Source: an uncultured Candidatus Saccharibacteria bacterium (GTDB taxonomy: Bacteria; Patescibacteriota; Minisyncoccia; CAIUEV01; JAHKAQ01). Taken from it: a stretch of DNA of 64,000 bases. Below are positions 1-64,000 of the stretch, piece after piece (within the stretch, counting starts at the first letter, position 1; the number at the start of each line of letters is the position of its first letter). The stretch spans positions 71,156-135,155 of the forward strand of contig CAZRBB010000004.1 in assembly GCA_964598205.1 (NCBI GenBank), written 5' to 3'. The notes below the pieces were generated by a model. That model did not search any database and was not told where the DNA came from. It worked only from the letters and a program-made list of their open reading frames with translations. The position numbers and the translations under genes are program-made.

Positions 1-81
1 CATTTCTTTTCTTTGATTAACTCCTATATTCCTTTCGGAGGCTAGCATTTATGGGCAAAAATGTAAACTTTTATTGAATTA

Positions 82-305
82 CTTTTTCCAAACCAATGTT
101 CTTAGAGGAGGCTCCTTGTTCCCGCTAACACAGACCAGAGGAATATATCTATTCAGTAGACAAGGCTCTTAGTCTACTGAATAGATATATTCCTCTGGTC
201 TGTGTAGAGCTTTAAGCTTTTTAGGCGAAGTAAAACAGGAACAAGGTGGAGTGAGGCCCGGTCGAGGCCGAGCGTACTCCGAGAAGAACATTGGTTTGGA
301 AAAAG
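82..305 (+). repeat. Hairpin (MITE-like) repeat element, copy A, with a nested palindrome inserted at its centre
   Basis: About 140-bp element with conserved core gaggaggctccttgttcccgc...aacaggaacaaggtggagcgaggcccggtcgagg(c/a)cgagcgtactcc. The same element recurs at 1417-1567 (inverted) and 24424-24563. Copy-specific perfect inverted flanks ctttttccaaaccaatgttctt / aagaacattggtttggaaaaag. Confidence 0.75.
129..204. repeat. 76-bp near-perfect palindrome nested inside copy A (33-bp arms, loop aaggctcttag)
   Basis: cacagaccagaggaatatatctattcagtagac-aaggctcttag-gtctactgaatagatatattcctctggtctgtg. It is absent from the other two element copies at the corresponding position. The 18-nt core agacaaggctcttagtct is shared with the palindrome at 38131-38200. 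Confidence 0.8.
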
Positions 306-391
306 AAATAAAGAAATATAAAGTTGACAGGGAGGAGTTTTGGTAATTACAATGGATGTAAAGTTTTTTTATAAAAATAATAAAGAAATAA

Positions 392-1366
392 ATGAACAGG
401 TTAAAAGTAGAGATTTGGGGAGGACTGTTTTTGGTTTTTTCTTTCTTATTTTTAATGCCTCTAGGAGTAAAGGCGGCGGGAGAAGAATTGCCGGCGGTTG
501 GAGATCCTTTTTGGGATGTAATGGCGCAGATTAATCGTCCAGATGATTCCACTTGTACTGCCAAGGCGACTGCTATTTTAGAAACTAACAACATTCCCGG
601 GGGAGCCCAAAGAGCGACAGCTACTTGTGCGGGGATTGCTGGAATTGTGACCGACATGCAATCTGATTTAAATCGAGAAGGTGTTAGCACTAATCTTTTT
701 AGCGAGACAAACTGGCATCATGTAGATAATTTATATTTTGACCAAAGCAATGGCCGAATAGAATTTACCAACGAAGTAGATTTTATGAGTCGGAGCTTTA
801 TGTTGCTTTTAAGTAATATGGTTACGCGGTTGGATTTTTCCCAAAACGAAACGACTTTTGATGCTGATATTGTTGGAGGAATGAGGGATGCTGGATCGGT
901 AGTAACTATGCGCAATGTTTCGGATTTTTCTTCTCCAGAAATTTTAGTAGATGGAGCAGGAGACGCCGGTGGAGTGGTTTCTGGAATGACTTACAATCAA
1001 AATGCCAACACCATTGTTTTTAATGCGGCTCACTTTACTACCTTTAAGGCAGTAGAAGGAGGCGATTCTTCTGATGCGCCTAGAATTACTAAAATATCTA
1101 CCACCAAGCTTGTAAGTAAAAATGGTAAAGAAAGGATCCGAGTTTCTATTGAAGGCAAGCGCTTTGATAAAAAAATGGAAGTTAAATTAGGAAGCGTTGA
1201 AGCCTATTCGGTTCACTGGAAAAATAAAAATAAAGTAACAGCTTATTTTTCGGTCAAAGAAGTGTTAAAAAAATCTGGGAAAACTTCTTATTTTAAGGTG
1301 AAGAATGTGGATGGATTGGGCGATAAATACAAAAAACAGCTCAATATTTTAACGGTAGGGGAATAG
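392..1366 (+). CDS. Secreted hypothetical protein (N-terminal signal peptide; C-terminal Lys-rich beta/Ig-like region)
   Basis: ORF of 324 aa. Hydrophobic N-terminus LFLVFSFLFLMPLGVKAAG. No recognisable catalytic motif. Bracketed by inverted copies of the hairpin repeat element. Confidence 0.45.
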   Translation: MNRLKVEIWGGLFLVFSFLFLMPLGVKAAGEELPAVGDPFWDVMAQINRPDDSTCTAKATAILETNNIPGGAQRATATCAGIAGIVTDMQSDLNREGVSTNLFSETNWHHVDNLYFDQSNGRIEFTNEVDFMSRSFMLLLSNMVTRLDFSQNETTFDADIVGGMRDAGSVVTMRNVSDFSSPEILVDGAGDAGGVVSGMTYNQNANTIVFNAAHFTTFKAVEGGDSSDAPRITKISTTKLVSKNGKERIRVSIEGKRFDKKMEVKLGSVEAYSVHWKNKNKVTAYFSVKEVLKKSGKTSYFKVKNVDGLGDKYKKQLNILTVGE

Positions 1367-1416
1367 AAAATCAATCTCTGGCTAATCTTTATTTCTAAAG
1401 CGGGAATAATTTTAAC

Positions 1417-1567
1417 ATTCCTCTTGAGCTAATATCCTTCTCGGAGTACGCTCGCCCTCGACCAGTTCTCGCTCCACCTTGTTCCTGTTCTGCTTTGTCT
1501 AAAAAAACTTGAAGTTTAATAGGCGGGAACAAGGAGCCTCCTCTAAGGACATTAGCTCAAGAGGAAT
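1417..1567 (-). repeat. Hairpin (MITE-like) repeat element, copy B, inverted relative to copy A
   Basis: Reverse complement carries the same conserved core (ggaggctccttgttcccgcc ... ggaacaaggtggagcgagaactggtcgagggcgagcgtactcc). Embedded in copy-specific inverted flanks attcctcttgagctaat / attagctcaagaggaat. Confidence 0.75.
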
Positions 1568-1578
1568 GGAGCTTGGAT

Positions 1579-4500
1579 TTAAAATTGTTCTTTGTTTTTA
1601 ATAAATGACGCGAAGAGGACAGGGACAATAAAGAGAGTTAAGAACGAAGAAAGCATTAAGCCAAAGATAATGGCGCCGCCTAGGGCGCGCCAAACCTCGT
1701 TAGAAAGAGTGACCGGGATAATTCCTAGAATGGTGCAGAGGGAGGTGATAAAGATAGCTTCTATCCGAGATTTACCGGCATCTACAATAGCTTCTTTAAA
1801 AGGAATTTTGCTTTTTAAGTTAAGGTTTATTTTGTCTATTAGGATAATGGCGTTTTTAACGACGATTCCGAATAGGGCTAAGATACCGATTAAACCAGGG
1901 AAGCTGAGCGTAATACCAAAAACTGCCATTCCCAAAAAGACACCAATTAAGGCCAAAGGAAGGGTGACTAAAACAATCAAGGCTTTAATAAAAGAGTCAA
2001 ATTGAATGATTAGAGTGGAAACAATTAAGATGGCAGCAATAATCATAGCCGTGATAATGGATTTTACCGATTCGGTGTTTTGTTCATTTTCTCCTCCGTA
2101 GACCAGGGTGTAACCTTCTGGTAATTGATAACCTTCTTTTACCTTTTTTTGAAATTCAGAAAGAATAAAGTTGGAGCGGGTTTTACCTTCGGCACTGGCC
2201 GAAAGAAGGACCGCTCTTTTTTGATCGGTTCTGGAAATTGATTCTACGGACGGGTCTAATTTTATTGTGGCAACATCTTTTAAGAAGACGGGTTGGTTTT
2301 GGAGATTAGTTATTTTTAAATCTTGTAGGGCTTTTAGGGTGGGTATTTGATCTTTGGCAAAACGACTTACAATGTCTATCTCCTCGTTTTCTTTAATAAT
2401 GGTGCTGATTTTTATTCCGGAAACAGCTAAGCGAAGAATCCCTCCAACTGAAGCGGCATTCAAGTTATAAAGTTCTAATTTTTCGTGGTTAAGTTTAAAA
2501 GTATACTGTGCTGGTGCCTCTTTGAGCGATGTTTTAACATTGATTGCTCCGGGAATAGAGGCAAGGATTGGTTTTAAATCTTGAGATATTTTATCTAGGG
2601 TTTGCAGATCTTCGCCAACAACTCTGGCTTCGAAGGAAGCACCAGATGGTGGACCACTCTTGGCTGATTCCACACTGACAGAGGAAAGACCACTGACGCC
2701 AGAAAGATCCTGGCGAATTTTTTGGGCTAGTTCGTAAGATTTTAGAGATCGTTTTTCTTTTAGGGTAATGGTAATGCCGGCTAGGTGGGAGTTTCCTTGG
2801 GAAACCGTTGTGCCACCATCGGGAGAAGCACCGGCTTGGCCAACAATTGTGGCAAAGTTTTGAATGTCTGGGTATTTTTCTAGTCGTTCTTCTACTTTTG
2901 CGGTGAGTTCATTGGTTTTATCTAAATTAAAACCGATAGGTGCTTGGAGATTGATGTAAAGCATGTCTTCGTCTGAAGCAGGAAAGAACTCTGTTTTAAC
3001 AACACCTAGAACTGGAAGCAGAACGGATACTACAAAGATAAGGAGGGTTGAAGCAATTACAAGGAACCGGCTTTTTTTAGAAGCCAATGTTCGGCGCAAA
3101 TATTTTTCGTAAACAGGAATAACTTTTTCAAAACAGAGAATTCCGTGGATTAAGCGACTAATTAAATCTTTTTCTTCTCCTTGGGCTTGTTTTTTTAATT
3201 TTTCTTTGATTAATTCGTCACTCCTCCATTCTTCCTCGGCTAGTTTTTGATTGTTTTCTAATCTTGTTTTGCCGTTTCTTTTGGCGTACCACCAGCCGAT
3301 AACTATAAGGACAAGGAAGGCGAGCAGAGAAGCACTAAGGCCCCAAATTCTTTGGACCTTTAATCCCCAGCCAACAATAATTAAGAATAGAAGAACATAA
3401 AATAAGAGTAAGTTTTTGGTGAGGCGAATACGCTCCAAGACGGCGGCCAAGGGGTGATTGATCATTAGGGCGATTAGGAGAGAAGAAACAAGAGTTACAG
3501 AAACAGTGATGGGAATGGAGCGAATAAAGGAGCCAATAATGCCAGTGGAAAGAAGTAGTGGTAAAAAGGCAAAGGTGGTGGCTAGGGTAGTAGAAAGAAG
3601 TACGATTTTAAAATCGTTTAGAACCAAGAGTACGGCTTCTTCTGGAGTAAATTTACCACTCTTCATGTATTGTTTGGTGGCGCTGACTACCACAATGGCG
3701 TCGTCAACTAAAAGTCCAAGCGCTAAAAGCAAAGAAAAGATAGAAAGAAAGTTTAAGGTAATGCCCGTTAAAAGCATAACGCCAAAAGTGGCAAAGAAAA
3801 CTAAGGGAATGGCCAGACCGGCTACCAGTGCTTCTTTTAGGCCGACTATTAGAAACAGAACGCCCATTACCAAAACAATGGTGATTAAAAAATCGTGGGT
3901 TAATTGTTTAAAATCGTGGTCAATGATTTTGGCAAAGTCGGTGGTTACTTCGTAAGACATTCCTTTAGGAAATGTTTTTAAAAGTTCTTCAATGGTTTTT
4001 TTAGCTTCTTCGGTGGTAGCAATAATGGAGCCGCCACTTTTTTTAACAATATCTAAATTAACGGCTTCTTTGGCGGGTGAGCCGTTAGCGGAAAGGCGGG
4101 AGTAGGTGGTTTTTTTAATGGCTTGTTCTTTTACTTGGGCAATATCTTTTAGGTAAACGATTGCTCCTGCTTGGGTATGAGTAAGGGGGAGATTTTTTAA
4201 TTCTTCTTGGGAGAAAACTCGAGCGTCGGTTCTTACGGTGTAGTTAAAGGATTCGCCTTCAAAGTTTCCGCTGGGAATTGCGGTGTTGGCGGTGGCGACT
4301 AATTGGTTAATTTGAATGGGGGATAGATTGTAAAAGGTTAACTTGTTGGGATCATAAGCAATGGAAAATTCTTTTTCTAGGCCACCGGAAATATGGACTT
4401 CTCTTACTCCGGGGATTTTTTCTAAGCCATCTTTTATTTTTTCGGCATAGCCACGAAGCAAAAATCCGTCTTCTATGCCGGTTAGAGATACGGAAAAAAT

Positions 4501-4992
4501 AGGTTCATCGCTAAAGGAAATTTCTTTAGCTTCTGGAGTTTCTACTTCTTGAGGGAAGTCCTTGATTTCGGCAACCTTATCTCGTAATTTCCTTAAAACA
4601 TCTTCTTGATTTTCTTTGGTGTCGAATTCTACGGAAATTGCGGAAAAAGAATTAGCCGAACTAGAAGTTATTTTTTTTACTCCCTTAATGCTGGAAACAG
4701 CAGTTTCTATTTTTTTGGTAACTAATTCTTCTACATCTTCTGGTGAAGCGCCTGGAAAAACAGCGGTGACAATAGCATAAGGGATTTTAACTTCTGGATT
4801 TGATTCGCGAGGAAGATTAAAAAAAGAATAAATTCCCCAACCGGTAAGAAGGATGATTAAAAGAATGACCGTGCGGAAATTAGACACAAAGAAATTGAGC
4901 CAACTTTTTCTTAACTCTGGATTAAATTCCAGTTGTTCTAAGTAGCGATGATCGGAAGATTGATCCTGTTCTTTTTTAGGGTCACAACTCAT
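1579..4992 (-). CDS. RND-family efflux transporter permease (AcrB/HAE1-like)
   Basis: 1137 aa. 12-TM architecture with two large extracytoplasmic loops. N-terminal pattern typical of AcrB-like pumps. Overlaps the upstream membrane-fusion gene by 4 nt (operon). Confidence 0.85.
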   Translation of the reverse strand: MSCDPKKEQDQSSDHRYLEQLEFNPELRKSWLNFFVSNFRTVILLIILLTGWGIYSFFNLPRESNPEVKIPYAIVTAVFPGASPEDVEELVTKKIETAVSSIKGVKKITSSSANSFSAISVEFDTKENQEDVLRKLRDKVAEIKDFPQEVETPEAKEISFSDEPIFSVSLTGIEDGFLLRGYAEKIKDGLEKIPGVREVHISGGLEKEFSIAYDPNKLTFYNLSPIQINQLVATANTAIPSGNFEGESFNYTVRTDARVFSQEELKNLPLTHTQAGAIVYLKDIAQVKEQAIKKTTYSRLSANGSPAKEAVNLDIVKKSGGSIIATTEEAKKTIEELLKTFPKGMSYEVTTDFAKIIDHDFKQLTHDFLITIVLVMGVLFLIVGLKEALVAGLAIPLVFFATFGVMLLTGITLNFLSIFSLLLALGLLVDDAIVVVSATKQYMKSGKFTPEEAVLLVLNDFKIVLLSTTLATTFAFLPLLLSTGIIGSFIRSIPITVSVTLVSSLLIALMINHPLAAVLERIRLTKNLLLFYVLLFLIIVGWGLKVQRIWGLSASLLAFLVLIVIGWWYAKRNGKTRLENNQKLAEEEWRSDELIKEKLKKQAQGEEKDLISRLIHGILCFEKVIPVYEKYLRRTLASKKSRFLVIASTLLIFVVSVLLPVLGVVKTEFFPASDEDMLYINLQAPIGFNLDKTNELTAKVEERLEKYPDIQNFATIVGQAGASPDGGTTVSQGNSHLAGITITLKEKRSLKSYELAQKIRQDLSGVSGLSSVSVESAKSGPPSGASFEARVVGEDLQTLDKISQDLKPILASIPGAINVKTSLKEAPAQYTFKLNHEKLELYNLNAASVGGILRLAVSGIKISTIIKENEEIDIVSRFAKDQIPTLKALQDLKITNLQNQPVFLKDVATIKLDPSVESISRTDQKRAVLLSASAEGKTRSNFILSEFQKKVKEGYQLPEGYTLVYGGENEQNTESVKSIITAMIIAAILIVSTLIIQFDSFIKALIVLVTLPLALIGVFLGMAVFGITLSFPGLIGILALFGIVVKNAIILIDKINLNLKSKIPFKEAIVDAGKSRIEAIFITSLCTILGIIPVTLSNEVWRALGGAIIFGLMLSSFLTLFIVPVLFASFIKNKEQF

Positions 4993-6089
4993 TTTTCTTG
5001 AGTTATTGTTTGATTGTCTTCTAGAAGTTTGTTGTTTTCTACTACGATTAAGGTTTCTTTTGGTAAGCTAGCAGTAACCTCGGCGATTTCTCCAGAGATC
5101 TTATTAACAGTGACTGCTGTTTTTTTAGCTTTTCCTTCTTGGGCAATAAAAATAAAATTTTCGTTTTGACCAATGGTCAGCGCGGAAAGCGGTAAAAGGA
5201 AGGCTTCTTTTTGGGAAGGAATAATTGTTGTTTCTACTATGACCGAAATTACCGTTCCTAGGGAAAGATCGGTTTTGGTCAACGGTTCGGCTTCTGCTAG
5301 AAATCGTTTAGTAGCGGGATCGGCAGAAGAAGAAACGGCAGTTATTTTTCCTGGGGTTTCTTTTTTTTGATTGTCTTTTAAAATAATTGTTTGATTTTGT
5401 TTGATTAGTTTTACTTCTTCTTCGTCTAGGAAAAAGGTGATGGTTGTTTCTCCAGTGGCGCTAATGGTTCCAAGGGATTGGCCGGCGGTGATTGAGTTAC
5501 CAATGGAAGTTGTTTTTTGAGTGATTGTTCCAGTAAGGGGAGCAGTAACCAGATGGCGTTCTAGTGCGCTTTCTAGAGCGGTGCTAGTTGAATCGCGATT
5601 TAATTCGGCAATTTCTTTGGCGGTTTTATTGGTTTTGCTTTTAGTGTTTGCATAATTCCGACGAGCGAGCCTTAAAGATTCATGGGCGGTTTCTTTGGCA
5701 ATTTCTAGTTGCTTAATTTGTTCGCTTTTGTAACCAGTTTCCCCAGTAGAAAGATTATTGTCTTCGTCTAGTACGGCAAGAGTTGTTCCTTTTTGGATTT
5801 TGTCTCCCAAATCAAAATTAATGGAAACTATAACGCCTCCTGTTTTGGCTATGATCTGGGCCTCTTGTTTGGCCGTGACTAGCGCAGGGTATTCTTTCTT
5901 TATTTTTAGGGATTGGCTTTCTTGGATTGTTTGTAGCTTAACGGCGACTACTGCCGGTTCGTTAGATGATTCGGTTAAAGTTGCTTCTGCTGGGGTTTTG
6001 GGAGTAGTTTCCTTTTTAGCAAAAAAGGTAAAAGCAAAAATGGCAACCAAAAAAAGAAGGACGATTGGAAAATATTTTTTGAATCGCAT
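4989..6089 (-). CDS. RND efflux membrane-fusion (periplasmic adaptor, HlyD/AcrA-like) protein
   Basis: 366 aa. N-terminal membrane anchor, then coiled-coil hairpin and beta-barrel segments typical of MFPs. Translationally coupled to the RND permease. Confidence 0.75.
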   Translation of the reverse strand: MRFKKYFPIVLLFLVAIFAFTFFAKKETTPKTPAEATLTESSNEPAVVAVKLQTIQESQSLKIKKEYPALVTAKQEAQIIAKTGGVIVSINFDLGDKIQKGTTLAVLDEDNNLSTGETGYKSEQIKQLEIAKETAHESLRLARRNYANTKSKTNKTAKEIAELNRDSTSTALESALERHLVTAPLTGTITQKTTSIGNSITAGQSLGTISATGETTITFFLDEEEVKLIKQNQTIILKDNQKKETPGKITAVSSSADPATKRFLAEAEPLTKTDLSLGTVISVIVETTIIPSQKEAFLLPLSALTIGQNENFIFIAQEGKAKKTAVTVNKISGEIAEVTASLPKETLIVVENNKLLEDNQTITQEK

Positions 6090-6368
6090 TAGAGGGTGTT
6101 AAACTTAAAAAAAATTCCCCAAAAGGGAACCTTTAATTTAACTCCATTTTAAGGATTAAGACAAGACCATTAGTTAATTTTTAATTTCGAATTTTGAATT
6201 TCGATTAAAGATCAAATTTTAAATTTTAAGGTAACTTTTACGAATTAACAATTTCGAATTTTGAATTTTGTAAGTTGTGTTTGTGGTGGTTGTCTTTTTA
6301 GAATAAAATACGAAAAATAGTTTAGGATGATAGCTAATAAAAATCGCTGAAGAAGTTTTTGTCCAATA

Positions 6369-7448
6369 ATGAAAACCAAAAGAAATAAATTTTTATTTTT
6401 TGTATTCGCTCTTTTTTTTGTATTTTTTTTGACTGGAAAAAACTGTTTAGCACTGGTTGTTTCCCCAACAACAGTTGAGCTTACAGCCAATCCTGGACAG
6501 ATGATTGATTTTAATATTGAGATTCATAACGATAATTCAAAAGAAAGAGAGGAATTTATTACATCGATTCTGAATTTTAATGCCAAAGACAATGAAAATG
6601 GAGAACCAAAATTTTTTTCTGGGGATGATTTTCTAGGAGAAGATTTGGCTTCTGAGTGGTTGGAAATAGAGAGTGTTCCCTTGGTGGTAGAGCCAAGCGC
6701 TTGGCGGAAAATTCCTATAACAATCAAGATTCCCCAAAAGGTACAGCCCGGCGGTTATTATGTGGCAGTGTTTTTTGGACCAAAGAAAAATGAAGAAAAA
6801 AGCAAAGATAAAATTTCTAGCGTTTCTTATTACGCCGGATCGTTAGTATTGATCAATGTTTCTGGAGAGACGATTCAAGGAGGGGCGGTTAAGGAATTTT
6901 CTACAGAAGGCGGAAAAAAGTTTTTTCGTAACTTGCCAATAGGGTTTTTTACTCGAATAGAAAATTCTGGCAATCTTCATTTTCGTCCTGCCGGTAATGT
7001 GGAAATTAAAAATTTTTGGAACAAAAAAGTTGCCCAAATCCCAGTGATTAAATCTCAAACCGGGGGGAATATTCTGCCGGAAAGTATTCGTCGCTATAAT
7101 CTTAATTGGGAGAGCGCTTGTGGAGAGAAAGCAAACAAAAATTTTTTTAGTAGCGGATTTTTGGAGCGGGCAAACAGACAACGCCAAGAGTTTTATTTGG
7201 GTCGTTATGCCGCTGTTTTAACAGTAGTCCTACCCAACAAAGAAACGGGAACAGTGTCTATCTTTTTTTGGTTGATTCCAGCCGAGCTACTAACTGTGAT
7301 TTTGGTAGTGCTTATAATTTTGTGGGCACTAATTTATTGTTACAATCGCTGGATTGTTGGTTTTTTAAGGAGTCGCGTTAGGAAGGAACCAAAGAGAACT
7401 CCTATTAAAAGAAAAGAGAAAAAGCAAGATTATTTTTTGAGAAAATAG
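6369..7448 (+). CDS. Cell-surface protein with signal peptide and C-terminal TM anchor (DUF916/DUF3324-like architecture)
   Basis: 359 aa. N-terminal signal peptide, beta-rich ectodomain (VVSPTTVELTANPGQ...), a single C-terminal TM followed by a basic tail. Confidence 0.4.
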   Translation: MKTKRNKFLFFVFALFFVFFLTGKNCLALVVSPTTVELTANPGQMIDFNIEIHNDNSKEREEFITSILNFNAKDNENGEPKFFSGDDFLGEDLASEWLEIESVPLVVEPSAWRKIPITIKIPQKVQPGGYYVAVFFGPKKNEEKSKDKISSVSYYAGSLVLINVSGETIQGGAVKEFSTEGGKKFFRNLPIGFFTRIENSGNLHFRPAGNVEIKNFWNKKVAQIPVIKSQTGGNILPESIRRYNLNWESACGEKANKNFFSSGFLERANRQRQEFYLGRYAAVLTVVLPNKETGTVSIFFWLIPAELLTVILVVLIILWALIYCYNRWIVGFLRSRVRKEPKRTPIKRKEKKQDYFLRK

Positions 7449-7607
7449 TTTGTGCTTGAATTATAATTTTTTTTAGATTTTAAGCGGAAAAAGTGTTTAT
7501 AAATGACTTGTGGTAAAAGTCTTTTTTTGTTATCATTTACCCAGCGAATCCAGAGTAAAAAAGGGGGAAAAGCCTTGAGAAAGAAATAAAGATTCAAACA
7601 AAAAAGG

Positions 7608-10600
7608 GTGACAGTAAGAAAACAAAAAAAAGGTGGGATTAATGGTTTCCAACCCTTGGGGGTTTGGGGGCTTTTTATTGTTTTGGGAATCAGCTTGGTG
7701 ATGGTTTTTGGAGGGAATTCGGTTTGGGGAGCGGCGGAGGGGACGGAGGGGACGGAGATAACGGAGGGGACGGTCTGGGGTCGTTTTTGGAGTGGTGTTG
7801 ACCAAGGGGTAACGAGTTTTAAAGAAGGATTTTTAGCAACAACGAATAATCTAAAAAGCTATTTGGGAACAAGTGGACAGTTTATAGCTCGTTTTGGCAA
7901 GGAAAAAAACGAGAAAGAAGCCGAAGAATTGGCCAGCGTTATAGCTAGTCAAAAGATGGAAAAATGGTTGGAATGGTTTAGCAAGAACGGAGAAAGATTG
8001 GAGGAAATTGCTAACGGGGAAAATTTTAACAACCTGTATCTTTCTGGAGCAATAGATGGTCAGAATATTGCCAATAGAAGCTTGAATGGAAATCTTAAAA
8101 TAATTCCTGGATCCATTACCGGATTAGTAATTGCCAACGGTTCTGTTAGTAAAGAAGATATTCTTTGGCGGGGAATTACTTCTGTTAACTTACATGCCAA
8201 TGCGGTAACTACGAGAATTATTAAGGACGGAACTATTATCGGTGCCGATCTTTCAGATGATCTTAGTTTTTCTACTACGGGGACCATCCACGCTGACAAT
8301 ATTAATGGGAATCATTTAATAGTGAAAGATGGTTCAACGCTTTCTGGAGATACGGTTTTTAATGGGGGGGCTTTTTCCCATATGGGAACAACTTTTCTAG
8401 TCAACGAGACTGGAGATGCCACTTTTGATTCTGATGCGGTCACCACTTTTTCTGGGTCAAGATTGGAATTGGTAGCGGACGGTGGCGGGGTAACGATTAC
8501 TTATCCCGATGGTCAAACTTTTCAATTAAAAGATAGAACTACTCGAATTGAAACTTTAGCCAACGGTTCTTTGATTTTAGGAAATGATTCTGACGCTACT
8601 ACCGTGGACGGTTCGGTGATTAATCTTTCTGGGAATACCGTTATTAACGGGACCATTACTGGGAATATTACCGATAACGCTAGTAATGCTTTTGATTTAC
8701 AAGAAGGAACGAATAAGTATCTCAACATTTCTACTGTGGACGGTTCGGAAAAAATTGATTTTGGTAACACAACCCTTAATCCGAGCTATGAATTTTTAGG
8801 AACGGGAGCAACCACTTTGGGCGGTAATTTAACAGTGAATGGAGCGTTAATAGTTGGAGGAGGTACCGCGGTGGCTGGCCATTTTTTACCAGGCTCAAAC
8901 AATGTTTACAATCTGGGTAGTAATACTTACCGCTGGGCTAATCTGTATTTGGGTGGGGAAACATTACATTTAGGAGCTTCGATTACCGACGAAGCGGTTG
9001 TTAGTTATGACACAACTATCAATATTTTAAACATTGGTACTGATGCAACCACCAACGGCGACATTGCTTTTTTTAGTGATGATCTATACCTAGATAAGTC
9101 TAGCGGCAACGTTGGCATTGGGACAACGGACCCGGGGGCGAAGTTGGATGTTGCTGGTGTGGCAACTTTCCGGGGAAACTTGCTTTTTTCCACCGACAAT
9201 ACACTAGACATTGGAGCTAATGGCGCAACACGACCAAGAACAGGGTACTTTGGGACATCGGTAGTCGCACCTAATTTTACCGGCCTGGCTTCCAGCGCTA
9301 CTATTCTTGCCACTGCTCGCGATCTTTATGGCTTTAGTTTTAATGGTTCTGTTGGTACTGTATCGGGAATAAATATTATAGCTAGCAGTTATGGCGGAAC
9401 AGGCAATGGTTTTACGAAATTTACTGGACCGACCACAGCAGAAAAAACTTTTACATTGCCCGATGCCAATGCCATTATTGCCAGAACTGATGCTGGACAA
9501 ACTTTTACTGGAGTCAATATTTTTACTTCCCCAACCTTCACCACTAGCATTGTTCCGACCATAAACGATGGAACAACCATTGGAACAACCACTTTGCAAT
9601 TTTCCGATTTATTCCTCGCTTCGGGAGCAACTATTAACTATGCTAACGGTGATACAACTCTCACTCACTCAACCGGAATTTTGACATTGGGAACAGGAAC
9701 ACTGAAAATCACCACCCCTACCAACACCGCCACCAGCGTGGCGACGATTGACGGAATGCAGACTCTGACGAACAAGACATTGACTGCATCTAACAATACT
9801 TTAGGTGGAGTGACTATGACATTGGGAACTGATGCTACTGGTGATATATATTATCGCAATGTTTCTGGATATTTGACTAGATTAGGAATTGGAACTTCTA
9901 ATCAGATTCTCCATGGTGGAACTACTCCAAGTTATTCTGCTATTTCTCTGACTGGAGATATTACTGGAATTTTACCACTAGCCAATGGTGGCACCAATAA
10001 AAATATAACGGCTTCATCTGGAGCAATCATATTCTCTGATACTGATTCAATGGAACTTACTCTAGTTGGGTCTTCTGGGCAAATTTTGGTTTCTCAAGGA
10101 GCAGGTACGCCTATCTGGTCAACTCCCACCTATCCTTCTGCTTCCGGATCTGCCGGGAAAATTATTCGTTCCAATGGCGCTAACAATATCTATTCAACAG
10201 CCGCTTTTGCCGATACCTACACCGCCTCAAATCTTCTATATTCAAACGGCGACAACACCGTGCAGGGATTGGCTACGGCCAATAACGGCGTTCTCATTAC
10301 CGGTGTCACCGGTGTTCCTTCTATTTCTTCTACTATTCCAGTGGTTACACAACAAAATATTACCAATGTAAATTCAGCCTTGGTTACAGGACTTCTTCAA
10401 ATTACCACCACGACTGGCGCGCTCACGAGTGTTACCACTTCGGCTGGAATAGACGCTCTCATTTCCAACAATACCGGTTCGGGGCTTTTGGTTTTCAACG
10501 ACGGTCCGACTTTTATTGCCCCGACTCTCGGTGTGGCTACCGCCACTTCAATTAACGGACTTACGATCAATACCACCACCGGCACGCTAGCAATTTCCAA

Positions 10601-13600
10601 TTTAAAAACGCTCACCGCTTCCGATTCCACAACTCTTGCCACCAATGCGATTACTCTCGCTGGTGGGGAAGTCATAACTTTTTCACCAACTAACGCTTTG
10701 TCACTTTTGACGACTGGAGCAACAAGTGTGACTTTGCCAACATCTGGAACATTGATCAGTACCGACCAAACAGTGGGGCAAACTATTGGATTAACTGGAT
10801 CAAGATTAACAAAACTTTGGGCAACCAACATTGAATCAACCAATGCTCCGACAGTTTTAGGTTCAGCAGTTTATTATACTGGTGGTACGGATGTTTCTTT
10901 GGCTGATGGTGGTACCAACGCTTCCCTTACTGCCAATAATGGAGGAATTTTTTATTCCACGGGAACAGCTGGAGCAATTTTAGCAGGAACATCGACAGCC
11001 AATCAAATTTTGCTTTCTGGTTCATTAACAACACCAGTGTGGTCCACCGCCACCTATCCGGTTACGACGATGGCTAATCAATTATTATATTCTTCAGCGC
11101 TTAACACGGTTACTGGTCTAACTACTGCCAACAGTGGTGTTTTGGTTACCAACGCCACTGGAAATCCTTCTTTCTTGGGCTCTCTGACTAATGGACAATT
11201 AGTCGTTGGTTCTACTGGAGCCATTCCAGTTTTAGCCACTTTGACCGGTACAGATAATCAAATCGTGGTGACCAATGGCGCTGGCACAATTACTCTTTCC
11301 ACCTCTCAAAGTATTAATACCACTTCCACTCCGCAATTCGCTAGAATAGGCTTGGGGGTTTCCGCTGACACTACGAACATTCTCACTGCTACATCTGTTT
11401 CTACTACCGATCTTTCAAAGACGCTAAATATCTCTCATACTGGAGCCATCACTGGCACGGGATACGCCGGATACTTTTCCAAAACTGGAGCATCAACTAC
11501 TAATGTTGGGCTTTATACGATTGCCACTGGGGCAACTAATAACTATGCGTTGCAAATAGATTCTGCCGTAGCTGGAGCGAATAATTATACAATCTATGCT
11601 AATGGCACGGCACAAAGTTATTTTGCGGGCAACGTCGGCATCGGGACGACAGCCCCTTCTTCATTATTAAGTGTTGGCGGTGCAGGTTCCAGTTCTTATA
11701 GTATTTCTGGGATAGGTTCTCAAAGTGGAATTTATGGCTCTGCAAGTGCTGGTTATACTGGAGTGTATGGTCTTTCTACATCTGGTGCTGGTATCTCTGG
11801 CTCTTCCACGAGTGGAGTGGGTGGTTATTTTACTTCTTCTGTTGGTTACGCACTTATTACAGGAAACGGCAACGTCGGCATCGGGACGACGGCACCAGAA
11901 TCAAAACTGCATGTTTCAGCAGATGGTGCTGTTCAAATTTTCATGGGCGATCTTTATAGTGATCTATCATATAATACGCCAGAATTCTCAGGCAGGAGAG
12001 CCAGAGGAACTCAATCATTGCCATCCGCAGTATTGGCGGGTGATACGCTAATGCTTGTTGGGGCTAGAGGATATATGGATACTGGGGGGTTTAGCGCAAA
12101 TAAAGCCGTCATACACATGTATGCTGCGGAAAATTTCACTTCTACTACAAACGGAACTTATATCACTTTTTCAACAACACCTATCGGATCAACATCAAGA
12201 GCCGTAAGGATGACAATAGGGGATGCTGGCAACGTCGGCATCGGGACGACGAGTCCGGGGGCGAAGTTAAATATAAAAAGTAATAATGATGCTTCTGCTT
12301 TAAAACTTACATCATCTCTTGGTGGTACTATGATGGATCTTTACGAACTATCAGATGGAAGAATTCAATTCAATCTTTATGATGGGAGCGGAATTACCAA
12401 GGTACGATTAGATGGAAATGCAGATAATTACATAACCGGTGGCAACGTGGGAATCGGGACGACGGGACCTTCGGCCCTCTTGCATGTTGGATCCGGCGGT
12501 ACTCCCGGCTACGCAACTACGGGTGACGCTTATTTCCAAAATGATGTTGAAATTGACGGAACACTTTATACCGCAGGATTATCGGTACTTGGCAGCATTA
12601 TTCCTGCAACGGACGACACTTACGATCTTGGTTCATCGTCTTACCGCTGGAGAGATCTTTATCTTGGTCCAACATCATTACACCTAGTTTCAACGGTTGG
12701 GGAAACAACAACGGCCAGAGATTGGAAGTTGTCTATTCAGGAAACAGACGGCACAAGCGAAGGCAATTTGCGTATTATGGAAGGCGCAACGGAAATAATG
12801 AACATACAACCCGGCGGCAACGTCGGCATCGGGACGACGGGACCGGGGGCAAAACTGAATGTAGTAGGTGGTTCCGCTGGGACAAATACAGGTATTTTTA
12901 GAATCGAAAACAATACTAATGCTTCTGCTAACACAGGTGCATCAGTTGAGTTTTACAGTTACGATAACACGCCAGCTCAGGTAGAAATGGGACGAATTGG
13001 CACATTGGTAACAACTGGAACTGCCGGAGCGGCTTCATCTGATTTAGCTTTCTCGGCACGCAATAGTGGAACATTGACGGAATGGATGAGAATAAAAGGT
13101 AGCGGCAACGTCGGCATCGGGACGACGGGACCAGCGACAAAATTACAAATAGCTGGTACGGGTTCGACAAATGGACTTTCTTTTGGTGATGCGGCAGATG
13201 TGATTTTATATCGAAATTCAAGTACGCAACTTAGAATGAATAGTGATTTGCGGACAAGTGGTTCTAGCGGCTTGACTGTGGATGGGCCTGCTTTTTCTCT
13301 TGGTGGATTTAACACGCTTTATAACGCCGCAAGTGGTTTGCAATTTAAAGCGAATGCTACTTCGCAGATGCAACTATTTGCATCAGGTGGTTTAGCACTT
13401 GGTAGTACTTATTGGTCAACTGACCCAGGGGCAGGGAATTTAACAATACAAGGCAACGTCGGCATCGGGACGACGGCACCGGGGGCAGCCTTGGATGTGA
13501 TTGGAACAGGGATATTTCAATATGCGGCCTTGGAAAATGAAGGTGAATTTCTAAGAATATCGAGAACCTCTCAGACAACTCGATATAGTTCTTTATGGGC

Positions 13601-16600
13601 GAGACAGTCAGTTACAAAAGCGAATAATTATATTGGATTTAGAGTGTATGATGGTAATTCGACAGATTATGCTCCTGTAGAAATGATGAGAATAACAGGA
13701 AGTGGCAACGTCGGCATCGGGACGACGAATCCGACTGCGAAATTGGAAATAGGGGGAGATAATAATGGACTAAAAATATCTGGAGCAACATATGTTAGTG
13801 CTGAATTATTAGATGGTGGTAGCAATGATTCAGGGTACTTATCTCTTTATCGTGCTGGAGTTAAGGCTTTTTCTATTGGTGCTAATGACACATATTTCAA
13901 TTACGGCAACGTCGGCATCGGGACGACGGGACCGGCACAGAAACTGCATGTGTTCGGTGCGACGCCTCAAGTGGAAATTGACTCGTCATCTGGCACTAAC
14001 CCTTCATTGTTCTTAACAACGACAAATGACACGACTCAAGGAATAAAGTTTAGTTATGACCAAGGGGCTGGGGACGGGTATATTGATAATGTTTGGAACA
14101 ATGCTGCTGGAGATTTATTTTTTAGACTACGCACTCTCGGAACTCCAGTGGATGTCTTGTCGTTAAAAGCGAGCGGCAACGTCGGCATCGGGACGACGGC
14201 ACCGGTAAGCAAATTTCATCTATATGATAGCACGGGCTCCGGGTTAAGTATTGATACGGGAAATGGTTATGCGAATTTGTATTTCTTGGACGGTGGAGTT
14301 GAAAGATGGAGGTTTAGAAACGATGGTGCGACCGATGACTTTCACTTAATGGAAGATGCATCGGACATACGTCTTACTGTTCAAGAAGGCGGCAACGTCG
14401 GCATCGGGACGACGAGTCCACTGTCAAGTTTCTATGTAGGTAGTACTACTCCAACTAGTCTTTCCTACGCCCTTGGTAATTGGAACTCATACAAGGCAGC
14501 CATTGTAGATACATTCAATTATGCATCGGTTGATGATGAACATACTTCGTTTTTATCAGACCTGACCGTGAATTCGACCGTAAATAGTAGTGAACAGATG
14601 GCAGCGATTGCAGCATCAATAACAGTTAGTACGGCAAGTACGGCAGATACTGGGTCACTTAGGACTATATGGTCAAATTTGCAACATGATGGTACTGGAA
14701 CAGTTGCTGCCGCTCGGTTGTTTAATGGTGAGTTGGCAAATAAATCCACTGGCACAATGACTAAGGCGGATGGACTTGGTGTAGCTTTTAGAAATACAGG
14801 AGGGGGAATAATCAGTGATTTGAGAGGTGTTAACATTATTGACCTAGTAAACACTAGTGGGACAATCACTAATACATATGGGATATATACTGGCGACTTG
14901 TCATTAGGTACTCAAACGAATATGCCATTTTCTTTTTATGCCTCTGACTCTGATACATACAATTATTTTGCGGGCAACGTCGGCATCGGGACGACGGCAC
15001 CGGTAAGCAAATTTCATCTATATGATAGCACGGGCTCCGGGTTAAGTATTGATACGGGAAATGGTTATGCGAATTTGTATTTCTTGGACGGTGGAGTTGA
15101 AAGATGGAGGTTTAGAAACGATGGTGCGACCGATGACTTTCACTTAATGGAAGATGCATCGGACATACGTCTTACTGTTCAAGAAGGCGGCAACGTCGGC
15201 ATCGGGACGACTGGGCCATTGGTAAAGTTGCATATAACTACTGATGATGTTAATGGTAATGGCATACGAATTCAAAATGATAATGCTCTTGGCACTTGGA
15301 AATATGGAACGCTCGCTATGATGGGGCAAACTGGAAACAGCATTGTTGATTGGCCAAATGCTTTAGTAATTGAAGGTGCTGGCAATGGGGGAACTGTTAT
15401 TAGTAGTGCAGCAGGGGATATTAAATTTAATCCTGGTAGAATACAAGGAATGATAGTAAAGCAAACAACAGGCAACGTCGGCATTGGGACGACCGCGCCG
15501 GGATTTAGATTAGATGTTCCAGCGGTTTCTGCTAGCAACTATGATGTTGCAAAAATAGGCGGATTTGTAATTGCAAGAGCAGGGACTGATGTTAGTAATT
15601 TACTTATAACTGGTGCAAGTTGGGCTGGTGGAAGTACATTAACAGCTACCGCAACTACTTATGCCAGTTATCAACAAACTAGCGGAAATCATTATTTTTA
15701 TACTGCTACGGGACAAACCGTGGGAAATGCAGTTACTACTGTTATTCCAATGACAATAGTGGGTAATGGAGCAGTGGCCAATACTTTGTATCTAACTGCG
15801 GGCAACGTCGGCATCGGGACGACGAGTCCGACTCAAGCATTACAAATTACAGGAAGTCAATTTCAACAGCTGTCTTTACAAACAACTGGTGCTTATACAA
15901 CAAAAACTTACTTTGCGAATTATGCTGCAATAGGGAACTTGAACTCGTATTGGTCTATGAATAGAAATATTGGGACTGGTGTATTTGATAATATTGAACT
16001 GCCAGCGGCGGCAATCGCAATGAATGGCTCTACGGGAAATTCATCTATTCAATTTTATACTGCAGCCGCAAATAACACCGCACCATCTGTGCGTATGACA
16101 ATCGACAATAGTGGCAACGTCGGCATCGGGACGACGAGTCCGGGTGATAAGTTGAGTGTAGATGGCACAACTTATGGCACAACTATATCTGTCACAGGTA
16201 GAAGTGCATCATGGCCTGGCAATGCGACGGATTTGTCAAAACTTAATTTTAATGGATTAGTAGGTGCTTCTGGTGGAACACTGGCTTCTATAGCAACGAG
16301 GTTTGGGAATTCTGGTTCTGATTTTAGTAGCCAACTTCTTTTTTCAACAACTGACGCTTCCTTTGTTTTACAGGAAAGGATGAGAATCAATAACCTCGGC
16401 AACGTCGGCATCGGGACGACAGCACCGGGGGCATTATTGCACGTCGGACCAAACTCAGTTGTGTACCAACCAACCGTTGGAACTAAACAGCTAATTCTCT
16501 CTGGTGCTGGAAATACAAACGCAATTGATAATGGGACAATGATGATTTTTAGTGGTGGGTATAATTCAACGCTTGCACAAAATGCGACTTATGGTGCAAT

Positions 16601-18164
16601 TGCTGGTTTAAAAGAAAATGGGACCGACAATATTGCGTCTGGTTATTTAGGGTTTTACACCGGTCGTACTGGAGATGCCAATGCCTTGGAAAAAATGAGA
16701 ATTACAAGCACTGGCAACGTCGGCATCGGGACGACGGGACCGGTAGAGGCTTTGGATGTTTTGGGAAAAATAAAAGCAAGCAGTTCGGTTCAAGCAAATG
16801 GCGTAGCAATAGGTGGATTAAACGGCCTTTATTATAGTTCTTCCACAAGGGGTAAATATGGTTTTGGTTCTGTGACAGCGCTAGGAGCTTATCCACTCGA
16901 TTTATCTTCTGGTGATGTTACGACGTATACTGATGGATATATCAAATTCAGTACCGCCGGAACAGAAGCGATGCGAATTCAATCAAGTGGCAACGTCGGC
17001 ATCGGGACGACGGGACCAGGTGGTAGACTTCATATCGCAGATGGAATTACGGGCAATGACGCGACATATCGGGGAAAGTTAATTATTGAGAGCGGGCAAA
17101 CAGATAATGCCAGTAATGGATTGGAATTTAAAGCCAGCGCAGGGGCGAGCGGGTATGGTTATCGTTTGGCAACCGTTTATCCTACTTCTGGCATTGACCT
17201 TCGTTTTCAATCCAGACAAAATTCAGCTACTTGGTCTGATGTAATGACAATAAATACAGTCGGCAACGTCGGCATCGGGACGACGAATCCGGGGTATAAG
17301 TTGCAAGTTAGACCGGCTACTGATGTCAATCTTGGTTTTGGAAGTAATGCTGTTGGTGGTTTGCTAAATGTGGCTAATGATGCCGCATCAGTTGTTGATT
17401 TGACAACTAATGCGTGGGAATATCACTTTCAATCAAATGGAAACGAAAGGGTTACAATTCTCAACGGCGGCAACGTCGGCATCGGGACGACGGGGCCGGG
17501 GGCACGGTTAAATGTAGTTGATGTAAATTATGGATTTAATAATGTTGGAAATCTATTTATTCGCACTTCTGACGCACAGGCGGCAGACATTGGTGGAATG
17601 ATTGGACTGGGAGGTATTGGAAATGACGCAGGAACGGGAATTACTTCCTTTGCGACAATAGCAGGAAGAAAAGAAAATGGAACAACTTCAAATTACAGTG
17701 GATATTTGCAATTCTCAACATCTAATCCAGGAAGTACAAAGAATGAATGGATGCGAATCACAAGCACCGGCAACGTCGGCATCGGGACGACGGCACCCTC
17801 CCAAAAACTTCATGTTGAAGGTCACTGTCTTACCGGCGACACCCTAATCGCTGTTCGTCGTAAAAAAAGACGAAATTCTGAAAACGGAGAAAATGAAATT
17901 GACCCAGATGACCTAGACTTTTCTTTATCCGATTTTGCGTCTTCTAGCGATCAAGAAACAGAAGACTGTATCCTAGTACCAATTTGCAACATTCTCCCCG
18001 GAGACGAGGTTTTATCGCTCAATGAGGAGACAAATCGCACCGAGTATCACCCCATAAATGGCCTCCTAGACATGGGCATTCAAGAAATTTATCAAATTCG
18101 CACTAAGTCTGGACGGGTAATTCGGACTACCGGAAATCATCCGTATCTGGTAAAAATGAACTGA
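7608..18164 (+). CDS. Giant (3518 aa) tail-fibre-like repeat surface protein = N-extein fused to the N-terminal half of an intein
   Basis: N-terminal signal/TM anchor. Tail-fibre-type motifs (ILPLANGGTN...). About 23 modules each starting GNVGIGTT(A/S/G/N)P..KL.V. Last 112 aa are Hint N-terminal blocks A (CLTGDTLI) and B (TGNHPYL). Confidence 0.85.
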   Translation: MTVRKQKKGGINGFQPLGVWGLFIVLGISLVMVFGGNSVWGAAEGTEGTEITEGTVWGRFWSGVDQGVTSFKEGFLATTNNLKSYLGTSGQFIARFGKEKNEKEAEELASVIASQKMEKWLEWFSKNGERLEEIANGENFNNLYLSGAIDGQNIANRSLNGNLKIIPGSITGLVIANGSVSKEDILWRGITSVNLHANAVTTRIIKDGTIIGADLSDDLSFSTTGTIHADNINGNHLIVKDGSTLSGDTVFNGGAFSHMGTTFLVNETGDATFDSDAVTTFSGSRLELVADGGGVTITYPDGQTFQLKDRTTRIETLANGSLILGNDSDATTVDGSVINLSGNTVINGTITGNITDNASNAFDLQEGTNKYLNISTVDGSEKIDFGNTTLNPSYEFLGTGATTLGGNLTVNGALIVGGGTAVAGHFLPGSNNVYNLGSNTYRWANLYLGGETLHLGASITDEAVVSYDTTINILNIGTDATTNGDIAFFSDDLYLDKSSGNVGIGTTDPGAKLDVAGVATFRGNLLFSTDNTLDIGANGATRPRTGYFGTSVVAPNFTGLASSATILATARDLYGFSFNGSVGTVSGINIIASSYGGTGNGFTKFTGPTTAEKTFTLPDANAIIARTDAGQTFTGVNIFTSPTFTTSIVPTINDGTTIGTTTLQFSDLFLASGATINYANGDTTLTHSTGILTLGTGTLKITTPTNTATSVATIDGMQTLTNKTLTASNNTLGGVTMTLGTDATGDIYYRNVSGYLTRLGIGTSNQILHGGTTPSYSAISLTGDITGILPLANGGTNKNITASSGAIIFSDTDSMELTLVGSSGQILVSQGAGTPIWSTPTYPSASGSAGKIIRSNGANNIYSTAAFADTYTASNLLYSNGDNTVQGLATANNGVLITGVTGVPSISSTIPVVTQQNITNVNSALVTGLLQITTTTGALTSVTTSAGIDALISNNTGSGLLVFNDGPTFIAPTLGVATATSINGLTINTTTGTLAISNLKTLTASDSTTLATNAITLAGGEVITFSPTNALSLLTTGATSVTLPTSGTLISTDQTVGQTIGLTGSRLTKLWATNIESTNAPTVLGSAVYYTGGTDVSLADGGTNASLTANNGGIFYSTGTAGAILAGTSTANQILLSGSLTTPVWSTATYPVTTMANQLLYSSALNTVTGLTTANSGVLVTNATGNPSFLGSLTNGQLVVGSTGAIPVLATLTGTDNQIVVTNGAGTITLSTSQSINTTSTPQFARIGLGVSADTTNILTATSVSTTDLSKTLNISHTGAITGTGYAGYFSKTGASTTNVGLYTIATGATNNYALQIDSAVAGANNYTIYANGTAQSYFAGNVGIGTTAPSSLLSVGGAGSSSYSISGIGSQSGIYGSASAGYTGVYGLSTSGAGISGSSTSGVGGYFTSSVGYALITGNGNVGIGTTAPESKLHVSADGAVQIFMGDLYSDLSYNTPEFSGRRARGTQSLPSAVLAGDTLMLVGARGYMDTGGFSANKAVIHMYAAENFTSTTNGTYITFSTTPIGSTSRAVRMTIGDAGNVGIGTTSPGAKLNIKSNNDASALKLTSSLGGTMMDLYELSDGRIQFNLYDGSGITKVRLDGNADNYITGGNVGIGTTGPSALLHVGSGGTPGYATTGDAYFQNDVEIDGTLYTAGLSVLGSIIPATDDTYDLGSSSYRWRDLYLGPTSLHLVSTVGETTTARDWKLSIQETDGTSEGNLRIMEGATEIMNIQPGGNVGIGTTGPGAKLNVVGGSAGTNTGIFRIENNTNASANTGASVEFYSYDNTPAQVEMGRIGTLVTTGTAGAASSDLAFSARNSGTLTEWMRIKGSGNVGIGTTGPATKLQIAGTGSTNGLSFGDAADVILYRNSSTQLRMNSDLRTSGSSGLTVDGPAFSLGGFNTLYNAASGLQFKANATSQMQLFASGGLALGSTYWSTDPGAGNLTIQGNVGIGTTAPGAALDVIGTGIFQYAALENEGEFLRISRTSQTTRYSSLWARQSVTKANNYIGFRVYDGNSTDYAPVEMMRITGSGNVGIGTTNPTAKLEIGGDNNGLKISGATYVSAELLDGGSNDSGYLSLYRAGVKAFSIGANDTYFNYGNVGIGTTGPAQKLHVFGATPQVEIDSSSGTNPSLFLTTTNDTTQGIKFSYDQGAGDGYIDNVWNNAAGDLFFRLRTLGTPVDVLSLKASGNVGIGTTAPVSKFHLYDSTGSGLSIDTGNGYANLYFLDGGVERWRFRNDGATDDFHLMEDASDIRLTVQEGGNVGIGTTSPLSSFYVGSTTPTSLSYALGNWNSYKAAIVDTFNYASVDDEHTSFLSDLTVNSTVNSSEQMAAIAASITVSTASTADTGSLRTIWSNLQHDGTGTVAAARLFNGELANKSTGTMTKADGLGVAFRNTGGGIISDLRGVNIIDLVNTSGTITNTYGIYTGDLSLGTQTNMPFSFYASDSDTYNYFAGNVGIGTTAPVSKFHLYDSTGSGLSIDTGNGYANLYFLDGGVERWRFRNDGATDDFHLMEDASDIRLTVQEGGNVGIGTTGPLVKLHITTDDVNGNGIRIQNDNALGTWKYGTLAMMGQTGNSIVDWPNALVIEGAGNGGTVISSAAGDIKFNPGRIQGMIVKQTTGNVGIGTTAPGFRLDVPAVSASNYDVAKIGGFVIARAGTDVSNLLITGASWAGGSTLTATATTYASYQQTSGNHYFYTATGQTVGNAVTTVIPMTIVGNGAVANTLYLTAGNVGIGTTSPTQALQITGSQFQQLSLQTTGAYTTKTYFANYAAIGNLNSYWSMNRNIGTGVFDNIELPAAAIAMNGSTGNSSIQFYTAAANNTAPSVRMTIDNSGNVGIGTTSPGDKLSVDGTTYGTTISVTGRSASWPGNATDLSKLNFNGLVGASGGTLASIATRFGNSGSDFSSQLLFSTTDASFVLQERMRINNLGNVGIGTTAPGALLHVGPNSVVYQPTVGTKQLILSGAGNTNAIDNGTMMIFSGGYNSTLAQNATYGAIAGLKENGTDNIASGYLGFYTGRTGDANALEKMRITSTGNVGIGTTGPVEALDVLGKIKASSSVQANGVAIGGLNGLYYSSSTRGKYGFGSVTALGAYPLDLSSGDVTTYTDGYIKFSTAGTEAMRIQSSGNVGIGTTGPGGRLHIADGITGNDATYRGKLIIESGQTDNASNGLEFKASAGASGYGYRLATVYPTSGIDLRFQSRQNSATWSDVMTINTVGNVGIGTTNPGYKLQVRPATDVNLGFGSNAVGGLLNVANDAASVVDLTTNAWEYHFQSNGNERVTILNGGNVGIGTTGPGARLNVVDVNYGFNNVGNLFIRTSDAQAADIGGMIGLGGIGNDAGTGITSFATIAGRKENGTTSNYSGYLQFSTSNPGSTKNEWMRITSTGNVGIGTTAPSQKLHVEGHCLTGDTLIAVRRKKRRNSENGENEIDPDDLDFSLSDFASSSDQETEDCILVPICNILPGDEVLSLNEETNRTEYHPINGLLDMGIQEIYQIRTKSGRVIRTTGNHPYLVKMN
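17826..18161 (+). other. Split-intein N-terminal fragment (IntN, about 112 aa) at the C-terminus of the giant protein
   Basis: Cys1 in CLTGDTLIAV (block A). TGNHPYLV (block B, conserved T..H). Followed directly by a stop codon. No intein C-terminal blocks in this ORF. Confidence 0.8.
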
Positions 18165-18193
18165 ACTTAAAAATTTTTAACTAAGTTTTCTTT

Positions 18194-19753
18194 ATGTTTG
18201 GCGGTGGATTTTTGAAAAATTTTAGGGGCACTTGTATCACGCTTGCCAAACGAGTAGTCGATTTATTTCAAAGTCGTGATACCGAACCCTTGCCGATTCG
18301 TGATACGAAACCAGTCCTTAAAAAAATACGGAAAACCAAAAATTCCCAAAATTCGGTCAAAATTTTAGCCAAAGAAAAAATTCCCATGGGCGTGGAAATT
18401 TTAGAACCGGAACCTAGGCCCAATCTTTTGGAAATTTTTTGTCCGTATTGCTCTGGCAAAAATTTTGTAAAACGCGGTTTACGGCAAAAGAAAAAAGAAA
18501 AAGTTCAACTTTATCTTTGCCGTGATTGTCGGCGGTCGTTTACTCCCGGAGCGGTGAAAGGTCGGCATTATCCAATGGAGGTGATTCTTAACGCCATTAG
18601 TTTATATAACCTGGGGTACAGTTTGGAAAAGGCGGGAAAGATGGCATCTAAAATAGAGGGATTCAATAGGGAAGGAAAAAAAGAGCAGGGGGCGGGACTC
18701 AAAGGGACAAGGTTCCAGAGGGGACTGCTTACAACATCGGGCAACTTCGGGAGCGGGATGATCGGCAGCGGGACGGTGCTAAGTTGGGTGAACCGCTACC
18801 GTCATCTCTGTGCTTTTTCCCGAATGCGGGAATTTGCCATAAAAATGCTACCGCCGAATGAAATGATTTCTTCGGCTACCCTAGCGCATCGGCAACTCTA
18901 CCGATTCCGGCACCATCGTGCCAAAACAATCTTGATTATTAAAGAAGATTTTAAGAACAGTCCCTTTTGGCCATTAAAAGAATTTTTGGATTTAGTGCCG
19001 GTGGAATGTCCACATCAATATTTTCAAGAAGGTTTGCGGGCGTCAGAAGCGCCGCTTACTTTTTCCAAAACGGAAATGATTGTGCGGGGCAAAAATAATT
19101 TTGCCAACAAAATGGCTAAGTTTGCGCTAGAATCGGCCACTAAAGCCAAAGATCGCCACGATGTTTTACAGCGATTTATGTTGGCCAACGATTCGGTAAC
19201 AGTAGCTACAGAAGTGCCGATTTATCTTCGTCGGGAAGATTTAGCACACATGCAAACACAGTTGGGGTTTGAGCTGTATAAAAAGAGGATTCGTTCTAGA
19301 AAGAAGGAAGACAAGGCCCAAGGGGGGGCGAGGCCCAAGGGGGACTACTTACAACATCGGGCAACTTCGGGAGCGGGAAGATCGGGCAGCGGGACGGCAT
19401 TGGAACTTTTTCCCCTAGAAGAAATACCCAAATTAATTACCGGTCACATTGATTTTGTGCAGATTAGAAACGGAATGATCCATATTTTGGATTACAAGCC
19501 AAAAGCCGCCAAAGAAAGACCGATTGAACAATTAACCATTTACGCGTTGGCGCTTTCCCGCTTAACTGGCTTACGGGTGTATCATTTTAAGTGCGCTTGG
19601 TTCGACGAAAAAGATTATTTTGAATTTTTCCCACTGCATGTGGTTTCCAAGCCGGGAAAGAGGCGTTATCGGCGGAAAATTCGGACGATTGAAGGGACTT
19701 ATAAATTAAACGACGATCCGTTAAAGGTGGCGAATATTAAGGCTCAAGGCTAA
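18194..19753 (+). CDS. Putative free-standing homing-type nuclease: N-terminal C4 zinc ribbon (IS1/IS1595-transposase-like) plus C-terminal PD-(D/E)xK RecB/Cas4-family nuclease motifs
   Basis: CPYCSGKNF...x17...CRDCRRSF zinc ribbon. C-terminal GHIDFV (motif II), ILDYKPK (D/ExK), QLTIYALAL (QxxxY). Lies between the two intein halves. Contains out-of-frame 56-bp direct repeats and a G7 tract, so the ORF may be composite or decaying. Confidence 0.5.
   Translation: MFGGGFLKNFRGTCITLAKRVVDLFQSRDTEPLPIRDTKPVLKKIRKTKNSQNSVKILAKEKIPMGVEILEPEPRPNLLEIFCPYCSGKNFVKRGLRQKKKEKVQLYLCRDCRRSFTPGAVKGRHYPMEVILNAISLYNLGYSLEKAGKMASKIEGFNREGKKEQGAGLKGTRFQRGLLTTSGNFGSGMIGSGTVLSWVNRYRHLCAFSRMREFAIKMLPPNEMISSATLAHRQLYRFRHHRAKTILIIKEDFKNSPFWPLKEFLDLVPVECPHQYFQEGLRASEAPLTFSKTEMIVRGKNNFANKMAKFALESATKAKDRHDVLQRFMLANDSVTVATEVPIYLRREDLAHMQTQLGFELYKKRIRSRKKEDKAQGGARPKGDYLQHRATSGAGRSGSGTALELFPLEEIPKLITGHIDFVQIRNGMIHILDYKPKAAKERPIEQLTIYALALSRLTGLRVYHFKCAWFDEKDYFEFFPLHVVSKPGKRRYRRKIRTIEGTYKLNDDPLKVANIKAQG
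18721..18776. repeat. 56-bp direct repeat, copy 1 (inside the nuclease ORF)
   Basis: gggactgcttacaacatcgggcaacttcgggagcgggatgatcggcagcgggacgg. Near-identical copy at 19341-19397. The two copies are read in different frames, so the repeat is at DNA level. Confidence 0.8.
19341..19397. repeat. 56-bp direct repeat, copy 2 (one extra G), preceded by a G7 homopolymer at 19322-19328
   Basis: gggactacttacaacatcgggcaacttcgggagcgggaagatcgggcagcgggacgg. Confidence 0.8.
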
Positions 19754-19931
19754 ATTCAACCAACGCTTTTTTGATCTCCTCTTTTTTGGTAAAAAGATTA
19801 AAATCCAAAGATTGCCGGTGCCCAATGTGAAGAGCAATGGCGGTACCGCCAGCCAAACCAAAATCTCGGGAAAAATCACTAATTAATGGCAAGATTTTTA
19901 CTTGTTCGGAAGTTAAAATCTCAGTGTGCAT
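19737..19931 (-). pseudogene. N-terminal remnant of an AbiEii-family (DUF1814) nucleotidyltransferase toxin gene, truncated
   Basis: 64-aa ORF with LAGGTAIALHIGHRQSLDFNLF, resembling the AbiEii N-terminal GGTAL...R.S.DiDf motif. A stop follows and no downstream continuation exists in any frame of 60 aa or more. Overlaps the 3' end of the nuclease ORF. Confidence 0.35.
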
Positions 19932-20317
19932 GTTTGTTAAAATAAAGAGTGAAATAATTTTTTATTTCTGGTCGGTAATTGGTTCTTTTTTTTGATTTTT
20001 TGGTTTGGTTTTTAAAGATAGTCGCTATTTTTTGGAGGCCAACCACGGTCAAAAGTTTTTAAAAATCCTGCCAATCGCCGTAATTCAAAACGGTTTCTGT
20101 GATTGATTCAACAGACAAAACGGAAGGGTCTTTAACTGACCAAAAAAGCATTTTTCTTTGGACAGCAAATTGTTTCAGCTCTTTATCCATGATAGAATAA
20201 TAGCATATTTGGTTGGAAAAATCATTGGTTTGTGATTAAAGTTTTGTTTTTAATATCTTCTTAAATTATTTTGGTAATATTAAGTTAAGATTTTTGGTGA
20301 GGAGATGATAAAAATCA

Positions 20318-20767
20318 ATGTATCGCAATTATGTAAAAAGAGCGGTTAAGAATTTTACCGATTTAGATGTTTACCAAAAGCTTTTGGAAGGAAGTGTTTT
20401 TGTGGCAAAAGTGGTGGTGCCGGCTTTTTGGGAAAAACAAACGGAGACAAAAAAAGACAAAACGGCGGAGCTGATTATAGAAAAGCTAACAGTGCATACT
20501 CTTTATCTTCCAGAGCTGATTGCCAAGGCTCATTCTGTTCGTTTTGGAGCGGGGGAGCAATGTTTGGCATTTTTAGAAGAAGCAATGCTTGGCTGTAATT
20601 TAGCGGTGGTCTATTTGGAACAAACGCGGGATATTTGCGAAACTGGGTTAGAAACCGAACAATTTTCCGAACAGATTAAAAAATATTTTCAGGTAAGACA
20701 AAAAGTGTTAAACTTGCAAAGAGTTTGGAAGAAATTTATAGAAATCAAAAAACAAGAACAAAACTAA
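20318..20767 (+). CDS. Four-helix-bundle protein (TIGR02436 / 23S-rRNA-IVS-protein-like; Avd-like fold)
   Basis: 149 aa, all-helical. N-terminal FTDLDVYQK...resembles the F.DL.VWQKA signature of this family. Stop lies 4 nt before the IntC gene start. Confidence 0.4.
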   Translation: MYRNYVKRAVKNFTDLDVYQKLLEGSVFVAKVVVPAFWEKQTETKKDKTAELIIEKLTVHTLYLPELIAKAHSVRFGAGEQCLAFLEEAMLGCNLAVVYLEQTRDICETGLETEQFSEQIKKYFQVRQKVLNLQRVWKKFIEIKKQEQN

Positions 20768-20771
20768 AATT

Positions 20772-21059
20772 ATGTTTGGTTTTTTAAAGAAAGTTGCTAA
20801 AAAATGGCTCAAGGTTTCCCAGTTAAAAGTGGGAGCAAAAATTGCTGTGCCCAGAGCAGCGGCAATGGCTGGTTATGGTGGACTGGTTGCTAATGATTCC
20901 TTACTAGAAGAAGGCGAAGGGGATTATATGTGGGACGAAATTACCGAAATTAAAAAAGTTGGTCGAGAAAGAGTTTACGACATTGAAGTAGACGGAACGC
21001 ATAATTTTATTGCGGGGAATATTAATAATAAATTATTCGGCGGAATTTTTGCTCACAAC
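20772..21059 (+). other. IntC (C-terminal intein half; 96 aa from the first ATG, 44 aa if translation starts at 20928)
   Basis: Terminal His-Asn (AHN) followed by +1 Thr. Block F VYDIEVDGTHNFIA. Confidence 0.75.
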
Positions 21060-22670
21060 ACCTATGTCACCGGCAACGTCGGCATCGGGACGACGACACC
21101 GACCTACCGTCTTCAACTCCCCAATGTAGGCGATGCTACCGGGCAGGGCCAAGCCAATGCTTGGGTAGCATATTCAGATAGAAGTTTAAAAGAAGAGGTT
21201 GATCCAATCACTAATGCTCTAAACAATGTTCTTCTCTTACAAGGAGTAGACTTTACTTGGAAGGGTCAAGGAATTAGAAGCTCTGGCTTTATTGCTCAAG
21301 ATGTAGAAGAGGTTATTCCTAGTCTAGTATCCACAGACATTAACGGAATTAAGTCTTTAGACTATGGAAGATTTACTCCTTACCTAGTAGAAGCAATCAA
21401 AACCCAACAACTAAACATTACTACTAACACGAGCCGTCTTGATCTCCTAGATCAAAAGATAATGGAAGAGGCGAGTGGTTCTTTAATCCTTAATGCTACT
21501 GGCAATAGTATCCAAGCCAAAGATCTCTTAGACGCTACCTTACAAGGTGTAGCTACTAAAGTTAAATCCGGCACTATTTCCGACACTGACTTTATTTTAC
21601 CGATCAATGGTTTAATGGCAGTAGACTCAGCTAATGGAAGGGTCTATTTCCGTTACGACAATGATTGGCATTATGTTAATCAAACAGGAGGCTTTCAGAT
21701 TCCTAATTACGAAACCGCTCCGTACGAAAAGCTATCTCAAAACTCTAAGATTAAAGAAAATGAAGCTCTTCCTTTTGAATCAAGTAACTATCCTCACTAC
21801 ATAACAGAAAAGTTAACTCCCGGAGAGCTTCTGATTCCTTTTGTAGATGAATACCTTCCAGACGGAGCTGTCCATGGTCTGTATGCTAGATTCGAAGATG
21901 TTAAAGAAAAAATGTTTACTCAAGAAAAGAGCCAGTTAGTAGATCTAGCCCTTAAAACCGCAGAGAACATAGAAACTATTAAAGAGTTTAAAGAATCAGT
22001 AGATAAAAACCTAGCCGTAATTTCTTCTAACTTTGAATCATTAGATAACAACATTGACCGAAACGAAAAGAATGTTGAAAGCTTAGAAACCAGAACAGAA
22101 GCTACAGAAGCTAAAAATAATGATCTATCTTCCCGAGTTTCTGTCTTAGAGTTTTCTCTTTCTGAATCCCAACTAGCCGGAGAGCGCTTAGAGTTCCTTA
22201 CCCAAATCTTAAACCCAGCTGAAGACGGAAGCCTGACTATTTACAATGATCTGAATTTAGAAGGCAGATTGAGCGCCGAGGAAGTGGTGCTTAACAAGAT
22301 CACTATTAAGACCGATTCCGAAGAAACCCGCACGGTAGGGCAGGCGGTGATTGTTGGATTAGCTAAAGATGAAGATGCTGATGGCAAAGACGACAACACC
22401 GGAGCCGATGGTAAGAGCGTGATTATAAAAACCAGAATGGTTACGGAAAGTTCCAAGATTTTTTTAACCTTTGAAAACAATCCTCAATCATTGTATTGGG
22501 CAGAAAAAGTAACCAATGAATCTGGTGCTCTTATTGGTTTTAAGATTCTTCTAAACAGTCCGGCGTCGGCGGATATTAAAGTTTCTTGGTGGATTCTAGA
22601 AGAAGACGATCCGGCCAAGCAAACAACAAGCACTCCGGTCATTCCTTCTTCCCAATCAGAAGCACTTTAA
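20772..22670 (+). CDS. Split-intein C-terminal fragment (IntC) fused to C-extein: final GNVGIGTT repeat, peptidase-S74 intramolecular chaperone domain, coiled coil and C-terminal beta domain
   Basis: Blocks F/G: ERVYDIEVDGTHNFIAGN ... GIFAHN | T. The C-extein starts TYVTGNVGIGTTTP using the same 23-mer as the giant gene. SDRSLKEEV...GFIAQDVEEVIPSLV...LDYGRFTPYLVEAIKTQQ matches the S74 (CIMCD) consensus. Internal starts at M32 and M53 (20928) would give an IntC of 44 aa. Confidence 0.8.
   Translation: MFGFLKKVAKKWLKVSQLKVGAKIAVPRAAAMAGYGGLVANDSLLEEGEGDYMWDEITEIKKVGRERVYDIEVDGTHNFIAGNINNKLFGGIFAHNTYVTGNVGIGTTTPTYRLQLPNVGDATGQGQANAWVAYSDRSLKEEVDPITNALNNVLLLQGVDFTWKGQGIRSSGFIAQDVEEVIPSLVSTDINGIKSLDYGRFTPYLVEAIKTQQLNITTNTSRLDLLDQKIMEEASGSLILNATGNSIQAKDLLDATLQGVATKVKSGTISDTDFILPINGLMAVDSANGRVYFRYDNDWHYVNQTGGFQIPNYETAPYEKLSQNSKIKENEALPFESSNYPHYITEKLTPGELLIPFVDEYLPDGAVHGLYARFEDVKEKMFTQEKSQLVDLALKTAENIETIKEFKESVDKNLAVISSNFESLDNNIDRNEKNVESLETRTEATEAKNNDLSSRVSVLEFSLSESQLAGERLEFLTQILNPAEDGSLTIYNDLNLEGRLSAEEVVLNKITIKTDSEETRTVGQAVIVGLAKDEDADGKDDNTGADGKSVIIKTRMVTESSKIFLTFENNPQSLYWAEKVTNESGALIGFKILLNSPASADIKVSWWILEEDDPAKQTTSTPVIPSSQSEAL
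21174..21420 (+). other. Peptidase S74 / C-terminal intramolecular chaperone autoproteolytic domain
   Basis: YSDRSLKEEVDPITNALNNVLLLQGVDFTWK...SGFIAQDVEEVIPSLVSTDINGIKSLDYGRFTPYLVEAIKTQQLN. The Ser-Lys dyad motif SD(R/K)xLK is conserved. Confidence 0.8.
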
Positions 22671-22835
22671 TTAATTCCGAATTTTGAAATTACGAATAAA
22701 GATTTTTCTTCTTGGTCTTCCTTAAAACCAATGCAATACTTCTTTTTTGATTCTTGTCTGTAAATTGTCAATTAAATATTTGTGTGTTTAGATAATTAAG
22801 AATCGATTAATTTTAAATTAAATAAATCTAAAATC

Positions 22836-23303
22836 ATGGAAAGAACTTTGGTCATTATTAAACCAGATGCGCTTCAAAGAAATTTGATTGGGGAAATAAT
22901 TTCTCGTTTTGAAAGAAAGGGATTAAAAATTATTGGCATGAAGATGATGTCGGTAGATAATGTTAAGCTAGATGAACATTATGGCAAGTATTCTGACAAG
23001 CCATTCTTTGTTCATCTTAAAAAATTTATGCAGAGTTCGCCAGTAGTGGCAATGGTTTGGGAAGGTGTGGAGGCCGTTTCAGCGGTGCGCTTAATTGCTG
23101 GATCCACCAAAGGAAGAGAGGCAGATGCTGGCACAATCCGAGGCGATCTTTCTATGAGTCTACAAACCAATGTGATTCATGTTTCCGATCCCAAAGAAGA
23201 TCCAGAAGCGGAAATTAAGAGATTTTTTGGGGACGACGAACTTTTTGATTATGAAAAGATAGACATGTTTTATCTTTATTCTCCAGACGAATTAGAAAGC
23301 TAA
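22836..23303 (+). CDS. ndk: Nucleoside diphosphate kinase
   Basis: ERTLVIIKPDALQRNLIGEIISRFERKGLKIIGMK; NDK fold signature. Confidence 0.9.
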   Translation: MERTLVIIKPDALQRNLIGEIISRFERKGLKIIGMKMMSVDNVKLDEHYGKYSDKPFFVHLKKFMQSSPVVAMVWEGVEAVSAVRLIAGSTKGREADAGTIRGDLSMSLQTNVIHVSDPKEDPEAEIKRFFGDDELFDYEKIDMFYLYSPDELES

Positions 23304-23427
23304 GTTGACACAACGGTTTTCCTTTGCTAATTTTCTTTCATTGGAAGGACTTTTGCGTACGGAAAAGCCCTACTTTATTGGAAGGACCTTTGTTCCCTCG
23401 TTGTTTATTTGATTCATAAATTAGCCA

Positions 23428-23859
23428 ATGCCCACCATTAATCAACTAGTTAGGAAAGGACGCCAAGATAAAATTAGGAAGTCAAAATCGCCTGCCTTGC
23501 AGCGCTTTTTTAATACATTAAACAATAGGCCGGTAAAGTATAAAAAGGGTAGCCCGTTTAAAAGAGGTGTCTGTGTTAAGGTTTCTACTACTACTCCTAA
23601 AAAACCAAACTCTGCTTTACGAAAAATTGCCAGAGTACGGTTGACTAATCAAATGGAAGTCACGGCTTACATTCCGGGTATTGGCCACAACCTTCAAGAA
23701 CACTCCATTGTAATGATTCGCGGTGGTCGGGTAAAAGATTTACCCGGTGTTCGGTACCATATTGTGCGGGGCGTCCTAGACTCTGAAGGCGTTCATGACC
23801 GCAAACAAGGTCGCAGTCGTTACGGTGCCAAGCGGCCTAAAAAAGAGAATAAAGATTAA
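23428..23859 (+). CDS. rpsL: 30S ribosomal protein S12
   Basis: [12 protein letters not shown]...; conserved S12 sequence. Confidence 0.95.
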
Positions 23860-23885
23860 TAATTTAGTTTAGTCATTACTTTAAT

Positions 23886-24332
23886 ATGGAAAAGCAATAC
23901 ACTCCCGATCCCAAGTTTCATAATGTGCTAGTTGGTCGCTTGATTGGTCAATTAATGAAGCGAGGTAAAAAAATTAAAGCCGAAAAAATTATTTACGATT
24001 GTTTTGATTTAATAAAAGAAAAATCCAAACAAGATCCAATAGATGTTCTAGACGAAGCGATTCGTAACATTGCTCCTTCTCTAGAAGTAAAAGCCAAGCG
24101 GGTGGGTGGCGCTAACTATCAAGTGCCAGTTCCGGTAATTGGAGAAAGACGAATTACTTTAGCTTTGCGTTGGTTGCTTTTGGCAGTAAGAAACAAAAAA
24201 GGAAAATCTACCGCTCAAAAACTGACCGCCGAAATCCTAGACGCGGCTCATCGCCAAGGAGCGGCTGTTAAAAAAAGAGAAGACGTTCACCGAATGGCAG
24301 AATCAAACAAAGCCTTTGCGCATTTTGCCTAA
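23886..24332 (+). CDS. rpsG: 30S ribosomal protein S7
   Basis: Conserved S7 sequence. Position between rpsL and fusA. Confidence 0.9.
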   Translation: MEKQYTPDPKFHNVLVGRLIGQLMKRGKKIKAEKIIYDCFDLIKEKSKQDPIDVLDEAIRNIAPSLEVKAKRVGGANYQVPVPVIGERRITLALRWLLLAVRNKKGKSTAQKLTAEILDAAHRQGAAVKKREDVHRMAESNKAFAHFA

Positions 24333-24423
24333 ACCAAAAGACTATCATCTTTTTAATTTTTAATTTCGGATTTTGAATTTTGATTAAAATTGGAATTTAT
24401 AATTTAAAAAGATTTTCTATTTT

Positions 24424-24563
24424 CCATAAGCCAATGTTTTTTGAGGAGGCTCCTTGGTCCCGCCCACTAAACTTCAAGCTTTTTAGGTAAAGTAGAACAG
24501 GAACAAGGTGGAGCGAGGCCCGGTCGAGGACGAGCGTACTCCAAAAAAGACATTGGCTTATGG
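24424..24563 (+). repeat. Hairpin (MITE-like) repeat element, copy C, in the rpsG-fusA intergenic region
   Basis: Same conserved core as copies A and B. Copy-specific inverted flanks ccataagccaatg / cattggcttatgg. The inverted symmetry continues outward to about 24360-24640 (gaattttgattaaaatt / aattttaatcaaaattc). Confidence 0.75.
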
Positions 24564-24642
24564 AAAAAAATTCAAAGCCACTCAATTTAAAATTCAAATT
24601 TTAATCAAAATTCAAAACTATTAATTCATAATTAAACAAGAA

Positions 24643-26787
24643 ATGCCTCGGGAATATCCGCTTCTAAAAACTAGAAACATTGGGATCATTGCCCATATCG
24701 ACGCCGGTAAAACAACAACTACGGAGCGTATTTTATTTTACACTGGAATTTCTCACAAAATTGGAGAAGTGCACGAAGGTGCAGCAATTATGGACTGGAT
24801 GGAGCAAGAGCGGGAGCGGGGGATTACCATTACTTCGGCGGCAACTACTTGTTTTTGGTCGCCTTCTGTTTTTAACGAAGAAGGCGTAATGCAGTCTGGT
24901 AAAAAAGATTATCGAATAAATATTATAGATACTCCTGGCCATGTTGATTTCACCGTGGAAGTAGAACGGTCACTGCGGGTATTAGATGGTGGCGTAGTGG
25001 TTTTTGACGGCAAAATGGGAGTAGAGCCTCAATCGGAAACGGTTTGGCGCCAAGCAGACAAATATAAGGTTCCTCGGATTTGTTTTGTGAACAAAATAAA
25101 TCAAACTGGTGGCGATTTTTACATGAGCTTTCAATCGATTAAGGATCGGCTAAGTCCTAAGGCGGTAGCGATTACTTTGCCAATTGGCGAAGAACAGGAA
25201 ATACAAGGATTGGTAGATCTAATAGAAATGAAGGCGTTTGTTTATGCTAACAAAGACCACACCGAATTAAAAAGAACAGAAATTCCCCAAGATATGCTAG
25301 AAAAGGCTAAAGAGTATCGGGCTGTGCTAATAGAAAAGGTAGCCGAAACAGACGACAAGCTTTTGGAAATATTTTTAGAAGACGGAATTATTTCCAAACA
25401 AGAATTAAAATATGCACTACGCAAGGCAACACTAGATAGCAAGATTTTTCCAGTAACTGGTGGCGATGGTCGTTCAGTAATGGTCACTAAAGTTTTGGAT
25501 TTCGTAATTGATTTTTTACCCAGCCCGTTAGATATTCTACCAGTAGAAGGAATTGATCCTAAGACTGAAGATAAAATTATTCGCGAAGCCGATGAATCCA
25601 AGAGCTTTGCTTCTTTGGCTTTTAAAATTGCCACTGATCCTTTTGTGGGATCGTTGTGTTTTTTCCGAGTCTATTCTGGAACCTTAAAAGTAGGGACTTA
25701 TGTTTACAATTCTACCAAAGACGAAAAAGAGCGGATTGGTCGGATTGTGCGGATGCACGCTAACAAAAGAGAAGAAGTGGAAGAAGTTTTTGCTGGCGAC
25801 ATTGCGGCCATGATCGGCTTAAAATACACTACTACTGGAGACACGCTTTGCTCCATAGAAGATCCAATAATTTTAGAAAAGATTTCTTTCCCAGAACCAG
25901 TAATTTCCGTGGCAGTAGAACCCAAGACTAAAGCTGATCAAGAAAAAATGGGCATGGCTCTAAAAAAGTTAGCCGAAGAAGATCCTACTTTTAGAGTACA
26001 TACCGACGACGAAACCTTGGAAACAATTATTTCTGGAATGGGAGAATTACATTTGGAAATTTTGGTGGATCGAATGAAACGAGAATTTAAAGTAGAAGCG
26101 AATACTGGTAAACCTAGGGTGGCTTATCGGGAAACAATCGGCAATGAAAGCGAAGCCGAAGAAAAATATATTCGGCAGACTGGTGGTCGTGGTCAGTACG
26201 GCCATGTGGTGTTAAAGGTGGAACCGCAAGAGCCAGGCAAGGGTTATGAATTTGTAGACGCTATTAAAGGCGCCAGAATTCCTAATGAATATATTCCAGC
26301 AGTGGCCAAGGGTATTAAAGAGGCGCTAGAAGGCGGTGTCTTGGCTGGTTATCCAATTGTAGATTTAAAAGTTACTCTTTTAGATGGTTCGTATCATGAA
26401 GTAGACTCTTCGGAAGCGTCCTTTAAGATTGCCGGTTCCAAGGGATTCAAAAAAGCTTTTCGAGCGGGTAGTCCATATTTACTAGAACCGGTAATGAAGG
26501 TAGAAGTGGTGACTCCAGAAAAATTTATGGGAGATGTAGTGGGAGATATTAATTCTCGAAGAGGAGTAATAGAAAATATGGAAGATCGGGGCGAAGGTTC
26601 GGCGGCAGTCAAAATTATTTCTTCTAAAGTTCCCTTGGCAACAATGTTTGGTTACGCTACTTCCCTGCGGTCTTTGAGTCAGGGGCGAGCCAACTATTCT
26701 ATGGAATTCAATCACTACGAAAGAGTTCCCAATAATGTGGCTCAAGAAATTATGGGCACCAGTGCGCCCGTTAAAGAGGAAGAATAA
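24643..26787 (+). CDS. fusA: Elongation factor G
   Basis: [19 protein letters not shown]...; full-length EF-G. Confidence 0.95.
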
Positions 26788-26797
26788 TTTTTCCCCA

Positions 26798-27361
26798 ATG
26801 AATCCTTTTACCGTTTTGGCCAAGTATTATGATCCGTGTTCCCTAGAGTATCAAACACTGGTGGTTCATTCGGTTTTAGTGGCGCAAAAAGCACTTTTAA
26901 TAGCCAAAAGATTAAAAGAAGACGAAATTGCAGATGTGGATTGCAATTTTATTTACGAAGCGGCCATGTTGCACGACATTGGTTTTAAATTCCCGGTTGG
27001 TGCTAAAAACAGGGAAGAGCTGAGCACTTGTTATGTTGCTCACGGTTATTACGGTGCGGAAATTTTGCGAAAGGAAAAATTACCGCTTTATGCCAGGGTA
27101 GCCGAAAGGCATGTAGGAATGGGGATCTTGGCGAAAGATATTAAAGAGAATAATTGGCCAATTCCCGAGGCGGATTACAAGCCCCAAACCGTAGAAGAAA
27201 AGATTATTTCTTTTGCCGATTTGTTCTTTTCTAAAAAACCAGAAGCTCTTTTTAAAGAAGGAACCCCGGAACAAATAGAGCAAGAAATCTCTACTTATTC
27301 TTTAAGGAAAGAGAAGTTAGCGCTTTTTCGTGCTTGGCAAAAAGAATTTTCTTTTCTTTAG
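26798..27361 (+). CDS. HD-domain phosphohydrolase
   Basis: H...HD...D motif region (VVHSVLVAQ..., AAMLHDIGF, RHVGMG). The ORF-track start at 26735 overlaps fusA; the internal ATG at 26798 is the likely start. Confidence 0.6.
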   Translation: MNPFTVLAKYYDPCSLEYQTLVVHSVLVAQKALLIAKRLKEDEIADVDCNFIYEAAMLHDIGFKFPVGAKNREELSTCYVAHGYYGAEILRKEKLPLYARVAERHVGMGILAKDIKENNWPIPEADYKPQTVEEKIISFADLFFSKKPEALFKEGTPEQIEQEISTYSLRKEKLALFRAWQKEFSFL

Positions 27362-27524
27362 CTCTTGACTTATCTTTAAATATAAGTTAATTATTTTAGT
27401 TATAGCTAGCTTTTGCTGGTTGACTTTTTTTTATAAATATTTTAATAAATCAAAATTAATCAAGACCAATTGGCTGAAACCCAAGCTCTAAATTTGGGGT
27501 TGGTCTTAGGGGGAAATCAAAAAA

Positions 27525-28718
27525 ATGGCAGAGAAATTTGACCGCAGTAAACCTCATGTCAATGTGGGGACAATTGGGCACGTAGATCACGGTAAAACAA
27601 CCTTGACTGCCGCTATTTTGCACAGTCTTAAACTGGCTGGTAAAAAAGCGAGTGACAAGGGTGTAGATCAAATCGATTCCGCTCCAGAAGAAAAAGAAAG
27701 AGGAATTACGATCGCTACTGCGCATGTGGAATACGAATCCGACGCTCGGCACTACGCTCATGTGGACTGCCCAGGGCATGCCGATTACATTAAGAATATG
27801 ATTACTGGCGCCGCGCAAATGGACGGAGCCATTTTGGTAGTTTCCGCTGCAGACGGTCCAATGCCACAAACCAGAGAGCACATTCTTTTGGCTCGCCAAG
27901 TAGGTGTTCCGGCGATTGTGGTTTTTTTGAACAAAATAGATCAGGTAGATGATCCAGAATTAATTGATCTAGTAGAAACAGAAGTTCGCGAGCTTTTAAC
28001 CAAATACGAATTCGACGGCGACAACATTACCATTGTTAAAGGTTCAGCCTTAAAAGCTTTGGAATCAACCAACAAGGACGATGAAAGCGTAAAAGCGGTT
28101 CTAAGTTTAGTAGATGCGTTAGACGCCAAAATTCCTCAACCGGAAAGAGAAGTAGATAAGCCTTTTATGATGCCTATTGAAGATGTCTTCTCCATAGAAG
28201 GAAGAGGCACCGTGGTTACTGGTAGAATAGAAAGAGGAGAAGTTAAGGTTGGAGAAGAAGTAGAATTGGTAGGTCTAAAAGACACAATGAAAACCGTGGT
28301 AACCGGAATCGAAATGTTCAATAAGGAATTAGATAAAGGCCAAGCTGGAGACAACGCTGGAGTGCTTTTGCGAAGCATTAAGAAAGAAGATGTAGAAAGA
28401 GGCCAAGTACTAGCCAAGGTTGGATCAATCAATCCACATAGTGAATTCGAAGCTGAGGTTTATATTTTAACCAAAGAAGAAGGCGGACGGCACACTCCTT
28501 TTTTCACCGGTTACAAACCTCAATTCTATATTCGAACTACAGATGTTACCGGAGATGTTGTACTACCAGAAGGAACAGAAATGGTAATGCCTGGAGACAC
28601 AATCAGTATTGTAGTGAAATTGGTTAACAAGGTAGCAATGGAATCAGGAATGCGATTTGCAATCAGAGAAGGTGGTAAAACGGTTGGAGCAGGAGTAGTG
28701 ACAAAGATTATCAAGTAG
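27525..28718 (+). CDS. tuf: Elongation factor Tu
   Basis: [14 protein letters not shown]...; full-length EF-Tu. Confidence 0.95.
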
Positions 28719-28728
28719 AACTAAAGAA

Positions 28729-28765
28729 GGAGAGTCTTGTTTAGGCAAGGCTCTCCTGGTTTTTA
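28729..28765 (+). terminator. Hairpin plus T-tract after tuf (putative terminator/attenuator)
   Basis: ggagagtcttg-tttagg-caaggctctcc followed by tggttttt. Confidence 0.45.
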
Positions 28766-28784
28766 AAACAGTGTTAATTAAAAT

Positions 28785-29123
28785 TTGATGTCCAAGAAGA
28801 AAGCACCAGAAACCGAGGAAAAATCCAGAATCAGAATCAAGATCAAGGCTTTTGATCATCGAGTGATCGATCAATCAGCAAGACAGATTATGAATGCGGC
28901 GGAAAGAACCGGTGCTAAAGTAATCGGTCCGGTGCCGCTTCCAACTTCGGTAAGTAAGTTTACTATTAATCGCTCTACTTTTGTTCACAAGGATGCTCGG
29001 GATCAATACGAAATGCGAACACATAAGCGATTGCTAGACATAGAAGACTTTAATCCGCAAACAATTGATTCTCTGATTAATCTTGATTTACCGGCGGGAG
29101 TCAATGTGGAGATAAAAATGTAA
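28785..29123 (+). CDS. rpsJ: 30S ribosomal protein S10
   Basis: [40 protein letters not shown]. Confidence 0.95.
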
Positions 29124-29156
29124 GCTGTCTATTTTTTTTGTTTTATTTTTACCAAG

Positions 29157-29700
<544 letters not shown>

Positions 29701-29714
<14 letters not shown>

Positions 29715-30459
29715 AAAAGTCTACAATTTAGAAGGTAACGAGCAGGGAGAAATTCGCTTGGAAAAAGAAATTTTTGAAGTGCCTTTTAGCCATGACTTGG
29801 TTTACCAAGTAACTACGGCGCTTCTTTCTAATAAAAGACGACCAACGGCCCACACTAAAGTTAGAGGAGAAATTCGGGGTGGAGGAATAAAGCCTTGGAA
29901 GCAAAAAGGAACAGGTAGAGCCAGAACGGGTTCTATTCGCAATCCTCTTTTTCGGGGTGGTGGAACAATTTTTGGTCCACGCAATACTGCTAATTATCAA
30001 AGAAAGGTCAACAAGAAGGCGCGAAAGAAAGCTTTTGAAATGGTTTTTTCGGAAAAAATAAAAGACAACGAAGTTTTTTTTATTGACAGTTTTATTTTGG
30101 AAAAACCGGTTACCAAGAAAATGATGGTCCTTTTTTCCAAGTTAAAAACTAAAGGAAAGTCGGCGCTAATAGTCTCTTCTTCTAAGAATAAAGAATTGCA
30201 ACTTTCGCTAAGGAATATTAAAAAAACGGCGTATCGATCTTGTGGCAATGTTTCCGTATTAGATCTTTTGAATCATCAATTCTTTTTTTTAGAAAAGGAA
30301 GCGGTAGATTATTACCGGACCAGAAGCGAAAAACCGCTAAATGCTGCTGATTCAAAGAAGGTTGAAAAAAAGGCTAAGACCAAGGATGAAGCTAAGGTTA
30401 AGACTAAGGCGGAGGACAAATTCAAAACTAAAGCGGTAAAAATTAAGAAAACGGAATGA
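29701..30459 (+). CDS. rplD: 50S ribosomal protein L4 with a Lys-rich C-terminal extension of about 70 aa
   Basis: MELIKKVYNLEG...KQKGTGRARTGSIRNPLFRGGGTIFGPR. Start moved to the ATG at 29701 (the ORF-track start overlaps rplC). Confidence 0.85.
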
Positions 30460-30854
30460 CGGGATTAATAGAGAAAATTAAAGACGGTGGCAAAGAAGAA
30501 GCTAGGAAACCAGCTTCCAATATTAAGACTGACCAATCAAAAGATAAATCTAAGCCAGAAGAAAAATCGGTCTTAGGTTCATTTTTGGGACAAGCTTTTG
30601 GAATCTTATTGGGAAGAATTGATACAGAAAAATCAAGCACTGGTGCTTCTTTGGGAAAATATGTTTTTAAAGTAAGCCTAAGAGCAGATAAAGAAAAGGT
30701 AAAAAAATCGGTAGAAAGTTATTTTAACACCAAGGTAAAAAAGGTGAATATTCTAACACTGAATCCTAAAAAGAAGATTTTTAAAGGAGAAGAAGGAATA
30801 AGAAGTGCTTATAAAAAGGCGATTGTTACCCTAAAAGAGGGATTAAGTATCTAA
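30456..30854 (+). CDS. rplW: 50S ribosomal protein L23 with an N-terminal Lys-rich extension
   Basis: C-terminal KYVFKVSLRADKEKVKKSVESYFNTKVKKVNILTL matches L23. Located between rplD and rplB. Confidence 0.75.
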   Translation: MTGLIEKIKDGGKEEARKPASNIKTDQSKDKSKPEEKSVLGSFLGQAFGILLGRIDTEKSSTGASLGKYVFKVSLRADKEKVKKSVESYFNTKVKKVNILTLNPKKKIFKGEEGIRSAYKKAIVTLKEGLSI

Positions 30855-30863
30855 TTAGGCGTT

Positions 30864-31694
30864 ATGTTGATAATTAAGAAAATCAAAAATAGGGGAGTCC
30901 GGATCATGTCTTTTATTAAAGGAGAAGGCGTGGATTATAAGACAAAGCCTCTTAAATCTTTAACCAAGACCCTAAAAAAACGCGGTGGTCGCATGCGATC
31001 AGGAAAAATTTCTGCTTGGCAACGGGGTGGTGGTCAAAGAAGACGATACCGCTTGATTAATTTTAAGGGAGCAGAAGGTTCTTTTAAGGTTGAACGACTA
31101 GAAAAAGATCCTAATCGGAGTGCTTTTATTGCCTTGGTTTCAGACGAAAAAGAAAAAAGGCATTATATGCTAGCCGAAAACTCTTTGCGTTCGGGAGATT
31201 CTTTTAAGATTGGCAAAGAAGCGGAAATTAAAGAAGGTAACAGAACGACTTTATCTAGAATTCCTACTGGTACTTTAGTTTCTAATATTGAACTTTATCC
31301 TGGAGCAGGAGGCAAGATTGCTCGCTCGGCTGGATCTTCTGCGGTAATGATGGGACTAGAAGGCGGTTTGGCACAGCTTAAAATGCCGTCTGGAGAGGTT
31401 CGTCAAGTAAAGGAAAATTGTTTTGCCAATATTGGACCAATGTCTAATCCAGAAAATAGCGCTATGAGAATTGGAAAGGCTGGCCGTAAGCGATTAATGG
31501 GCTGGAGACCGAATGTTAGAGGCAAAGCTATGAATCCAGTTGATCATCCGCACGGTGGAGGTGAAGGCAATCAGCCAATCGGGTTAAAGCATCCCAAAAC
31601 TCCTTGGGGCAAGCCGGCATTGGGAGTTAAGACTAGAAATCCTCGCAAATTAAGCAGTAAATATATCGTTAGTAGAAGAAAACGCAAGCGATAA
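30864..31694 (+). CDS. rplB: 50S ribosomal protein L2
   Basis: NPVDHPHGGGEGN. The start could instead be the internal ATG at 30906. Confidence 0.9.
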   Translation: MLIIKKIKNRGVRIMSFIKGEGVDYKTKPLKSLTKTLKKRGGRMRSGKISAWQRGGGQRRRYRLINFKGAEGSFKVERLEKDPNRSAFIALVSDEKEKRHYMLAENSLRSGDSFKIGKEAEIKEGNRTTLSRIPTGTLVSNIELYPGAGGKIARSAGSSAVMMGLEGGLAQLKMPSGEVRQVKENCFANIGPMSNPENSAMRIGKAGRKRLMGWRPNVRGKAMNPVDHPHGGGEGNQPIGLKHPKTPWGKPALGVKTRNPRKLSSKYIVSRRKRKR

Positions 31695-31703
31695 CCATAA
31701 ACT

Positions 31704-32045
31704 ATGTCTAGAAGTTTAAAAAAAGGCCCATTCGTTGATCCAAGACTCTTAAAAAAGATTCAGAATTTAAAGCAGGGCGAAAGAAGAGTAATTAAGACTT
31801 GGGCAAGGGATTGCGTAATCAGTCCCGAGATGATAGGCTTCGTTTTCGGTGTTCATAACGGCAAGGTTCATTTGGAAGTGGCAGTAACAGAAGAAATGGT
31901 TGGACACAAGCTGGGCGAATTTTCTCCAACAAGAAAATTTGTAAAACACGGAGGCAAAAAGCAACGAGACGCTGAACAAGCAGAGGCCCAAAAAACCGCA
32001 GTAGTTTCTCCCACCAAGCAAGAAGGGGCTAAGAAAAAGAAGTAA
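31704..32045 (+). CDS. rpsS: 30S ribosomal protein S19
   Basis: [19 protein letters not shown]. Confidence 0.95.
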
Positions 32046-32058
32046 ATAACCATCAAGC

Positions 32059-32616
32059 ATGCAGGTAAGATCTAGATTGCACAATTTTCGAATGTCTTCT
32101 AAAAAAGCACGAATAGCGGCAGATTTAATTAGAGGAATGAAGACTCAAGAGGCAGAGGACCAACTTTTCCATTTGGAAAGTAAGTTGGCGAGCCCACTTT
32201 TAAAGCTGATTCGTTCGGCGGTGGCCAATGGAGTGAACAATTTAGGGTTAGATAAAAATAATTTACGAATAGAAAGAATTAAGGTAGACGAAGGAACTGT
32301 TTTAAAACGCTGGATGCCTCGAGCCCATGGTCGCGCTTTTCCGATTCTAAAAAGATCTTGCCATGTAGAGCTGATTTTAAATGAAGTAGAAGAAGGCAAG
32401 GGAAGAACGGTTAGGGAAAAGGTAAAAGCTCCTTTAATGAGTTATGCCGAGATTAAAAAGATTACCCAAAAGGCAGATGAAATTCTAGAAAAACAGAAGG
32501 GGATGAAAAAGAGCAAAAAGGCTGAAATGGAAAAGAATACTGGAAAGAATTCAGGTTCCAAGCTGGGTAAGGCTGGTGGTGCACTTTCTAAGATGTTTCG
32601 CAGAAAAAGTATTTAA
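32059..32616 (+). CDS. rplV: 50S ribosomal protein L22 with a C-terminal Lys-rich extension
   Basis: SSKKARIAADLIRGMKTQEAEDQL. Confidence 0.85.
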   Translation: MQVRSRLHNFRMSSKKARIAADLIRGMKTQEAEDQLFHLESKLASPLLKLIRSAVANGVNNLGLDKNNLRIERIKVDEGTVLKRWMPRAHGRAFPILKRSCHVELILNEVEEGKGRTVREKVKAPLMSYAEIKKITQKADEILEKQKGMKKSKKAEMEKNTGKNSGSKLGKAGGALSKMFRRKSI

Positions 32617-32621
32617 TTCTT

Positions 32622-33320
32622 ATGGGAAAGAAAATCAATCCAAAAAGTTTTAGGTTGGGAGCAGGAGAAGAGTGGTCTTCCAAATGGTTTAAGTCCAAAG
32701 GCTATGCTCTTTTTTTAAGAGAAGATTTGGCAATCAGAGACTTTATTTTTAAAAAATTAAAGCAAGGGGCCATTAAAGATGTTTTAATTGAAAGATCGGA
32801 AAATTCACTAAAGATTAAGATTTTAGCTGGTCGGCCAGGAGTAGTGATTGGTCGCGGAGGAGTAGGAATAGAAGAAACCAAGAATGGGATTAAGGCAACA
32901 ATGATGTCTGTAAGAAGCACCCAGAAGAAAAATAAAGGGGCTGGTCGAGTAATGGTTGACCTAGAAGTTAAAGAAATAAAAAACTTTGAAGAAAACGCTG
33001 ACTTAGTGGCACAGAATGTAGCCGAGCAGTTGGAAAAAAGAGTTTCTTTTAGAAGAGTTTTAAAATCTACGCTGGATTCTGTTTCTAAGCAAAGAGAAGT
33101 TAAGGGAGTAAAGATTATGATTGCTGGAAGATTAAATGGTGCGGAAATGTGCCGAAGAGAATGGGTGATTAGTGGCGGTATTCCGTTGCATACAATTAGA
33201 GCCAATATTGATTATTCCAAAAAGAATGCTTATACCACTTACGGAGTAATTGGTGTTAAGGTCTGGATTTATAAGGGAGAAATTTTTGATACAGAAGAGA
33301 AAGAATCGATTAATTCCTAA
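32622..33320 (+). CDS. rpsC: 30S ribosomal protein S3
   Basis: MGKKINPKSFRLG...; KH domain. Confidence 0.9.
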   Translation: MGKKINPKSFRLGAGEEWSSKWFKSKGYALFLREDLAIRDFIFKKLKQGAIKDVLIERSENSLKIKILAGRPGVVIGRGGVGIEETKNGIKATMMSVRSTQKKNKGAGRVMVDLEVKEIKNFEENADLVAQNVAEQLEKRVSFRRVLKSTLDSVSKQREVKGVKIMIAGRLNGAEMCRREWVISGGIPLHTIRANIDYSKKNAYTTYGVIGVKVWIYKGEIFDTEEKESINS

Positions 33321-33332
33321 AACTGTTTTGCC

Positions 33333-33740
33333 ATGCTTTTGCCGAAAAAAGTTAAACATAGGAAACAACACAAACGAGCATTCAGTCGCCTTACTAAGAG
33401 AGGTGACGAGGTTAAGTTTGGCAGTTTCGGTTTAAAGGTAATGGAAGCAGATTGGATTACTTCCCGACAGTTAGAAGCAGCACGGAGAGCGCTAACCCGT
33501 TATGTTCAACGCCAAGGAAAGATTTGGATTCGAGTTTTTCCAGATGCACCGATGACTCAAAAAGGGGCGGAAACACCGATGGGTAAAGGGAAAGGAAGCG
33601 TGGATCATTTTGTGGCTTCGGTTTCTCCGGGACGAATTATTTTTGAAATGGATGGTGTAGACGAAAAGACCGCCAGAGAAGCGCTGAAAAGAGCAGGAGA
33701 CAAGCTTTCTGCAAAGACAAAGATTGTTAAAAAACAATAA
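33333..33740 (+). CDS. rplP: 50S ribosomal protein L16
   Basis: MLLPKKVKHRKQHKR. Confidence 0.95.
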   Translation: MLLPKKVKHRKQHKRAFSRLTKRGDEVKFGSFGLKVMEADWITSRQLEAARRALTRYVQRQGKIWIRVFPDAPMTQKGAETPMGKGKGSVDHFVASVSPGRIIFEMDGVDEKTAREALKRAGDKLSAKTKIVKKQ

Positions 33741-33946
33741 TGAAGGCCAAAGAATTAAAAGGAATGAGCCAGAAAAAATTAGAGGAATTGTCGGTGATGA
33801 CCAAAAAAGAGGTAATGGACTTAAAATTCCAATTTTCTTCCGGAAAAAAAGACGGCAATGTGCGGTCTTTGCGGAAAAAAAGAAAGGACTTAGCTAGAAT
33901 TTTGACTTTAATTAAGAAGAAAGACGATGGAAAAGAAATTAAATAA
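33740..33946 (+). CDS. rpmC: 50S ribosomal protein L29
   Basis: MKAKELKGMSQKKLEEL. Confidence 0.85.
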   Translation: MKAKELKGMSQKKLEELSVMTKKEVMDLKFQFSSGKKDGNVRSLRKKRKDLARILTLIKKKDDGKEIK

Positions 33947-34202
33947 AGCGGTGGAAACTTCTGGTAAAAAAATGCAAGGGGTGGTAGTTTCCGACAAAAT
34001 GGATAAAACGATTGTAGTTTCTGTAACGAGCGTAAAGATTCATCCTAAGTATCAAAAAAGATTCAAGCGCAACAAGCGGTATTCCGTTCACGATCCCGAA
34101 AATCAGTACAAGGAAGGTGATGAAGTTTTGTTTACTCCTTCCAAGCCTTTTAGTAAGAATAAGAAATGGCTTGTTTTAGGATTGACCAATAAGAAAAGTT
34201 AA
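33927..34202 (+). CDS. rpsQ: 30S ribosomal protein S17
   Basis: QGVVVSDKMDKTIVVSV. An alternative start at 33972 would remove the overlap with rpmC. Confidence 0.85.
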   Translation: MEKKLNKAVETSGKKMQGVVVSDKMDKTIVVSVTSVKIHPKYQKRFKRNKRYSVHDPENQYKEGDEVLFTPSKPFSKNKKWLVLGLTNKKS

Positions 34203-34212
34203 ATAGAAGTTT

Positions 34213-34578
34213 ATGATTCAACCGGAGACAAAATTAAAAGTAGCAGACAATAGCGGCGCCAAGCTGATTGAATGTTTTAGAGTGCTTGGAGGAACGCGCC
34301 GACGATATGCTCGTTTAGGAGATATTATTGTGGCTTCGGTAAAATCAGCTGAACCAAGAGGTATGGTTAAGAAAAAAGAAGTAGTAAGGGCGGTAATTGT
34401 TCGGCAAAAGGCGGCCTTTAAAAGAAGTGATGGTACTTATATACGATTCGACGATAACGCAGCGATTATTTTAGATGGCAAAGAAATGAAGGCAACGAGA
34501 GTCTTTGGTCCAGTAGCAAGAGAACTAAGAAATAAAGGATTTAAAAAAATTATTTCTTTGGCGCCAGAGGTTTTGTAA
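34213..34578 (+). CDS. rplN: 50S ribosomal protein L14
   Basis: [17 protein letters not shown]. Confidence 0.95.
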
Positions 34579-34600
34579 TCAATAATAAAGAATTTATATA

Positions 34601-34906
34601 ATGCGGATCAAAAAAGGAGACATTGTAAAAGTTATTTCCGGTAAAGATAAAGGCTTTAAGGGAGAAGTCCTGAATGTTTTGGCGGCTAAAAATCGATTGG
34701 TGGTAGATGGAGCGAATCTAGTTAAAAAACATTTACGGGGTTCCGGAAAAGATAAAAAAGGTCAACGGGTGGAAGTGCCGGCGCCGCTTGATGTTTCCAA
34801 GGTGCTTCTTTATTGCAATAAATGTGAAAAAGGGGTAAGGTTCGGAATAAAAATTGAGGAAGATGTTAAAAAAAGAATTTGTAAAAAATGCGGTCATGAG
34901 TTATAA
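34601..34906 (+). CDS. rplX: 50S ribosomal protein L24 with a C-terminal C4 zinc-ribbon extension
   Basis: KOW region MRIKKGDIVKVISGKDKGFKGEV. C-terminal CNKC...x18...CKKC. Confidence 0.85.
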   Translation: MRIKKGDIVKVISGKDKGFKGEVLNVLAAKNRLVVDGANLVKKHLRGSGKDKKGQRVEVPAPLDVSKVLLYCNKCEKGVRFGIKIEEDVKKRICKKCGHEL

Positions 34907-35507
34907 GGAAGAAACTTCATCTAAAGAAAAAGCTAAAGAAAGCAATCTTCTTCTGAAATATCGGAAAGAAGTGATTTTTCAAATGAAGGAAAAGTTTGCC
35001 TACAAAAGTGCAATGGCTGTTCCCAGATTGCAAAAAATAGTTTTAAATTCTGGAATTGGACCATGGTTAGAAAAGGGTGCTGAAGTTAAAGAAAGAATTC
35101 TAAAAGATTTAACCGTGATCAGTGGTCAAAAGCCAGTATTTACACTTTCACGGAAAGCTATTTCTAGTTTTAAAATTAGAGAAAGACAGGAAGTGGGAAT
35201 AGTAGTTACTCTTAGGGGTAGGCGCATGTATGATTTTTTAGAAAGACTGATTGTAGAAGCTTTACCTAGAGTAAAAGATTTTCGGGGTATTCCAGAAAAA
35301 AGTTTTGGAAAAGAAGGTAATATTAGCATTGGTCTAAAAGAACATACGGTTTTTGCAGAAATTGACAACGAAAGAACGGACCATGTTTTTGGTTTAGAAA
35401 TTACAGTAGTCAATACTGCTAAAAATAAGGAAGAAGGAATTGCTTTAATGCGCTTTATGGGATTTCCCGTGGAACGCGAAGCAGCTTCTAGTGAGAGAAA
35501 GAAATAA
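34896..35507 (+). CDS. rplE: 50S ribosomal protein L5
   Basis: KEKFAYKSAMAVPRLQKIVLNSGIG. Start ambiguous (34854 TTG, 34863 or 34896 ATG); 34896 minimises the overlap with rplX. Confidence 0.8.
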   Translation: MSYKEETSSKEKAKESNLLLKYRKEVIFQMKEKFAYKSAMAVPRLQKIVLNSGIGPWLEKGAEVKERILKDLTVISGQKPVFTLSRKAISSFKIRERQEVGIVVTLRGRRMYDFLERLIVEALPRVKDFRGIPEKSFGKEGNISIGLKEHTVFAEIDNERTDHVFGLEITVVNTAKNKEEGIALMRFMGFPVEREAASSERKK

Positions 35508-35533
35508 TTAATTTTTACTAATCATTCCAAAAG

Positions 35534-35719
35534 ATGGCCAGGAAAGCTCTGATTGAAAAAGCAGCGAAAAAACCCAAGTTTAGCACCAGAAAGGTTAGCC
35601 GATGTTTTCGGTGTGGACGCAATAAAGGGTATTTACGAAAGTTTGAGCTTTGCCGAATTTGTTTTAGGGAGCTGGCTGAAGAAGGGAATATTCCCGGAGT
35701 GAAAAGGACTTCTTGGTAA
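35534..35719 (+). CDS. rpsN: 30S ribosomal protein S14, zinc-binding type Z
   Basis: 61 aa with CFRCGR...CRIC. Confidence 0.9.
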
Positions 35720-35731
35720 TTAAAATTTTTC

Positions 35732-36121
35732 ATGGACACTATTTCCGAAATGTTAACCAATATTAAGAACGCTCAAGCAAGGGGGCACGAAGAACTAACG
35801 ATCGCTTATTCGCGGATCAGAGTTGAAATAGCTAAAGTTTTAAAAAGAGAAGGCTATTTGGGAGAATTTCAAATACTAGAAGACGAAGGAAAAAAAGATA
35901 TTAAGATTTTCCTTGTTTATGATGAGGCCGATGCTCCCGCTATTAGAAGCATTAAGAGAGTTTCTAAGCCAGGAAGAAGAGTCTATAAGGGATTTAAGAA
36001 TATTCATCGGGTTTTGAACGGAATGGGGCTTTCGCTTATTTCCACTTCCCAAGGAATCTTAACAGACAAAGAGGCCCGGAAGAAAAAGCTGGGTGGAGAA
36101 ATAATTTGTGAATTATATTAA
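35732..36121 (+). CDS. rpsH: 30S ribosomal protein S8
   Basis: MDTISEMLTNIKNAQ. Confidence 0.9.
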   Translation: MDTISEMLTNIKNAQARGHEELTIAYSRIRVEIAKVLKREGYLGEFQILEDEGKKDIKIFLVYDEADAPAIRSIKRVSKPGRRVYKGFKNIHRVLNGMGLSLISTSQGILTDKEARKKKLGGEIICELY

Positions 36122-36125
36122 TAGA

Positions 36126-36674
36126 ATGTCTAGAATAGGAGTAAAACCGATTGTGATTCCCGAAACTGTGTCTTTAGAAGTTTCTTCTACTAAGATTACC
36201 GTTAAGGGTCCCAAGGGGCAGTTAGAATTGGGACTAAAAAGGGGAGTAAAGATAGAAAAGAAAGAAAAAACGGTGGTTTTGTCTTTAGAAAAAACAACCA
36301 AAGAAGCTAAATCTCTTTGGGGCACTTATTGGGCGTTGATTACGAATATGGTTAAAGGAGTGACAGAAGGTTACGAAAAGAAACTAGAATTAAACGGTAC
36401 TGGTTACAAGGTTTCTGTTTCTGGAAAAAAATTATTACTGGAATTAGGCTATTCTCATCCAATTACCATAGAAGCACCAGAAGGAATCAGTTTTATGGTA
36501 GAAAAGAATGTAATTACTGTTTTGGGAATAGACAAGCAGGTGGTGGGAGAAATTGCCGCTCAAATTCGATCTAAAAGAAAGGTAGAACCCTATAAAGGCA
36601 AAGGATTAAGATATATTGATGAATTTGTTAGAAGAAAGTCTGGTAAAAAAGCAGCTGGAGAAGGTGCTAAATAA
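36126..36674 (+). CDS. rplF: 50S ribosomal protein L6
   Basis: MSRIGVKPIVIPETV. Start set at the ATG at 36126. Confidence 0.9.
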   Translation: MSRIGVKPIVIPETVSLEVSSTKITVKGPKGQLELGLKRGVKIEKKEKTVVLSLEKTTKEAKSLWGTYWALITNMVKGVTEGYEKKLELNGTGYKVSVSGKKLLLELGYSHPITIEAPEGISFMVEKNVITVLGIDKQVVGEIAAQIRSKRKVEPYKGKGLRYIDEFVRRKSGKKAAGEGAK

Positions 36675-36702
36675 TTCAAAAGTTTAAGGATTTAATTATA
36701 TC

Positions 36703-37068
36703 ATGGTCAAGAAAAATAGCCGCAACAATTTAAGAAAATGGCGCAAAAAAAGAGGGAATATTTTTGGAACGGAAGTTCTGCCACGGCTTTCTGTTTTTAG
36801 AAGCAATAAAAATATTTTTGCCCAGTTAGTTAACGACGAAAAAGGAACTTCCTTGGCTGGAGTCCTAAGCTCTAAAGAAAAGGAAGAAAATAAGACTGTG
36901 TCTGCTTTTAAGACTGGGGAAAAGTTGGCAGAGATGGCTCTAAAAAAGGGAATTACCAGAGCGGTTTTTGATCGAAGTGGATATAAATTTCACGGTCGAA
37001 TCAAAGCACTTTTGGAAGGAGCCGAAAAAGCAGGTATTAATTTTAGAAAGTTAAAAGCTAAAAAATAG
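36703..37068 (+). CDS. rplR: 50S ribosomal protein L18
   Basis: RLSVFRSNKNIFAQLVNDEKGTSLA. Confidence 0.9.
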   Translation: MVKKNSRNNLRKWRKKRGNIFGTEVLPRLSVFRSNKNIFAQLVNDEKGTSLAGVLSSKEKEENKTVSAFKTGEKLAEMALKKGITRAVFDRSGYKFHGRIKALLEGAEKAGINFRKLKAKK

Positions 37069-37073
37069 GGGCC

Positions 37074-37586
37074 ATGAACAATAGAAACAACAGCAAAGGA
37101 AAAAAAGATTTTGATCAAAAACTTTTGGATTTGGCCAGAGTCACTAGAGTAGTAAGAGGTGGACGCCGTTTTCGGTTTAGAGCAACGGTAGTAGTGGGTA
37201 ATAAAAAGGGAAAAGTAGGAATTGGAATTGCCAAAGGAGCCGATGTTAGCGATGCTATTAACAAAGCTTTTAATCAAGGCAAAAAAAGACTGGTAGATGT
37301 TAAGGTTAACAAGGAAGGAACGATTGCTCACGCCATTCGGGCCAAGTATAAAAGTGCGGAAGTACTTTTAAGGCCGGCTAAGAAAGGTCGCGGAATTGTA
37401 GTTGGTGGTGCGGTGCGCTTGGTAGTGGAATTGGCTGGCATTACCGATTTAACGGCTAAAATTTTACGCCGTGGTAGCAAGATAGCTAACGCAATGGCTG
37501 CTCTAAAGGGTCTGACTCAAATAAAGGAAAGACCTGTTAGGGAAGAAGAATCAAAAGAGATCCCGGAAATTACTTCCAAGAATTAA
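37074..37586 (+). CDS. rpsE: 30S ribosomal protein S5
   Basis: VTRVVRGGRRFRFRATVVVGNKKGKVGIGIAKG. Confidence 0.9.
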   Translation: MNNRNNSKGKKDFDQKLLDLARVTRVVRGGRRFRFRATVVVGNKKGKVGIGIAKGADVSDAINKAFNQGKKRLVDVKVNKEGTIAHAIRAKYKSAEVLLRPAKKGRGIVVGGAVRLVVELAGITDLTAKILRRGSKIANAMAALKGLTQIKERPVREEESKEIPEITSKN

Positions 37587-37594
37587 GAAAAATC

Positions 37595-38047
37595 ATGCAA
37601 ATTCACGATTTAAAACCGAATAATAAGTTCAAAAAAAGAAAGCGAGTTGGTCGTGGCGGTAAAAGAGGTACTTACAGTGGCAAAGGAATGAAGGGGCAAA
37701 GAGCTCGTTCTGGAACTGGTGGTACTGGTATTGCCGAAAAAGGACGATCTTCTTGGGTTAAGCGAATTCCTAAATTGGGAGGATTTAACGCTGTTAAGTT
37801 ACCTAACATTTTAGTAAAGAGTGAAAAAATAGAAGTACTGTTTGCCGAAGGAGAAACGATTAATCCAGAAACCCTAAAAGCAAAACGCCTTTTGGGTAAT
37901 TTAAAGAAGGGGAGATCTGGAGTGATTCAAAGAGTAAAAATCTTGTATTCCGGAGAGGTAACCAAAAAATTGATTTTTTCTGATTGTATTTTCTCCAAAA
38001 AAGCCAAAGAGACCATAGAAAAGGCTGGCGGTGTAATCTCTAATTAA
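37595..38047 (+). CDS. rplO: 50S ribosomal protein L15
   Basis: RVGRGGKRGTYSGKGMKGQRARSG. No rpmD precedes it and no secY follows it. Confidence 0.9.
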   Translation: MQIHDLKPNNKFKKRKRVGRGGKRGTYSGKGMKGQRARSGTGGTGIAEKGRSSWVKRIPKLGGFNAVKLPNILVKSEKIEVLFAEGETINPETLKAKRLLGNLKKGRSGVIQRVKILYSGEVTKKLIFSDCIFSKKAKETIEKAGGVISN

Positions 38048-38130
38048 AATTTTTAATTTTGAATTTTGAATTTCGAAATAATTTAAAAATTTGAATTTTA
38101 ATTTGAATCGAAATTCAGGATTAAACTTGC

Positions 38131-38200
38131 GCTAATTACAAAAGACTCGCGTAGGCAGACTAAGAGCCTTGTCTGCCCAAGCGAGTCTTTTGTAATTAGC
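38131..38200. terminator. 70-bp palindrome acting as a probable bidirectional terminator; carries the same 18-nt core as the 129-204 palindrome
   Basis: gctaattacaaaagactcgc-gtaggcagactaagagccttgtctgcccaa-gcgagtcttttgtaattagc. Stem gactcgc/gcgagtc followed by T-run. Centre agactaagagccttgtct is the reverse complement of agacaaggctcttagtct. Confidence 0.6.
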
Positions 38201-38209
38201 AGAAATTCC

Positions 38210-39085
38210 CTACTCTTGTAAGTTCGGTTCGGTGATGATTACGCTTTTTTCTCCTAAAAGAATTTTCTTTTTGTCTCCGGGAAAATCGTGAATGCTATCC
38301 ATTAAATTAGAAAAAGGGTAGCGAAAATCTTTACCTCTTTTGGTTCCTGGGTCGTTAGTAATAAACTCCTGCTTTTTGTCGTCGTAACCAATAACTACCA
38401 AGACATGGTAAATTGGTCCTGGCTGTTTAAAGTAAGGATTTAAAAGCATTCGACCAGCGGCAGGAACAATAATGATGCGCTTTTCGTTAAGCCATCCTTT
38501 AAGCTCTTCTGTGGAAGGGTCTTTTTTAATTGTTAAATTATCACCGTAAAAACTATTAGCTAGTGCAACTATTTTATTGGCACTTAAATCGTGATGGCCG
38601 TTAAAATTTTTTGTTTGCCAAGCAACCAAGGCTTGAATTTCTGCTTCGGCTTTTTCGGTGGAAACCGATTCATTCTTTAAAAAATAATGAGCGGTGATTA
38701 AAGAGGCTTCTTCGCAAGCTTCTTCGTGAAGACTATCCCAATTGGCAAACGGCGCCTGCGGAACAAAGGGGGCTTGGTTTTTTAATTTAGACGGCAAGTT
38801 GCTAGTGGAAGGCCTTGGAGGTTCTTGGGGGTCGGCTTTTGATTCGTTATTTGATGTTGGTGGTTCGGCGCTGTCTTTTGGAAGAGTCTCGGCTTTATTG
38901 GGATCGGTTTTGTTTTTTTCGGTTTCTTCTTGATAAATAGAGGAATATTTTTTTTTATTTTGGGAGGTAAAAACAAAGTGCAAACTTTTTTTAAAGAACA
39001 GTCCTAGGATTACAACAACTAAAACAAAGGAGGCCAGAACAGTCCCTAAAAATATAAGGATAAATTTTTTTTGCTTGATTTTCAC
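38210..39085 (-). CDS. Membrane-anchored putative papain-like (C39-like) cysteine peptidase
   Basis: 291 aa. N-terminal TM. Pro/Ser/Thr-rich linker. Candidate Cys (WDSLHEEACEEASL) and His (IYHVLVVIGYDD) in papain-like order. Confidence 0.4.
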   Translation of the reverse strand: MKIKQKKFILIFLGTVLASFVLVVVILGLFFKKSLHFVFTSQNKKKYSSIYQEETEKNKTDPNKAETLPKDSAEPPTSNNESKADPQEPPRPSTSNLPSKLKNQAPFVPQAPFANWDSLHEEACEEASLITAHYFLKNESVSTEKAEAEIQALVAWQTKNFNGHHDLSANKIVALANSFYGDNLTIKKDPSTEELKGWLNEKRIIIVPAAGRMLLNPYFKQPGPIYHVLVVIGYDDKKQEFITNDPGTKRGKDFRYPFSNLMDSIHDFPGDKKKILLGEKSVIITEPNLQE

Positions 39086-39187
39086 CTTTTCATTTTACCA
39101 TAATGAATGTTTTTTAATTCTTTTTTAATTCTTTTTTAATTTTGAGGAGTAGCTTAAATAGCGGAAAGAAAAGAATTAAAAACAAAA

Positions 39188-41464
39188 ATGTTTAATCGTC
39201 TATTTTTTTTAGGAGGGCTCTTGGTTTTTTCTTGGTTAGCTTTTCCTAGGGGTTGCTGGGCTTCCGGAACTATTTCTGGTGAGGTTTTTTGGGAGGGGAA
39301 AAAAGAAATAAGTGAAGAAATTTTGATTCAAAAAAATTCCAAATTGATTATTAAAAAGGGGACTTTGGTGGAATTTAAGAAGGGAGGCAGTATTATGGCT
39401 CAAGGAGATTTGGTGGTAGAAGGAGAAGCCGAAAGCCCCGTTGTTTTTTTTAGAGAAAAAGGGATTCCTGGGGAAGCTCGTTGGAGTTACTATTTTTATA
39501 TTGATACTTCTTCTCATTCAGTGTTAAATTACGCACTAATTAGGGAGGCAGGTGGTTATTTTGAAGGTGGTTCTAAAATGCCTGGGTTTAGAATCAAAGG
39601 TAATTTAGAAATTTATAATAGTTTAATCACCGATAATACTTGGGCATTAGAAGTATGGGGTGCTGGTCGGTTAAAAATTCGGGATTGCGATATTTATGGC
39701 AACAAGGCTACTTGGGGAATAGAAATGTTTGGAACTGCCGGCTTGGCCGATGTTTCTGGAAATTATTGGGGTGAAGATTCCGGTCCTTTTCATTCAACCT
39801 TAAACAAGGAAGGCAAGGGAGAGACAGTTAAAGGTGTCGGCTTGAATTTTTCGCCGTGGACCAAAAGAGGTCGGCATCCCGTTATTTTAATTCCTGGCTT
39901 AGGAGAGGCTTTTAGTTTTCAGAAATTTTTTGGGGAAACTGTTACGGATGATTGGTTTTTGGCACCAACTGATTCCGGAACGGCTTTTTTAGGGGACTTG
40001 TTTTTGGCTTCTGGTTACCAAGAAAATACCGACCTGTTTATTTATTTTTATGATTGGAGGAAAAGTCCAAAAGAAAATTCAACTGCGGATTTGGTAAATT
40101 TTATTAAAGAAGTAAAAAATAAAAAGGGATTTAAAGAAGTTGACTTGGTAGCCTTTAGTTTTGGGGGATTGGTGGGGAGATATTATTTAGAAAGCGACGA
40201 ATTTGGTTTTGATGTTAATAATTTTATTGCGTTTGGAACTCCTCATCAGGGATCTTCCAAGATCTATCCCTTTTTAGAAGGAGGAATCTTGCCGGCTAAT
40301 TGGCCGCCTCTTATTTATGCGTATCTTTGGTGGAATAAAGAGTCTTCTGGTAAGGAATACTTAGAATATATTCAAAAAGAATTTACCTCTCTTCCTGCTA
40401 TTTTGCCAACAACACCTTTTTTGCTAGATCAAGCAGACAATCACTCAGTAGAAATTAGCACAATGCAGCTAAAGAATGATTTTTTGCCTCCATTAAACGC
40501 ACCAGCGGCGATCAGAGCGTTAAAGAATCGCGCTACTGTCCATTTCTTTGCGGGAGAGGGCATTTCTACTGTAGGTTCAATTCCGGTCAATAGAACTGAT
40601 TGTGGAGTGGGTGGTTTCTGGGCCGACGGCATACCCAATCCTTTTAAAATAGTCGCCTTGGCCAATGGGGACGGTACGGTTACCAAAGAAAGTGCTTCTT
40701 TGGAAGGAAGCGGTATTGGCAGGACTTTTTTGAATGCTCGGCATGTTAATTTGCCCCTAGTGGCAGGAGAAAGTTTGGAAAATATTTTAGAAATTTCTTT
40801 TGATGCCGAAAAAAAATCACAAGGAATAATTAAAAGTGTTTTAGAAAAAGAGGTTTTGGTTTTGGCGGTGGGTTCTCCGGTGGAAATAGAAATTAAAAAT
40901 TTGGAAGGGAAAGTTCTTAAAAAGACAGAGCAAAATTTTTTGGGAGAATTTTTTAGCCAAGAAGATCCCAGCGGTAAAAAAATAATTTTTATCCCTTCTC
41001 CGGATTCGGAATATATTATTAATTTAAAAGGAGTAGGGTCAGGTGATTATGCGGTCCTGGCTTTTAAATATAATACAGAGAAAGAAGATCCGGTGAGTGG
41101 ACTGGAATTAAAAGGAAACACCTTTTTAGGTAAAGAGGAACAATTTTTCCTAACAAAAGAAGATACTCCCGCCAGTAATTCATTGGCCTTAAAAATAAAA
41201 GCAGTTCCTGGTCCAGCCTATAAAGAACTAGTTCAAGCAATCAACGATCTTTACCTTGAAGGAGGGATAAAAAGTTGGAAGACAAGGCAAGAAGCCTTGA
41301 GATTACTTTTAAAAAGTTATAACTTTCTTTTAGAAGAAAAGAAGGAAGAAAAAGCGGTGGCGTTAAAAGAATTTTCCCAAAAGGTCGTTTTTTTAAAAGA
41401 AGAAAATTCAATTAGTACTGCCGGTGCGGATGCTTTAATTCTAAAAATTAATCGTTTGGAATAA
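39188..41464 (+). CDS. Secreted alpha/beta-hydrolase (lipase/esterase-like) with an N-terminal beta-helix-like domain
   Basis: 758 aa. Signal peptide. HPVILIPGLGE and nucleophile-elbow-like AFSFGG (GxSxG variant). Confidence 0.45.
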   Translation: MFNRLFFLGGLLVFSWLAFPRGCWASGTISGEVFWEGKKEISEEILIQKNSKLIIKKGTLVEFKKGGSIMAQGDLVVEGEAESPVVFFREKGIPGEARWSYYFYIDTSSHSVLNYALIREAGGYFEGGSKMPGFRIKGNLEIYNSLITDNTWALEVWGAGRLKIRDCDIYGNKATWGIEMFGTAGLADVSGNYWGEDSGPFHSTLNKEGKGETVKGVGLNFSPWTKRGRHPVILIPGLGEAFSFQKFFGETVTDDWFLAPTDSGTAFLGDLFLASGYQENTDLFIYFYDWRKSPKENSTADLVNFIKEVKNKKGFKEVDLVAFSFGGLVGRYYLESDEFGFDVNNFIAFGTPHQGSSKIYPFLEGGILPANWPPLIYAYLWWNKESSGKEYLEYIQKEFTSLPAILPTTPFLLDQADNHSVEISTMQLKNDFLPPLNAPAAIRALKNRATVHFFAGEGISTVGSIPVNRTDCGVGGFWADGIPNPFKIVALANGDGTVTKESASLEGSGIGRTFLNARHVNLPLVAGESLENILEISFDAEKKSQGIIKSVLEKEVLVLAVGSPVEIEIKNLEGKVLKKTEQNFLGEFFSQEDPSGKKIIFIPSPDSEYIINLKGVGSGDYAVLAFKYNTEKEDPVSGLELKGNTFLGKEEQFFLTKEDTPASNSLALKIKAVPGPAYKELVQAINDLYLEGGIKSWKTRQEALRLLLKSYNFLLEEKKEEKAVALKEFSQKVVFLKEENSISTAGADALILKINRLE

Positions 41465-41466
41465 AA

Positions 41467-42228
41467 ATGAAAACTGTTCTTTGCGGTGGCTGTTTCAACG
41501 AAATTCATTTGGGTCATGTCCACTTTCTAAAAGAATGCCGAAAAAAAGGAGACAAGCTAGTGGTTGTTTTGGCTAACGATTTTAATAATCAAAAAGAGCG
41601 GGCGCTTTTGGCAAAAGAAAGAAAAGAAAATTTACTGTCCTTGGGGTTAGTGGATACTGTTTTGGTCGGGACAAAGAGCAATCCAGAGCTAATAATTCAA
41701 AAAGTAAAACCGCAAATAATTTGCTTGGGCTATGATCAAAAACTTCCTTTTAATGGTAAAAATTTTCCGAATATTAAAGTAACAAGAATTTCCCAGCTAC
41801 CTTCTTATAAAAAAAGTTCTAATAAAGTAATTGGCCGAGTGTTTTCTGGGAAAAAAAGAGCTCAGAAATTTCTTAGCGAAAAAGAATATGCCAATCGTAT
41901 TCTAGCGGCGATTGGTTTTTTTGTTTTTCCAGGGACCCTTAATCTTGCTTTAGCACGGAATGGGGTAGATGATCTTTTGGTAGAAAAAAAGAAAAAAAAG
42001 ATTTTTAGTTTTTATAAAGACAAAGAAGAAAGAGGGGGATTAGTTTTGTATCCGGTGATGATTCGCTTTTTTCCTTTAGTTCCTTTAAAAACAAAAGAAA
42101 AAAAGGTTTGGGTAGTTTTTCCGGAAAAAACAGGTTACAATAAAACGGTATCGGAAGTAGTGAGTAAAATTAATTTAAGGGAGTTGTTAAATTTATTAGA
42201 CGGTGATTTGGCGGAGATCGTTTTTTAA
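41467..42228 (+). CDS. Archaeal-type bifunctional FAD-synthesis protein: RibL-like nucleotidyltransferase fused to CTP-dependent riboflavin kinase (RibK)
   Basis: N-terminal CGGCFNEIHLGHVHFL (HxGH cytidylyltransferase-superfamily motif). C-terminal PGTLNLAL motif characteristic of CTP-dependent RFKase (MJ0056-type). Confidence 0.5.
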   Translation: MKTVLCGGCFNEIHLGHVHFLKECRKKGDKLVVVLANDFNNQKERALLAKERKENLLSLGLVDTVLVGTKSNPELIIQKVKPQIICLGYDQKLPFNGKNFPNIKVTRISQLPSYKKSSNKVIGRVFSGKKRAQKFLSEKEYANRILAAIGFFVFPGTLNLALARNGVDDLLVEKKKKKIFSFYKDKEERGGLVLYPVMIRFFPLVPLKTKEKKVWVVFPEKTGYNKTVSEVVSKINLRELLNLLDGDLAEIVF

Positions 42229-42239
42229 TATTTTTTCCT

Positions 42240-44423
42240 ATGAAGCTTAAAAAAGCTTTCCTTTTTCTTTTGTTTTTTGCCGTTGTCCTTACTTTTCCTC
42301 TTTTATTTTCCTTGTTTTCTAAAATTCCAGGGGAATACGCTGACACTTATCAGGTTTGGGGAAAGACTTTGGAGTTTCGTAATCTAATTAAAGATCAGGG
42401 AATAGGAGGGACTATTTCTTGGCAGTTTAAGCATCTTCGCTTTACTCCAGTAGAAGCTATTGGCTGGTTTCAATGGGCGTTAACGCCATTTTTTGGTTAT
42501 AATTTAGTTTGGCTTTTTTCTTTTGTAGCGGCTGCCTGGGGGATGTTTCTTTTGGTGCGCTATTTAACTGGTAATGCATATTCGGGAATCATTGCAGCAA
42601 TTATTTTTGCTTTTTCCCCGTTTCATTTTTCCCAAGCTGTTTCCACCAATATTGGAACAATGCATTTGGAATGGATTCCATTTTTTGTTCTTTTCTTGAT
42701 TAAATTTTTAAGGCAACTTAGGATTAAGGATTTTTTACTGACTTCTCTTTTCTTGGTGCTAATCGCTTTTGCCGAACATCAGCTCTTGGCTTTTACCTTG
42801 GTCTTTACTATTTTGTTGGTGGTTTTTTTCTTAATCAAGAATCACCAAAAATTAAAAGAAGTCCGTTTCTGGGGATTTTTAGGAGGCGGGGCCTTGATTC
42901 TTTTTTTGGCAGTGAAACTTATTTTTGGTGGCTTACTAACGGTTACCGAATCGAGTGATAATTATTTGGATCCTGGTTCTGATCAGGTACGGCGCTATTC
43001 TTCGGATGCGATTGATTTCTTTTTGCCGTCTAGAGCGCATCCTTTTTGGGGCGAAAAGTTTAATTATTTAAGAAAAGACACCGAGGCCAATAGTCTTGGC
43101 AGGCAGTCGGTTTATATTGGTTATGCGGTTCTTTTTTTGGCTCTGGTTTCTGTTTTGGGAGGAAAAAAGAGATTGGCAATAAGACTATTCTTCTTTTTTT
43201 CGGGAATATTTTTTTCCGTACTGGCTCTTGGTCCTTTGTTCCATTGGCAGGGAGCAATTTATAAAGATTTTAAACTTCCCTATGCTTTTCTTTATGACCA
43301 TTTACCTTACTGGTACATTATCCGAACGGTCAATCGAATCTTTGTAATAGCTATTTTTAGTTTTGCTGTTTCGGCTGGTTTTGGTTTGAGTTTTATTTTA
43401 AACAAACTGGTTAACAAAAAAGAAGAATCCCAAAAAGATTTAGGAGAAGGCTTAGATAGAAGTATCCCCCCATCTTCTTTTAAGAAAAAAAGGCTGATCT
43501 TTTTATTATTTTTAGGTCTGGTTGTATTAGAATACTTGTTTGCTCCATTGCCAATGCTTTCTTTGGCGCACAGTTCTTTTTATGAACAAATGGCCAAAGA
43601 AAAAGAAGCGTATTCTGTCCTAGATATTCCTGGAGCCACTAGCTACGATTATGGTTCTAGACTAATGTTCTATAATCAAATTCACCGAAAGAACAATTTG
43701 GCCCAAATGGATTTTGCCAGGGAAATAGAGGACCATTGGGATTTTCAAAAAAATACGCCGATAATCAATGATCTTTTATATAGTCTACCTACTGGTGGCA
43801 CGCCTCCTACCAAAGAAGTCATTAACGACGACTATTACAGCTTGGCCACCAAGATCCTAAACCATCACAACATAAAGTATTTAATAGTTTCCAAGGGTTA
43901 TTTGTCGGACGATAAAAAATTCGATGGTCAGGCCTTTGAAAACACGATTGATTTTATAGAAGGTCAAATCAGTACAGAGAAAGTTTACGAAGACGAGTTT
44001 TTGGTGGCGTATCGAGTGGAAAAGAGCGAGCACCTTGACGGTTGGTTTTTGGCGCTTTCCTTAAAGGGCGATAAATGGGGGAAAAAAGAAGGAATCAAAG
44101 GTTCTACTGCTCGTTGGGCTAGTGACGGAGCAGAAATGCGTTTAGTAAACATGGACAGTGTTAAAAAAGATATTCGACTTTCTTTTACATTGAATGTGAA
44201 AAATCTAAACAAAGTAGAGATTTATCTTAATGGGGTACTTCAAGCCGATTTTTCTATTAAGGAAGAAAAGGAAAATCGAGTCATTTCTTTAAAAGAGGTT
44301 TTGCCGGGAGAGAATATAATTTTATTTAGAATTTTTGACATGGAAGGAAATCCCATGAAGGACCTAGAGTTTAAAAAGGGGGTTAAATTTTCTAACTTTA
44401 GAACGCTAACGCCTATTAGGTAA
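42240..44423 (+). CDS. Integral membrane protein, GT-C-type glycosyltransferase-like (YfhO/PMT-like), with a C-terminal extracytoplasmic domain
   Basis: 727 aa. About 12 TM segments in the N-terminal half, then a soluble domain. Confidence 0.4.
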   Translation: MKLKKAFLFLLFFAVVLTFPLLFSLFSKIPGEYADTYQVWGKTLEFRNLIKDQGIGGTISWQFKHLRFTPVEAIGWFQWALTPFFGYNLVWLFSFVAAAWGMFLLVRYLTGNAYSGIIAAIIFAFSPFHFSQAVSTNIGTMHLEWIPFFVLFLIKFLRQLRIKDFLLTSLFLVLIAFAEHQLLAFTLVFTILLVVFFLIKNHQKLKEVRFWGFLGGGALILFLAVKLIFGGLLTVTESSDNYLDPGSDQVRRYSSDAIDFFLPSRAHPFWGEKFNYLRKDTEANSLGRQSVYIGYAVLFLALVSVLGGKKRLAIRLFFFFSGIFFSVLALGPLFHWQGAIYKDFKLPYAFLYDHLPYWYIIRTVNRIFVIAIFSFAVSAGFGLSFILNKLVNKKEESQKDLGEGLDRSIPPSSFKKKRLIFLLFLGLVVLEYLFAPLPMLSLAHSSFYEQMAKEKEAYSVLDIPGATSYDYGSRLMFYNQIHRKNNLAQMDFAREIEDHWDFQKNTPIINDLLYSLPTGGTPPTKEVINDDYYSLATKILNHHNIKYLIVSKGYLSDDKKFDGQAFENTIDFIEGQISTEKVYEDEFLVAYRVEKSEHLDGWFLALSLKGDKWGKKEGIKGSTARWASDGAEMRLVNMDSVKKDIRLSFTLNVKNLNKVEIYLNGVLQADFSIKEEKENRVISLKEVLPGENIILFRIFDMEGNPMKDLEFKKGVKFSNFRTLTPIR

Positions 44424-44424
44424 A

Positions 44425-46269
44425 TTGAAGATGAATTTTTTTAACAAGAAGAATTTGGGAAAGTTGGCACCACTCTTTTTGATTATTATTTTAGGAGTTT
44501 TTTTAAGGCTGTATCGTCACGCTGATTTTCTTCATTTTGAGTTGGATCAGGCGCGGGACTCTATAATTATAAGCGATGCTTATTTGCATGGTCCCGGAGA
44601 GTTACCGCTTTTAGGTCCACGGGCGGCAGGAACTATGCTCCGATTGGGACCTTTATTTTATTACTTGGAATATTTAAGCTCTCTTTTGTTTGGCAATTCT
44701 CCTTCGGGAATGGACGGCATCTTTGTTTTATTTTCTATTTTAGCTATTCCGGCCTGCTATCTTTTTTTGGGGAACTATTTTTCTTCTCGGATTTCTCTTT
44801 TTACTACTGCAATATTTTCGGTTTCTCTTTTTTTAGTAACCTACGGAAAATTTGCTTGGAATCCGAATTCTCTTGCCTTGTTTGGTTTTATTTTTTTAGG
44901 TGGTTTATTGCTTTCTTTTAAAAAAACAAAATCACCTACTTATCTTTATCTTCTTGCTTTAGGGTTTAGTTTTGGAATTCAACTTCATTTTTTAGTTTTC
45001 TTGGCTTATCCAGCGGTGGTTTTTTTGTTTCTTCTTTGGAAATTTTTTAGTCAGAGAAGTAAAGCCAAAGAGGTGTTTAAAAAATTTGTTACCAATAAGC
45101 ATTTTTGGGGGGCTTTGGCGCTAGTGGTTTTTTTGAACTTTCCGGTAATAATCAACGAGTTTTTAACTGGTGGTGCTAATTTAAAAGAATTGGTAAGCGC
45201 TGTTGGAGAGAAAACTTCTAGAGGAGAGGATCGTGGTTTTGGAGAAAAATTGGTTCGTAATTTACAGGAATATGCTAACGGTTACTTGTTGATTATTAGT
45301 GGCTCAGAAAAAATGCGGTCGGTGGGAATTGAATTTTTTCCTACTGGTTCTTCTAAAATAATGAAGTCTACCTGCAAAGAAGATTGTCGATTGGGCTTAC
45401 CTTACTTATTTTTTGGGTTGATTTTCTTTTTAGGTGGGATTTGGCTTCTTTTTAGTGAATTTATTTCTCTTTTAAAATCTAAGGACCAGAAAGATTTTTT
45501 TAGGAAAGATTTCTTAATTTTGAATTTCATTCTTTTATTTGTTCTCTTCTTTGGATTTTTGTCGGCGGCTTTTAATTTTCCGCCACGGTTTCTTTTGGCT
45601 AGCTTACCTACTGTTTTTGTTTTTTTGGCTCTTTGGTTTAAGTTTTTAGCCAAAGCTGGAGAAAAATTGGCTGGTTTTGATTTTTTTAAAAAAATCAAAA
45701 CGATTTTAGTCTTTTTATTGCCGTTCCTTTTGGTGAGCCTTCTTTTCTTAACGAACATTTATTTTAATATTCAAAGATTAAAAGAGCAGGCCAGTGCGCA
45801 TACCAAAAACTCGCCACCATTAGAACGAGACCTAGTTTTAAAAGAAGATTTTCGGTTTACTTTTTTGCAACAAAGATTAATTACTGATTGGATAGTGTCC
45901 CAATCCTCTTACAAAACAGTATTTGTTTCTGCTCCTTCTAAATATTACCGCTCATTGACCTATCTTCTAACATATCAAAAAGAGAAAGATGGACGATCGT
46001 TGGGGTCCAAGCCTCCTTGTTTAGAAGCGGATTTTTTTGTGGTGATGGCGTTGTCTAATTCTTCCTTAGATTTTTTAAAAAAAGGCGAGGACTCTTTTAT
46101 TGTCTCTCAAGAAAAGCAGTTTGGTACTTTTATGGTTTATAAGTTGGCAATAAAAAATCCTAAATTAATAAAGAAAACTCAGTGTGTTTTTAAAAAAGAA
46201 GCCCCAGATTCCAAGGCCGTTCGCTATTTGTGGAAAGAGGTAATTCCTGAATCAAAGAAGAGATTTTAG
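44425..46269 (+). CDS. ArnT/PMT-family (GT39/GT83-like) membrane glycosyltransferase
   Basis: 614 aa, polytopic. First-loop acidic motif (FELDQARD). Adjacent to another GT-C-like gene. Confidence 0.45.
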   Translation: MKMNFFNKKNLGKLAPLFLIIILGVFLRLYRHADFLHFELDQARDSIIISDAYLHGPGELPLLGPRAAGTMLRLGPLFYYLEYLSSLLFGNSPSGMDGIFVLFSILAIPACYLFLGNYFSSRISLFTTAIFSVSLFLVTYGKFAWNPNSLALFGFIFLGGLLLSFKKTKSPTYLYLLALGFSFGIQLHFLVFLAYPAVVFLFLLWKFFSQRSKAKEVFKKFVTNKHFWGALALVVFLNFPVIINEFLTGGANLKELVSAVGEKTSRGEDRGFGEKLVRNLQEYANGYLLIISGSEKMRSVGIEFFPTGSSKIMKSTCKEDCRLGLPYLFFGLIFFLGGIWLLFSEFISLLKSKDQKDFFRKDFLILNFILLFVLFFGFLSAAFNFPPRFLLASLPTVFVFLALWFKFLAKAGEKLAGFDFFKKIKTILVFLLPFLLVSLLFLTNIYFNIQRLKEQASAHTKNSPPLERDLVLKEDFRFTFLQQRLITDWIVSQSSYKTVFVSAPSKYYRSLTYLLTYQKEKDGRSLGSKPPCLEADFFVVMALSNSSLDFLKKGEDSFIVSQEKQFGTFMVYKLAIKNPKLIKKTQCVFKKEAPDSKAVRYLWKEVIPESKKRF

Positions 46270-46394
46270 TTTTGCCTGTTTCTCTTTTTTCTTGTAGCTT
46301 AAAGAGGTGCTTCTCTGTTGCTTGCTTGCTCGGTTTTGCTTTGAACTGTCCTTTGGCATATAAGTAAGATTGATAAATTTTTAATTAAAAAAAA

Positions 46395-47333
46395 ATGAAG
46401 GCTAAACAAATTTTTGACTTGGCAATTAAGGAAGGAGTTAAAAATGATTTTCGAGATCAAGAAACAATTAATGAACATCTTAAAAAAGCTAAGGAACAAT
46501 TTGGTAAGTTGTCGGCTAAAAGAAAATCTTTTTTTGATCAAGAGAGAATCATCAATCCTTATTCAGACACGCGGATTCATTTTGATTCCGGCAAAAAAGA
46601 AATTAAAAAAGTTTTGGTGGGAATAGACATTACTACCGGTGAAATTCTAATGGCTAAGGAACTGGGAGTGGACTTGGTGATTGGGCATCATCCTTCCGGA
46701 AGTGCACTACAGGGATTAGACGACGCAATGAAGTTGCAAGCCGATGTTTTAGAAATCTATGGAATACCGATTAATGTGGCAGAAGGTTGTTTAAGAAAAA
46801 GAATTTCGGAAGTGGCTCGGGGAATTCACGCTTCTAATTCTTTTATTACCGTAGATGCTGCCAAGAACATGGGAATGAGTTTTATGAACATTCACACACC
46901 AGCGGACAACGCTGTTTCCATGTTTGTTAAAAAAGAAATAGAAAAGAAAGAGCCACGATTCGTTTCGGAAATTTTAGATTTACTTTACGAAATTCCGGAA
47001 TACCAAGAGGCTACTCGTCGGGGATCGGCTCCCACTCTTTATGCTGGATCGCCAGAAAATCGCGCCGGCAAGATTGCGGTTACAGAAATGACCGGTGGCA
47101 CCGAAGGTGCTCCAGAAATTTACCAAAAAATGGCAGCAGCTGGGATCGGTACGGTAATTGCTATGCATCAATCAGAAAAGCATCGAACGGCCGCAGAGAA
47201 GGCACATATTAATGTAGTGGTGGCTCCGCATATTGCTTCTGATTCTTTAGGAATGAATTTGGTTTTGTCTAATATTTTAGAAAAGGGAATTAAGATTATT
47301 CCTGCAGGGGGATTTATTTGGGTAAAAAGATAA
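46395..47333 (+). CDS. NIF3/YqfO-family (DUF34) dinuclear metal-centre protein
   Basis: GVDLVIGHHPSGSA and C-terminal ...VVVAPHIASDSLG pattern. Confidence 0.4.
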   Translation: MKAKQIFDLAIKEGVKNDFRDQETINEHLKKAKEQFGKLSAKRKSFFDQERIINPYSDTRIHFDSGKKEIKKVLVGIDITTGEILMAKELGVDLVIGHHPSGSALQGLDDAMKLQADVLEIYGIPINVAEGCLRKRISEVARGIHASNSFITVDAAKNMGMSFMNIHTPADNAVSMFVKKEIEKKEPRFVSEILDLLYEIPEYQEATRRGSAPTLYAGSPENRAGKIAVTEMTGGTEGAPEIYQKMAAAGIGTVIAMHQSEKHRTAAEKAHINVVVAPHIASDSLGMNLVLSNILEKGIKIIPAGGFIWVKR

Positions 47334-47336
47334 TCA

Positions 47337-48605
47337 ATGCACCAAAAGAAAAAATTAAGTTCAGGCGCTGTTCTTTTGCTTTTGCCGGTAGCTGGCATTA
47401 AGACAACAACTGTAATGGCTCTTTTTGGCGCCGGTTCAAGAGAAGAAAAAAAAGAAAATCAAGGCGTGGCTCATTTTTTAGAGCACATGCTTTTTAAAGG
47501 AACCTCCAAGAGACCAACATACAAAGAGGTTTCCGAAGAATTAGATAAAATCGGAGGAATTTGTAACGCTTTTACCAGTAAGGAATATTCTGGGTATTAT
47601 GCCAAAACGGCTTGTCTTCATTTTGACTTAGCTTTGGACTGGCTTTCCGATATTATTGGTGATTCTTTTCTGGCAGCAGAAGAAATAGAAAAAGAAAAGG
47701 GTGTAATTGTTGAAGAATTGAATCTAGGAGAAGATACGCCTACTCAAAATATTCACGATGTTTTTGAGGCCTTGATTTTTAATGGCGGGTCTTTGGCTAA
47801 AGAAATAATTGGAACTAAGGAAACTATTAGAAAGATGAATCGCCAAAAACTTTTTTCTTTTAGGGAAAAAAACTATCAGGCAAAGAATTGTGTAATTTGT
47901 GTTGCCGGAAAGATTCCTGCTGGTGTAGTTTCTAAGGTAGACCAAGCTTTTTCTTTTTTAAAAAAGAAAAAATCAATCATTCGACCATTAGAAAAAGAAG
48001 ATCAAAAAGAACCAAGACTGATTATTAAGAATAAAAAAACCGATCAAGCTCATCTTGTGGTGGGCTTTAGAACTTCTGGATTAAAAACTAAGGAGCGCTA
48101 CGCACTATGCCTAGCAGAAACTGTTTTAGGAGAGGGAATGAGCTCGCGGCTTTTTGAAGAAGTAAGAGAAAAGCGGGGGCTGGCTTATTATATTGGTGCT
48201 GCTTCGGAAAACTATACAGATGCTGGTTATATAGGAGCAATGGCAGGGGTGGAAAATAAAAAACTAGAAGAAGCGTTAAGAGTAATTTTGGCTGAATTTA
48301 AAAAGCTAAAAGAAACTTTAATTCCAAACGAAGAATTAAAGAAAGCTAAAGAATGTACTAAAGGACACAGTCTAATTTCCTTGGAATCTTCTAATTCTCG
48401 GGCTTTTTATTTCGGTATTTCTCAAATTCTTTTGGGAAAAGTGGAAACACTAGAAGAAAGATTCCGACTTTACAATAAAGTTACTCCCCAAGAAATAAAA
48501 GCGGCGGCACGGAAGTTCTTTACTCCTAATCGACTTAATTTTGCGCTAATTAGTCCTATGGCTAGTCGATCAAGGTTAGAAAAAATTATAAAAGAATTTA
48601 ACTAA
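47337..48605 (+). CDS. M16-family zinc peptidase (pitrilysin/insulinase-like)
   Basis: Inverted zinc motif HFLEHM (HxxEH). Confidence 0.8.
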   Translation: MHQKKKLSSGAVLLLLPVAGIKTTTVMALFGAGSREEKKENQGVAHFLEHMLFKGTSKRPTYKEVSEELDKIGGICNAFTSKEYSGYYAKTACLHFDLALDWLSDIIGDSFLAAEEIEKEKGVIVEELNLGEDTPTQNIHDVFEALIFNGGSLAKEIIGTKETIRKMNRQKLFSFREKNYQAKNCVICVAGKIPAGVVSKVDQAFSFLKKKKSIIRPLEKEDQKEPRLIIKNKKTDQAHLVVGFRTSGLKTKERYALCLAETVLGEGMSSRLFEEVREKRGLAYYIGAASENYTDAGYIGAMAGVENKKLEEALRVILAEFKKLKETLIPNEELKKAKECTKGHSLISLESSNSRAFYFGISQILLGKVETLEERFRLYNKVTPQEIKAAARKFFTPNRLNFALISPMASRSRLEKIIKEFN

Positions 48606-48609
48606 AAAA

Positions 48610-49641
48610 ATGCGGCGCGAAGCGGTTAATATTTCTACCAGCACAATTGTTAGAATGATTCTGATTATTTTGGCTTTTCTTTTTATTTATTACATTATAG
48701 ATATTCTTTTTTTGGTTTTTATTGCTTTTGTGATTGTTTCGGCAGTAGCTCCATTGGTAGACAGATTAGAAAAATTTAAAATTCCACGATTTTTGGCAGC
48801 GGCTTTAATTTTTGTTTCTTTCTTTTTCTTGTTTGGATTTTTTCTTTCTTTAATTATTCCTCCGGTAGCCAGAGAAGCTGGACAGCTTTTAGAGCAACTA
48901 CCTAGTTATTGGGGAAAACTTTCTCGGAGTAGCTGGGGAAGCGTTTGGCTGGGCGGAGGGCCTGGAGAAAGTAATCCTTTTGGAAATTTAAAACAGTTTT
49001 TGGGTAGTAATTTTTCGGGTGTCTTTTTTTCCAAAGCGGGATCTTTTGTGATTCGAGTGGTTTATTCGGCGGTGGTTTTTTCTTTGGCTTTTTATATGAC
49101 TATTCAAAAAAACGCTATCAAGAAACTAATAGAGACAATGGCTCCAAAAGAGTATCACGAATATATCAATTCTCTTTTAATACGAATTCAAGAAAAAATG
49201 GGGCGTTGGCTTTCTGGGCAAATTCTTTTGAATTTCTTGATTGGCGGATTGGTTTATTTGGCTCTTTCTTTGCTTCATATTCCTTATGCTCCGGTTTTGG
49301 CTTTGGCGGCTGGGCTTTTGGAATTTATTCCTAATATTGGCCCCACTCTGTCTACGGTATTTGCCTCTCTAGTTGCTCTAACGGTTAGTCCGGTAATGGC
49401 CGTTCTGACGATTTTAGCGTTTGTAGCAATTCAACAGTTAGAAAATCATTTAATTGTTCCTTTGGTAATGAAAAAAGCGGTAGGGTTGAATCCAGTAGTA
49501 ATTATTCTTTCCCTGTTAATCGGTGTTCGCTTAGGTGGTCCTTTGGGGGCGATTATGGCTGTTCCTTTTGCCACGGCGCTTTCTGTTTTCTTGGGAGACC
49601 TTTTTTCCGAAGATAAAACGAATAAAAAAGAAAAAGAATGA
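48610..49641 (+). CDS. AI-2E family transporter (PerM/YhhT-like, UPF0118)
   Basis: 343 aa, about 8 TM; typical family topology. Confidence 0.5.
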   Translation: MRREAVNISTSTIVRMILIILAFLFIYYIIDILFLVFIAFVIVSAVAPLVDRLEKFKIPRFLAAALIFVSFFFLFGFFLSLIIPPVAREAGQLLEQLPSYWGKLSRSSWGSVWLGGGPGESNPFGNLKQFLGSNFSGVFFSKAGSFVIRVVYSAVVFSLAFYMTIQKNAIKKLIETMAPKEYHEYINSLLIRIQEKMGRWLSGQILLNFLIGGLVYLALSLLHIPYAPVLALAAGLLEFIPNIGPTLSTVFASLVALTVSPVMAVLTILAFVAIQQLENHLIVPLVMKKAVGLNPVVIILSLLIGVRLGGPLGAIMAVPFATALSVFLGDLFSEDKTNKKEKE

Positions 49642-50483
49642 AAAAACCTTATTTAATTGATTCGCATGTTCATCTTGGTTTTGAGGCTTTTTGTGATGAT
49701 TGGCAAGAAGTTTTAGGCGAAGCCTTGGAAAAGAAAATTTGGGTAGTTAATGTTGGTGCCGGATTTGATACTAGTCGCAAAGCTGTGGAAATAGCGCAAG
49801 GTTATTCAAGCGGGGTTTATGCGGCAGTAGGCACTCACCCAATCCATGTATTAGAAGAAGATTTTAGCCAAGAGATTTTTTGGGACTTGGCAACGAACAA
49901 TGAAAGAGTTGTAGCAATCGGCGAAACTGGTTTGGATTATTTTCATCTTTTAAGTGATCAAGGAAAATTAGCAAAAACTGTTTCACCAAAAAAAGTAAAA
50001 GAAAAACAAAAGAAAGTTTTAAGAGGACATTTGGAATTGGCTAGAATTACGAACAAGCCTTTAATTTTTCATTGTCGTCACTTTAAAAATTGGGATGCGC
50101 ATCTTGATTTTCTAAAAGTGTTAGAAGATTTTTCCATTGAAAGACATGATTTTATTCTAAGAGGAGTAATGCATTGTTACACAGGAAATTTGTCTTTGGC
50201 GCAAGCGTATCTTAAATTGGGACTTTATTTGGGATTTACAGGGATTATTACTTTTTCTTCTGATTTAGAAGAAGTGATCAGGGAGACTCCACTAGAAAGA
50301 ATTCTGGTGGAAACGGATTGCCCTTACTTGTCTCCCGATCCAAAAAGAGGAGAAAGGAATGTACCGATAAATGTTCGTTATGTGGCCAGTAAGATTGCGG
50401 AGATTAAAGGGGTTAGCTTAGAAGAGGTAGCTAAAGTTACTACTAGGAACGCCTTTGATCTGTTTGATTTGGAGAAATACTAA
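49638..50483 (+). CDS. tatD: TatD-family metal-dependent deoxyribonuclease/hydrolase
   Basis: LIDSHVHLGF...; TIM-barrel hydrolase motifs. Confidence 0.8.
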   Translation: MKKPYLIDSHVHLGFEAFCDDWQEVLGEALEKKIWVVNVGAGFDTSRKAVEIAQGYSSGVYAAVGTHPIHVLEEDFSQEIFWDLATNNERVVAIGETGLDYFHLLSDQGKLAKTVSPKKVKEKQKKVLRGHLELARITNKPLIFHCRHFKNWDAHLDFLKVLEDFSIERHDFILRGVMHCYTGNLSLAQAYLKLGLYLGFTGIITFSSDLEEVIRETPLERILVETDCPYLSPDPKRGERNVPINVRYVASKIAEIKGVSLEEVAKVTTRNAFDLFDLEKY

Positions 50484-50647
50484 GATTACTCTTACTGGAT
50501 GTAGTTTTTTGAATTTTTGAATTTTATTTGATATGGTGGTTGGGAGGCTAAATTTTAAATAATGAATTTTGAATTTCGATTAAAATTTTAATTACGAATT
50601 ACAAAATTCAATTGAAATTAAAAATTCATAATTAAAAATTTAAAAAT

Positions 50648-51052
50648 ATGTCTAAAAAATCTATTCTAGGAATAGTTGGTGTTTTTGCTTTTGTGGTAAT
50701 GAGTCTTAATTGGCTTTTAAGGTTAAAAGGACAACAAGAAGAAAATGTTGATCTAATGCCGATTGGATTTGATGCTAGCAAAACTTATCTTTTTATTGGT
50801 GAAGGCTGTGGTCATTGCGTGGCAATAGAGAAATTTATTAAAGAAGGAAAAATAGAAGAAAAGGTAGCCATAGAGATACAAGAAGTTTTTGTGAATATTG
50901 AGAATCAAAAGAATTACAAAGCGGCTTTTGGGGAATGTAAAAAGAAGATAGAAGGAATATCGGTTCCTGTGCTTTATCATAAGGGAGCTTGCTTTCAGGG
51001 AGAGGATGAGATAAAAGGAAAGTTGGAGGAATTGGCAGGAATAAAGAAGTAA
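50648..51052 (+). CDS. Membrane-anchored thioredoxin-fold protein (CGHC active site)
   Basis: N-terminal TM. GEGCGHCVAIEKF CxxC motif. Confidence 0.55.
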   Translation: MSKKSILGIVGVFAFVVMSLNWLLRLKGQQEENVDLMPIGFDASKTYLFIGEGCGHCVAIEKFIKEGKIEEKVAIEIQEVFVNIENQKNYKAAFGECKKKIEGISVPVLYHKGACFQGEDEIKGKLEELAGIKK

Positions 51053-51073
51053 CGAACTAGGCATTGTGATAAC

Positions 51074-51156
51074 GCCGCGGTGGCGAAATTGGTAGACGCG
51101 CCAGCCTTAGGAGCTGGTGGATTTTTTCCATGAGAGTTCGAGTCTCTCCCGTGGCA
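51074..51156 (+). tRNA. tRNA-Leu (anticodon UAG)
   Basis: Acceptor stem GCCGCGG/CCGTGGC. D-arm GCGAAATTGGTAGACGC. Anticodon stem CCAGC/GCTGG with loop CTTAGGA. Long variable arm. T-arm GAGAG-TTCGAGT-CTCTC. Discriminator A. No encoded CCA. Confidence 0.85.
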
Positions 51157-51272
51157 CTAATAAAAAAAAGAGGTAACTTAAAAATCATTGCGTTTTTTGT
51201 GTTTTGTAAAAATACTTTCTACTCTTTAGTTTAATGTTTTTCAACGAAGAAACCTTAACAGAGGGAGGAAAA

Positions 51273-51719
51273 GCGATGGCAAAGTCAGCTGTATCACTGT
51301 TAGAAAAAAAAGAAGTACCGATTGTGTACAGGATTGATGGATTGGGAGAAGGACAATGGCGTCCTTGTTTGGGAAGGTTAAAAATTGGTGAAGTTTTTTT
51401 CCGGTGGGAGTTTTCTTTTGTGTTTCCTGTTTGGGAAATAGAAAAAATTGGGCAAGGAGAAATCGTATTCACAGCAAGGGGTCCTAAAAGAGTAATGGAT
51501 GTGGTTGATGTTCGAATATGGCAGGGAGGGGTGAAAATTACCCTTTTGAACGAGGAGCACAATTTTTTTGTGAGCCTACTTGCTCCGCTTTTGCTGGATT
51601 TTTGTCGCGGTAAAGCGAAAATCGATAAAGGTTCCTGCGAGGGCTGTATGTTTTTTTCTGTTTCTCTTAATTTTTGCAAAACCCTGCAAAGACGGTTTGA
51701 TTGTTGCTTTCTAGATTAG
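51273..51719 (+). CDS. Hypothetical protein
   Basis: Plus-strand ORF preferred over the overlapping Ser-rich minus-strand ORF 51185-51679. No recognisable motifs. Confidence 0.25.
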   Translation, partial: AMAKSAVSLLEKKEVPIVYRIDGLGEGQWRPCLGRLKIGEVFFRWEFSFVFPVWEIEKIGQGEIVFTARGPKRVMDVVDVRIWQGGVKITLLNEEHNFFVSLLAPLLLDFCRGKAKIDKGSCEGCMFFSVSLNFCKTLQRRFDCCFLD

Positions 51720-51835
51720 AATGTATGTGGGGGCCTCTAGCAATTAATTGCTGAAGCCTCCTTTTTCATATTTTTTGTTGAAAAAAAATGACCTCGCTTT
51801 AAACCCAGAAAAAGCGGGGTCAATATTTAATGTAC

Positions 51836-52276
51836 TTAATAATTGTTGTTTTGCTTTCGGCCTTCACAGACTTCCTCAATTTTAGTAGAGGAATTACCAT
51901 TTACCGTGGTGGTAGTGGTAATTTTTCGACAGTTAGTTGATGCCGATTGTTGTCCTGGAGTGGCTGTAACCACTGCCCCACTTTCGTTGTGATAAGTAAC
52001 TGTTTGTCCGGTCATTGCGGCCTTTTCTGCGGCCTTTTTTTCTAAGTAATACTTAGTGCCGTCCACCAACAGCCCTGCCACTCCGCCAATAGCTGCTCCG
52101 TTAACTGCTCCTCTGTAGCGGTTATTGGTATCACCCAAGGCACCAATAGCAGCGCCGGCGGCAGCACCGATTCCAGTAGCGCATCCTGATAAAAGAACAG
52201 CTCCAGCAGAAATGATTGCTAGAGCAAGACAGACGGAAGCAATAATACTTCTTTTTTTACTAATTTTACTAAACAT
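51836..52276 (-). CDS. Glycine-zipper lipoprotein (17-kDa-surface-antigen-like)
   Basis: Signal peptide with lipobox LLSGC. GxxxG-rich glycine-zipper segment. Confidence 0.55.
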   Translation of the reverse strand: MFSKISKKRSIIASVCLALAIISAGAVLLSGCATGIGAAAGAAIGALGDTNNRYRGAVNGAAIGGVAGLLVDGTKYYLEKKAAEKAAMTGQTVTYHNESGAVVTATPGQQSASTNCRKITTTTTVNGNSSTKIEEVCEGRKQNNNY

Positions 52277-52408
52277 ATTGTGGACCTCCCTCGTTTTTTC
52301 TGTTGATAAAGTGCTGGGTTTAAGTTGCTAGTTTACTCCACCCTCAAAAAATGGCAATCTATGGGTATTATTGGGGGTTTGCTTTTTTATTAAAACCAAA
52401 AAATTAAA

Positions 52409-55400
52409 ATGCAAGATTTTAAAGAGGCGTATCGAGAATTAAATGCCAATCAAAAGCAGGCGGTAGATGCATTGACTGGTCCGGTAATGGTGATTGCTGG
52501 CCCCGGTACTGGGAAAACACAAGTTCTGGCTCTACGAATTGTAAATTTGATTCGGAAAAAAAAGGCCCAGCCAAGCGAAATTTTGGCATTAACTTTTACA
52601 GATTCGGCGGCATCGGCTATGCGCCAGCGAATCAGCGATTTTACTGGGGCGGTGGCTTATGACATTTCTATTACCACCTTCCATGGTTTTTGTAACGGTG
52701 TGATTTTGGAAAACCCAGAACTTTTTCTTTTTGCCAAAGATCTACGACAATTAGATGAATTAGAATCTTTAAAGTTGATTAAGGAAATCCTAAAAAAGGG
52801 AAAGTTTTTGCGGTTAAAAAATTTCTTTGATCCTTATTATTATCAGGAAGATATTTTAAAAAGAATTGGAGAACTTAAAAGGGCTGGATTGGTGGCGGAA
52901 GAATTTACCGTCAAAATCAATCTGATTAAAAAAGAGTTGGAAGCGACTCAAGAAATTAATCCGCGAACCGGCAAGCCCAAGGGAGATTGGCAGAAAGAAT
53001 GGAAAAACTGGGAAAAGCTTTTTGATTTGTCTTTTATTTATCAAAGGTACCAAGATTTATGCCAAAAGCGGGGACTTTATGATTTTAACGACATGATTCT
53101 TTCTGTAACGGAAAAATTAAAGACTGATTTGGGTTTAAAAAGAGAGTATCAGGAAAGATTCAAATATTTCTTAAGTGATGAGTATCAGGATACTAACTTA
53201 TTGCAAAATTCGGTTTTGGAAATTTTGGGTAATCGGGGAAAGAGCGCGGAAATTTTTGTGGTAGGAGATGATGATCAAGCGATTTATGGTTTTCAGGGAG
53301 CAAATTTAGAAAATATTTTGTCTTTTAAGGAACGCCATCCCGGGGCACAAGTAATTCCAATCACGATTAATTATCGGTCCGTTGGAGAAGTCGTGGCTTT
53401 GGCGGAGGCCTTGATTGGCAATAATCAAGAAAGAATTACTGAGCGATTAAACGGAGAGATAGACAAAAAAATAACTGCCAACGCCAAAGAAAACAATCAA
53501 CAAGCGGTTCTTAAATACGAATTTTCTGATGCGGCTACCGAGAATTATTTTTTGGTAGAAAAAATAAAAAAGTTGATTGGGGATGGAATTCCTGCTGCCA
53601 AGATTGCAGTTTTAGTAAGGACTAACAAGCAGGTTTCCATGCTGGCGGATATTTTTATTAAGTCTGGGATTCCGGTGGAAATTTCCGAGGCCAGTTCGAT
53701 CCTAGAAACTAGACCAATTAAAGAGCTACTTCTTCTTTTAGAAGCAGTAGCTAATCCGCTAGCGGATAGTGCTGTTTATGCGGCCATGAGTTTGGAAATT
53801 TGGGAGATTGTTCCAGCCGATTTTTTTAATTTTCATCATTGTTCGCGTTTGGCTAAAAAATCATTAGGGACATTATTTTTATCTTTTAACGATGGTTCGG
53901 CAAAAAAAGAATGGCGTGATTTTTCCAAAATAGAACGATTTTTTTCGGTGATTTTTTTGCTACATAAAGAATCGATTAGGGAACCGGTATTGTTTCTTTT
54001 GGAAAAAGTGCTGAACGAATCCGGAATCCTAGATGCTTATTTAAAAAAGAAAGACATTCGTTCTCTTAATCAACTACAAACCTTTTTTAATTTCACTAAA
54101 AAGTTTAGCAAGAAAGACTCAGAAGCTAAGTTAAAGGCGCTACTTCTAGATTTAAAAATTATTAAAGAAGATCAAATAAAAATCAAAGAGCAAAAACTTT
54201 CTATGGCCGAAGAAGATGTTCGCATAATGACGGTTCATCGGGCCAAGGGATTGGAATTTACGGCAGTTTTTATTCCCCAACTTTATTCTGGCAATTGGGG
54301 AGGGAGAATAGAAAGAGATAATTTAAAAATGCCGTTTCCCAAGTTGCTTGGTTTTATGAGTCGGCATTTTGAATTCAACAAAGAAGAAAGTGAGCGACGA
54401 TTATTTTTTGTAGCGCTGACTCGGGCTCGTCTTCGGCTGTTTCTTTCTCGGGCTTCTTTTCCAAATTCAGATGATCCCGAAAAAGAAAAAACGCCTTCTC
54501 GATTTTTAGAAGAGATTAAAGAAGTACCAATTTTAATTGGTGATTCTGAGCGATACGAAAAAAGTTTTGAAGAAAAAGTAAAGATGGTTTTAAAGACGCC
54601 GAAAGATAATAAGCTTTCTTATTTTCAAAAAGCGGAAGAAAAATTCCTAAAAGAAAGAGTAAAAGAATTATCTCTTAGTCCAACGGGATTAAACTTGTTT
54701 TTAAAATGTCCCCAACGGTATAAATACGAAAAGTTATTGTTAATTCCTAAAACAAAGAGTAAAACTTTGGTACTAGGAACGGCTGTTCATCAGGGGTTGG
54801 AAGACTTTTTTCGTCTTTTTGGTAAGCGGGGAACGGCGGAAAAGTCTGATTTGTTAGAAGGATTTAACAGGGTTTTGGCTAAAGAAATTTTAAATAAGGA
54901 GGATCGAGAATCGGTAAAAGAAGAGGGAGAGAAAATACTTTTTTCGTACTACGAAAATTACAAGGATAATTTAGAAAAGCCATTATGTTTAGAAACACGG
55001 TTTAATAAGGTTTTTTTAGAGGGGGTTTTATTAACTGGCCAGGTAGATAAAATAGAGACAATAATTGGTGGTAAATTAAAATCAGCTAACGGGAATAATA
55101 AACCGTTGGTACGAGTAGTGGATTACAAAACAGGGAAGAGATATACTAAAAATGCGATTTTGGGAAAAACCAAGCTTGGCAATGAAGGCATTTACAGACA
55201 GTTGGTTTTTTATAAACTGCTTTCTGTTTTAGACACCAAGTTTCCTTTTGTAGTAAAAGAAGTACAGGTGGATTTTGTAAAGCCAGACAATAATAAATTT
55301 TACAGAGAGTCATTTGAAATTACCGAAGAAGAAATAAAGAAGTTAGAAATATTAATTAAAGAAGTGATTGGCAAAATTAAACGGCTGGAGTTTTCAAAAA

Positions 55401-55465
55401 CAACAGATCAAAAAGAGTGTGAGTTTTGCGATAATCGAAATTTTTGTGAAATTTGGGAAAAATGA
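52409..55465 (+). CDS. UvrD/PcrA-family helicase fused to a C-terminal PD-(D/E)xK RecB-like nuclease with a Cys cluster
   Basis: Walker A AGPGTGKTQVL. UvrD motifs. C-terminal CEFCDNRNFC (Fe-S/Cas4-like). Confidence 0.8.
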   Translation: MQDFKEAYRELNANQKQAVDALTGPVMVIAGPGTGKTQVLALRIVNLIRKKKAQPSEILALTFTDSAASAMRQRISDFTGAVAYDISITTFHGFCNGVILENPELFLFAKDLRQLDELESLKLIKEILKKGKFLRLKNFFDPYYYQEDILKRIGELKRAGLVAEEFTVKINLIKKELEATQEINPRTGKPKGDWQKEWKNWEKLFDLSFIYQRYQDLCQKRGLYDFNDMILSVTEKLKTDLGLKREYQERFKYFLSDEYQDTNLLQNSVLEILGNRGKSAEIFVVGDDDQAIYGFQGANLENILSFKERHPGAQVIPITINYRSVGEVVALAEALIGNNQERITERLNGEIDKKITANAKENNQQAVLKYEFSDAATENYFLVEKIKKLIGDGIPAAKIAVLVRTNKQVSMLADIFIKSGIPVEISEASSILETRPIKELLLLLEAVANPLADSAVYAAMSLEIWEIVPADFFNFHHCSRLAKKSLGTLFLSFNDGSAKKEWRDFSKIERFFSVIFLLHKESIREPVLFLLEKVLNESGILDAYLKKKDIRSLNQLQTFFNFTKKFSKKDSEAKLKALLLDLKIIKEDQIKIKEQKLSMAEEDVRIMTVHRAKGLEFTAVFIPQLYSGNWGGRIERDNLKMPFPKLLGFMSRHFEFNKEESERRLFFVALTRARLRLFLSRASFPNSDDPEKEKTPSRFLEEIKEVPILIGDSERYEKSFEEKVKMVLKTPKDNKLSYFQKAEEKFLKERVKELSLSPTGLNLFLKCPQRYKYEKLLLIPKTKSKTLVLGTAVHQGLEDFFRLFGKRGTAEKSDLLEGFNRVLAKEILNKEDRESVKEEGEKILFSYYENYKDNLEKPLCLETRFNKVFLEGVLLTGQVDKIETIIGGKLKSANGNNKPLVRVVDYKTGKRYTKNAILGKTKLGNEGIYRQLVFYKLLSVLDTKFPFVVKEVQVDFVKPDNNKFYRESFEITEEEIKKLEILIKEVIGKIKRLEFSKTTDQKECEFCDNRNFCEIWEK

Positions 55466-56820
55466 AGAAATCAAAAGATTCATTAGAAGATTTGCCTCTT
55501 TTTAGGGCAAGCAACAAGGAAGACAACGAATTGGCCGAAGGAGTATTAAAAGAGCAAAAGCAAAAAGAAGAGGCGTTAATTGCCGAAGTTAACGCCGGTG
55601 TTTTTAGTGTTTCTGATTTTCTTGATTTTACCAACAGTCGATTAAAAGAGGCAGAGTACCGAGTTAAAGGGGAGGTCGGTCAGCTTCAAGAGCGATCCAG
55701 TTATGTTTTTTTCTCGCTAAAAGACAAAGAAGACGAAAGCGTGCTGCGCTGTTTTGCTTGGCAACGAACGCTAAAATTTTGCGGAGTGCAATTAAAAGAG
55801 GGAACGGAAGTAATTGTTTCTGGCTATTCGGAAGTTTATAAAAGAACAGGGAGTTTGAGTTTTCAGGTAAAAACAGTGGAGTTGGTGGGGGAGGGCGTTC
55901 TAAAAAAAGCGTTCGAAGAGTTAAAAGAGAAGCTTCAAAAAGAAGGTCTTTTTGCCGAAGAAGTAAAAAAGCCGTTGCCTTTTTATCCTAAAACTATTGG
56001 ACTGATTACTTCTCGTCATGGTGAGGCGATCAATGATTTTAACGCTAACTTAGGAAGTTTTGGTTTTAAGATAAAGTTTATTGATTGTCGGGTAGAGGGG
56101 CAGCGAGCGGTTTTTGATTTAATAGCGGCTTTAAAATCGTTTGGTCGGAGTAAAAATCGCCCCGATGTTTTGGCGTTGGTTAGAGGCGGTGGCAGTTGGG
56201 AAAGTTTGCAGGCATTTAATAATGAAGAACTAGCTAGAGAGATTCATCGATCGTCGATTCCGATTATTTCTGGGGTTGGTCACGAGGGAGATGTTACCAT
56301 TGCCGATTTGGCGGCAGATTTTCGGGCCTCTACTCCCACTGGTGCTGCTAAAAGAATTGGCGAGGAATGGCGAAAGGCGCGCGAAGAATTGAACAATCGA
56401 GAAAGAGATATTTTTTCTGGTTTTCCTCGTTTTTTAGAAAACCAGCGCTTGGTCCTGGAACGGTCTTCTAGTCAAATTCTTTTGGGTTTTGGTGTGATTC
56501 CGGAGCTTTTGCGAAAGTGGGAAGTTGGAATTAAAAATGGTTTTTCTAGAATTGAATTTTCACTAGAAAAAGAAAGAGGTTTTTTAGAAGAAACCAAAGA
56601 GGGGATTAGGCGAGATTTTTTGCGGGGTTTTTTGGCCAACCGTTCATTAATTGATAGTTGGGAAAAGACGATTGTGGCTGGTGATCCAGAGAATCAATTG
56701 CGTTTAGGTTATAGTTTGGCTTATCAGAACGGCAATCTCTTAAAGAGTGCCAAGATGGTGGTTCCCGCAAAAGAACTGGAAATTAAATTTTCTGATGGCA
56801 AAATTGTGGCTATGCCTTAA
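55453..56820 (+). CDS. xseA: Exodeoxyribonuclease VII large subunit
   Basis: N-terminal OB fold. LITSRHGEAINDF...VRGGGSWESLQAFN...SGVGHEGD. Confidence 0.85.
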   Translation: MGKMKKSKDSLEDLPLFRASNKEDNELAEGVLKEQKQKEEALIAEVNAGVFSVSDFLDFTNSRLKEAEYRVKGEVGQLQERSSYVFFSLKDKEDESVLRCFAWQRTLKFCGVQLKEGTEVIVSGYSEVYKRTGSLSFQVKTVELVGEGVLKKAFEELKEKLQKEGLFAEEVKKPLPFYPKTIGLITSRHGEAINDFNANLGSFGFKIKFIDCRVEGQRAVFDLIAALKSFGRSKNRPDVLALVRGGGSWESLQAFNNEELAREIHRSSIPIISGVGHEGDVTIADLAADFRASTPTGAAKRIGEEWRKAREELNNRERDIFSGFPRFLENQRLVLERSSSQILLGFGVIPELLRKWEVGIKNGFSRIEFSLEKERGFLEETKEGIRRDFLRGFLANRSLIDSWEKTIVAGDPENQLRLGYSLAYQNGNLLKSAKMVVPAKELEIKFSDGKIVAMP

Positions 56821-56886
56821 AATTAAGAATGCAGTTGTGTATTTTTCTAAAAGAATTAAATTAGAAGGTAATCAGTAATTTTTTTT

Positions 56887-57111
56887 ATGTCTTCTGCTAA
56901 AAAAGCTTCTGCTAAAAAAAACAAACCAAGCCTAAGTGGTGATTTGGAAAAATTAAAAGAAATTTCCGATTGGTTTTCGTTGCGTTCGGAAATTGATGTA
57001 GAGGAGGGAATTAAAAAAGTGAGAGAAGGAGCAGTTTTGATTAAGAGTTCTCGGGAAAGATTAAAAGAAATTGAAAACGAATTTGAAGAGTTAAAAAAAG
57101 AGCTAGATTAG
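56887..57111 (+). CDS. xseB: Exodeoxyribonuclease VII small subunit
   Basis: 74-aa coiled coil immediately downstream of xseA. Family-like LE.L..I...L......LEE.... Confidence 0.65.
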   Translation: MSSAKKASAKKNKPSLSGDLEKLKEISDWFSLRSEIDVEEGIKKVREGAVLIKSSRERLKEIENEFEELKKELD

Positions 57112-57142
57112 TTCTGCTTTTTAGACTTCTAAAACTTTACAC

Positions 57143-57177
57143 TAAAACAGGTCTTTTTATTGGGGCCTGTTTTATTT
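57143..57177 (+). terminator. Hairpin plus T-tract after xseB
   Basis: aaacagg-tctttttattgggg-cctgttttatttttt. Confidence 0.4.
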
Positions 57178-57253
57178 TTTATTTATCTTTTTTTTCCTTT
57201 TAATTTAGAGCTCTCGCCTTAAATTAAAGAAGCTCTAATTAAAAAGAAAGGAG

Positions 57254-57961
57254 GTGAAGAACATGAATCAATCAATAACGGCTAATAGATTAAGTTTTGG
57301 TGGATCTTTTTTGGGTCGGCTGGTGGCCAGGCGTCCTTTGTTCCAAAAGAAGAGAAAGTTACTTTTAATTTTGATTTTTTGTTTTGTGCTGGGTTCTTTT
57401 TTAGCGGCTTACGCTTATTTTTCTTTTAATAATCGGCAAGAGGGGAACAAAATTAAAATGGCTAATTTAAGCTTGGGACTGGCCGGAGAAAATGGTTCAG
57501 AAATTTTACCGCTAGATTTAAATAATATTTTTCCCGGATGGAATTACGACATGAAGGGAGAAGTTACCAATCAGGGCGGAGAAAATTTGATTTTTAGAAT
57601 TCAATTAGAAGAAACCAACAATCAATTTTCGGCTATTGCTAAAACTACGCTCTATACCTTAGAGGTGAAGGATCAGGCAGAAAATATTGTTTACACCAAA
57701 AGTGGGTATTTAGAAAATTTGAACCAAGAAAATCAAGCAATGAATGTTGCCATAGAAGAATCAGGCAAGAAAAAATACTCCTTGCGTCTAAGTATTCCCC
57801 AAGATATGGACGATTTTACTACGCCAGAAAACGAAGAAGACAATCAATACCAAGGAATGACTTCGGAATTTGATTTGGCGATTCAATCAACACAGGCAGC
57901 CAACAGCAATTGGGAAGGGTTCCCCGAAAAAGAAGTTCTAGGTCCTCCTGCTCAAAGTTAA
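57254..57961 (+). CDS. Secreted/anchored TasA/camelysin-like (M73-like) protein
   Basis: N-terminal anchor. NLSLGLAGENGSEILPLDLNNIFPGWNYDMKGEVTNQG resembles the TasA/CalY N-terminal pattern. Strong SD aaaggaggtga. Confidence 0.35.
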   Translation: MKNMNQSITANRLSFGGSFLGRLVARRPLFQKKRKLLLILIFCFVLGSFLAAYAYFSFNNRQEGNKIKMANLSLGLAGENGSEILPLDLNNIFPGWNYDMKGEVTNQGGENLIFRIQLEETNNQFSAIAKTTLYTLEVKDQAENIVYTKSGYLENLNQENQAMNVAIEESGKKKYSLRLSIPQDMDDFTTPENEEDNQYQGMTSEFDLAIQSTQAANSNWEGFPEKEVLGPPAQS

Positions 57962-58024
57962 TTTTAAATTAAGAAGGGGGAGTGCTCCTAGGATACTAGG
58001 GCATTCCCCCAAAAAGAATTATTT

Positions 58025-59311
58025 ATGTTGTTTAAATCATTGAAAATATTTTTGACTATTTTTTTCGTGATATTATTTTCCTTTTTTTCTGAGTCATCGG
58101 TTAAGGCCTTTTTTTCTTATAGGCAAATTTTAGGAGGAAACAAGGTTAGCTTAGGTGATTGGGAGGCTCCGCAATTATCTTTTGTTGAATTGCCAAATGA
58201 AAGCAAGGCGAGTCTATATTTGCGGTTTAAGTTGAAATCTTGGGACAATCAATCATCTATTGGAGGGATTGAATTTACGCTTTATTCAGGAGAAAAGGGG
58301 AGTACTGATTCTGATTGGGTAAAAACTTTTCGGTCAACCGATTGTGATTCCGGGACTTGTTCTAAAAAAGAAGAATTTTTTTCCTTGGATCTTGATTTGG
58401 ATTTTATAGACAATCCTAATCATCGACTTTGTTTAGTGGATACTGCTTGGTGTACTGGTAAACCTTTGCCACTGGGAAATTATTATTTAGAAATCAAAAC
58501 CTTCGATCAAAGCTCTACTGTGAATCTTTTAGGGAATATGAGTGATCCTTTGTTTTTTTCTGTAGAAAAGACAGCACCAAAGGTGGTTTGTCTTTCTTCT
58601 GGTTTTTATCTAAGGGTGGCGGCAGGGGAGCCGGTTAGTTTTCCTAGTGTTAGTTGCGAAGGGGAAGCACCGCTAGTAGAAATCCGCTGGGATCTAGACG
58701 CTCAAAATGGAGTTAGTTGGGAGCATCCGGATTTTTATGGAGAAATGCCAATTTGGCAAGAAGGCTATCTTGTTCCGGGGAGCTATCAGGCTTCTGTTTG
58801 GGGAAAAAATAATGCTGGAGAAATTGAGATAAAAATTTTTGAGGTAGATGTTTCTAATCCCCTACTGGCTTACCAGTCCCTCCTAATCAATGAGTTTTTA
58901 CCTAATCCGGTAGGAGATGATAATGCGCCTCTTCCTTTGGGAGAATGGGTGGAAATTTTTAATCCAGGAAGATCAGCGGTAGATCTTTTGGGATTTGTTA
59001 TTTACGATGCTTACAATGCGCACGAATTGCCGATCAGTGCTGCAAATATTGAAGGTGGAGAAACAATAATTTATCCCCAAGGATATAAAGTAATTTATCG
59101 TGCCGGTTCCCCGATTTTTTCCTTGAACAATCAAGGACCAGAAAAGGTTCGTCTCTTTGCGGGATTTATAGAAAATTCTGCGCCATTATTAGATCAAGTC
59201 AGCTATGATTCTTCTTTTTTGGAAGAAATTTCTTATTCGCGTTTTCCAGACGGGGCTATTAATTTTTTAATGACTAGTAGTCCTACTAAGGGAACAGCAA
59301 ACCAACAATAG
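58025..59311 (+). CDS. Secreted protein with a C-terminal lamin-tail domain (LTD)
   Basis: Signal peptide. LLINEFLPNPVGDDNAPLPLGEWVEIFNPGRSAVDLLGFVIYD matches the LTD signature. Confidence 0.6.
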   Translation: MLFKSLKIFLTIFFVILFSFFSESSVKAFFSYRQILGGNKVSLGDWEAPQLSFVELPNESKASLYLRFKLKSWDNQSSIGGIEFTLYSGEKGSTDSDWVKTFRSTDCDSGTCSKKEEFFSLDLDLDFIDNPNHRLCLVDTAWCTGKPLPLGNYYLEIKTFDQSSTVNLLGNMSDPLFFSVEKTAPKVVCLSSGFYLRVAAGEPVSFPSVSCEGEAPLVEIRWDLDAQNGVSWEHPDFYGEMPIWQEGYLVPGSYQASVWGKNNAGEIEIKIFEVDVSNPLLAYQSLLINEFLPNPVGDDNAPLPLGEWVEIFNPGRSAVDLLGFVIYDAYNAHELPISAANIEGGETIIYPQGYKVIYRAGSPIFSLNNQGPEKVRLFAGFIENSAPLLDQVSYDSSFLEEISYSRFPDGAINFLMTSSPTKGTANQQ

Positions 59312-59445
59312 GACTTGCATGATTGAGCACATTTCTTCATTAAAACCTGCGTCGCTCGTTCACCGTAATTTGATTACGCCCCGCCTCTGGGCGGCGGGCA
59401 TGCTCACTCGCTTACTCGGTTTTGCCTCGAACCGTGCTCAATCAA

Positions 59446-59476
59446 AAAACCCCTGTCGTTGCAGGGGGTTTTTGAT
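59446..59476. terminator. Bidirectional rho-independent terminator between convergent genes
   Basis: aaaaaa-cccctg-tcgttg-cagggg-ttttt. Confidence 0.7.
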
Positions 59477-59593
59477 TATCAAAAGTTTTCGTTGAAACTA
59501 GAAAGCGATATGAAAAAAAGGACTTGCTAATCTCATATGGTTTCGGAAACTTTTATTTTTCACAAACATTTTTCCATTTTCAACGCCTCCTAA

Positions 59594-60355
59594 CTAAAAA
59601 GAAGAAACCCTTTGGCTGTAGATTTTTAAGTGTTCCAGCTGTTGGGGGGTGAGTTTCTTAGCAGCATCTAGTGCTTCTTTCATATTGTCTGCCGAAAAAC
59701 TCTTTACTTCTCCTGCATTTAAGTGGCGGTTATAGCCCATTTTTTTAGCCAGGTAATCTTCCATGTAAACCCGATGTTCGTTGGTGATTTCCGAATCTTG
59801 ATTGGTTTCTATGTATTGCTTAACTGCAGAACGAGATATAGTCGTTAGACTGTCTCCTTTTCCTGCGGTAACTTCGTAGCCATCTTGATTTTGGGAAACA
59901 ACGGTTTCGGAATTTTTTTCTGTTTCAGCTGCCGCTGGTTCTGGCTCTGGTTCTTCTTTCTTCTCTTGAGTAACTGCTTGTTCTTCGGTTTTCTTTACGG
60001 CTTCTTCCTGGGCTATTTTTTTGGCGTCGTCGATTACTCCAGCCTTATCTTCTGGCTGAGCCTGTTCCTCATTTGTAACCAAGTCTTCTAGCTTTGCTTG
60101 GTCGGTATTTTCCTCTTGATTTTCCTTGAGTCCTTTCTTGGAATAAGAGTAGACAGACACGCCAATAATTAGGACCATAACAATGGATAAAACGATGCGA
60201 ATATTGTCTTGAATCCAATTCTTAGTTTCCGAAAGCCAATCTCCCATTGGTTCGGGAGTATTGCTTTCTTCTTCCATTTTTTTGCACCTCCCTTCCTTTG
60301 TTTCGTTAAGTTCGTTTTTTAAAAAAAACGTTCGACCGCGAGGCAATCGTAACAA
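59594..60355 (-). CDS. Membrane-anchored E/K-rich protein with a C-terminal LysM-like domain
   Basis: TM near the N-terminus. Acidic coiled region. C-terminal YEVTAGKGDSLTTISRS (LysM-like). Confidence 0.4.
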   Translation of the reverse strand: MLRLPRGRTFFLKNELNETKEGRCKKMEEESNTPEPMGDWLSETKNWIQDNIRIVLSIVMVLIIGVSVYSYSKKGLKENQEENTDQAKLEDLVTNEEQAQPEDKAGVIDDAKKIAQEEAVKKTEEQAVTQEKKEEPEPEPAAAETEKNSETVVSQNQDGYEVTAGKGDSLTTISRSAVKQYIETNQDSEITNEHRVYMEDYLAKKMGYNRHLNAGEVKSFSADNMKEALDAAKKLTPQQLEHLKIYSQRVSSF

Positions 60356-60395
60356 CGGAAAAAAAGAGTGTCAAGCTAGTTTCTGGCGATGTTTG

Positions 60396-61307
60396 CTAAT
60401 TCTTTAGAATAAAGAATCTTTTTTTTCTGCTTAAATCCTTGGAAAATTCTCTTTTAAAGGCAGGGAAAAGCAAAGAAGTCGTTTTGATTATTCGGGATTC
60501 TAGAGAAGGATCAATTTCGGCAAAAATTTTTACCAAGAGAGACGGATTTTTTTTGGTTATTTCCTTGACTTGGAACAGGGTTTTTTTGATTAAGAAAAAT
60601 CCTTTTTCTTTGATAAATAGTGCGTGGCGCGGTTCTTTTTTTACTTCTGGTGCGGTTTTTAGGTATTGAGAATAAGAAAGATAGGGAAGATTGGCAATGA
60701 TTATTAAATGGCTTTTAGGTGGCCATTTTTTATTAGAGAGAGCACTAAGCAGATTGCTTTTTTGGAAATTGATTTTTTTTTCTAATTTGAATTTTTGGGC
60801 ATTTTCTTTGGCAAGCAGTAGTGCTTTTGGGGAAATATCTAAAGCCAGAAACTGAATATTTTTTTTATTCTTTAATTCGTTAACTAAAGAAAGGACAATA
60901 CAGCCACTGCCTGTTCCTAAGTCAACTATAAGGTGGGGGTTTTTCTTTTTTAGGGAAAGCTTAATTTCCGTTAAGGCTAAATCTACCAAGGTTTCTGTTT
61001 CCGGTCGGGGAATAAGCGCTTGAGGGGTGGTTTTAAATTCTTTTCCATAGAATTCTTTTTTGCCAATTAAATAAGCAATAGGAACTCTTTTCTTTCTTTT
61101 GGAGACTAATTTGGTTATCTTCTCTTCTGATTTTTTGGTGACTGGGCTTTCTGGATGGGCATAAAGCCATTCCTTTGTTTTTCTCAAAACAAAACCAACT
61201 AAAATAAAAGCTTCCAAGGAAGCGGTGGGAGAAATTGATTTTAGAATATTGCGAGAGTCTTCTATGATTTTTTCTACCGTTGATTCGCCAATGGTTTCCT
61301 GCTTCAT
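60396..61307 (-). CDS. prmC: Release-factor glutamine N5-methyltransferase (HemK/PrmC)
   Basis: SAM motif VDLGTGSGCI. NPPY-like IANLPY. Immediately downstream of prfA. Confidence 0.8.
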   Translation of the reverse strand: MKQETIGESTVEKIIEDSRNILKSISPTASLEAFILVGFVLRKTKEWLYAHPESPVTKKSEEKITKLVSKRKKRVPIAYLIGKKEFYGKEFKTTPQALIPRPETETLVDLALTEIKLSLKKKNPHLIVDLGTGSGCIVLSLVNELKNKKNIQFLALDISPKALLLAKENAQKFKLEKKINFQKSNLLSALSNKKWPPKSHLIIIANLPYLSYSQYLKTAPEVKKEPRHALFIKEKGFFLIKKTLFQVKEITKKNPSLLVKIFAEIDPSLESRIIKTTSLLFPAFKREFSKDLSRKKRFFILKN

Positions 61308-62383
61308 TCCGCTTGCTTTTTTAGGAATAGTTCTGTTTCAACTTGTTTTAAGTCTTTAAGAATTGATTCTATTTCTCCCTCCATTATTTTTTCTATTCCG
61401 TGCCAGCTTTTTTTTATTCGATGGTCGGTGACTCTATCTTGGGGAAAGTTATAAGTGCGAATTTTTTCACTGCGATCACCAGTCCCAATCTGAGAGCTTC
61501 TTATGTGAGCCATCTTTGATTGATCATCTTCTTTCTTCTTTTGTAAGAGACGAGATCTTAAAATAGTAAAGGCCTTGGCCTTGTTTTTGTGTTGAGATTT
61601 TTCATCTTGGCAGGTGACTACTACTCCGGTGGGAAGGTGTGTTAAACGAATGGCTGAATCGGTGGTATTAACGCTCTGTCCTCCTGGTCCTGACGAACGG
61701 TAGGTATCTATCTTTACTTCTTCGTCTTTTATTTCCAGTTCTTTTTCTTCGGCTTGAGGAATAATCGCTACAGTAGAAGTTGAAGTATGAATGCGGCCAC
61801 ATTTTTCTGTTTCTGGAATTCGCTGGACTCGATGGACTCCTGATTCATGTTTAAGCTGGCCATAAATCCAAGCTCCATTGATTTCGGCAATCAATTCTTT
61901 AATTCCTCCAAGATCGTTATTGTTAACATGAAGAATTTTTACGGTAAAATTTTGCCTTTCGGCGTAGCGGGAATACATTCTAAAAAGTTCTTTGGCAAAG
62001 ATTCCCGCTTCGTCTCCACCAGCGCCGGCTCTGATTTCTAAAAGAATATTTTTAGCGTCGTCTTCGTCTCTAGGGATAGTCAAATATAAAAAGCGTTGTT
62101 TTTGTTTTTTTATCTTTTGATTTAACTGGTTTCTTTCTTCTTCGATCATGGCCATCATAACCAATTTTTCTTCCTCGGATAACTCCTGTTCCATTCGCTC
62201 GTTTTCTAGGAGTGCTTTTTGAGAGGTCTCTATTGCTTCGATTAAATTTTTTATCTCCTCTAATTCTCTGTGTCTTTGGCTTAATTCCTTGATTACCTTA
62301 AAATCCCCCGTTATTTGGGGGTCGGCTAGCTTCTGGGTTACGAGAGCGTATTCTTCTAGGTATTTTTTGTGAATTTCTGACAT
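61304..62383 (-). CDS. prfA: Peptide chain release factor 1
   Basis: GGQ motif SSGPGGQSVNTTDSAIRLTHLPTGVV. RF1-type tripeptide region. Confidence 0.9.
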   Translation of the reverse strand: MSEIHKKYLEEYALVTQKLADPQITGDFKVIKELSQRHRELEEIKNLIEAIETSQKALLENERMEQELSEEEKLVMMAMIEEERNQLNQKIKKQKQRFLYLTIPRDEDDAKNILLEIRAGAGGDEAGIFAKELFRMYSRYAERQNFTVKILHVNNNDLGGIKELIAEINGAWIYGQLKHESGVHRVQRIPETEKCGRIHTSTSTVAIIPQAEEKELEIKDEEVKIDTYRSSGPGGQSVNTTDSAIRLTHLPTGVVVTCQDEKSQHKNKAKAFTILRSRLLQKKKEDDQSKMAHIRSSQIGTGDRSEKIRTYNFPQDRVTDHRIKKSWHGIEKIMEGEIESILKDLKQVETELFLKKQAE

Positions 62384-62395
62384 AAGCCTGATTGT

Positions 62396-62683
62396 TTAGG
62401 CTTTTGATTTTAGAGCGCTTTTAATTTCTGCTGGAGATTGAGATTTTTCGGGAGAAGCGGTTTTTGTGGTTTGTTTTAAACCTTCTGATTTCTTGAATCG
62501 TTTTAAGAAGCGATCTACGCGACCGGTGGCGTCTACAATTTTCTTTTTCCCAGTGTAGAAAGGATGACAACCACTGCAAATATCTACTTTTATTTCCGGA
62601 GTAGTAGCTTGAGTTTCTACAACATTACCACAAGCACAACGAATAACTGCTTGACCGTAAGAAGGATGAATATTCTTTTTCAT
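62396..62683 (-). CDS. rpmE: 50S ribosomal protein L31 (Zn-binding type) with a C-terminal extension
   Basis: [20 protein letters not shown]...[11 protein letters not shown]. Confidence 0.85.
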
Positions 62684-62780
62684 GTTAAATAAATAATTAA
62701 AAACACGGAGAAACCGTTTATTGAAAGTAAATTCTCATATTTAGGACCGTTAGTCAATGAAGAAATTCAGAAATCTATTT

Positions 62781-64000
62781 CTAGAATCCTAATGCCTTTT
62801 TAAAATCATCCTCTATTTTTTTTCTAAGCAGTGCCTTCATTCTTTCAATGGCTGGCTTGTTTTGATTTTTGGGATCGTTAGGATTTATTGGAGCGTTCGG
62901 ATCAGTACCTCTTTCTGCCCGACAACTGGCGTTAGTACCGCTATTAGCTCCTATGCAGTTCCAGGAAACAGAACTGTCTTTGGAGGGAAAAATAGGATTA
63001 GTGGGATCAGCAGTGCCGGCGGAACAGAAAGAATAACTACCCCAAGAAGTTTCTGTGTAGGCAAAGATTCTATTGGCGGTACCACACTGACCATTTACTT
63101 TAGCGGTACCAGGATCGGCATCTCTCTTGGCTTGGCAACTATCATTACTACCACCACTGGTTCCTTTACAAGTCCAGCTAGTGGTCTTGCCTTGATTAGG
63201 GAAGACGGGATTGAGAGGATCGGCGGTACCAGCAGAACAGAACGAATAATTCCCCCAGATAGTTTCGGTGTAGGCAAAGGTACGGTCAGCGGTACCGCAT
63301 TTGCCATTTATTTTAGTGGTATTTGGATCAGCATCTTTTTCTGCCTGACAACTGGCATTACTACCACCACTAATTCCCTTGCAAGTCCATTTTGTTTTAC
63401 TGCCAGTAGCGGGGAAAATTGGACTGGTGGGATCGGCGGTACCAGCAGAACAGAACGAATAACTACCCCAACTAGTTTCGGTGTAGGCAAAGGTACGGTC
63501 AGCGGTACCGCATTTGCCATTTATTTTAGTGGTATTTGGATCAGCATCTCTTTCTGCTTTGCAACTATCATTATTACCACCATTACTTCCCTTGCAAGTC
63601 CAGGTAATTTCTCCGCTGGGAGGGGGAAAGGCAGGACTGGTGGGATCGGCGGTACCAGCAGAACAGAACGAATAATTCCCCCAGGTGGTTTCATTGTAGT
63701 CAAAAGAACGGTCGGCGGTACCACAATGGCCATTTATTTTAGGAGTGTTTGGATCAGTACCTCTCTCTGCTTGACAACTATCATTGCTACCACCATTAGA
63801 TCCCTTACAAGTCCAGGAGGTTTTACTGCCAGTAGCGGGGAAAATTGGACTGGTGGGATCGGCGGTACCAGCAGAACAGAACGAATAACTACCCCAACTA
63901 GTTTCGGTGTAGGCAAAGGTACGATTAGCCGTGCCACACTGACCATTTACTTTAGTGGTACCAGGATCGGCGTCTCTCTTGGCTTGGCAACTAGCATTAC
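62781..64000 (-). CDS. Partial (5' end beyond the window) Cys-rich tandem-repeat secreted protein; at least 5 modules of 71 aa with 4 Cys each
   Basis: Hand translation of the minus strand in the frame lacking stops: ...ADRTFAYTETSWGSYSFCSAGTADPTSPIFPATGSKTKWTCKGISGGSNASCQAEKDADPNTTKINGKCGT... repeated. C-terminal tail KPAIERMKALLRKKIEDDFKKALGF, stop at 62781-62783. Not in the ORF track because its start lies outside the window. Confidence 0.7.
   Translation of the reverse strand, partial: NASCQAKRDADPGTTKVNGQCGTANRTFAYTETSWGSYSFCSAGTADPTSPIFPATGSKTSWTCKGSNGGSNDSCQAERGTDPNTPKINGHCGTADRSFDYNETTWGNYSFCSAGTADPTSPAFPPPSGEITWTCKGSNGGNNDSCKAERDADPNTTKINGKCGTADRTFAYTETSWGSYSFCSAGTADPTSPIFPATGSKTKWTCKGISGGSNASCQAEKDADPNTTKINGKCGTADRTFAYTETIWGNYSFCSAGTADPLNPVFPNQGKTTSWTCKGTSGGSNDSCQAKRDADPGTAKVNGQCGTANRIFAYTETSWGSYSFCSAGTADPTNPIFPSKDSSVSWNCIGANSGTNASCRAERGTDPNAPINPNDPKNQNKPAIERMKALLRKKIEDDFKKALGF
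62880..64000. repeat. Tandem 213-bp DNA repeats (period of the Cys-rich protein modules)
   Basis: Four spurious 70-aa ORFs with exact 213-nt spacing in the ORF track (63095, 63308, 63521, 63734). Units are roughly 85-90% identical. Confidence 0.85.

Follow-up and report, generated by a model that had tools for sequence, protein, structure and literature searches.

A zinc-ribbon, RecB/Cas4-like nuclease with a four-helix partner at the endonuclease position of a split intein: a candidate homing cassette of giant fibre-like genes in Patescibacteria

The homing endonuclease I-Ssp6803I, from a cyanobacterial tRNA group I intron, is a PD-(D/E)XK enzyme with the restriction-endonuclease fold. The same fold is adopted by the EDxHD/Vsr-like homing nuclease I-Bth0305I (PMC3239194). 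Closest in gene order are the fractured genes of Dassa et al. (2009), where the two halves of a split intein flank a nuclease ORF of its own, explained by a model in which a free-standing nuclease gene invaded an intein (PMC2677866). The Cas4/RecB-like zinc-ribbon family considered here is not among the known intein-associated nuclease families (PMC2677866). The locus described below, found in a window of 64,000 nt (the whole stretch of DNA analysed), is like these fractured genes in that the nuclease sits at the canonical endonuclease insertion point and is co-directional with the host gene. It differs in that the nucleases of Dassa et al. are of the GIY-YIG and Vsr-like (EDxHD) types, as opposed to a Cas4/RecB-like PD-(D/E)XK domain with an IS1595-type zinc ribbon, and in that their hosts are phage DNA-metabolism enzymes, whereas the host here is a giant, repeat-bearing fibre protein from a cellular Patescibacterium. 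At about even odds (a probability of roughly 0.5), we propose that this ORF is the nuclease of a mobile two-gene cassette specialised on GNVGIGTT giant fibre genes, where it would act in homing.

The fractured giant gene and its nuclease

The features of the locus are as follows.

7608..17825, + strand: N-extein of a giant fibre-like protein, 3,406 aa, with 23 GNVGIGTT repeats, encoded by the near-invariant 24-mer GGCAACGTCGGCATCGGGACGACG
17769..17792, + strand: last 24-mer upstream of the intein, ending 33 nt before the insertion point
17826..18164, + strand: N-intein half, 112 aa plus stop, with Cys1 (CLTGDTLIAV...) and block B (TGNHPYL)
18194..19753, + strand: nuclease ORF, 519 aa, ATG start, zinc ribbon plus PD-(D/E)XK (RecB/Cas4-like)
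18440..18529, + strand: C4 zinc ribbon of the IS1/IS1595 type, CPYC..x22..CRDC, aa 83-86 and aa 109-112
18715..18779, + strand: GC-rich insert of about 65 nt, copy 1, in hypervariable loop 1 of the nuclease, encoding TTSGNFGSGMIGSGT, with a core resembling the 24-mer
19208..19225, + strand: TEVPIY strand with the invariant E340, candidate acidic residue of motif I (from the alignment)
19335..19400, + strand: insert of about 65 nt, copy 2, in hypervariable loop 2 of the nuclease, its 5' part in a different frame (HRATSGAGRSGSGT)
19442..19555, + strand: catalytic core motifs II, III and IV of the nuclease (Pfam and alignment)
19442..19459, + strand: GHIDFV (motif II), aa 417-422
19484..19504, + strand: ILDYKPK (motif III), aa 431-437
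19529..19555, + strand: QLTIYALAL (motif IV, QxxxY), aa 446-454
19737..19931, - strand: truncated AbiEii-like fragment, 64 aa (Pfam AbiEii, E 8e-4), overlapping the nuclease stop
20318..20767, + strand: partner gene, 149 aa, four-helix bundle (AlphaFold model, pLDDT 91)
20772..21059, + strand: C-intein half, 96 aa, ending ...VYDIEVDGTHNFIAGN...IFAHN
21060..22670, + strand: C-extein, with Thr+1, a 24-mer at 21072-21095 (12 nt past the junction), a Peptidase_S74 chaperone domain and a tail

The two halves display the hallmarks of a split intein, namely Cys1, the block B TxxH, the terminal HN and Thr+1 (...IFAHN|T), with the N-half reading ...TGNHPYLVKMN before its stop at 18164. The Pfam Intein_splicing profile matches the N-half with 27.0 bits (profile positions 9-72) and the C-half with 29.5 bits (positions 114-149), each below the cut-off of 35.8 for the full-length profile. 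Lodged between splicing blocks B and F, the cassette takes up the place that the endonuclease has in a class-1 intein, whereby the intein becomes a split intein and the host gene a fractured gene. An earlier note on this DNA had placed the ORF exactly there, and it does lie between IntN, ending at 18164, and IntC, starting at 20772, the location of a homing endonuclease. If fused, the intein-less junction of the window, with both 24-mers, would read ...GGCAACGTCGGCATCGGGACGACGGCACCCTCCCAAAAACTTCATGTTGAAGGTCAC|ACCTATGTCACCGGCAACGTCGGCATCGGGACGACG.... A promoter and terminator scan remained at or below shuffle expectation, and an Rfam search of positions 17000-23000 gave no match.

In the architecture predicted from its sequence, the nuclease combines an IS1/IS1595-like zinc-ribbon and helical DNA-binding head with an intact RecB/Cas4-type PD-(D/E)XK domain. 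The four N-terminal cysteines already recognised in the earlier note are invariant in the 55 homologs aligned, and a helical, HTH-like region (aa 128-165) directly follows them. The RecB-family motifs it had listed are found in the order given (aa 417-454); none of E340, D420, D433/K435 and Q446/Y450 varies among 55 sequences, the window copy has kept its catalytic residues, and a strict motif regex is matched by 104 of 120 homologs. The domain has the restriction-endonuclease-like alpha/beta core fold. As for the profile searches that the note had suggested, the nuclease model PF12705 matches the window protein with 23.1 bits, above the gathering score of 22, and a divergent homolog (L215) with 28.2 bits over residues 209-381; the match is precomputed for most homologs. 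The InsA-like ribbon scores 27.8 bits with NCBIfam IS1_IS1595_Zn (NF050000; cut-off 28, E 2.7e-6) and 24.7 bits with IS256_N_4Cys (cut-off 27), both short of the threshold, and 15.9 bits with Pfam Zn_ribbon_InsA. Sequence searches of the PDB, whether started from the protein alone or from a profile, retrieved only generic zinc ribbons, for example RPB9 and L37a, and the LAGLIDADG, HNH, GIY-YIG, His-Cys box, EDxHD/Vsr-like and EndoVII-like families of Pfam, NCBIfam and PHROGs gave no match to the nuclease.

A head of this kind also invites the reading, which we consider highly improbable, of an IS-like transposase, in which the IS1/IS1595-type head and the PD-(D/E)XK domain (as in TnsA-type nucleases) would excise and insert their own element. 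The similarity of the N-terminus to the zinc-binding domains of IS1, IS1595 and IS256 speaks for it, as do the JGI label 'transposase-like protein' on some homologs, the several copies per genome and, in one sub-clade, the Y1 transposase-like genes directly 3' of the partner gene. Against these stand the absence of any DDE family among the Pfam and NCBIfam matches (the transpos_IS1 equivalog reaches 21 bits versus 100) and of convincing terminal repeats, inverted or direct, around the ORF or the cassette, together with a lack of target duplications; the earlier note had likewise seen neither DDE motifs nor terminal inverted repeats. Moreover, insertions are confined to giant genes, and in one MAG with three cassette copies the similarity between paralogs begins at the nuclease gene, with no defined element ends.

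The impression that the ORF is GC-richer than its neighbours proved accurate: its GC3 is 0.446, versus 0.314 +/- 0.025 in ten other genes and 0.35 in the giant gene, a weak sign of foreign origin. Across 52 loci the GC of the nuclease tracks that of the host (r = 0.83), with regression to the mean, and GC was accordingly dropped as a decisive sign of recent transfer. The two inserts of about 65 nt were also considered as structured RNAs, which their folding z-scores (-0.07 and +1.9) rule out. The AbiEii-like fragment is passenger debris in the AT-rich spacer at 19754-20317.

A conserved two-gene cassette in two contexts

The nuclease family is very large, uncharacterised and almost entirely Patescibacterial, with 45-67% identity across classes and many invariant residues. 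The earlier note had called the ORF a candidate novel nuclease; NCBI records already label the family 'PD-(D/E)XK nuclease family protein', and the gene is part of a two-gene cassette. About 75 of 84 loci have a homolog of the partner 3' of the nuclease, and the two form an obligate cassette of which the nuclease is the first gene.

The partner model is a confident four-helix bundle, as in the 23S rRNA IVP and DGR Avd proteins (PF05635), and its Foldseek matches of highest probability are 2rld (S23/IVP family) at 1.0 and Avd (8ube) at 0.99, though the E-values are only 0.2-0.3 (0.24-0.26 for these two). The partner has no match in Pfam, PF05635 included; hhalign of its family against two genuine IVP proteins gives a non-significant probability of 0.2%; and a PDB profile search with the family yields only noise. 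At one locus (L046) an IVP-like ORF (PF05635, E 2.9e-4) stands in the place of the partner, and genuine IVP genes occur as cargo in cassette gaps. In CPR bacteria, IVP genes are carried in rRNA insertions (PMC11270868). Unlike DGRs, the cassette loci have neither a reverse transcriptase nor a template repeat.

The fractured order, N-extein/IntN, nuclease, partner, IntC/C-extein, recurs in about 27 of the 84 loci, where the genes are co-directional and their stops and starts often overlap; in four loci (L001, L046, L047 and L055) a single ORF joins IntN and the nuclease in frame. About two thirds of the cassettes lie outside inteins; most of these follow immediately 3' of giant genes that are not split, and several such genes lack an intein within 7-10 kb. 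On the nuclease tree, cassettes from the two contexts are interspersed. In the MAG with three copies, these share 84-87% DNA identity beside far more divergent giant genes, and a few nuclease copies elsewhere are frameshifted or fragmented. The cassette is a conserved, multi-copy unit that moves between two contexts, inside an intein or just 3' of a giant gene.

Near the cassettes are found selfish cargo genes: toxin-antitoxin pairs, NYN, Bro-N, IVP, GIY-YIG and Y1 transposase-like genes. One might then regard the cassette as passenger cargo itself, a toxin-antitoxin- or defence-like module that settles in permissive positions (the intein slot and the 3' flank of giant genes) with no role in mobility. 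MNT/HEPN, HicAB, RelE/XRE, AbiE remnants, NYN and Bro-N do occupy the same positions, a nuclease with a small partner is a layout typical of such modules, and PADLOC returned a weak match to an Argonaute-associated Cas4-like nuclease. We find this unlikely: the nuclease and its partner form a constant core among otherwise variable genes, the in-frame fusions tie it to the N-intein, and PADLOC found no significant match to its defined defence systems. Further, once two Acidobacteriota outliers are left out, 28 loci have 3 kb or more of upstream flank, and 27 of them keep the linkage to giant genes with the 24-mer, in fixed orientation, which is unlike defence islands.

The 24-mer and its relation to the cassette

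The GNVGIGTT repeat is fixed as a DNA word, GGCAACGTCGGCATCGGGACGACG, across Patescibacteria and viral contigs with GC contents of 29-65%. It is fixed at all synonymous sites, for which the chance of the exact sequence is 4e-7 given the codon usage of the window. All 24 copies in the window fall inside the giant gene on a single strand, which rules out a genome-wide uptake or Chi-like signal. Of 30 loci whose upstream flank reaches 3 kb or more, 27 carry 24-mers 5' of the nuclease, and these are in every case on the same strand. Homology breakpoints between paralogous giant genes coincide with 24-mers, as does the breakpoint of an internal 264-nt duplication, and degenerate 24-mer-like DNA has been inserted in the cassette genes in both orientations and all frames. 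Among viral contigs, at least 120 contain the exact 24-mer and none of these encodes the nuclease or the partner, ruling out the nuclease as the cause of its conservation.

These observations could be taken to mean that the nuclease and its partner serve the host, making regulated breaks or nicks at or near the 24-mers of the adjacent giant gene that promote recombination (shuffling, duplication or deletion of modules, or their exchange with imported DNA) and diversify a surface adhesin, with the location in an intein being incidental. The upstream position of the 24-mers, their synonymous fixation, the breakpoints and the inserts are all in keeping with such a role, as are the strong conservation of the family, its obligate partner and the tolerance of an empty intein site in L215. 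Yet the equal conservation of the 24-mer in viral contigs without the nuclease shows that this conservation is independent of it; the connection of the protein to the 24-mer is presumed; 24 target sites in the cell's own genome would call for tight control; and the selfish cargo and multi-copy paralogs indicate a mobile element. We therefore hold this reading only tentatively, as a rather unlikely one. A more elaborate and doubtful proposal is that the cassette might be a break-inducing module reading GGCAACGTCGGCATCGGGACGACG or the double-word junction, which would drive module shuffling, patch insertion and intein spread in the giant adhesin genes of Patescibacteria; this would amount to a programmed, nuclease-based diversification distinct from diversity-generating retroelements, in which the 24-mer, common to these and to phage fibre genes, would be a portable site of recombination. 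Independent of the role of the nuclease, the 24-mer, of which our literature search found no mention, offers a testable handle on the exchange of parts among modular fibre/adhesin genes.

Possible homing and comparison with known systems

The intein insertion site, KLHVEGx|TYxxGNVGIGTT, is conserved across loci, and DNA conservation extends over about 60 nt of the N-extein flank, although the exteins share only about 30% of their residues. The earlier note had proposed the intein-less form of this junction as the target, and alleles of exactly that junction exist in metagenomes (five in 4 contigs); no set of closely related strains showed both states of the site, empty and occupied. The idea that intein insertion had itself duplicated GNVGIGTT, based on the lack of an uninterrupted double motif in 91 loci, is ruled out by metagenome junctions with uninterrupted double motifs.

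In the homing mechanism we posit, the predicted nuclease would break giant-gene copies without the element at a specific site, the putative cut falling on or beside the junction ...AAACTTCATGTTGAAGGNNNN|ACNTATNTNNNNGGCAACGTCGGC..., on either side of which lies an ultra-conserved 24-mer. An occupied copy would then serve as template for recombinational repair, by which the intein and the cassette would be copied, and protein trans-splicing would rejoin the halves of the giant protein, so that the insertion could be tolerated by the host; the four-helix partner may be a nucleic-acid-binding or regulatory subunit. Several lines of evidence argue for homing. First, the fractured arrangement recurs, IntN-nuclease fusions have arisen at four loci, and the contiguous inteins of the same intein family are mini-inteins without an endonuclease domain of their own. 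Second, the insertion site is conserved and intein-less alleles exist. Third, one MAG has three copies that are far more alike than the giant genes beside them, the contexts are intermixed on the nuclease tree, a few copies are decayed and selfish cargo surrounds the cassettes. Finally, the architecture and fold of the nuclease, the intact catalytic residues of the window copy and the absence of this family from the known intein-associated ones point the same way.

The homing role proposed in the earlier note is nevertheless upheld only in part. With about two thirds of the cassettes outside inteins, intein homing is not the sole activity of the family, and the L215 homolog, which is intact if divergent (35% identity), lies 1.4 kb downstream of an empty junction in cis, which argues against homing. 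So does the finding of no nuclease relatives in the viral contigs of IMG/VR. To our knowledge, an obligate partner protein is no feature of homing endonucleases, and this too counts against it. The strong conservation of the family and a GC largely ameliorated to that of the hosts fit long residence as well as mobility. On balance, the family is probably an undescribed family of homing-type nucleases, with cutting as its predicted activity. Literature on the motif, on Patescibacterial inteins and on Cas4-like intein nucleases yielded nothing describing the cassette system; what is new here is the family membership, the conserved partner, the majority non-intein context and the conserved intein site with rare intein-less alleles.

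In terms of its closest relatives by domain, the nuclease differs from Cas4, RecB, AddB and Dna2 (PF12705) in having no four-cysteine Fe-S cluster, helicase or CRISPR context; its only invariant cysteine outside the zinc ribbon is C467 (55 sequences), and it is not Cas4 proper, scoring 12.4 bits with TIGR00372 versus a cut-off of 65. With IS1 InsA and IS1595 (NF050000) it shares an N-terminal C4 ribbon followed by helices on a DNA-processing enzyme, while falling 0.2 bit under the cut-off and lacking a DDE catalytic domain and IS ends. No sequence or profile similarity to I-Ssp6803I or I-Bth0305I was detected, and these are small, intron-encoded enzymes with neither the QxxxY motif nor the zinc-ribbon head. 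The Rpn (YhgA-like) proteins, PD-(D/E)XK nucleases that occur in multiple copies, promote recombination; they belong to the PDDEXK_2 family and have no zinc ribbon. In the tail-fibre genes of T-even phages, the His boxes are short conserved DNA motifs that lie at module borders and act as crossover points; the 24-mer differs from them in sequence and in its far wider conservation.

Unlike the fractured genes of Dassa et al., the present system has an obligate four-helix partner, variable cargo and most of its members outside inteins. Its split intein pair (112 + 96 aa, Cys1/Thr+1) and the putative long-target nuclease might find use as tools. Should the nuclease prove to be a homing enzyme, it would represent a seventh or later structural solution among homing endonuclease families, to which a Cas4/RecB-type domain bearing a zinc-ribbon head like that of transposases would be new. 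It would likewise be the first homing family with an obligate partner protein, and the first fractured-gene system in cellular, ultra-small bacteria, where it has lodged in a surface protein rather than in a replication enzyme.

The split-intein locus and its nuclease

The earlier note had placed this ORF between the halves of a split intein, and the arrangement is borne out: an N-intein ends the upstream ORF, which encodes a giant fibre-like surface protein with GNVGIGTT repeats, and a C-intein opens the downstream ORF at 20772. Between them lie the nuclease gene, an AT-rich spacer and a 149-aa ORF, here called the partner. The C-intein is followed by Thr+1 at 21060, another repeat, a Peptidase_S74 chaperone domain and a tail. 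The window is chromosomal, with ndk, rpsL, rpsG, fusA and tuf coming next, and a near-identical locus is present in a second sample (L211; L-numbers denote homologous loci fetched for comparison). The two minus-strand features of the spacer look like the debris of a toxin-antitoxin module.

Features of the split-intein locus in the window
7608-18164, +, giant repeat protein ORF (3,518 aa); the N-intein is its last 112 residues (Cys1 at 17826, block B TGNHPYL)
18194-19753, +, nuclease ORF (519 aa)
18440-18529 (aa 83-112), +, C4 zinc ribbon CPYC-x22-CRDC, from sequence
aa 417-422, +, nuclease motif GHIDFV, from sequence
aa 431-437, +, nuclease motif ILDYKPK, from sequence
aa 446-454, +, nuclease motif QLTIYALAL, from sequence
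19737-19931, -, truncated AbiEii-like N-terminal fragment, in the spacer between nuclease and partner
20059-20190, -, 43-aa ORF in the same spacer, resembling an ORF upstream of the nuclease in L072
20318-20767, +, partner ORF (149 aa), its stop 4 nt ahead of the C-intein start
20772-22670, +, downstream ORF, beginning with a 96-aa C-intein ending ...IFAHN

The N-terminal C4 zinc ribbon described from the sequence is present, and its four cysteines are all invariant among 55 aligned homologs. It scores 27.8 bits (cut-off 28, E 2.7e-6) with the N-terminal zinc-binding model of IS1/IS1595, and the IS256 head, the IS1 head and Pfam Zn_ribbon_InsA also match. The three C-terminal motifs occur in the claimed order at aa 417-454, and H418, D420, D433, K435, Q446 and Y450 are invariant in the same alignment, as is E340 on the strand before these motifs. 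Profile searches and structure prediction, which the earlier note had proposed as checks, both point to a nuclease. The match to Pfam PDDEXK_1 reaches 23.1 bits (gathering score 22), and 28.2 bits across 170 residues in a compact homolog; PADLOC and PHROGs return nothing but Cas4-like or exonuclease matches for this stretch. The AlphaFold2 model has a moderate mean pLDDT of 61, and two parts of it can be used: the ribbon with its adjoining helices (aa 80-165, pLDDT about 71-89) and the nuclease domain (aa 400-500, pLDDT 72-83). Profile, motifs and fold together place the protein in the PD-(D/E)XK superfamily, among the RecB/Cas4-type nucleases. It is not Cas4 proper, since it lacks the Fe-S cysteines and falls below the Cas4 equivalog score. 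The ribbon might suggest an IS-like transposase, a reading that we consider highly improbable: as had been claimed, Pfam and NCBIfam profile searches detected no DDE domain and a repeat search no flanking inverted repeats, and because it has neither this domain nor element ends the protein is not an IS1/IS1595 transposase. The ORF is indeed GC-richer than its neighbors, as judged earlier by eye (GC3 of 0.446 versus 0.31-0.35), but nuclease GC tracks host GC across 52 loci (r = 0.83) and therefore says little about recent transfer.

A putatively mobile cassette of nuclease and partner

By sequence similarity, the window nuclease is no orphan but a member of a large protein family. With a word index, over 3,200 related clusters at 90% identity were retrieved; those that carry a name are called 'PD-(D/E)XK nuclease family protein' or 'transposase-like protein' and come from Patescibacteria. 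Searching 1.84 billion representatives with a profile gave 2,736 clusters at 50% identity (E <= 1e-3). Nucleases of different classes share 45-67% identity, and the long middle region (aa 198-360), rich in invariant residues, matches no known family. No relatives were found among IMG/VR viral contigs. Two distant homologs in Acidobacteriota (L082 9941-11059, L084 8190-9290; 33-35% identity) are without partner gene, giant gene or 24-mers (copies of the DNA word encoding one GNVGIGTT); their similar upstream ORFs may mean a different mobile context. Separately, ARAGORN reports tRNA-like genes (Asp, Ile, Pro) antisense within three nuclease ORFs, in loop 1 of L021 and L028 and in the N-terminal variable region of L036, and the antisense T-arm translation 'GIEPP/GVEPLL' recurs in loop 1 of several database homologs.

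tRNA-like genes within nuclease ORFs (ARAGORN)
L021 10361-10434, -
L028 583-667, -
L036 800-875, -

The comparison loci comprise 80 from species-representative genomes plus others from metagenomes. The nuclease is directly followed by a counterpart of the 149-aa ORF in about 75 of 84 loci, the stop of one often overlapping the start of the other; together they form the cassette. The partner is modeled with confidence (pLDDT 91) as a four-helix bundle. Foldseek gives its highest probabilities to 2rld, an S23/23S-rRNA-IVS protein, and to the DGR protein Avd, at E-values of only 0.2-0.3, and no profile-level sequence support for such kinship was found. Suggestive in this regard are genuine 23S_rRNA_IVP genes, present as additional cargo in the same gaps as the partner, and L046, where an IVP-like ORF takes the partner's place.

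The cassette recurs in two main settings. At about 27 of 84 loci, as in the window, it is flanked by an N- and a C-intein that belong to the same family, inside a GNVGIGTT giant gene, with one-ORF read-through from N-intein to nuclease in L001, L046, L047 and L055. In most remaining loci the giant gene is unsplit and the cassette comes immediately after it, both in one orientation. Unsplit giant genes of L064 and L087 contain contiguous inteins of the same family, and those of L002, L011, L061, L067 and L068 have no intein within 7-10 kb. The contiguous inteins, 224-348 aa long, are mini-inteins: their linkers are unstructured and they lack an endonuclease domain. The 2,481-aa giant gene product of L087 (456-7901) apparently has three such inteins, with three C-junctions of ...AHN followed by TY, both ends being delimited only for the middle one (348 aa), and the giant gene of L055 has a 224-aa mini-intein (5510-6184) besides the nuclease-fused intein; none of the L087 and L055 inteins has its own endonuclease domain.

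On a neighbor-joining nuclease tree the split-intein and downstream contexts are mixed together, with the window nuclease sister to a clade of downstream copies. One MAG carries three copies with 84-87% DNA identity, while the adjoining giant genes are far more divergent, and a few copies are frameshifted or fragmentary. Y1 (HUH) transposase-like genes (PF01797) adjoin the cassette in 19 of 91 loci, though not at the window locus; in one sub-clade (L043, L064, L067, L068, L073, L075) the gene comes right after the partner, 100-180 nt on.

Gaps and flanks also hold selfish cargo: NYN, Bro-N, IVP, MNT/HEPN, HicAB, RelE/XRE, GIY-YIG and AbiE remnants. The intein gap and the stretch from giant-gene stop to nuclease repeatedly contain 23S_rRNA_IVP, NYN, Bro-N, MNT/HEPN, HicAB and RelE/XRE, and both intervals seem to be preferred places for small selfish modules. 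That the cassette is itself passenger toxin-antitoxin or defence cargo would fit this company; set beside its recurrent placement at giant genes, we regard this as rather improbable.

Examples of cargo
L002 6509-7732
L020 9155-9730
L036 2262-3412
L089 9489-10880
L061 7887-9677
L067 5527-7251

The insertion site and the repeat word

The intein occupies a conserved site. Across loci the N-side junction has the consensus ...GNVGIGTTxPxxKLHVEGx before C(V/M/L)TGDTLLPIRRR, and the C-side junction (I/F)AHN before TY(I/V)xGNVGIGTT.... Conservation of N-extein DNA starts exactly at the repeat word and runs for about 60 nt up to the junction; ahead of the word the DNA is unrelated, and residue identity between exteins is only about 30%. 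No uninterrupted double-repeat junction was seen in the 91 loci. When 241 million metagenome records were scanned for its pattern, five turned up, in four contigs, all reading GNVGIGT(T)xPxQKLHVEGN directly followed by TYISGNVGIGTT; intein-less alleles of the substrate proposed in the earlier note therefore exist, though rare. In L215 an intact but divergent nuclease homolog (35% identity), with no recognizable partner, is found 1.4 kb downstream of the empty junction, and this homolog, at least, leaves an empty junction uneliminated in cis. The junction there reads HVEGN followed by TYIS, and the four features fall within 5 kb of a 64.7-kb contig of 31% GC.

Features of L215
354-400, empty junction
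1812-3008, nuclease homolog
3563-3712 and 4862-5071, two C-terminal nuclease fragments

The repeat DNA is GGCAACGTCGGCATCGGGACGACG, with 24 matches in the window at <=3 mismatches (17 exact), all on the plus strand and inside the giant gene; chance alone would give none. With the codon usage of 22 other window genes, the exact 24-mer has a probability of 4e-7 per GNVGIGTT occurrence. Among 272 occurrences in 32 loci of 36-56% GC, third-codon positions 1-7 hold the same base in 85-93% and position eight in 72%; GGCAACGTCGGCATCGGGACGACG is the modal 24-mer in 29 of the 32, and conserved residues neighboring GNVGIGTT have varied codons. GNVGIGTT is frozen as DNA at all eight synonymous positions, in Patescibacteria and viral contigs alike. 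At least 120 viral contigs (GC 29-65%) contain the exact 24-mer and none encodes nuclease or partner; its conservation is therefore independent of the window protein. Of the 30 loci whose upstream flank extends for >=3 kb, 27 have 24-mers ahead of the nuclease, in every case on the same strand.

Repeat-word copies and associated tracts
Window 9105-17792, +, 23 copies of the 24-mer (<=3 mismatches)
Window 21072-21095, +, one copy (<=3 mismatches)
Window 14175-14438 and 14973-15236, copies of a 264-nt duplication
Window 18715-18779 and 19335-19400, copies of a roughly 65-nt GC-rich element within the nuclease ORF
L006 1323-1874 and L010 657-1208, paralog tract, 92% identity

The boundaries of two tracts have the look of recombination breakpoints placed on the repeat word: the internal duplication of the window giant gene is 96% identical and starts exactly at a 24-mer, and two giant-gene paralogs of one MAG (L006, L010) are 92% identical exactly from the last 24-mer onward. 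Word-like DNA is also found within the cassette. The roughly 65-nt element has one copy per hypervariable loop of the window nuclease, in partly differing reading frames, with an identical 31-nt core that resembles the 24-mer. DNA within five mismatches of the 24-mer, in either orientation, is present in 6 of 91 nuclease genes (estimated chance expectation about 0.01), and G-N-(I/V/F)-G-x-G-(T/M) peptides in the variable loops of 29 of 120 nuclease and 12 of 81 partner homologs, with none in shuffled sequences. Such inserts are about ten times as dense in the nuclease gene as elsewhere in the loci. C-intein ORFs and giant-gene tails have related ones too (GNIGSGT, GNVGIGT and similar), in both orientations. 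The inserts would fit repeated breakage and repair near the cassette, which does not in itself prove that the nuclease reads the word. The breakpoints would also suit a nuclease that serves the host by promoting recombination at 24-mers; we consider this the foremost alternative, albeit an unlikely one.

Proposed mode of action and relation to known systems

The best-supported reading, to which we give a probability of about 0.5, is a mobile-cassette nuclease for giant fibre genes, here in the endonuclease slot of an intein, promoting copying by break repair. Following the fractured-gene model (Dassa et al., PMC2677866), a cassette specialized on giant fibre genes would have invaded this slot, giving rise to the fractured gene; cleavage at its putative target would lead, through break repair, to copying of intein and cassette into empty alleles, and trans-splicing of the intein halves would restore the host protein. 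Observed are the architecture and its conservation, the repeated occurrence of this layout, the conserved site and both empty and occupied alleles; cleavage, target and copying are inferred.

The known intein-associated nuclease families are LAGLIDADG, HNH, GIY-YIG, Vsr-like/EDxHD and EndoVII-like (PMC2677866 among the sources), none of which the window protein matches in Pfam, NCBIfam or PHROGs, and the literature searched yielded no mention of the repeat motif or of this nuclease-cassette system. As a fractured-gene nuclease, the window protein would stand apart from the known ones in its new catalytic family and obligate partner, as well as in its cellular host, structural host gene and frequent free-standing copies.

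Follow-up and report, generated by a model that had tools for sequence, protein, structure and literature searches.

Two linker inserts in a split-intein-associated nuclease gene of a Candidatus Saccharibacteria bacterium are probably parts of a small palindromic insertion element

The stretch of DNA analysed here (the window) comprises 64,000 nucleotides with a GC content of 39%, and all features described below lie on its forward strand. It contains a giant ORF of 3518 aa (7608-18164), whose end encodes the N-terminal half of a split intein (CLTGDTLIAV...TGNHPYLVKMN, 17826-18164). The C-terminal half (...VYDIEVDGTHNFIAGN...IFAHN/T, 20772-21059) forms the start of a 632-aa ORF (20772-22670), which is the continuation of the giant protein. 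Both halves were matched by Pfam Intein_splicing (E 3.4e-6 and 7.3e-7), and the split-intein junction motifs CLTGDT..., ...TGNHP and ...IFAHN/T are present. The intein-less junction reads ...KLHVEGH/TYVTGNVGIGTT... Two genes sit between the intein halves within the giant gene: a nuclease gene of 519 aa (18194-19753) and a partner gene of 149 aa (20318-20767), which is four-helix-bundle-like and comes after the nuclease gene in almost every related locus. The order N-intein, nuclease, C-intein recurs in 29 of 82 related loci. A profile search with the partner gene against PDB sequences gave no match, and NCBIfam returned weak matches only (TIGR02436 'four helix bundle protein' and PRK12275). 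From 11628 to 21094 runs an array of a 23-nt word, GGCAACGTCGGCATCGGGACGAC, which encodes GNVGIGTT and is present in 21 exact and 2 near copies. The word is invariant in the giant gene, where GNVGIGT is encoded 24 times in all.

In the product of the 519-aa ORF, a zinc ribbon of the IS1/InsA type (aa 83-117) is followed by a middle domain that is conserved and by a PD-(D/E)XK nuclease core that is RecB/Cas4-like and has the residues D420, D433, K435, Q446 and Y450. The fold search against the PDB yielded weak matches only, to the nuclease domains of AddA, RecB, MGME1 and Cas4 (best E 0.017). Alignment with homologues revealed that the ORF keeps all invariant residues of the nuclease family. 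An AlphaFold2 model was confident except for the inserts described below and the N-terminal 77 residues; pLDDT was under 50 in just three segments, aa 1-77, 169-185 and 376-398, and the second and third of these overlap the insert regions.

A repeat search of the window detected direct repeats inside this ORF, pairing 18715-18765 with 19335-19385 (51 nt, 92% identity, spacing 620) and 18764-18776 with 19385-19397 (13 nt, 100% identity, spacing 621). One repeat unit measures 62-63 nt with its lead-in and 57-58 nt without it, placing copy 1 at 18715-18776 (core 18720-18776) and copy 2 at 19335-19397 (core 19340-19397). The copies differ by two substitutions and one indel, an extra G in copy 2; their 57-nt core is 95% identical and the pair identity overall is 0.83. 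Searching the 64 kb for a 32-nt core pattern with up to three mismatches returned two sites only, both of them the repeat copies, while the chance expectation in dinucleotide shuffles was 0.00. The GC content of the copies is 0.59-0.63, compared with 0.39 for the window. Translated in the frame of the ORF, copy 1 gives QRGLLTTSGNFGSGMIGSGTV (...QRGLLTTSGNFGSGMIGSGT over 18715-18776) and copy 2 gives KGDYLQHRATSGAGRSGSGTA, the same DNA being read in another frame (KGDYLQHRATSGAGRSGSGT over 19335-19397). The extra G, at GATCGGGCAG, brings the sequence that follows back into frame, and GSGT is read in both copies once past it; a T to A change in copy 2 removes a TGA stop. Coordinates, identity and the shuffle test thus agree with the preliminary description, which had reported near-identical repeats in different frames of one ORF and a single extra G that restores the frame. 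Its view that the repetition exists at the DNA level, and is not a protein repeat, was borne out by the two frames used here and by related elements found in three frames and both orientations.

When copy 2 was reverted at the T to A change or at the extra G, a premature stop appeared at aa 396 or 408. Each of the tested differences keeps the ORF open, which indicates that the gene has been maintained. A composite or decaying gene, as had been suggested, is not supported: the conserved invariant residues, the confident fold and these ORF-preserving differences speak against it. The nuclease gene is intact and most probably not switchable. Contig L001 (JGI sample 3300044951), possibly not independent of the source of the window, matches the window at 100% identity along 1544 nt, a stretch that takes in both copies and the G7 tract described below.

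Across the nuclease family, insertions are concentrated in two hypervariable linkers, one after the zinc-ribbon/helical N-domain and one before the PD-(D/E)XK core, and the two window copies fall in exactly these. Short homologues (P0074, P0075, P0080, P0105 and P0110) have 9-18 and 0 residues at the two linkers, other homologues carry inserts of up to ~150 aa, and in homologues of ~404-414 aa both inserts are absent (empty sites). The same alignment contradicts the idea that the repeats are att-like sites, or a duplication, on either side of a 620-bp insertion: the 620 nt encode the conserved middle domain, with many invariant residues, and this is present in every homologue, even in the ~404-414-aa forms that lack both inserts. 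In many homologues both linkers hold the same element as in the window, and the partner gene holds it too, in loci L002 and L003; the partner gene of the window has none. One homologue insert peptide, RPAPEV.., is encoded by CGTCCCGCTCCCGAAGTT, the reverse complement of AACTTCGGGAGCGGGACG, which itself encodes NFGSGT; another, SRSRSC, comes from the same arm in another frame. The preliminary description had also considered a peptide motif shared without DNA identity. GN[IVF]G[SI]GT-type peptides do occur at the same linkers, but they are DNA-level element copies and not a conserved protein motif. The linkers of homologues further hold unrelated inserts, namely REP-like hairpins and tRNA-like pieces, which favours a general tolerance of these sites.

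We searched the window with a 103-position profile that was independent of it and based on 72 unrelated full-length elements from metagenomes. It matched 18695-18777 in linker 1 (profile positions 40-102, nhmmer E 1.2e-6) and 19314-19397 in linker 2 (profile positions 40-99, E 1.3e-5). Both copies match only the right 60% of the element: the linker 1 match covers the spacer with its GGGAC motifs and the right arm, and the left arm is missing in both linkers. Copy 1 contains two tandem right-arm units (18743-18760 and 18758-18775), and at linker 2 the repeat search found the 13-nt sequence AGGCCCAAGGGGG twice, 17 nt apart. The window segments are therefore probably the right-hand parts, G-rich spacer plus tandemly doubled right arm, of an insertion element that is small, GC-rich and palindromic and is present here in two copies. 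They are presumably translated, with selection keeping the ORF open, and seem to have no function of their own.

Full-length relatives are ~85-116 nt long and consist of 19-20-nt terminal inverted arms around a GGGAC-rich spacer, with the arm consensus CGTCCCGCTSCCGAAGTTG ... CAAyWTCGGSAGYGGGACG. The arms paired in 85% of cells, compared with 33-48% when the partner was slid, which identifies them as true inverted repeats. A metagenome scan retrieved 78 full-length elements on 75 contigs. Fifty-four of these 78 lie on contigs without the nuclease cassette, and 40 of the 54 are inside ORFs of at least 120 aa. Host proteins include SecA (twice), GyrB/ParE, RecG, a class I tRNA synthetase, DnaG, RNase J, a Mur ligase and PolX; the nuclease gene and its partner gene are further carriers. 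The elements are in-frame in their hosts, with all three frames and both orientations represented. Among ten host proteins scanned with Pfam, every insertion was outside the matched domains, 9/10 being between two domains and the tenth N-terminal to the first matched domain. ParE/GyrB relatives at ~80% identity lack the whole segment, a filled-versus-empty contrast that is coarse only, as this linker varies in most relatives. No full-length element was matched in viral contigs, and searches of the literature with the peptide, the DNA word and in-frame palindromes in CPR gave nothing relevant, nor any description of such a family in Patescibacteria.

These findings suggest that the elements are scattered over Patescibacteria (candidate phyla radiation, CPR) genomes, mostly within ORFs, and that they survive only in permissive inter-domain linkers, in whichever frame remains open. 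Once inserted, they would be translated as disordered linker, in the manner of the Rickettsia palindromic elements (RPEs) discussed below. Several observations speak against this explanation, among them the lack of target-site duplications, of a mobilising enzyme and of covariation in the hairpin, and the high density of arms in the nuclease cassette, all described below. In addition, the 64-kb window holds two copies only, neither with a left arm, so that dispersal within this genome is unsupported, and the right arm is often within a few codons of the same position across homologues. The recurrent position could reflect one ancient insertion instead of repeated ones.

Other types of sequence were considered and rejected. 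A structured RNA is not supported: Rfam gave no credible match for the window region or for the full-length elements of L002, single-sequence folds were no better than shuffles (z +0.1 to +0.8), and RNAalifold with pair counting recovered the inverted arms but no covariation beyond composition, and hence no sign that the hairpin itself is selected. A MITE dispersed genome-wide gains no support within the window, whose 64 kb contain no further copies. We considered a diversity-generating retroelement because the partner gene resembles a four-helix-bundle (Avd-like) protein. We scanned ten large ORFs at distances of up to ~20 kb to the left and right. They encode an AcrB-type pump, an HlyD-type protein, EF-G, EF-Tu, ribosomal proteins, a peptidase and a lipase-like protein, while two had no Pfam match; there was no reverse transcriptase among them. 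A template/variable pair was rejected, as the copies differ by two substitutions only and none of these ten ORFs is a reverse transcriptase.

The G7 homopolymer at 19322-19328, in the spacer of copy 2, had been put forward as a plausible slippage or phase-variation site. Such a switch would turn the nuclease off by frameshift and truncation before its catalytic core. G7 runs are rare, with two in 64 kb of 39% GC sequence, and with a G6 or G8 tract translation would end at aa 408 or 420, before the PD-(D/E)XK core is reached. As in homopolymer contingency loci, this is a G-run within an ORF in which a change of length would truncate the product. However, the tract aligns with the element consensus CCaaGGGGACgcg as a lineage-specific variant of its GGGGAC motif, a G7 run at that position is not the consensus of the element, and the length is identical in L001, the only other public contig. 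Judged by contingency loci, a tract of this length is also short for efficient slippage, and we regard a phase-variation switch as highly improbable. Could the segment instead have been copied from one linker to the other by duplication or gene conversion, as a purely intragenic event without any mobile family? The 95% identity of the core is far above the identity between loci, and the window has no other copies. Copies of one locus are 0.63-0.87 identical, with top values of 0.82-0.87, and between different loci identity averages 0.66 and does not exceed 0.77. The window copies are thus closer to each other than elements of different genomes, which fits amplification or gene conversion in this lineage. 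The two 57-nt cores could well have been made uniform by gene conversion, but this would leave the origin of the element unexplained. A profile derived from other genes and organisms matches both copies, including upstream spacer parts in which they differ, and the same element is found at both linkers in many homologues and in the partner gene. An intragenic event alone is therefore very unlikely.

A further explanation gives the word-like arms a function as sites for the nuclease, be it as binding or decoy sites, as homology patches or as ends of mini-elements that the nuclease mobilises, and has the cassette home into giant genes via the word GGCAACGTCGGCATCGGGACGAC. The right arm agrees with the word at 18/22 bases and is read in the same frame; some arms are exactly CGTCGGCATCGGGACG. 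In nearly all loci with enough upstream sequence, a word array lies directly upstream of the nuclease gene on the same strand. The intein starts exactly 34 nt past a word in 11/23 loci, and in the window the next word starts 12 nt after the intein. Arms are also 37 times enriched in the cassette (nuclease plus four-helix-bundle gene) relative to the 10-kb flanks of nuclease loci, with 38/43 matches in 17% of the sequence (p = 3e-24). This density is not obviously predicted by the tolerance of permissive linkers and would allow for a functional link to the nuclease. On the other hand, most metagenomic full-length elements come from contigs that lack the cassette, where they interrupt housekeeping genes with no relation to it; more than 120 IMG/VR contigs have the word but not the nuclease; and the unrelated inserts at the same linkers point to general tolerance. 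We consider it unlikely that the arms are such sites. The same doubt applies to its full form, in which arms and the 23-nt GNVGIGTT word would be one recognition sequence that the zinc-ribbon nuclease and its partner bind or cut, homing the split-intein cassette and mobilising word-flanked mini-elements in trans. If true, every giant or tail-fibre-like gene that contains the word could be a homing target, whatever the phylum, and a word frozen at synonymous sites, a cassette beside word arrays and arm copies in cassette genes would share one account.

The insertion element that we favour is best compared with the RPEs (Ogata et al. 2000, 2002), which PMC10969869 summarises as short palindromes in-frame in unrelated, often essential genes. 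Both are palindromic repeats in-frame in such coding genes, translated as extra peptide at structurally permissive sites and found in small, reduced genomes, and no transposase is known for either. Unlike RPEs, the present element belongs to another phylum, Patescibacteria, measures ~90-115 nt instead of ~150 nt, is GC- and G-rich in AT-rich genomes and is read in three frames, whereas each RPE family encodes a single conserved peptide. Further differences are the resemblance of its arms to a coding word that is conserved in giant tail-fibre-like genes, and its strong enrichment in a nuclease cassette associated with an intein. The window copies are moreover half elements without the left arm, the palindromic architecture being seen in full-length relatives. 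MITEs and REP-type repeats are likewise small and numerous, with ~19-20-nt terminal inverted repeats and no coding capacity. Here, however, target-site duplications were absent from the 72 unique element boundaries examined, no transposase, parent IS or other mobilising enzyme was seen in the examined loci, and most copies lie inside ORFs, not between genes.

The arrangement of the cassette recalls the fractured genes, in which a split intein is combined with a free-standing endonuclease, mainly in phage, of a Vsr-related family (2009, PMC2677866). The N-intein is upstream, the C-intein downstream and the nuclease gene between them on the same strand. Here, in contrast, the host is a giant surface/tail-fibre-like repeat protein instead of an enzyme of DNA synthesis or repair, the nuclease is RecB/Cas4-like PD-(D/E)XK with an IS1-type zinc ribbon and not Vsr-related, a second conserved gene (four-helix-bundle-like) travels along, and the hosts are Patescibacteria chromosomes. 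PARCELs share coding repeats with DNA-level dyad symmetry, an occurrence across unrelated microbes and a link with mobile elements, but by their description they are set apart as tandem 25-residue repeat domains in surface proteins, whereas we found single linker inserts in housekeeping enzymes.

In-frame 'protein-coding palindromes' have so far been treated as a peculiarity of Rickettsia. The family described here would be a comparable one in Patescibacteria, a second lineage with very small genomes, with essential host genes such as SecA, GyrB/ParE, DnaG, RecG and RNase J. For annotation, it would offer a simple reason why CPR proteins contain odd inserts of low complexity and spurious 'frameshifted repeats'. 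For the biology of mobile elements, the points of note are the arms, which resemble a word invariant across phyla in giant tail-fibre-like genes, and the strong enrichment in the nuclease cassette. For protein evolution, the elements would be a means by which linker sequence is gained.

The 519-aa nuclease ORF (18194-19753) contains two near-identical repeats read in different frames, as the preliminary description had proposed. Repeat search placed copy 1 at 18715-18776 and copy 2 at 19335-19397, both on the plus strand, and translation in the ORF frame gave QRGLLTTSGNFGSGMIGSGT and KGDYLQHRATSGAGRSGSGT, respectively. The copies align over 51 nt at 92% identity with a spacing of 620, then over 13 nt at 100% with a spacing of 621; copy 2 therefore carries one extra G, and comparing the copies confirmed that this G restores the frame. 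Across the 57-nt core there are 2 substitutions (95% identity). When the 64 kb were searched with a 32-nt core pattern at a tolerance of 3 mismatches, only the two copies matched (shuffle expectation 0.00); local GC peaks there at 0.59-0.63, compared with 0.39 for the window. The window contains two G7 runs: the tract at 19322-19328, and another at 8364-8370 within the giant gene. A second public contig (L001, JGI sample 3300044951), possibly not of independent origin, is identical to the window over 1544 nt that include both copies and the G7 tract. A retroelement repeat pair was not supported, as the copies differ by only 2 substitutions and the ten large ORFs scanned, up to about 20 kb on each side, include no reverse transcriptase.

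Nuclease homologues carry inserts with recurring peptides, ..RPAPEV.SSSESKGQKGTKG..SD..DSQS.GN[IVF]G[SI]GT. At the DNA level RPAPEV is CGTCCCGCTCCCGAAGTT; its reverse complement, AACTTCGGGAGCGGGACG, encodes NFGSGT and forms the core of the window repeat; the SRSRSC peptide is an other-frame reading of the same arm. Full-length elements measure about 85-116 nt, with inverted arms of 19-20 nt and a G-rich spacer with GGGAC motifs. Arm pairing was seen in 85% of cells versus 33-48% in slid controls. Together with finding neither covariation beyond composition nor an Rfam match for the elements, this supports inverted arms of DNA rather than a selected RNA fold. An nhmmer profile of 72 unique metagenomic elements (103 positions), none from the window, matched copy 1 at 18695-18761 (E 1.2e-6, profile positions 40-102) and copy 2 at 19314-19378 (E 1.3e-5, positions 40-99). 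Both copies thus represent the right 60% of the element, the left arm being missing, and each ends in two tandem right-arm units, an arrangement also found among other elements. The G7 tract aligns with the element consensus CCaaGGGGACgcg and so represents a local variant of its GGGGAC motif. Element identity within a locus reaches 0.82-0.87 (range 0.63-0.87), and between loci it averages 0.66 with a maximum of 0.77; the window pair (0.83 overall, 0.95 for the core) fits the within-locus pattern.

An unbiased metagenome scan, requiring both arms and a gap of 58-88 nt, yielded 78 elements on 75 contigs. Fifteen of the 78 were in the nuclease gene or its partner gene and 9 more near a cassette of these two genes; 54 lay on contigs without a cassette, 40 of them within ORFs of at least 120 aa. 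Elements within ORFs occupy all three frames and both orientations (G-rich strand coding in 42, C-rich strand in 13). The earlier view that the repetition exists at the DNA level was right, the window copies being read in two of these frames. A Pfam scan of ten host ORFs assigned nine to known families: SecA (twice, before the SEC-C motif), GyrB/ParE, RecG, class I tRNA synthetase, DnaG, RNase J, Mur ligase and PolX. The inserts fall outside the matched domains, mostly between two. The GyrB/ParE host is labelled Candidatus Zambryskibacteria by its source, and relatives of this protein at about 80% identity lack the whole insert segment. The partner gene of a related locus (L002) carries an element inside, and that of the window is empty at the corresponding site. 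No target-site duplication was seen at the metagenomic elements, and a search of viral contigs turned up no full-length element.

The nuclease ORF encodes an IS1/InsA-type zinc ribbon (aa 83-117, NCBIfam E 2.7e-6) and a PD-(D/E)XK core (aa 413-458, Pfam PDDEXK_1, E 8.3e-5), in a family of more than 3243 members. Its AlphaFold2 model (mean pLDDT 74, pTM 0.73) weakly matches the AddA, RecB, MGME1 and Cas4 nuclease domains; pLDDT is below 50 only at aa 1-77, 169-185 and 376-398, the last two overlapping both insert regions. Alignments of 25, 86 and 121 sequences place the copies at the family's two main insertion hotspots, after query aa 158, following the zinc-ribbon/helical N-domain, and after aa 370, preceding the nuclease core. 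Short homologues (404-414 aa) have 9-18 residues at the first and 0 at the second; in others the inserts reach about 150 aa. The 620 nt separating the copies encode the conserved middle domain, with many invariant residues, so the repeats do not bracket an insertion and the suggestion of att-like sites flanking an inserted segment was not borne out. A minus-strand 64-aa ORF (19737-19931; ..LAGGTAIALHIGHRQSLDFNLF..), also called on L001, overlaps the 3' end of the nuclease ORF and may resemble the start of a nucleotidyltransferase-type protein.

The linker after the N-domain holds antisense tRNA-like DNA in some homologues (loci L036 and L015; proteins P0033, P0038 and P0040): ARAGORN called a tRNA-Ile within the L036 nuclease ORF (583-667, minus strand), and L015 has a partial tmRNA match in the N-terminal region (60-130, minus strand; 34 bits, E 2e-11). 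In other genomes, nuclease and partner gene linkers carry a second type of GC-rich hairpin (L003 5680-6303; L005 about 2500-2650; P0004, P0013, P0024), translated as VETQFIAS...DAINRVST or CRDEALPRL...SASWRT.

The nuclease ORF lies between the halves of a split intein that interrupts the giant gene (3518 + 632 aa), which encodes a tail-fibre-like repeat protein. The 3518-aa ORF (7608-18164, plus strand) ends with the N-intein CLTGDTLIAV...TGNHPYLVKMN. The downstream ORF (20772-22670, plus strand) starts with the C-intein ...VYDIEVDGTHNFIAGN...IFAHN|T, after which come the repeat of the giant protein and a Peptidase_S74 domain. Downstream of the nuclease gene is the 149-aa partner gene (20318-20767, plus strand), weakly matching the 'four helix bundle protein' family; homologues of it occupy this position in 80 of 85 locus entries. 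Of 82 non-redundant loci, 29 have the cassette flanked by both intein halves; this set was drawn from the window, two contigs and 80 genome loci, most of which carry labels of Patescibacteria groups. The arrangement is the 'fractured gene' layout described by Dassa et al. 2009 (PMC2677866), with a nuclease gene between split intein halves, but the nuclease family and the kind of host gene differ. Genes for EF-G, EF-Tu and ribosomal proteins L4 and L2 lie at 24643-31694, about 2 kb downstream of the giant gene, which places the locus on a chromosome rather than on a phage or plasmid fragment.

An invariant GC-rich 23-nt word, GGCAACGTCGGCATCGGGACGAC, encodes GNVGIGTT in 21 of 24 giant-gene copies (11628-21094, plus strand), and the flanks of the copies diverge freely. 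We surveyed the window, L002, L003, L005-L084 and the viral loci L085-L204. The word's 21-mer is the coding sequence of 204 of the 289 GNVGIGT motifs, across 57 of 58 Patescibacteria loci, and more than 120 IMG/VR contigs, of 29-65% GC and all without the nuclease, also contain the 23-mer; no mention of it was found in the literature searched. In 11 of 23 loci (L014, L022, L023, L026, L028, L030, L039, L048, L066, L079 and the window, at 17826), the distance from a word to the first Cys codon of the intein downstream is exactly 34 nt. The GNxGIG copy that follows the intein by 12 nt is frequently degenerate in its DNA sequence, in contrast to other copies. Word copies at 14175-14411 and 14973-15209, about 800 nt apart, have identical flanks, and the peptide ...GNVGIGTTAPVSKFHLYDSTGSGLSIDTGNGYANLYFLDGGVERWRFRNDGATDDFHLMEDASDIRLTVQEGGNVGIGTT occurs twice; this looks like a recent internal duplication within the giant gene. 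Many public contigs start at a word copy or no more than a few dozen bases from one (locus positions 1-60 in L005, L007, L030, L046, L061, L078 and others), suggesting that assemblies break inside these arrays.

Arm matches concentrate in the cassette of the nuclease loci, where their density is 37 times that of the 10-kb flanks (38 of 43 matches in 17% of the sequence, p = 3e-24). This concentration, and the resemblance between the arms and the invariant word, would fit a functional link between the word-like arms and the nuclease; we consider such a link unlikely, since many copies sit in unrelated genes and the same linkers hold unrelated inserts, including REP-like hairpins and tRNA-like pieces. 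Even less probable is a pure intragenic duplication, which leaves unexplained both the profile matches and the element's presence in homologues.

Of the three differences between the copies, two were reverted to assess the state of the gene. The T-to-A change in copy 2 abolishes a TGA stop in that copy's frame, and reverting either it or the extra G introduces a premature stop, at aa 396 or 408, ahead of the catalytic core. As all invariant family residues are also present, the sequence points to an ORF that is maintained, and the idea of a decaying gene was not supported. Shortening or lengthening the tract to G6 or G8 would cut the protein short at aa 408 or 420. The reading of the tract as a phase-variation switch is not supported and we regard it as very improbable: tract length is the same in the window and L001, and the tract is a variant of the element's own motif.

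Among known systems, the Rickettsia palindromic elements (RPEs), as summarised in PMC10969869, come closest to the dispersed palindromic element. Like RPEs, the full-length element is a short palindrome placed in-frame in unrelated and often essential genes, at sites that tolerate it, within reduced genomes, and has no known transposase; the two window copies keep the spacer and right arm. No description of comparable elements in Patescibacteria was found in the literature searched. The element differs from RPEs in its phylum (Patescibacteria), in being shorter, in being GC- and G-rich within AT-rich genomes and in using all three frames; its arms also mimic a conserved coding word, and it piles up in an intein-associated nuclease cassette.

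Follow-up and report, generated by a model that had tools for sequence, protein, structure and literature searches.

A Peptidase_S74 intramolecular chaperone domain on the C-extein of a split intein in a giant Patescibacterial fibre gene

S74-type intramolecular chaperones are defined by acting within the chain that they fold. In the stretch of DNA analysed here, 64,000 nt from an uncultured Candidatus Saccharibacteria bacterium (hereafter the window), a domain of this type is encoded downstream of one half of an intein, on a different open reading frame from the giant fibre that it would be expected to fold. How could such a chaperone come to lie in the same chain as its fibre? The answer that we consider probable is that a gene for a giant trimeric surface fibre was fractured by a mobile split-intein cassette, and that its two products would be joined by trans-splicing prior to export, after which the S74 domain would trimerise and cleave itself off.

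The S74 domain, its tail and the separately encoded fibre

The downstream ORF (20772..22670, + strand) encodes 632 aa, of which residues 135-186 (nt 21174..21329) match the Pfam profile PF13884, Peptidase_S74, at 51.4 bits (gathering score, 22; E=1.3e-13), far more than chance would give, over positions 1-57 of the 58 in the profile. The profile search thus bears out the initial annotation, which had named an S74 domain from peptides that all lie in this ORF: SDRSLKEEV at aa 135-143, GFIAQDVEEVIPSLV at aa 172-186 and YGRFTPYLVEAIKTQQ at aa 198-213. The interval proposed there runs from the first base of the Ser135 codon (nt 21174) to one base beyond codon 216 (nt 21420); based on the Pfam match, the catalytic dyad, an AF2 model and Foldseek, we place the Peptidase_S74 / ICA intramolecular chaperone domain at 21174..21473 (+). 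PHROG tail-fibre profiles match the same stretch with E-values down to 2e-24. The Ser-Lys dyad, on which the initial annotation had staked the assignment, is present and conserved on alignment: Ser135 (21174..21176) and Lys140 (21189..21191) occupy positions i and i+5, and among 109 aligned homologues the serine is found in all 107 ungapped rows and the lysine in 108 of 109. A GFIAQ motif follows at aa 172-176 (21285..21299). The S587/K592 dyad and GVIAQ motif of MYRF have been described together with their roles (PMC3742440), and the serine of SDxxxK is the self-cleavage site in a bacterial S74 fibre, the Bdellovibrio MAT (PMC10769870).

In the AF2 model the domain has pLDDT values of 80-89 and its long C-terminal helix reaches approximately aa 234. 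The best match to a solved structure in Foldseek is the MyRF ICA (7dc3; E=6e-5, probability 1.0, target-normalised TM-score 0.62), and the endoNF CIMCD (3gw6) is matched with probability 0.9 and E 0.5. Sequence similarity is highest to the domains that end phage and bacterial fibres. Profile, dyad, G-x-IAQ motif, fold and position immediately behind a fibre repeat are all shared with the S74 domains of endosialidase K1F and the T5 L-shaped tail fibre, whereas the domain described here is followed by about 400 aa, which is unusual for a phage S74 domain, lies on a separate chain and belongs to a cellular gene.

The 38 extein residues that precede the domain (21060..21173, +), delimited from the sequence, comprise the +1 residue Thr97, a GNVGIGTT motif (21072..21095; the 24th of the locus) and a linker to the cleavage serine. 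They are the only extein residues upstream of that serine in the primary product, the fibre being on the other chain, and at the level of the genes the earlier statement that chaperone and fibre are carried by different polypeptides therefore stands.

The fibre is encoded by the upstream ORF (7608..18164, +; 3518 aa), which ends in the N-terminal intein half. Its N-extein, a fibre body of 3406 aa (7608..17825, +) delimited from the ORF list, repeat positions and hydropathy, contains 23 GNVGIGTT repeats, the first separated from the second by 841 aa and those from repeat 2 onward spaced by 67-125 aa. A hydrophobic signal or anchor lies at aa 17-35 (19-residue Kyte-Doolittle maximum, 2.38), and by hydropathy a hydrophobic N-terminus is confined to this ORF, the C-half ORF (20772..22670) having no N-terminal signal. 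A Pfam scan of the fibre ORF found the intein as its sole domain, and no enzyme domain. The locus is on a cellular contig, where it adjoins ndk-rpsL-rpsG-fusA-tuf. The GNVGIGTT motif is common to the Bdellovibrio fibre Bd2133 (PDB 8ond), which is matched at E=0.066 only. The Bdellovibrio MAT fibres (Caulton et al. 2024, PMC10769870) are phage-fibre-like structures of a bacterial surface; they combine a signal peptide with a repeated loop motif of the G-N-V-G-I-G type, and their C-termini alternate between S74 domains with SDxxxK and other tips, features that the hydrophobic N-terminus, repeats and S74 domain described here may parallel. In contrast to them, the protein encoded in the window is longer by a factor of 3-4, continues beyond S74 as a tail and is broken by an intein.

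The long coiled-coil and beta-rich stretch that had been noted after the S74 domain was also recovered, with 446 aa beyond the Pfam match and 416 aa beyond the end of the interval first proposed, in the form of a helix and a beta domain. In the AF2 model this tail module (21474..22667, +) consists of a conserved globular region (DSANGRVYFRY...GFQIPNYETAP...), a long predicted helix or coiled coil at aa ~402-480, and a C-terminal beta-sandwich at aa ~522-611 (pLDDT 84-91 over aa ~522-610), with VSWWILEE as the last residues. Compared by profile with PDB sequences, the tail gave coiled-coil matches only. Its 482 relatives always occupy the extreme C-terminus of giant proteins; in 4 of 58 giant relatives an S74 domain is found just upstream of it, and in the other 54 the tail is joined directly to the fibre and S74 is absent. 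The ~415-aa tail is thus a C-terminal module that is widespread among giant Patescibacterial proteins, and does not represent an extension of the chaperone. Since it usually occurs without S74, the S74 domain of this locus would be an internal cleavage module resembling that of MYRF, as opposed to a terminal cap. The MYRF ICA (PMC3742440, PMC8326128) is similarly an internal S74-type domain with the dyad, a trimerising helix and a long C-terminal region after it; MYRF differs in being eukaryotic and membrane-anchored through its C-terminal part, in having an upstream DNA-binding domain, and in lacking fibre repeats and an intein.

Two intein halves and the cassette between them

The N-terminal half of the intein (17826..18161, +; 112 aa), identified with TIGR01445 and PF14890, begins at Cys3407 of the fibre ORF (nt 17826) and comprises Cys1 in CLTGDTLI, an acidic insert and block B (TGNH), and its ORF is closed by a TGA codon at 18162..18164. 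An alternative genetic code for this TGA was considered and set aside: reading through it would lengthen the ORF by two codons, up to a TAA, and changes nothing. The C-terminal half (20772..21059, +; 96 aa), identified with TIGR01443 and a DnaB alignment, has a basic N-terminus, block F (VYDIEVDGTHNF) and block G (IFAHN), aligns to residues 82-152 of the Ssp DnaB mini-intein, and ends in ...IFAHN96, with T97 as the +1 residue. Both halves score above their NCBIfam cutoffs (TIGR01445, 29.6 bits against 24.5; TIGR01443, 25 bits against 15.6), which upholds the earlier placement of S74 on a C-extein downstream of a split site. The two halves are complementary, because the PF14890 model is divided between them: the N half covers model positions 9-72, and homologous C halves cover 76/77-155. 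Although encoded by separate ORFs 2.6 kb apart, together they make up one complete HINT domain, in which splicing blocks A, B, F and G are all present with Cys1, T-x-N-H, the terminal H-N and a +1 Thr.

These features are conserved. Block F and the catalytic HN/T residues are invariant in an alignment of C halves from five loci including the window, and Cys1 and T-x-N-H are kept in an alignment of the N half with those of two related loci (L004 and L011). All aligned C-half ORFs have a Met start, 8-12 residues before a conserved W-L-K-V. In the window the N half carries a net charge of -8 and the first 30 aa of the C half one of +8, and across loci the N-terminus of the C half has a mean net charge of +3.76 in the split class versus +0.32 in the corresponding part of contiguous inteins (p=1.5e-4, with loci treated as independent of ancestry). 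We read this complementarity as a probable adaptation of the halves to work in trans. An Rfam scan of 17700..21200 at E<=1 gave no match, and therefore no known self-splicing intron or other RNA by which the halves might be rejoined at the RNA level.

An AT-rich spacer of 29 nt (18165..18193, +), delimited from the sequence, leads from the stop codon of the N half to the gene for a 519-aa protein (18194..19753, +) with an IS1-type zinc ribbon and a PD-(D/E)XK nuclease domain, as identified by PF12705 (23.1 bits against 22) and NF050000 (27.8 bits, slightly below the cutoff of 28). The nuclease has more than 3243 homologues, with all named matches in Patescibacteria, and is presumed to be the homing endonuclease of the cassette. 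In the window it is a separate ORF; in L004 and L011 it shares one reading frame with the intein N half, to which it is fused. On the opposite strand lies a 64-aa remnant (19737..19931, -) similar to the N-terminal part of AbiEii nucleotidyltransferase toxins (PF08843, at 19.9 bits short of the cutoff of 22.5), within a 564-nt stretch that is absent from L004. The stop separating nuclease from N half and the AbiEii stretch could be signs of decay of the cassette.

The last gene of the cassette (20318..20767, +), whose stop codon is 4 nt ahead of the ATG of the C-half ORF, encodes a 149-aa protein defined by its homologues and by an AF2 model with four helices and a pLDDT of 91.6. This four-helix-bundle protein occurs together with the nuclease in each of the nine loci inspected manually, and in L004, L007, L008 and L011 the gene immediately before the intein C half encodes a homologue with 46-59% identity. 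Its fold resembles that of the S23/IVS-protein 2rld and of DGR Avd, with E-values that are not significant. The family has no match in Pfam, NCBIfam or PHROGs, and hhalign against the neighbouring PF05635 proteins was negative (probability 0.9%).

The locus as a whole has the layout of the fractured genes (Dassa 2009, PMC2677866), namely N-extein and N half, spacer, endonuclease, and C half and C-extein in the same order and on one strand, with a spacer of 27-51 nt there and 29 nt here, all splicing residues in place and oppositely charged halves. It departs from them in several respects. The known hosts are conserved enzymes of DNA synthesis or repair, mainly from phages, as against a giant, poorly conserved Patescibacterial surface fibre with a signal peptide; the nuclease, for which fractured genes are typified by the GIY-YIG or Vsr-like families, here combines a zinc ribbon with a PF12705 PD-(D/E)XK domain and in some loci is joined to the N half; the C half measures 33-54 aa in most known cases and 96 aa here, where the +1 residue is Thr; and the cassette also holds a conserved four-helix gene and a remnant ORF.

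Recurrence of the split arrangement in related genomes

The arrangement is not unique to the window. The intein C half has 256 relatives in reference genomes, and of the best 80 loci, which were classified, 26 are split by a cassette with the nuclease or the four-helix gene, 44 have a contiguous intein and 10 could not be assigned to either class. Nearly all 80 share the +1 context TY[IL]xGN[VL]GIGTT. Complete C-extein ORFs of the split class encode 160-1288 aa and have been kept open. Among the 16 such C-exteins, five or six contain S74 and five match a segment of another C-extein (P0077), which after trimming was recognised in a Pfam scan as a Peptidase_G2 IMC domain (29.1 bits versus 25); a comparison of the P0077 C-extein with PDB sequences gave chance-level matches only. 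Contigs L001-L003, which come from the same population as the window, show no more than a single base of difference from it.

Two intein-free homologues (P0002 and L012) encode fibre, S74 and tail in a single uninterrupted ORF, which we take, from sequence comparison, as the likely ancestral arrangement in cis. It was also considered whether the intein targets the junction of fibre and chaperone, and this was rejected: the distance from the +1 residue to S74 varies from 38 to 880 aa, and the shared feature is the GNVGIGTT motif. The target thus appears to be the conserved GNVGIGTT repeat of fibre genes, so that the intein would have come to lie beside S74 with no functional coupling between them. 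A scan of IMG/VR with the intein C half found a single close relative, located on a contig of 5 kb, and otherwise generic inteins; this argues against a viral origin of the intein family.

Predicted joining, folding and cleavage of the two chains

We propose that the locus would give rise to two primary products, one consisting of the signal, the 3406-aa fibre and the N half, and the other of the C half, 38 aa, S74 and the ~400-aa tail. The acidic N half and basic C half would associate in the cytoplasm and trans-splice by means of Cys1, Asn96 and Thr+1, yielding a chain of 3942 aa with the junction ...KLHVEGH-TYVTGNVGIGTT..., for which the predicted junction peptide is LHVEGHTYVTGNVGIGTTTPTYR. 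In this predicted product S74 would lie in the same chain as the fibre and directly C-terminal to it. The joined chain would then be exported by way of the N-terminal signal of the fibre part. Outside the cell, S74 would trimerise through the GFIAQ region and its C-terminal helix and nucleate folding of the fibre, and the Ser135/Lys140 dyad would cut before Ser135 to give a fibre of ~353 kDa and a 55-kDa fragment of S74 plus tail. That the chaperone needs trans-splicing to function, as the initial annotation had suggested, we infer from the single-ORF homologues, the invariant catalytic residues and Met starts, the restriction of the signal to the fibre ORF and the complementary charge of the halves. 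We know of no precedent for splicing of a Sec-exported protein of 3500 aa before its export, and this poses a problem of timing. In addition, a C protein left unspliced, with its S74 domain and coiled coil, could trimerise early and cleave itself, detaching the intein half from the chaperone; for phage domains of this type, cleavage has been reported to be gated by the fibre upstream.

An unlikely alternative to trans-splicing is that the nuclease cassette simply broke an intein-bearing fibre gene whose halves are never rejoined, the S74-tail ORF being a remnant or having acquired a separate role. Such a history would fit the TGA and 29 nt that part the nuclease from the N half in the window, given their fusion in L004 and L011, as well as the extra 564 nt with the AbiEii fragment and the occurrence of the nuclease and four-helix pair as a free-standing unit, outside any intein, in L012. 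It would also fit the lack of transcription signals above a shuffled background, although the scan of 17800..22900 for promoters and terminators, which gave fewer sites than shuffled sequence, is uninformative. However, the split layout is present in 26 of the 80 reference-genome loci, with long intact C-exteins, aligned loci show no variation in the catalytic residues and retain the start Met, and the intervening ORFs stay open in other loci at 46-66% identity; nor would a 632-aa ORF with its dyad be expected to survive in a decaying remnant. We regard it as very improbable that the halves serve as a non-covalent pair which docks the S74-tail protein onto the C-terminus of the fibre and ligates nothing. 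Their strong charge complementarity would suit such a role, the chaperone would be discarded in any case after S74 cleavage, and phages use separately encoded tail-fibre chaperones (for example PMC10579305, PMC9608196). Yet docking would not need the Cys1, T-x-N-H, terminal HN and +1 Thr that are strictly conserved in aligned loci, and where relatives of this intein are contiguous, a continuous fibre can arise only if they splice. Furthermore, the fibre has a signal peptide and the C ORF has none, and a non-covalent partner would therefore stay behind in the cytoplasm when the fibre is exported by the Sec route.

A different matter is what S74 does once it is joined to the fibre. It is conceivable, if rather doubtful, that the domain acts mainly as in MYRF, where cleavage depends on ICA trimerisation only (PMC8326128), and that trimerisation-dependent cleavage sheds or activates the tail or unmasks the tip of a fibre that folds independently; this reading is compatible with trans-splicing. 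The MyRF ICA is the best structural match, the domain is internal as in MYRF with ~400 aa after it, and the 54 of 58 giant relatives in which the tail is joined straight to the fibre would have fibres that fold without S74. On the other hand, the sequence is closest to the terminal S74 domains of phage and bacterial fibres, and the GNVGIGTT motif immediately precedes the domain as it does in fibres with a terminal S74. There is, finally, a small chance that the split is itself a used feature, whereby a fibre tagged with the N half would be ligated to alternative tip or chaperone modules, or ligation would act as a licensing step once the full 3400-aa body has been made. The modular variant is suggested by the finding that the same intein halves flank fibre genes with S74 plus tail, S74 alone or Peptidase_G2.

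Trans-splicing followed by S74-mediated trimerisation and self-cleavage, the reading that we prefer, would combine two known kinds of system, fractured genes and S74 fibres of the MAT or phage type. In the literature searched we found no work that joins split inteins with the candidate phyla radiation, and works naming both inteins and Patescibacteria do not, by their titles and abstracts, concern this arrangement. In the window and in several related genomes, a chaperone is encoded on a second chain, and its function would depend on the trans-splicing of a very large, apparently exported protein. If splicing does take place, natural split inteins would range beyond phage DNA-metabolism enzymes and include the surface fibres of Patescibacterial cells. 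A new family of split inteins would also become available, distinguished by a +1 Thr, an extended C half and strongly paired charges, and the sequence in which splicing, export, trimerisation and self-cleavage occur could be put to a direct test. Such fibres are plausible organelles, of a little-known kind, for the attachment of episymbiotic bacteria to their hosts, and if the split is indeed a used feature, it would represent post-translational modular assembly of the adhesin by which an episymbiont attaches to its host.

The S74 domain and its separation from the fibre

The initial annotation had placed a Peptidase_S74 (S74) intramolecular chaperone on the C-extein, downstream of the split site and off the chain of the fibre, and this location was borne out. 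The S74 stretch (21174..21420, + strand) lies inside the 632-aa ORF at 20772..22670, whose residues 1-96 form the C-terminal half of an intein (25 bits for TIGR01443, whose cutoff is 15.6). This half aligns with Ssp DnaB mini-intein residues 82-152 and terminates in IFAHN96, followed by Thr97. The 112-aa N-terminal half starts at nt 17826 (Cys3407) and ends the upstream fibre ORF (7608..18164, 3518 aa); it reads CLTGDTLI...TGNHPYLVKMN before a TGA stop and matches TIGR01445 with 29.6 bits (cutoff 24.5). Since the N half covers positions 9-72 of the Pfam intein model and close homologues of the C half cover 76/77-155, the halves are complementary, with no part missing or duplicated.

The three peptides originally quoted were located at residues 135-143, 172-186 and 198-213. 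PF13884 aligned residues 135-186 with profile positions 1-57 of 58 at E=1.3e-13 and 51.4 bits (gathering score 22), and the same S74 stretch was matched by PHROG tail-fibre families with E-values down to 2e-24, the aligned region being the extreme end of the profile in all matching PHROG phage profiles. Among 109 homologues aligned by phmmer, the Ser135 column holds Ser in 107 of 107 ungapped rows and the Lys140 column Lys in 108 of 109, so that both the domain identity and its Ser-Lys dyad were confirmed. These residues are the counterpart of the i, i+5 dyad of MYRF (S587/K592), required for cleavage according to mutagenesis, and GFIAQ (aa 172-176) corresponds to the MYRF GVIAQ trimerisation region (PMC3742440). 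An AlphaFold2 model of the C-extein had pLDDT values of 80-89 throughout S74; its top solved-structure match was the same-type domain (ICA) of MyRF, 7dc3 (E=6e-5, probability 1.0, 116 aligned columns, TM-score 0.62 normalised by target length), and the endosialidase chaperone 3gw6 was also matched (probability 0.9, E 0.5). Ser135 follows the +1 Thr by 38 residues, and on its own polypeptide S74 has next to no upstream sequence to fold.

Beyond S74, the tail (aa 217-632) is made up of a conserved globular region, a coiled coil and a beta-sandwich whose last residues are WWI[VL]E, in keeping with the coiled-coil and beta-rich segments initially described there; comparison with the PDB gave no matches beyond coiled coils. 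A HMMER search with the tail recovered 482 cluster representatives (33 at E<=1e-30). All the matches listed sit at the very C-terminal end of large proteins, of up to 5166 aa, and S74 preceded the tail in only 4 of the 58 matches having at least 250 upstream residues. This distribution marks the tail as a C-terminal module found generally among giant Patescibacterial proteins, with S74 occasionally inserted between it and the fibre; S74 is hence an internal domain, not a terminal cap.

The fibre, its neighbourhood and the intervening cassette

The N-terminus of the N-extein is hydrophobic (aa 17-35, with a Kyte-Doolittle 19-residue maximum of 2.38), and the C ORF is without a hydrophobic segment (maximum 0.99). 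A Pfam scan matched no domain in the N-extein, which carries 23 GNVGIGTT repeats, 67-125 aa apart from the second onward. A motif of this type is also present in the solved Bdellovibrio fibre Bd2133 (8ond), a member of the MAT family of surface-displayed trimeric adhesins, which bear a signal peptide as well as repeated capping loops and end either in an S74 with SDxxxK, whose serine self-cleavage was demonstrated by experiment, or in another tip domain (PMC10769870). The Patescibacterial fibre appears to be of the same general kind but is much larger. Copies of GNVGIGTT stand on both sides of the intein (17769..17792 and 21072..21095) and would be 23 aa apart after splicing, against the wider spacing elsewhere. 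The N-side flank, GNVGIGTT.P.Q.LHV.G., is conserved among loci differing in their C-exteins, which suggests that flanking extein sequence travels along with the intein. Within the fibre gene a 239-nt segment encoding GNVGIGTTAPVSKFHLYDSTGSGLSIDTGNGYANLYFLDGGVERWRFRNDGATDDFHLMEDASDIRLTVQEGGNVGIGTT is repeated with at most one mismatch (14175..14413 and 14973..15211), which suggests that the gene duplicated internally not long ago or that the assembly collapsed in the repeat array.

The contig is cellular; ndk, rpsL, rpsG, fusA, tuf and the S10 operon lie 3' of the fibre locus. Nearly all named homologues, and most reference-genome records, belong to Patescibacteria. The gene directly upstream of the fibre (6369..7448) has a weak, below-cutoff match to a WxL-interacting peptidoglycan-binding domain (17.8 bits), and an AcrB-type RND transporter (614 bits) lies farther upstream (1579..4992, - strand).

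Between the intein halves, a 29-nt spacer directly after the N-half TGA is followed by the gene of a 519-aa protein that combines a zinc ribbon of IS1 type with a PD-(D/E)XK nuclease domain (18194..19753, + strand; PF12705, 23.1 bits against 22). Its family is very large (more than 3243 proteins at E<=1e-3, the best 120 all below E=1e-144), and the nuclease, a separate ORF here, forms an in-frame fusion with the N half in the related loci L004 (1-1737) and L011 (1-2539). A 64-aa remnant (19737..19931, - strand) resembling the N-terminus of the AbiEii nucleotidyltransferase toxin (19.9 bits, under cutoff) sits in a 564-nt cassette stretch missing from L004. The stop codon of a 149-aa ORF (20318..20767, + strand) lies 4 nt ahead of the ATG of the C-half ORF. 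Its product matched no family and was modelled by AlphaFold2 as a four-helix bundle (pLDDT 91.6) similar in fold to 2rld of the S23/IVS-protein family and to the DGR protein Avd, with E-values that are not significant. No Rfam family was matched between the halves. The four-helix protein accompanies the nuclease in nine of nine loci examined by hand; in L012 (9551-10093) the pair is free-standing; it directly follows an uninterrupted fibre gene and is surrounded by 23S_rRNA_IVP and Bro-N genes.

Recurrence of the split layout

By hand, the split layout was seen in L004-6 (protein P0017), L007 (P0040), L008/9 (P0077) and L011 (P0154), always in the order of a fibre ending GNVGIGTT.P.Q.LHV.G., then Cys and the N half, nuclease, four-helix protein and C half; the L010 (P0029) contig starts within the C half and shows just that half, then an S74 C-extein. 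The C halves of these split loci have a Met start 8-12 residues ahead of W-L-K-V, and their intervening proteins share 46-66% identity with the window's own. Scanning one genome per species (GTDB) with the C-half alignment yielded 256 relatives. Among the best 80 of these, 44 had a contiguous intein within a very long ORF, 26 were split with a nuclease or four-helix homologue upstream, one was split with no cassette seen, and nine were cut by contig ends. TY[IL]xGN[VL]GIGTT follows the intein in nearly all of these 80 loci, so the intein family is specific to the GNVGIGTT repeat motif. Contiguous members carry 108-220-aa inserts precisely at the position of the split (reference loci L058, L057, L037, L041, L047 and L051, for example); an outlying value of 881 aa came from a locus where a single ORF has two inteins, as is the case in L057. 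One insert is an NYN domain (PF01936, 69 bits), and several have an E-[IV]-DQS.R.EEL motif in common. The split point is thus the nuclease-insertion site of the family, in agreement with how Dassa et al. (PMC2677866) model gene breaking.

Of the 16 split loci whose C-extein ORF is complete, five encode S74 (six at E<1e-3), 60-880 aa after the +1 residue and followed by tails of 163-405 aa. Another five match a domain of P0077 (aa ~110-270, L008) that Pfam identifies as Peptidase_G2 (IMC; PF11962, 29.1 bits against 25), the other kind of autoproteolytic intramolecular chaperone; in the split loci L007 (P0040) and L011 (3031-5730), too, this domain takes the place of S74 on the C-extein. Encoding the chaperone off its fibre's chain is thus recurrent and involves two unrelated chaperone families. 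P0002 and the giant ORF of L012/L013 hold fibre, S74 and tail in a single uninterrupted chain, which is the ancestral cis state.

Proposed joining of the two products and probable action of S74

Catalytic residues of both intein halves are invariant among the loci compared, and the C-extein ORFs of split loci are still open (160-1288 aa). Over their first 30 residues the C halves of the split class have a mean charge of +3.76, more basic than the +0.32 of the corresponding segment in contiguous relatives (n=25 per class, Mann-Whitney p=1.5e-4, loci being taken as independent despite shared phylogeny). Within the window the net charge is -8 for the N half, -12 for its acidic insert and +8 for the N-terminal start of the C half; natural split inteins are known to have oppositely charged halves (PMC2677866). 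Invariant catalytic residues, open C-exteins and charge complementarity are evidence that the halves may work in trans. A broken and dead gene is unlikely, and docking of the halves without ligation is more improbable still.

We infer, as the most likely course, that the two products would meet in the cytoplasm through their charged intein halves and be trans-spliced into a 3942-aa chain, which the N-terminal signal would export; extracellular S74 would then trimerise, nucleate folding of the fibre and cut before Ser135, giving a ~353-kDa fibre and a 55-kDa S74-plus-tail fragment. A problem for this course is that unspliced C protein might cleave prematurely. ICA trimerisation alone suffices for cleavage in MyRF, whereas activation of the phage domains reportedly depends on a folded upstream region (PMC8326128), and which regime applies decides whether the order of events needs control. 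A release role like that of MYRF, whose domain is likewise internal, is a tentative alternative for S74 and is compatible with splicing.

A full-text search found no literature joining 'split intein' and 'candidate phyla radiation', and the titles and abstracts retrieved for 'intein' and 'Patescibacteria' described nothing on this arrangement. S74 domains, split inteins whose halves flank an endonuclease gene, and phage-like bacterial fibres are none of them new in kind. What is new is the combination of S74, split intein and fibre, the kind of host (a giant structural protein, apparently exported, of a cellular Patescibacterium), the cassette of two genes, the 96-aa intein C half, and an intramolecular chaperone repeatedly separated from its substrate.
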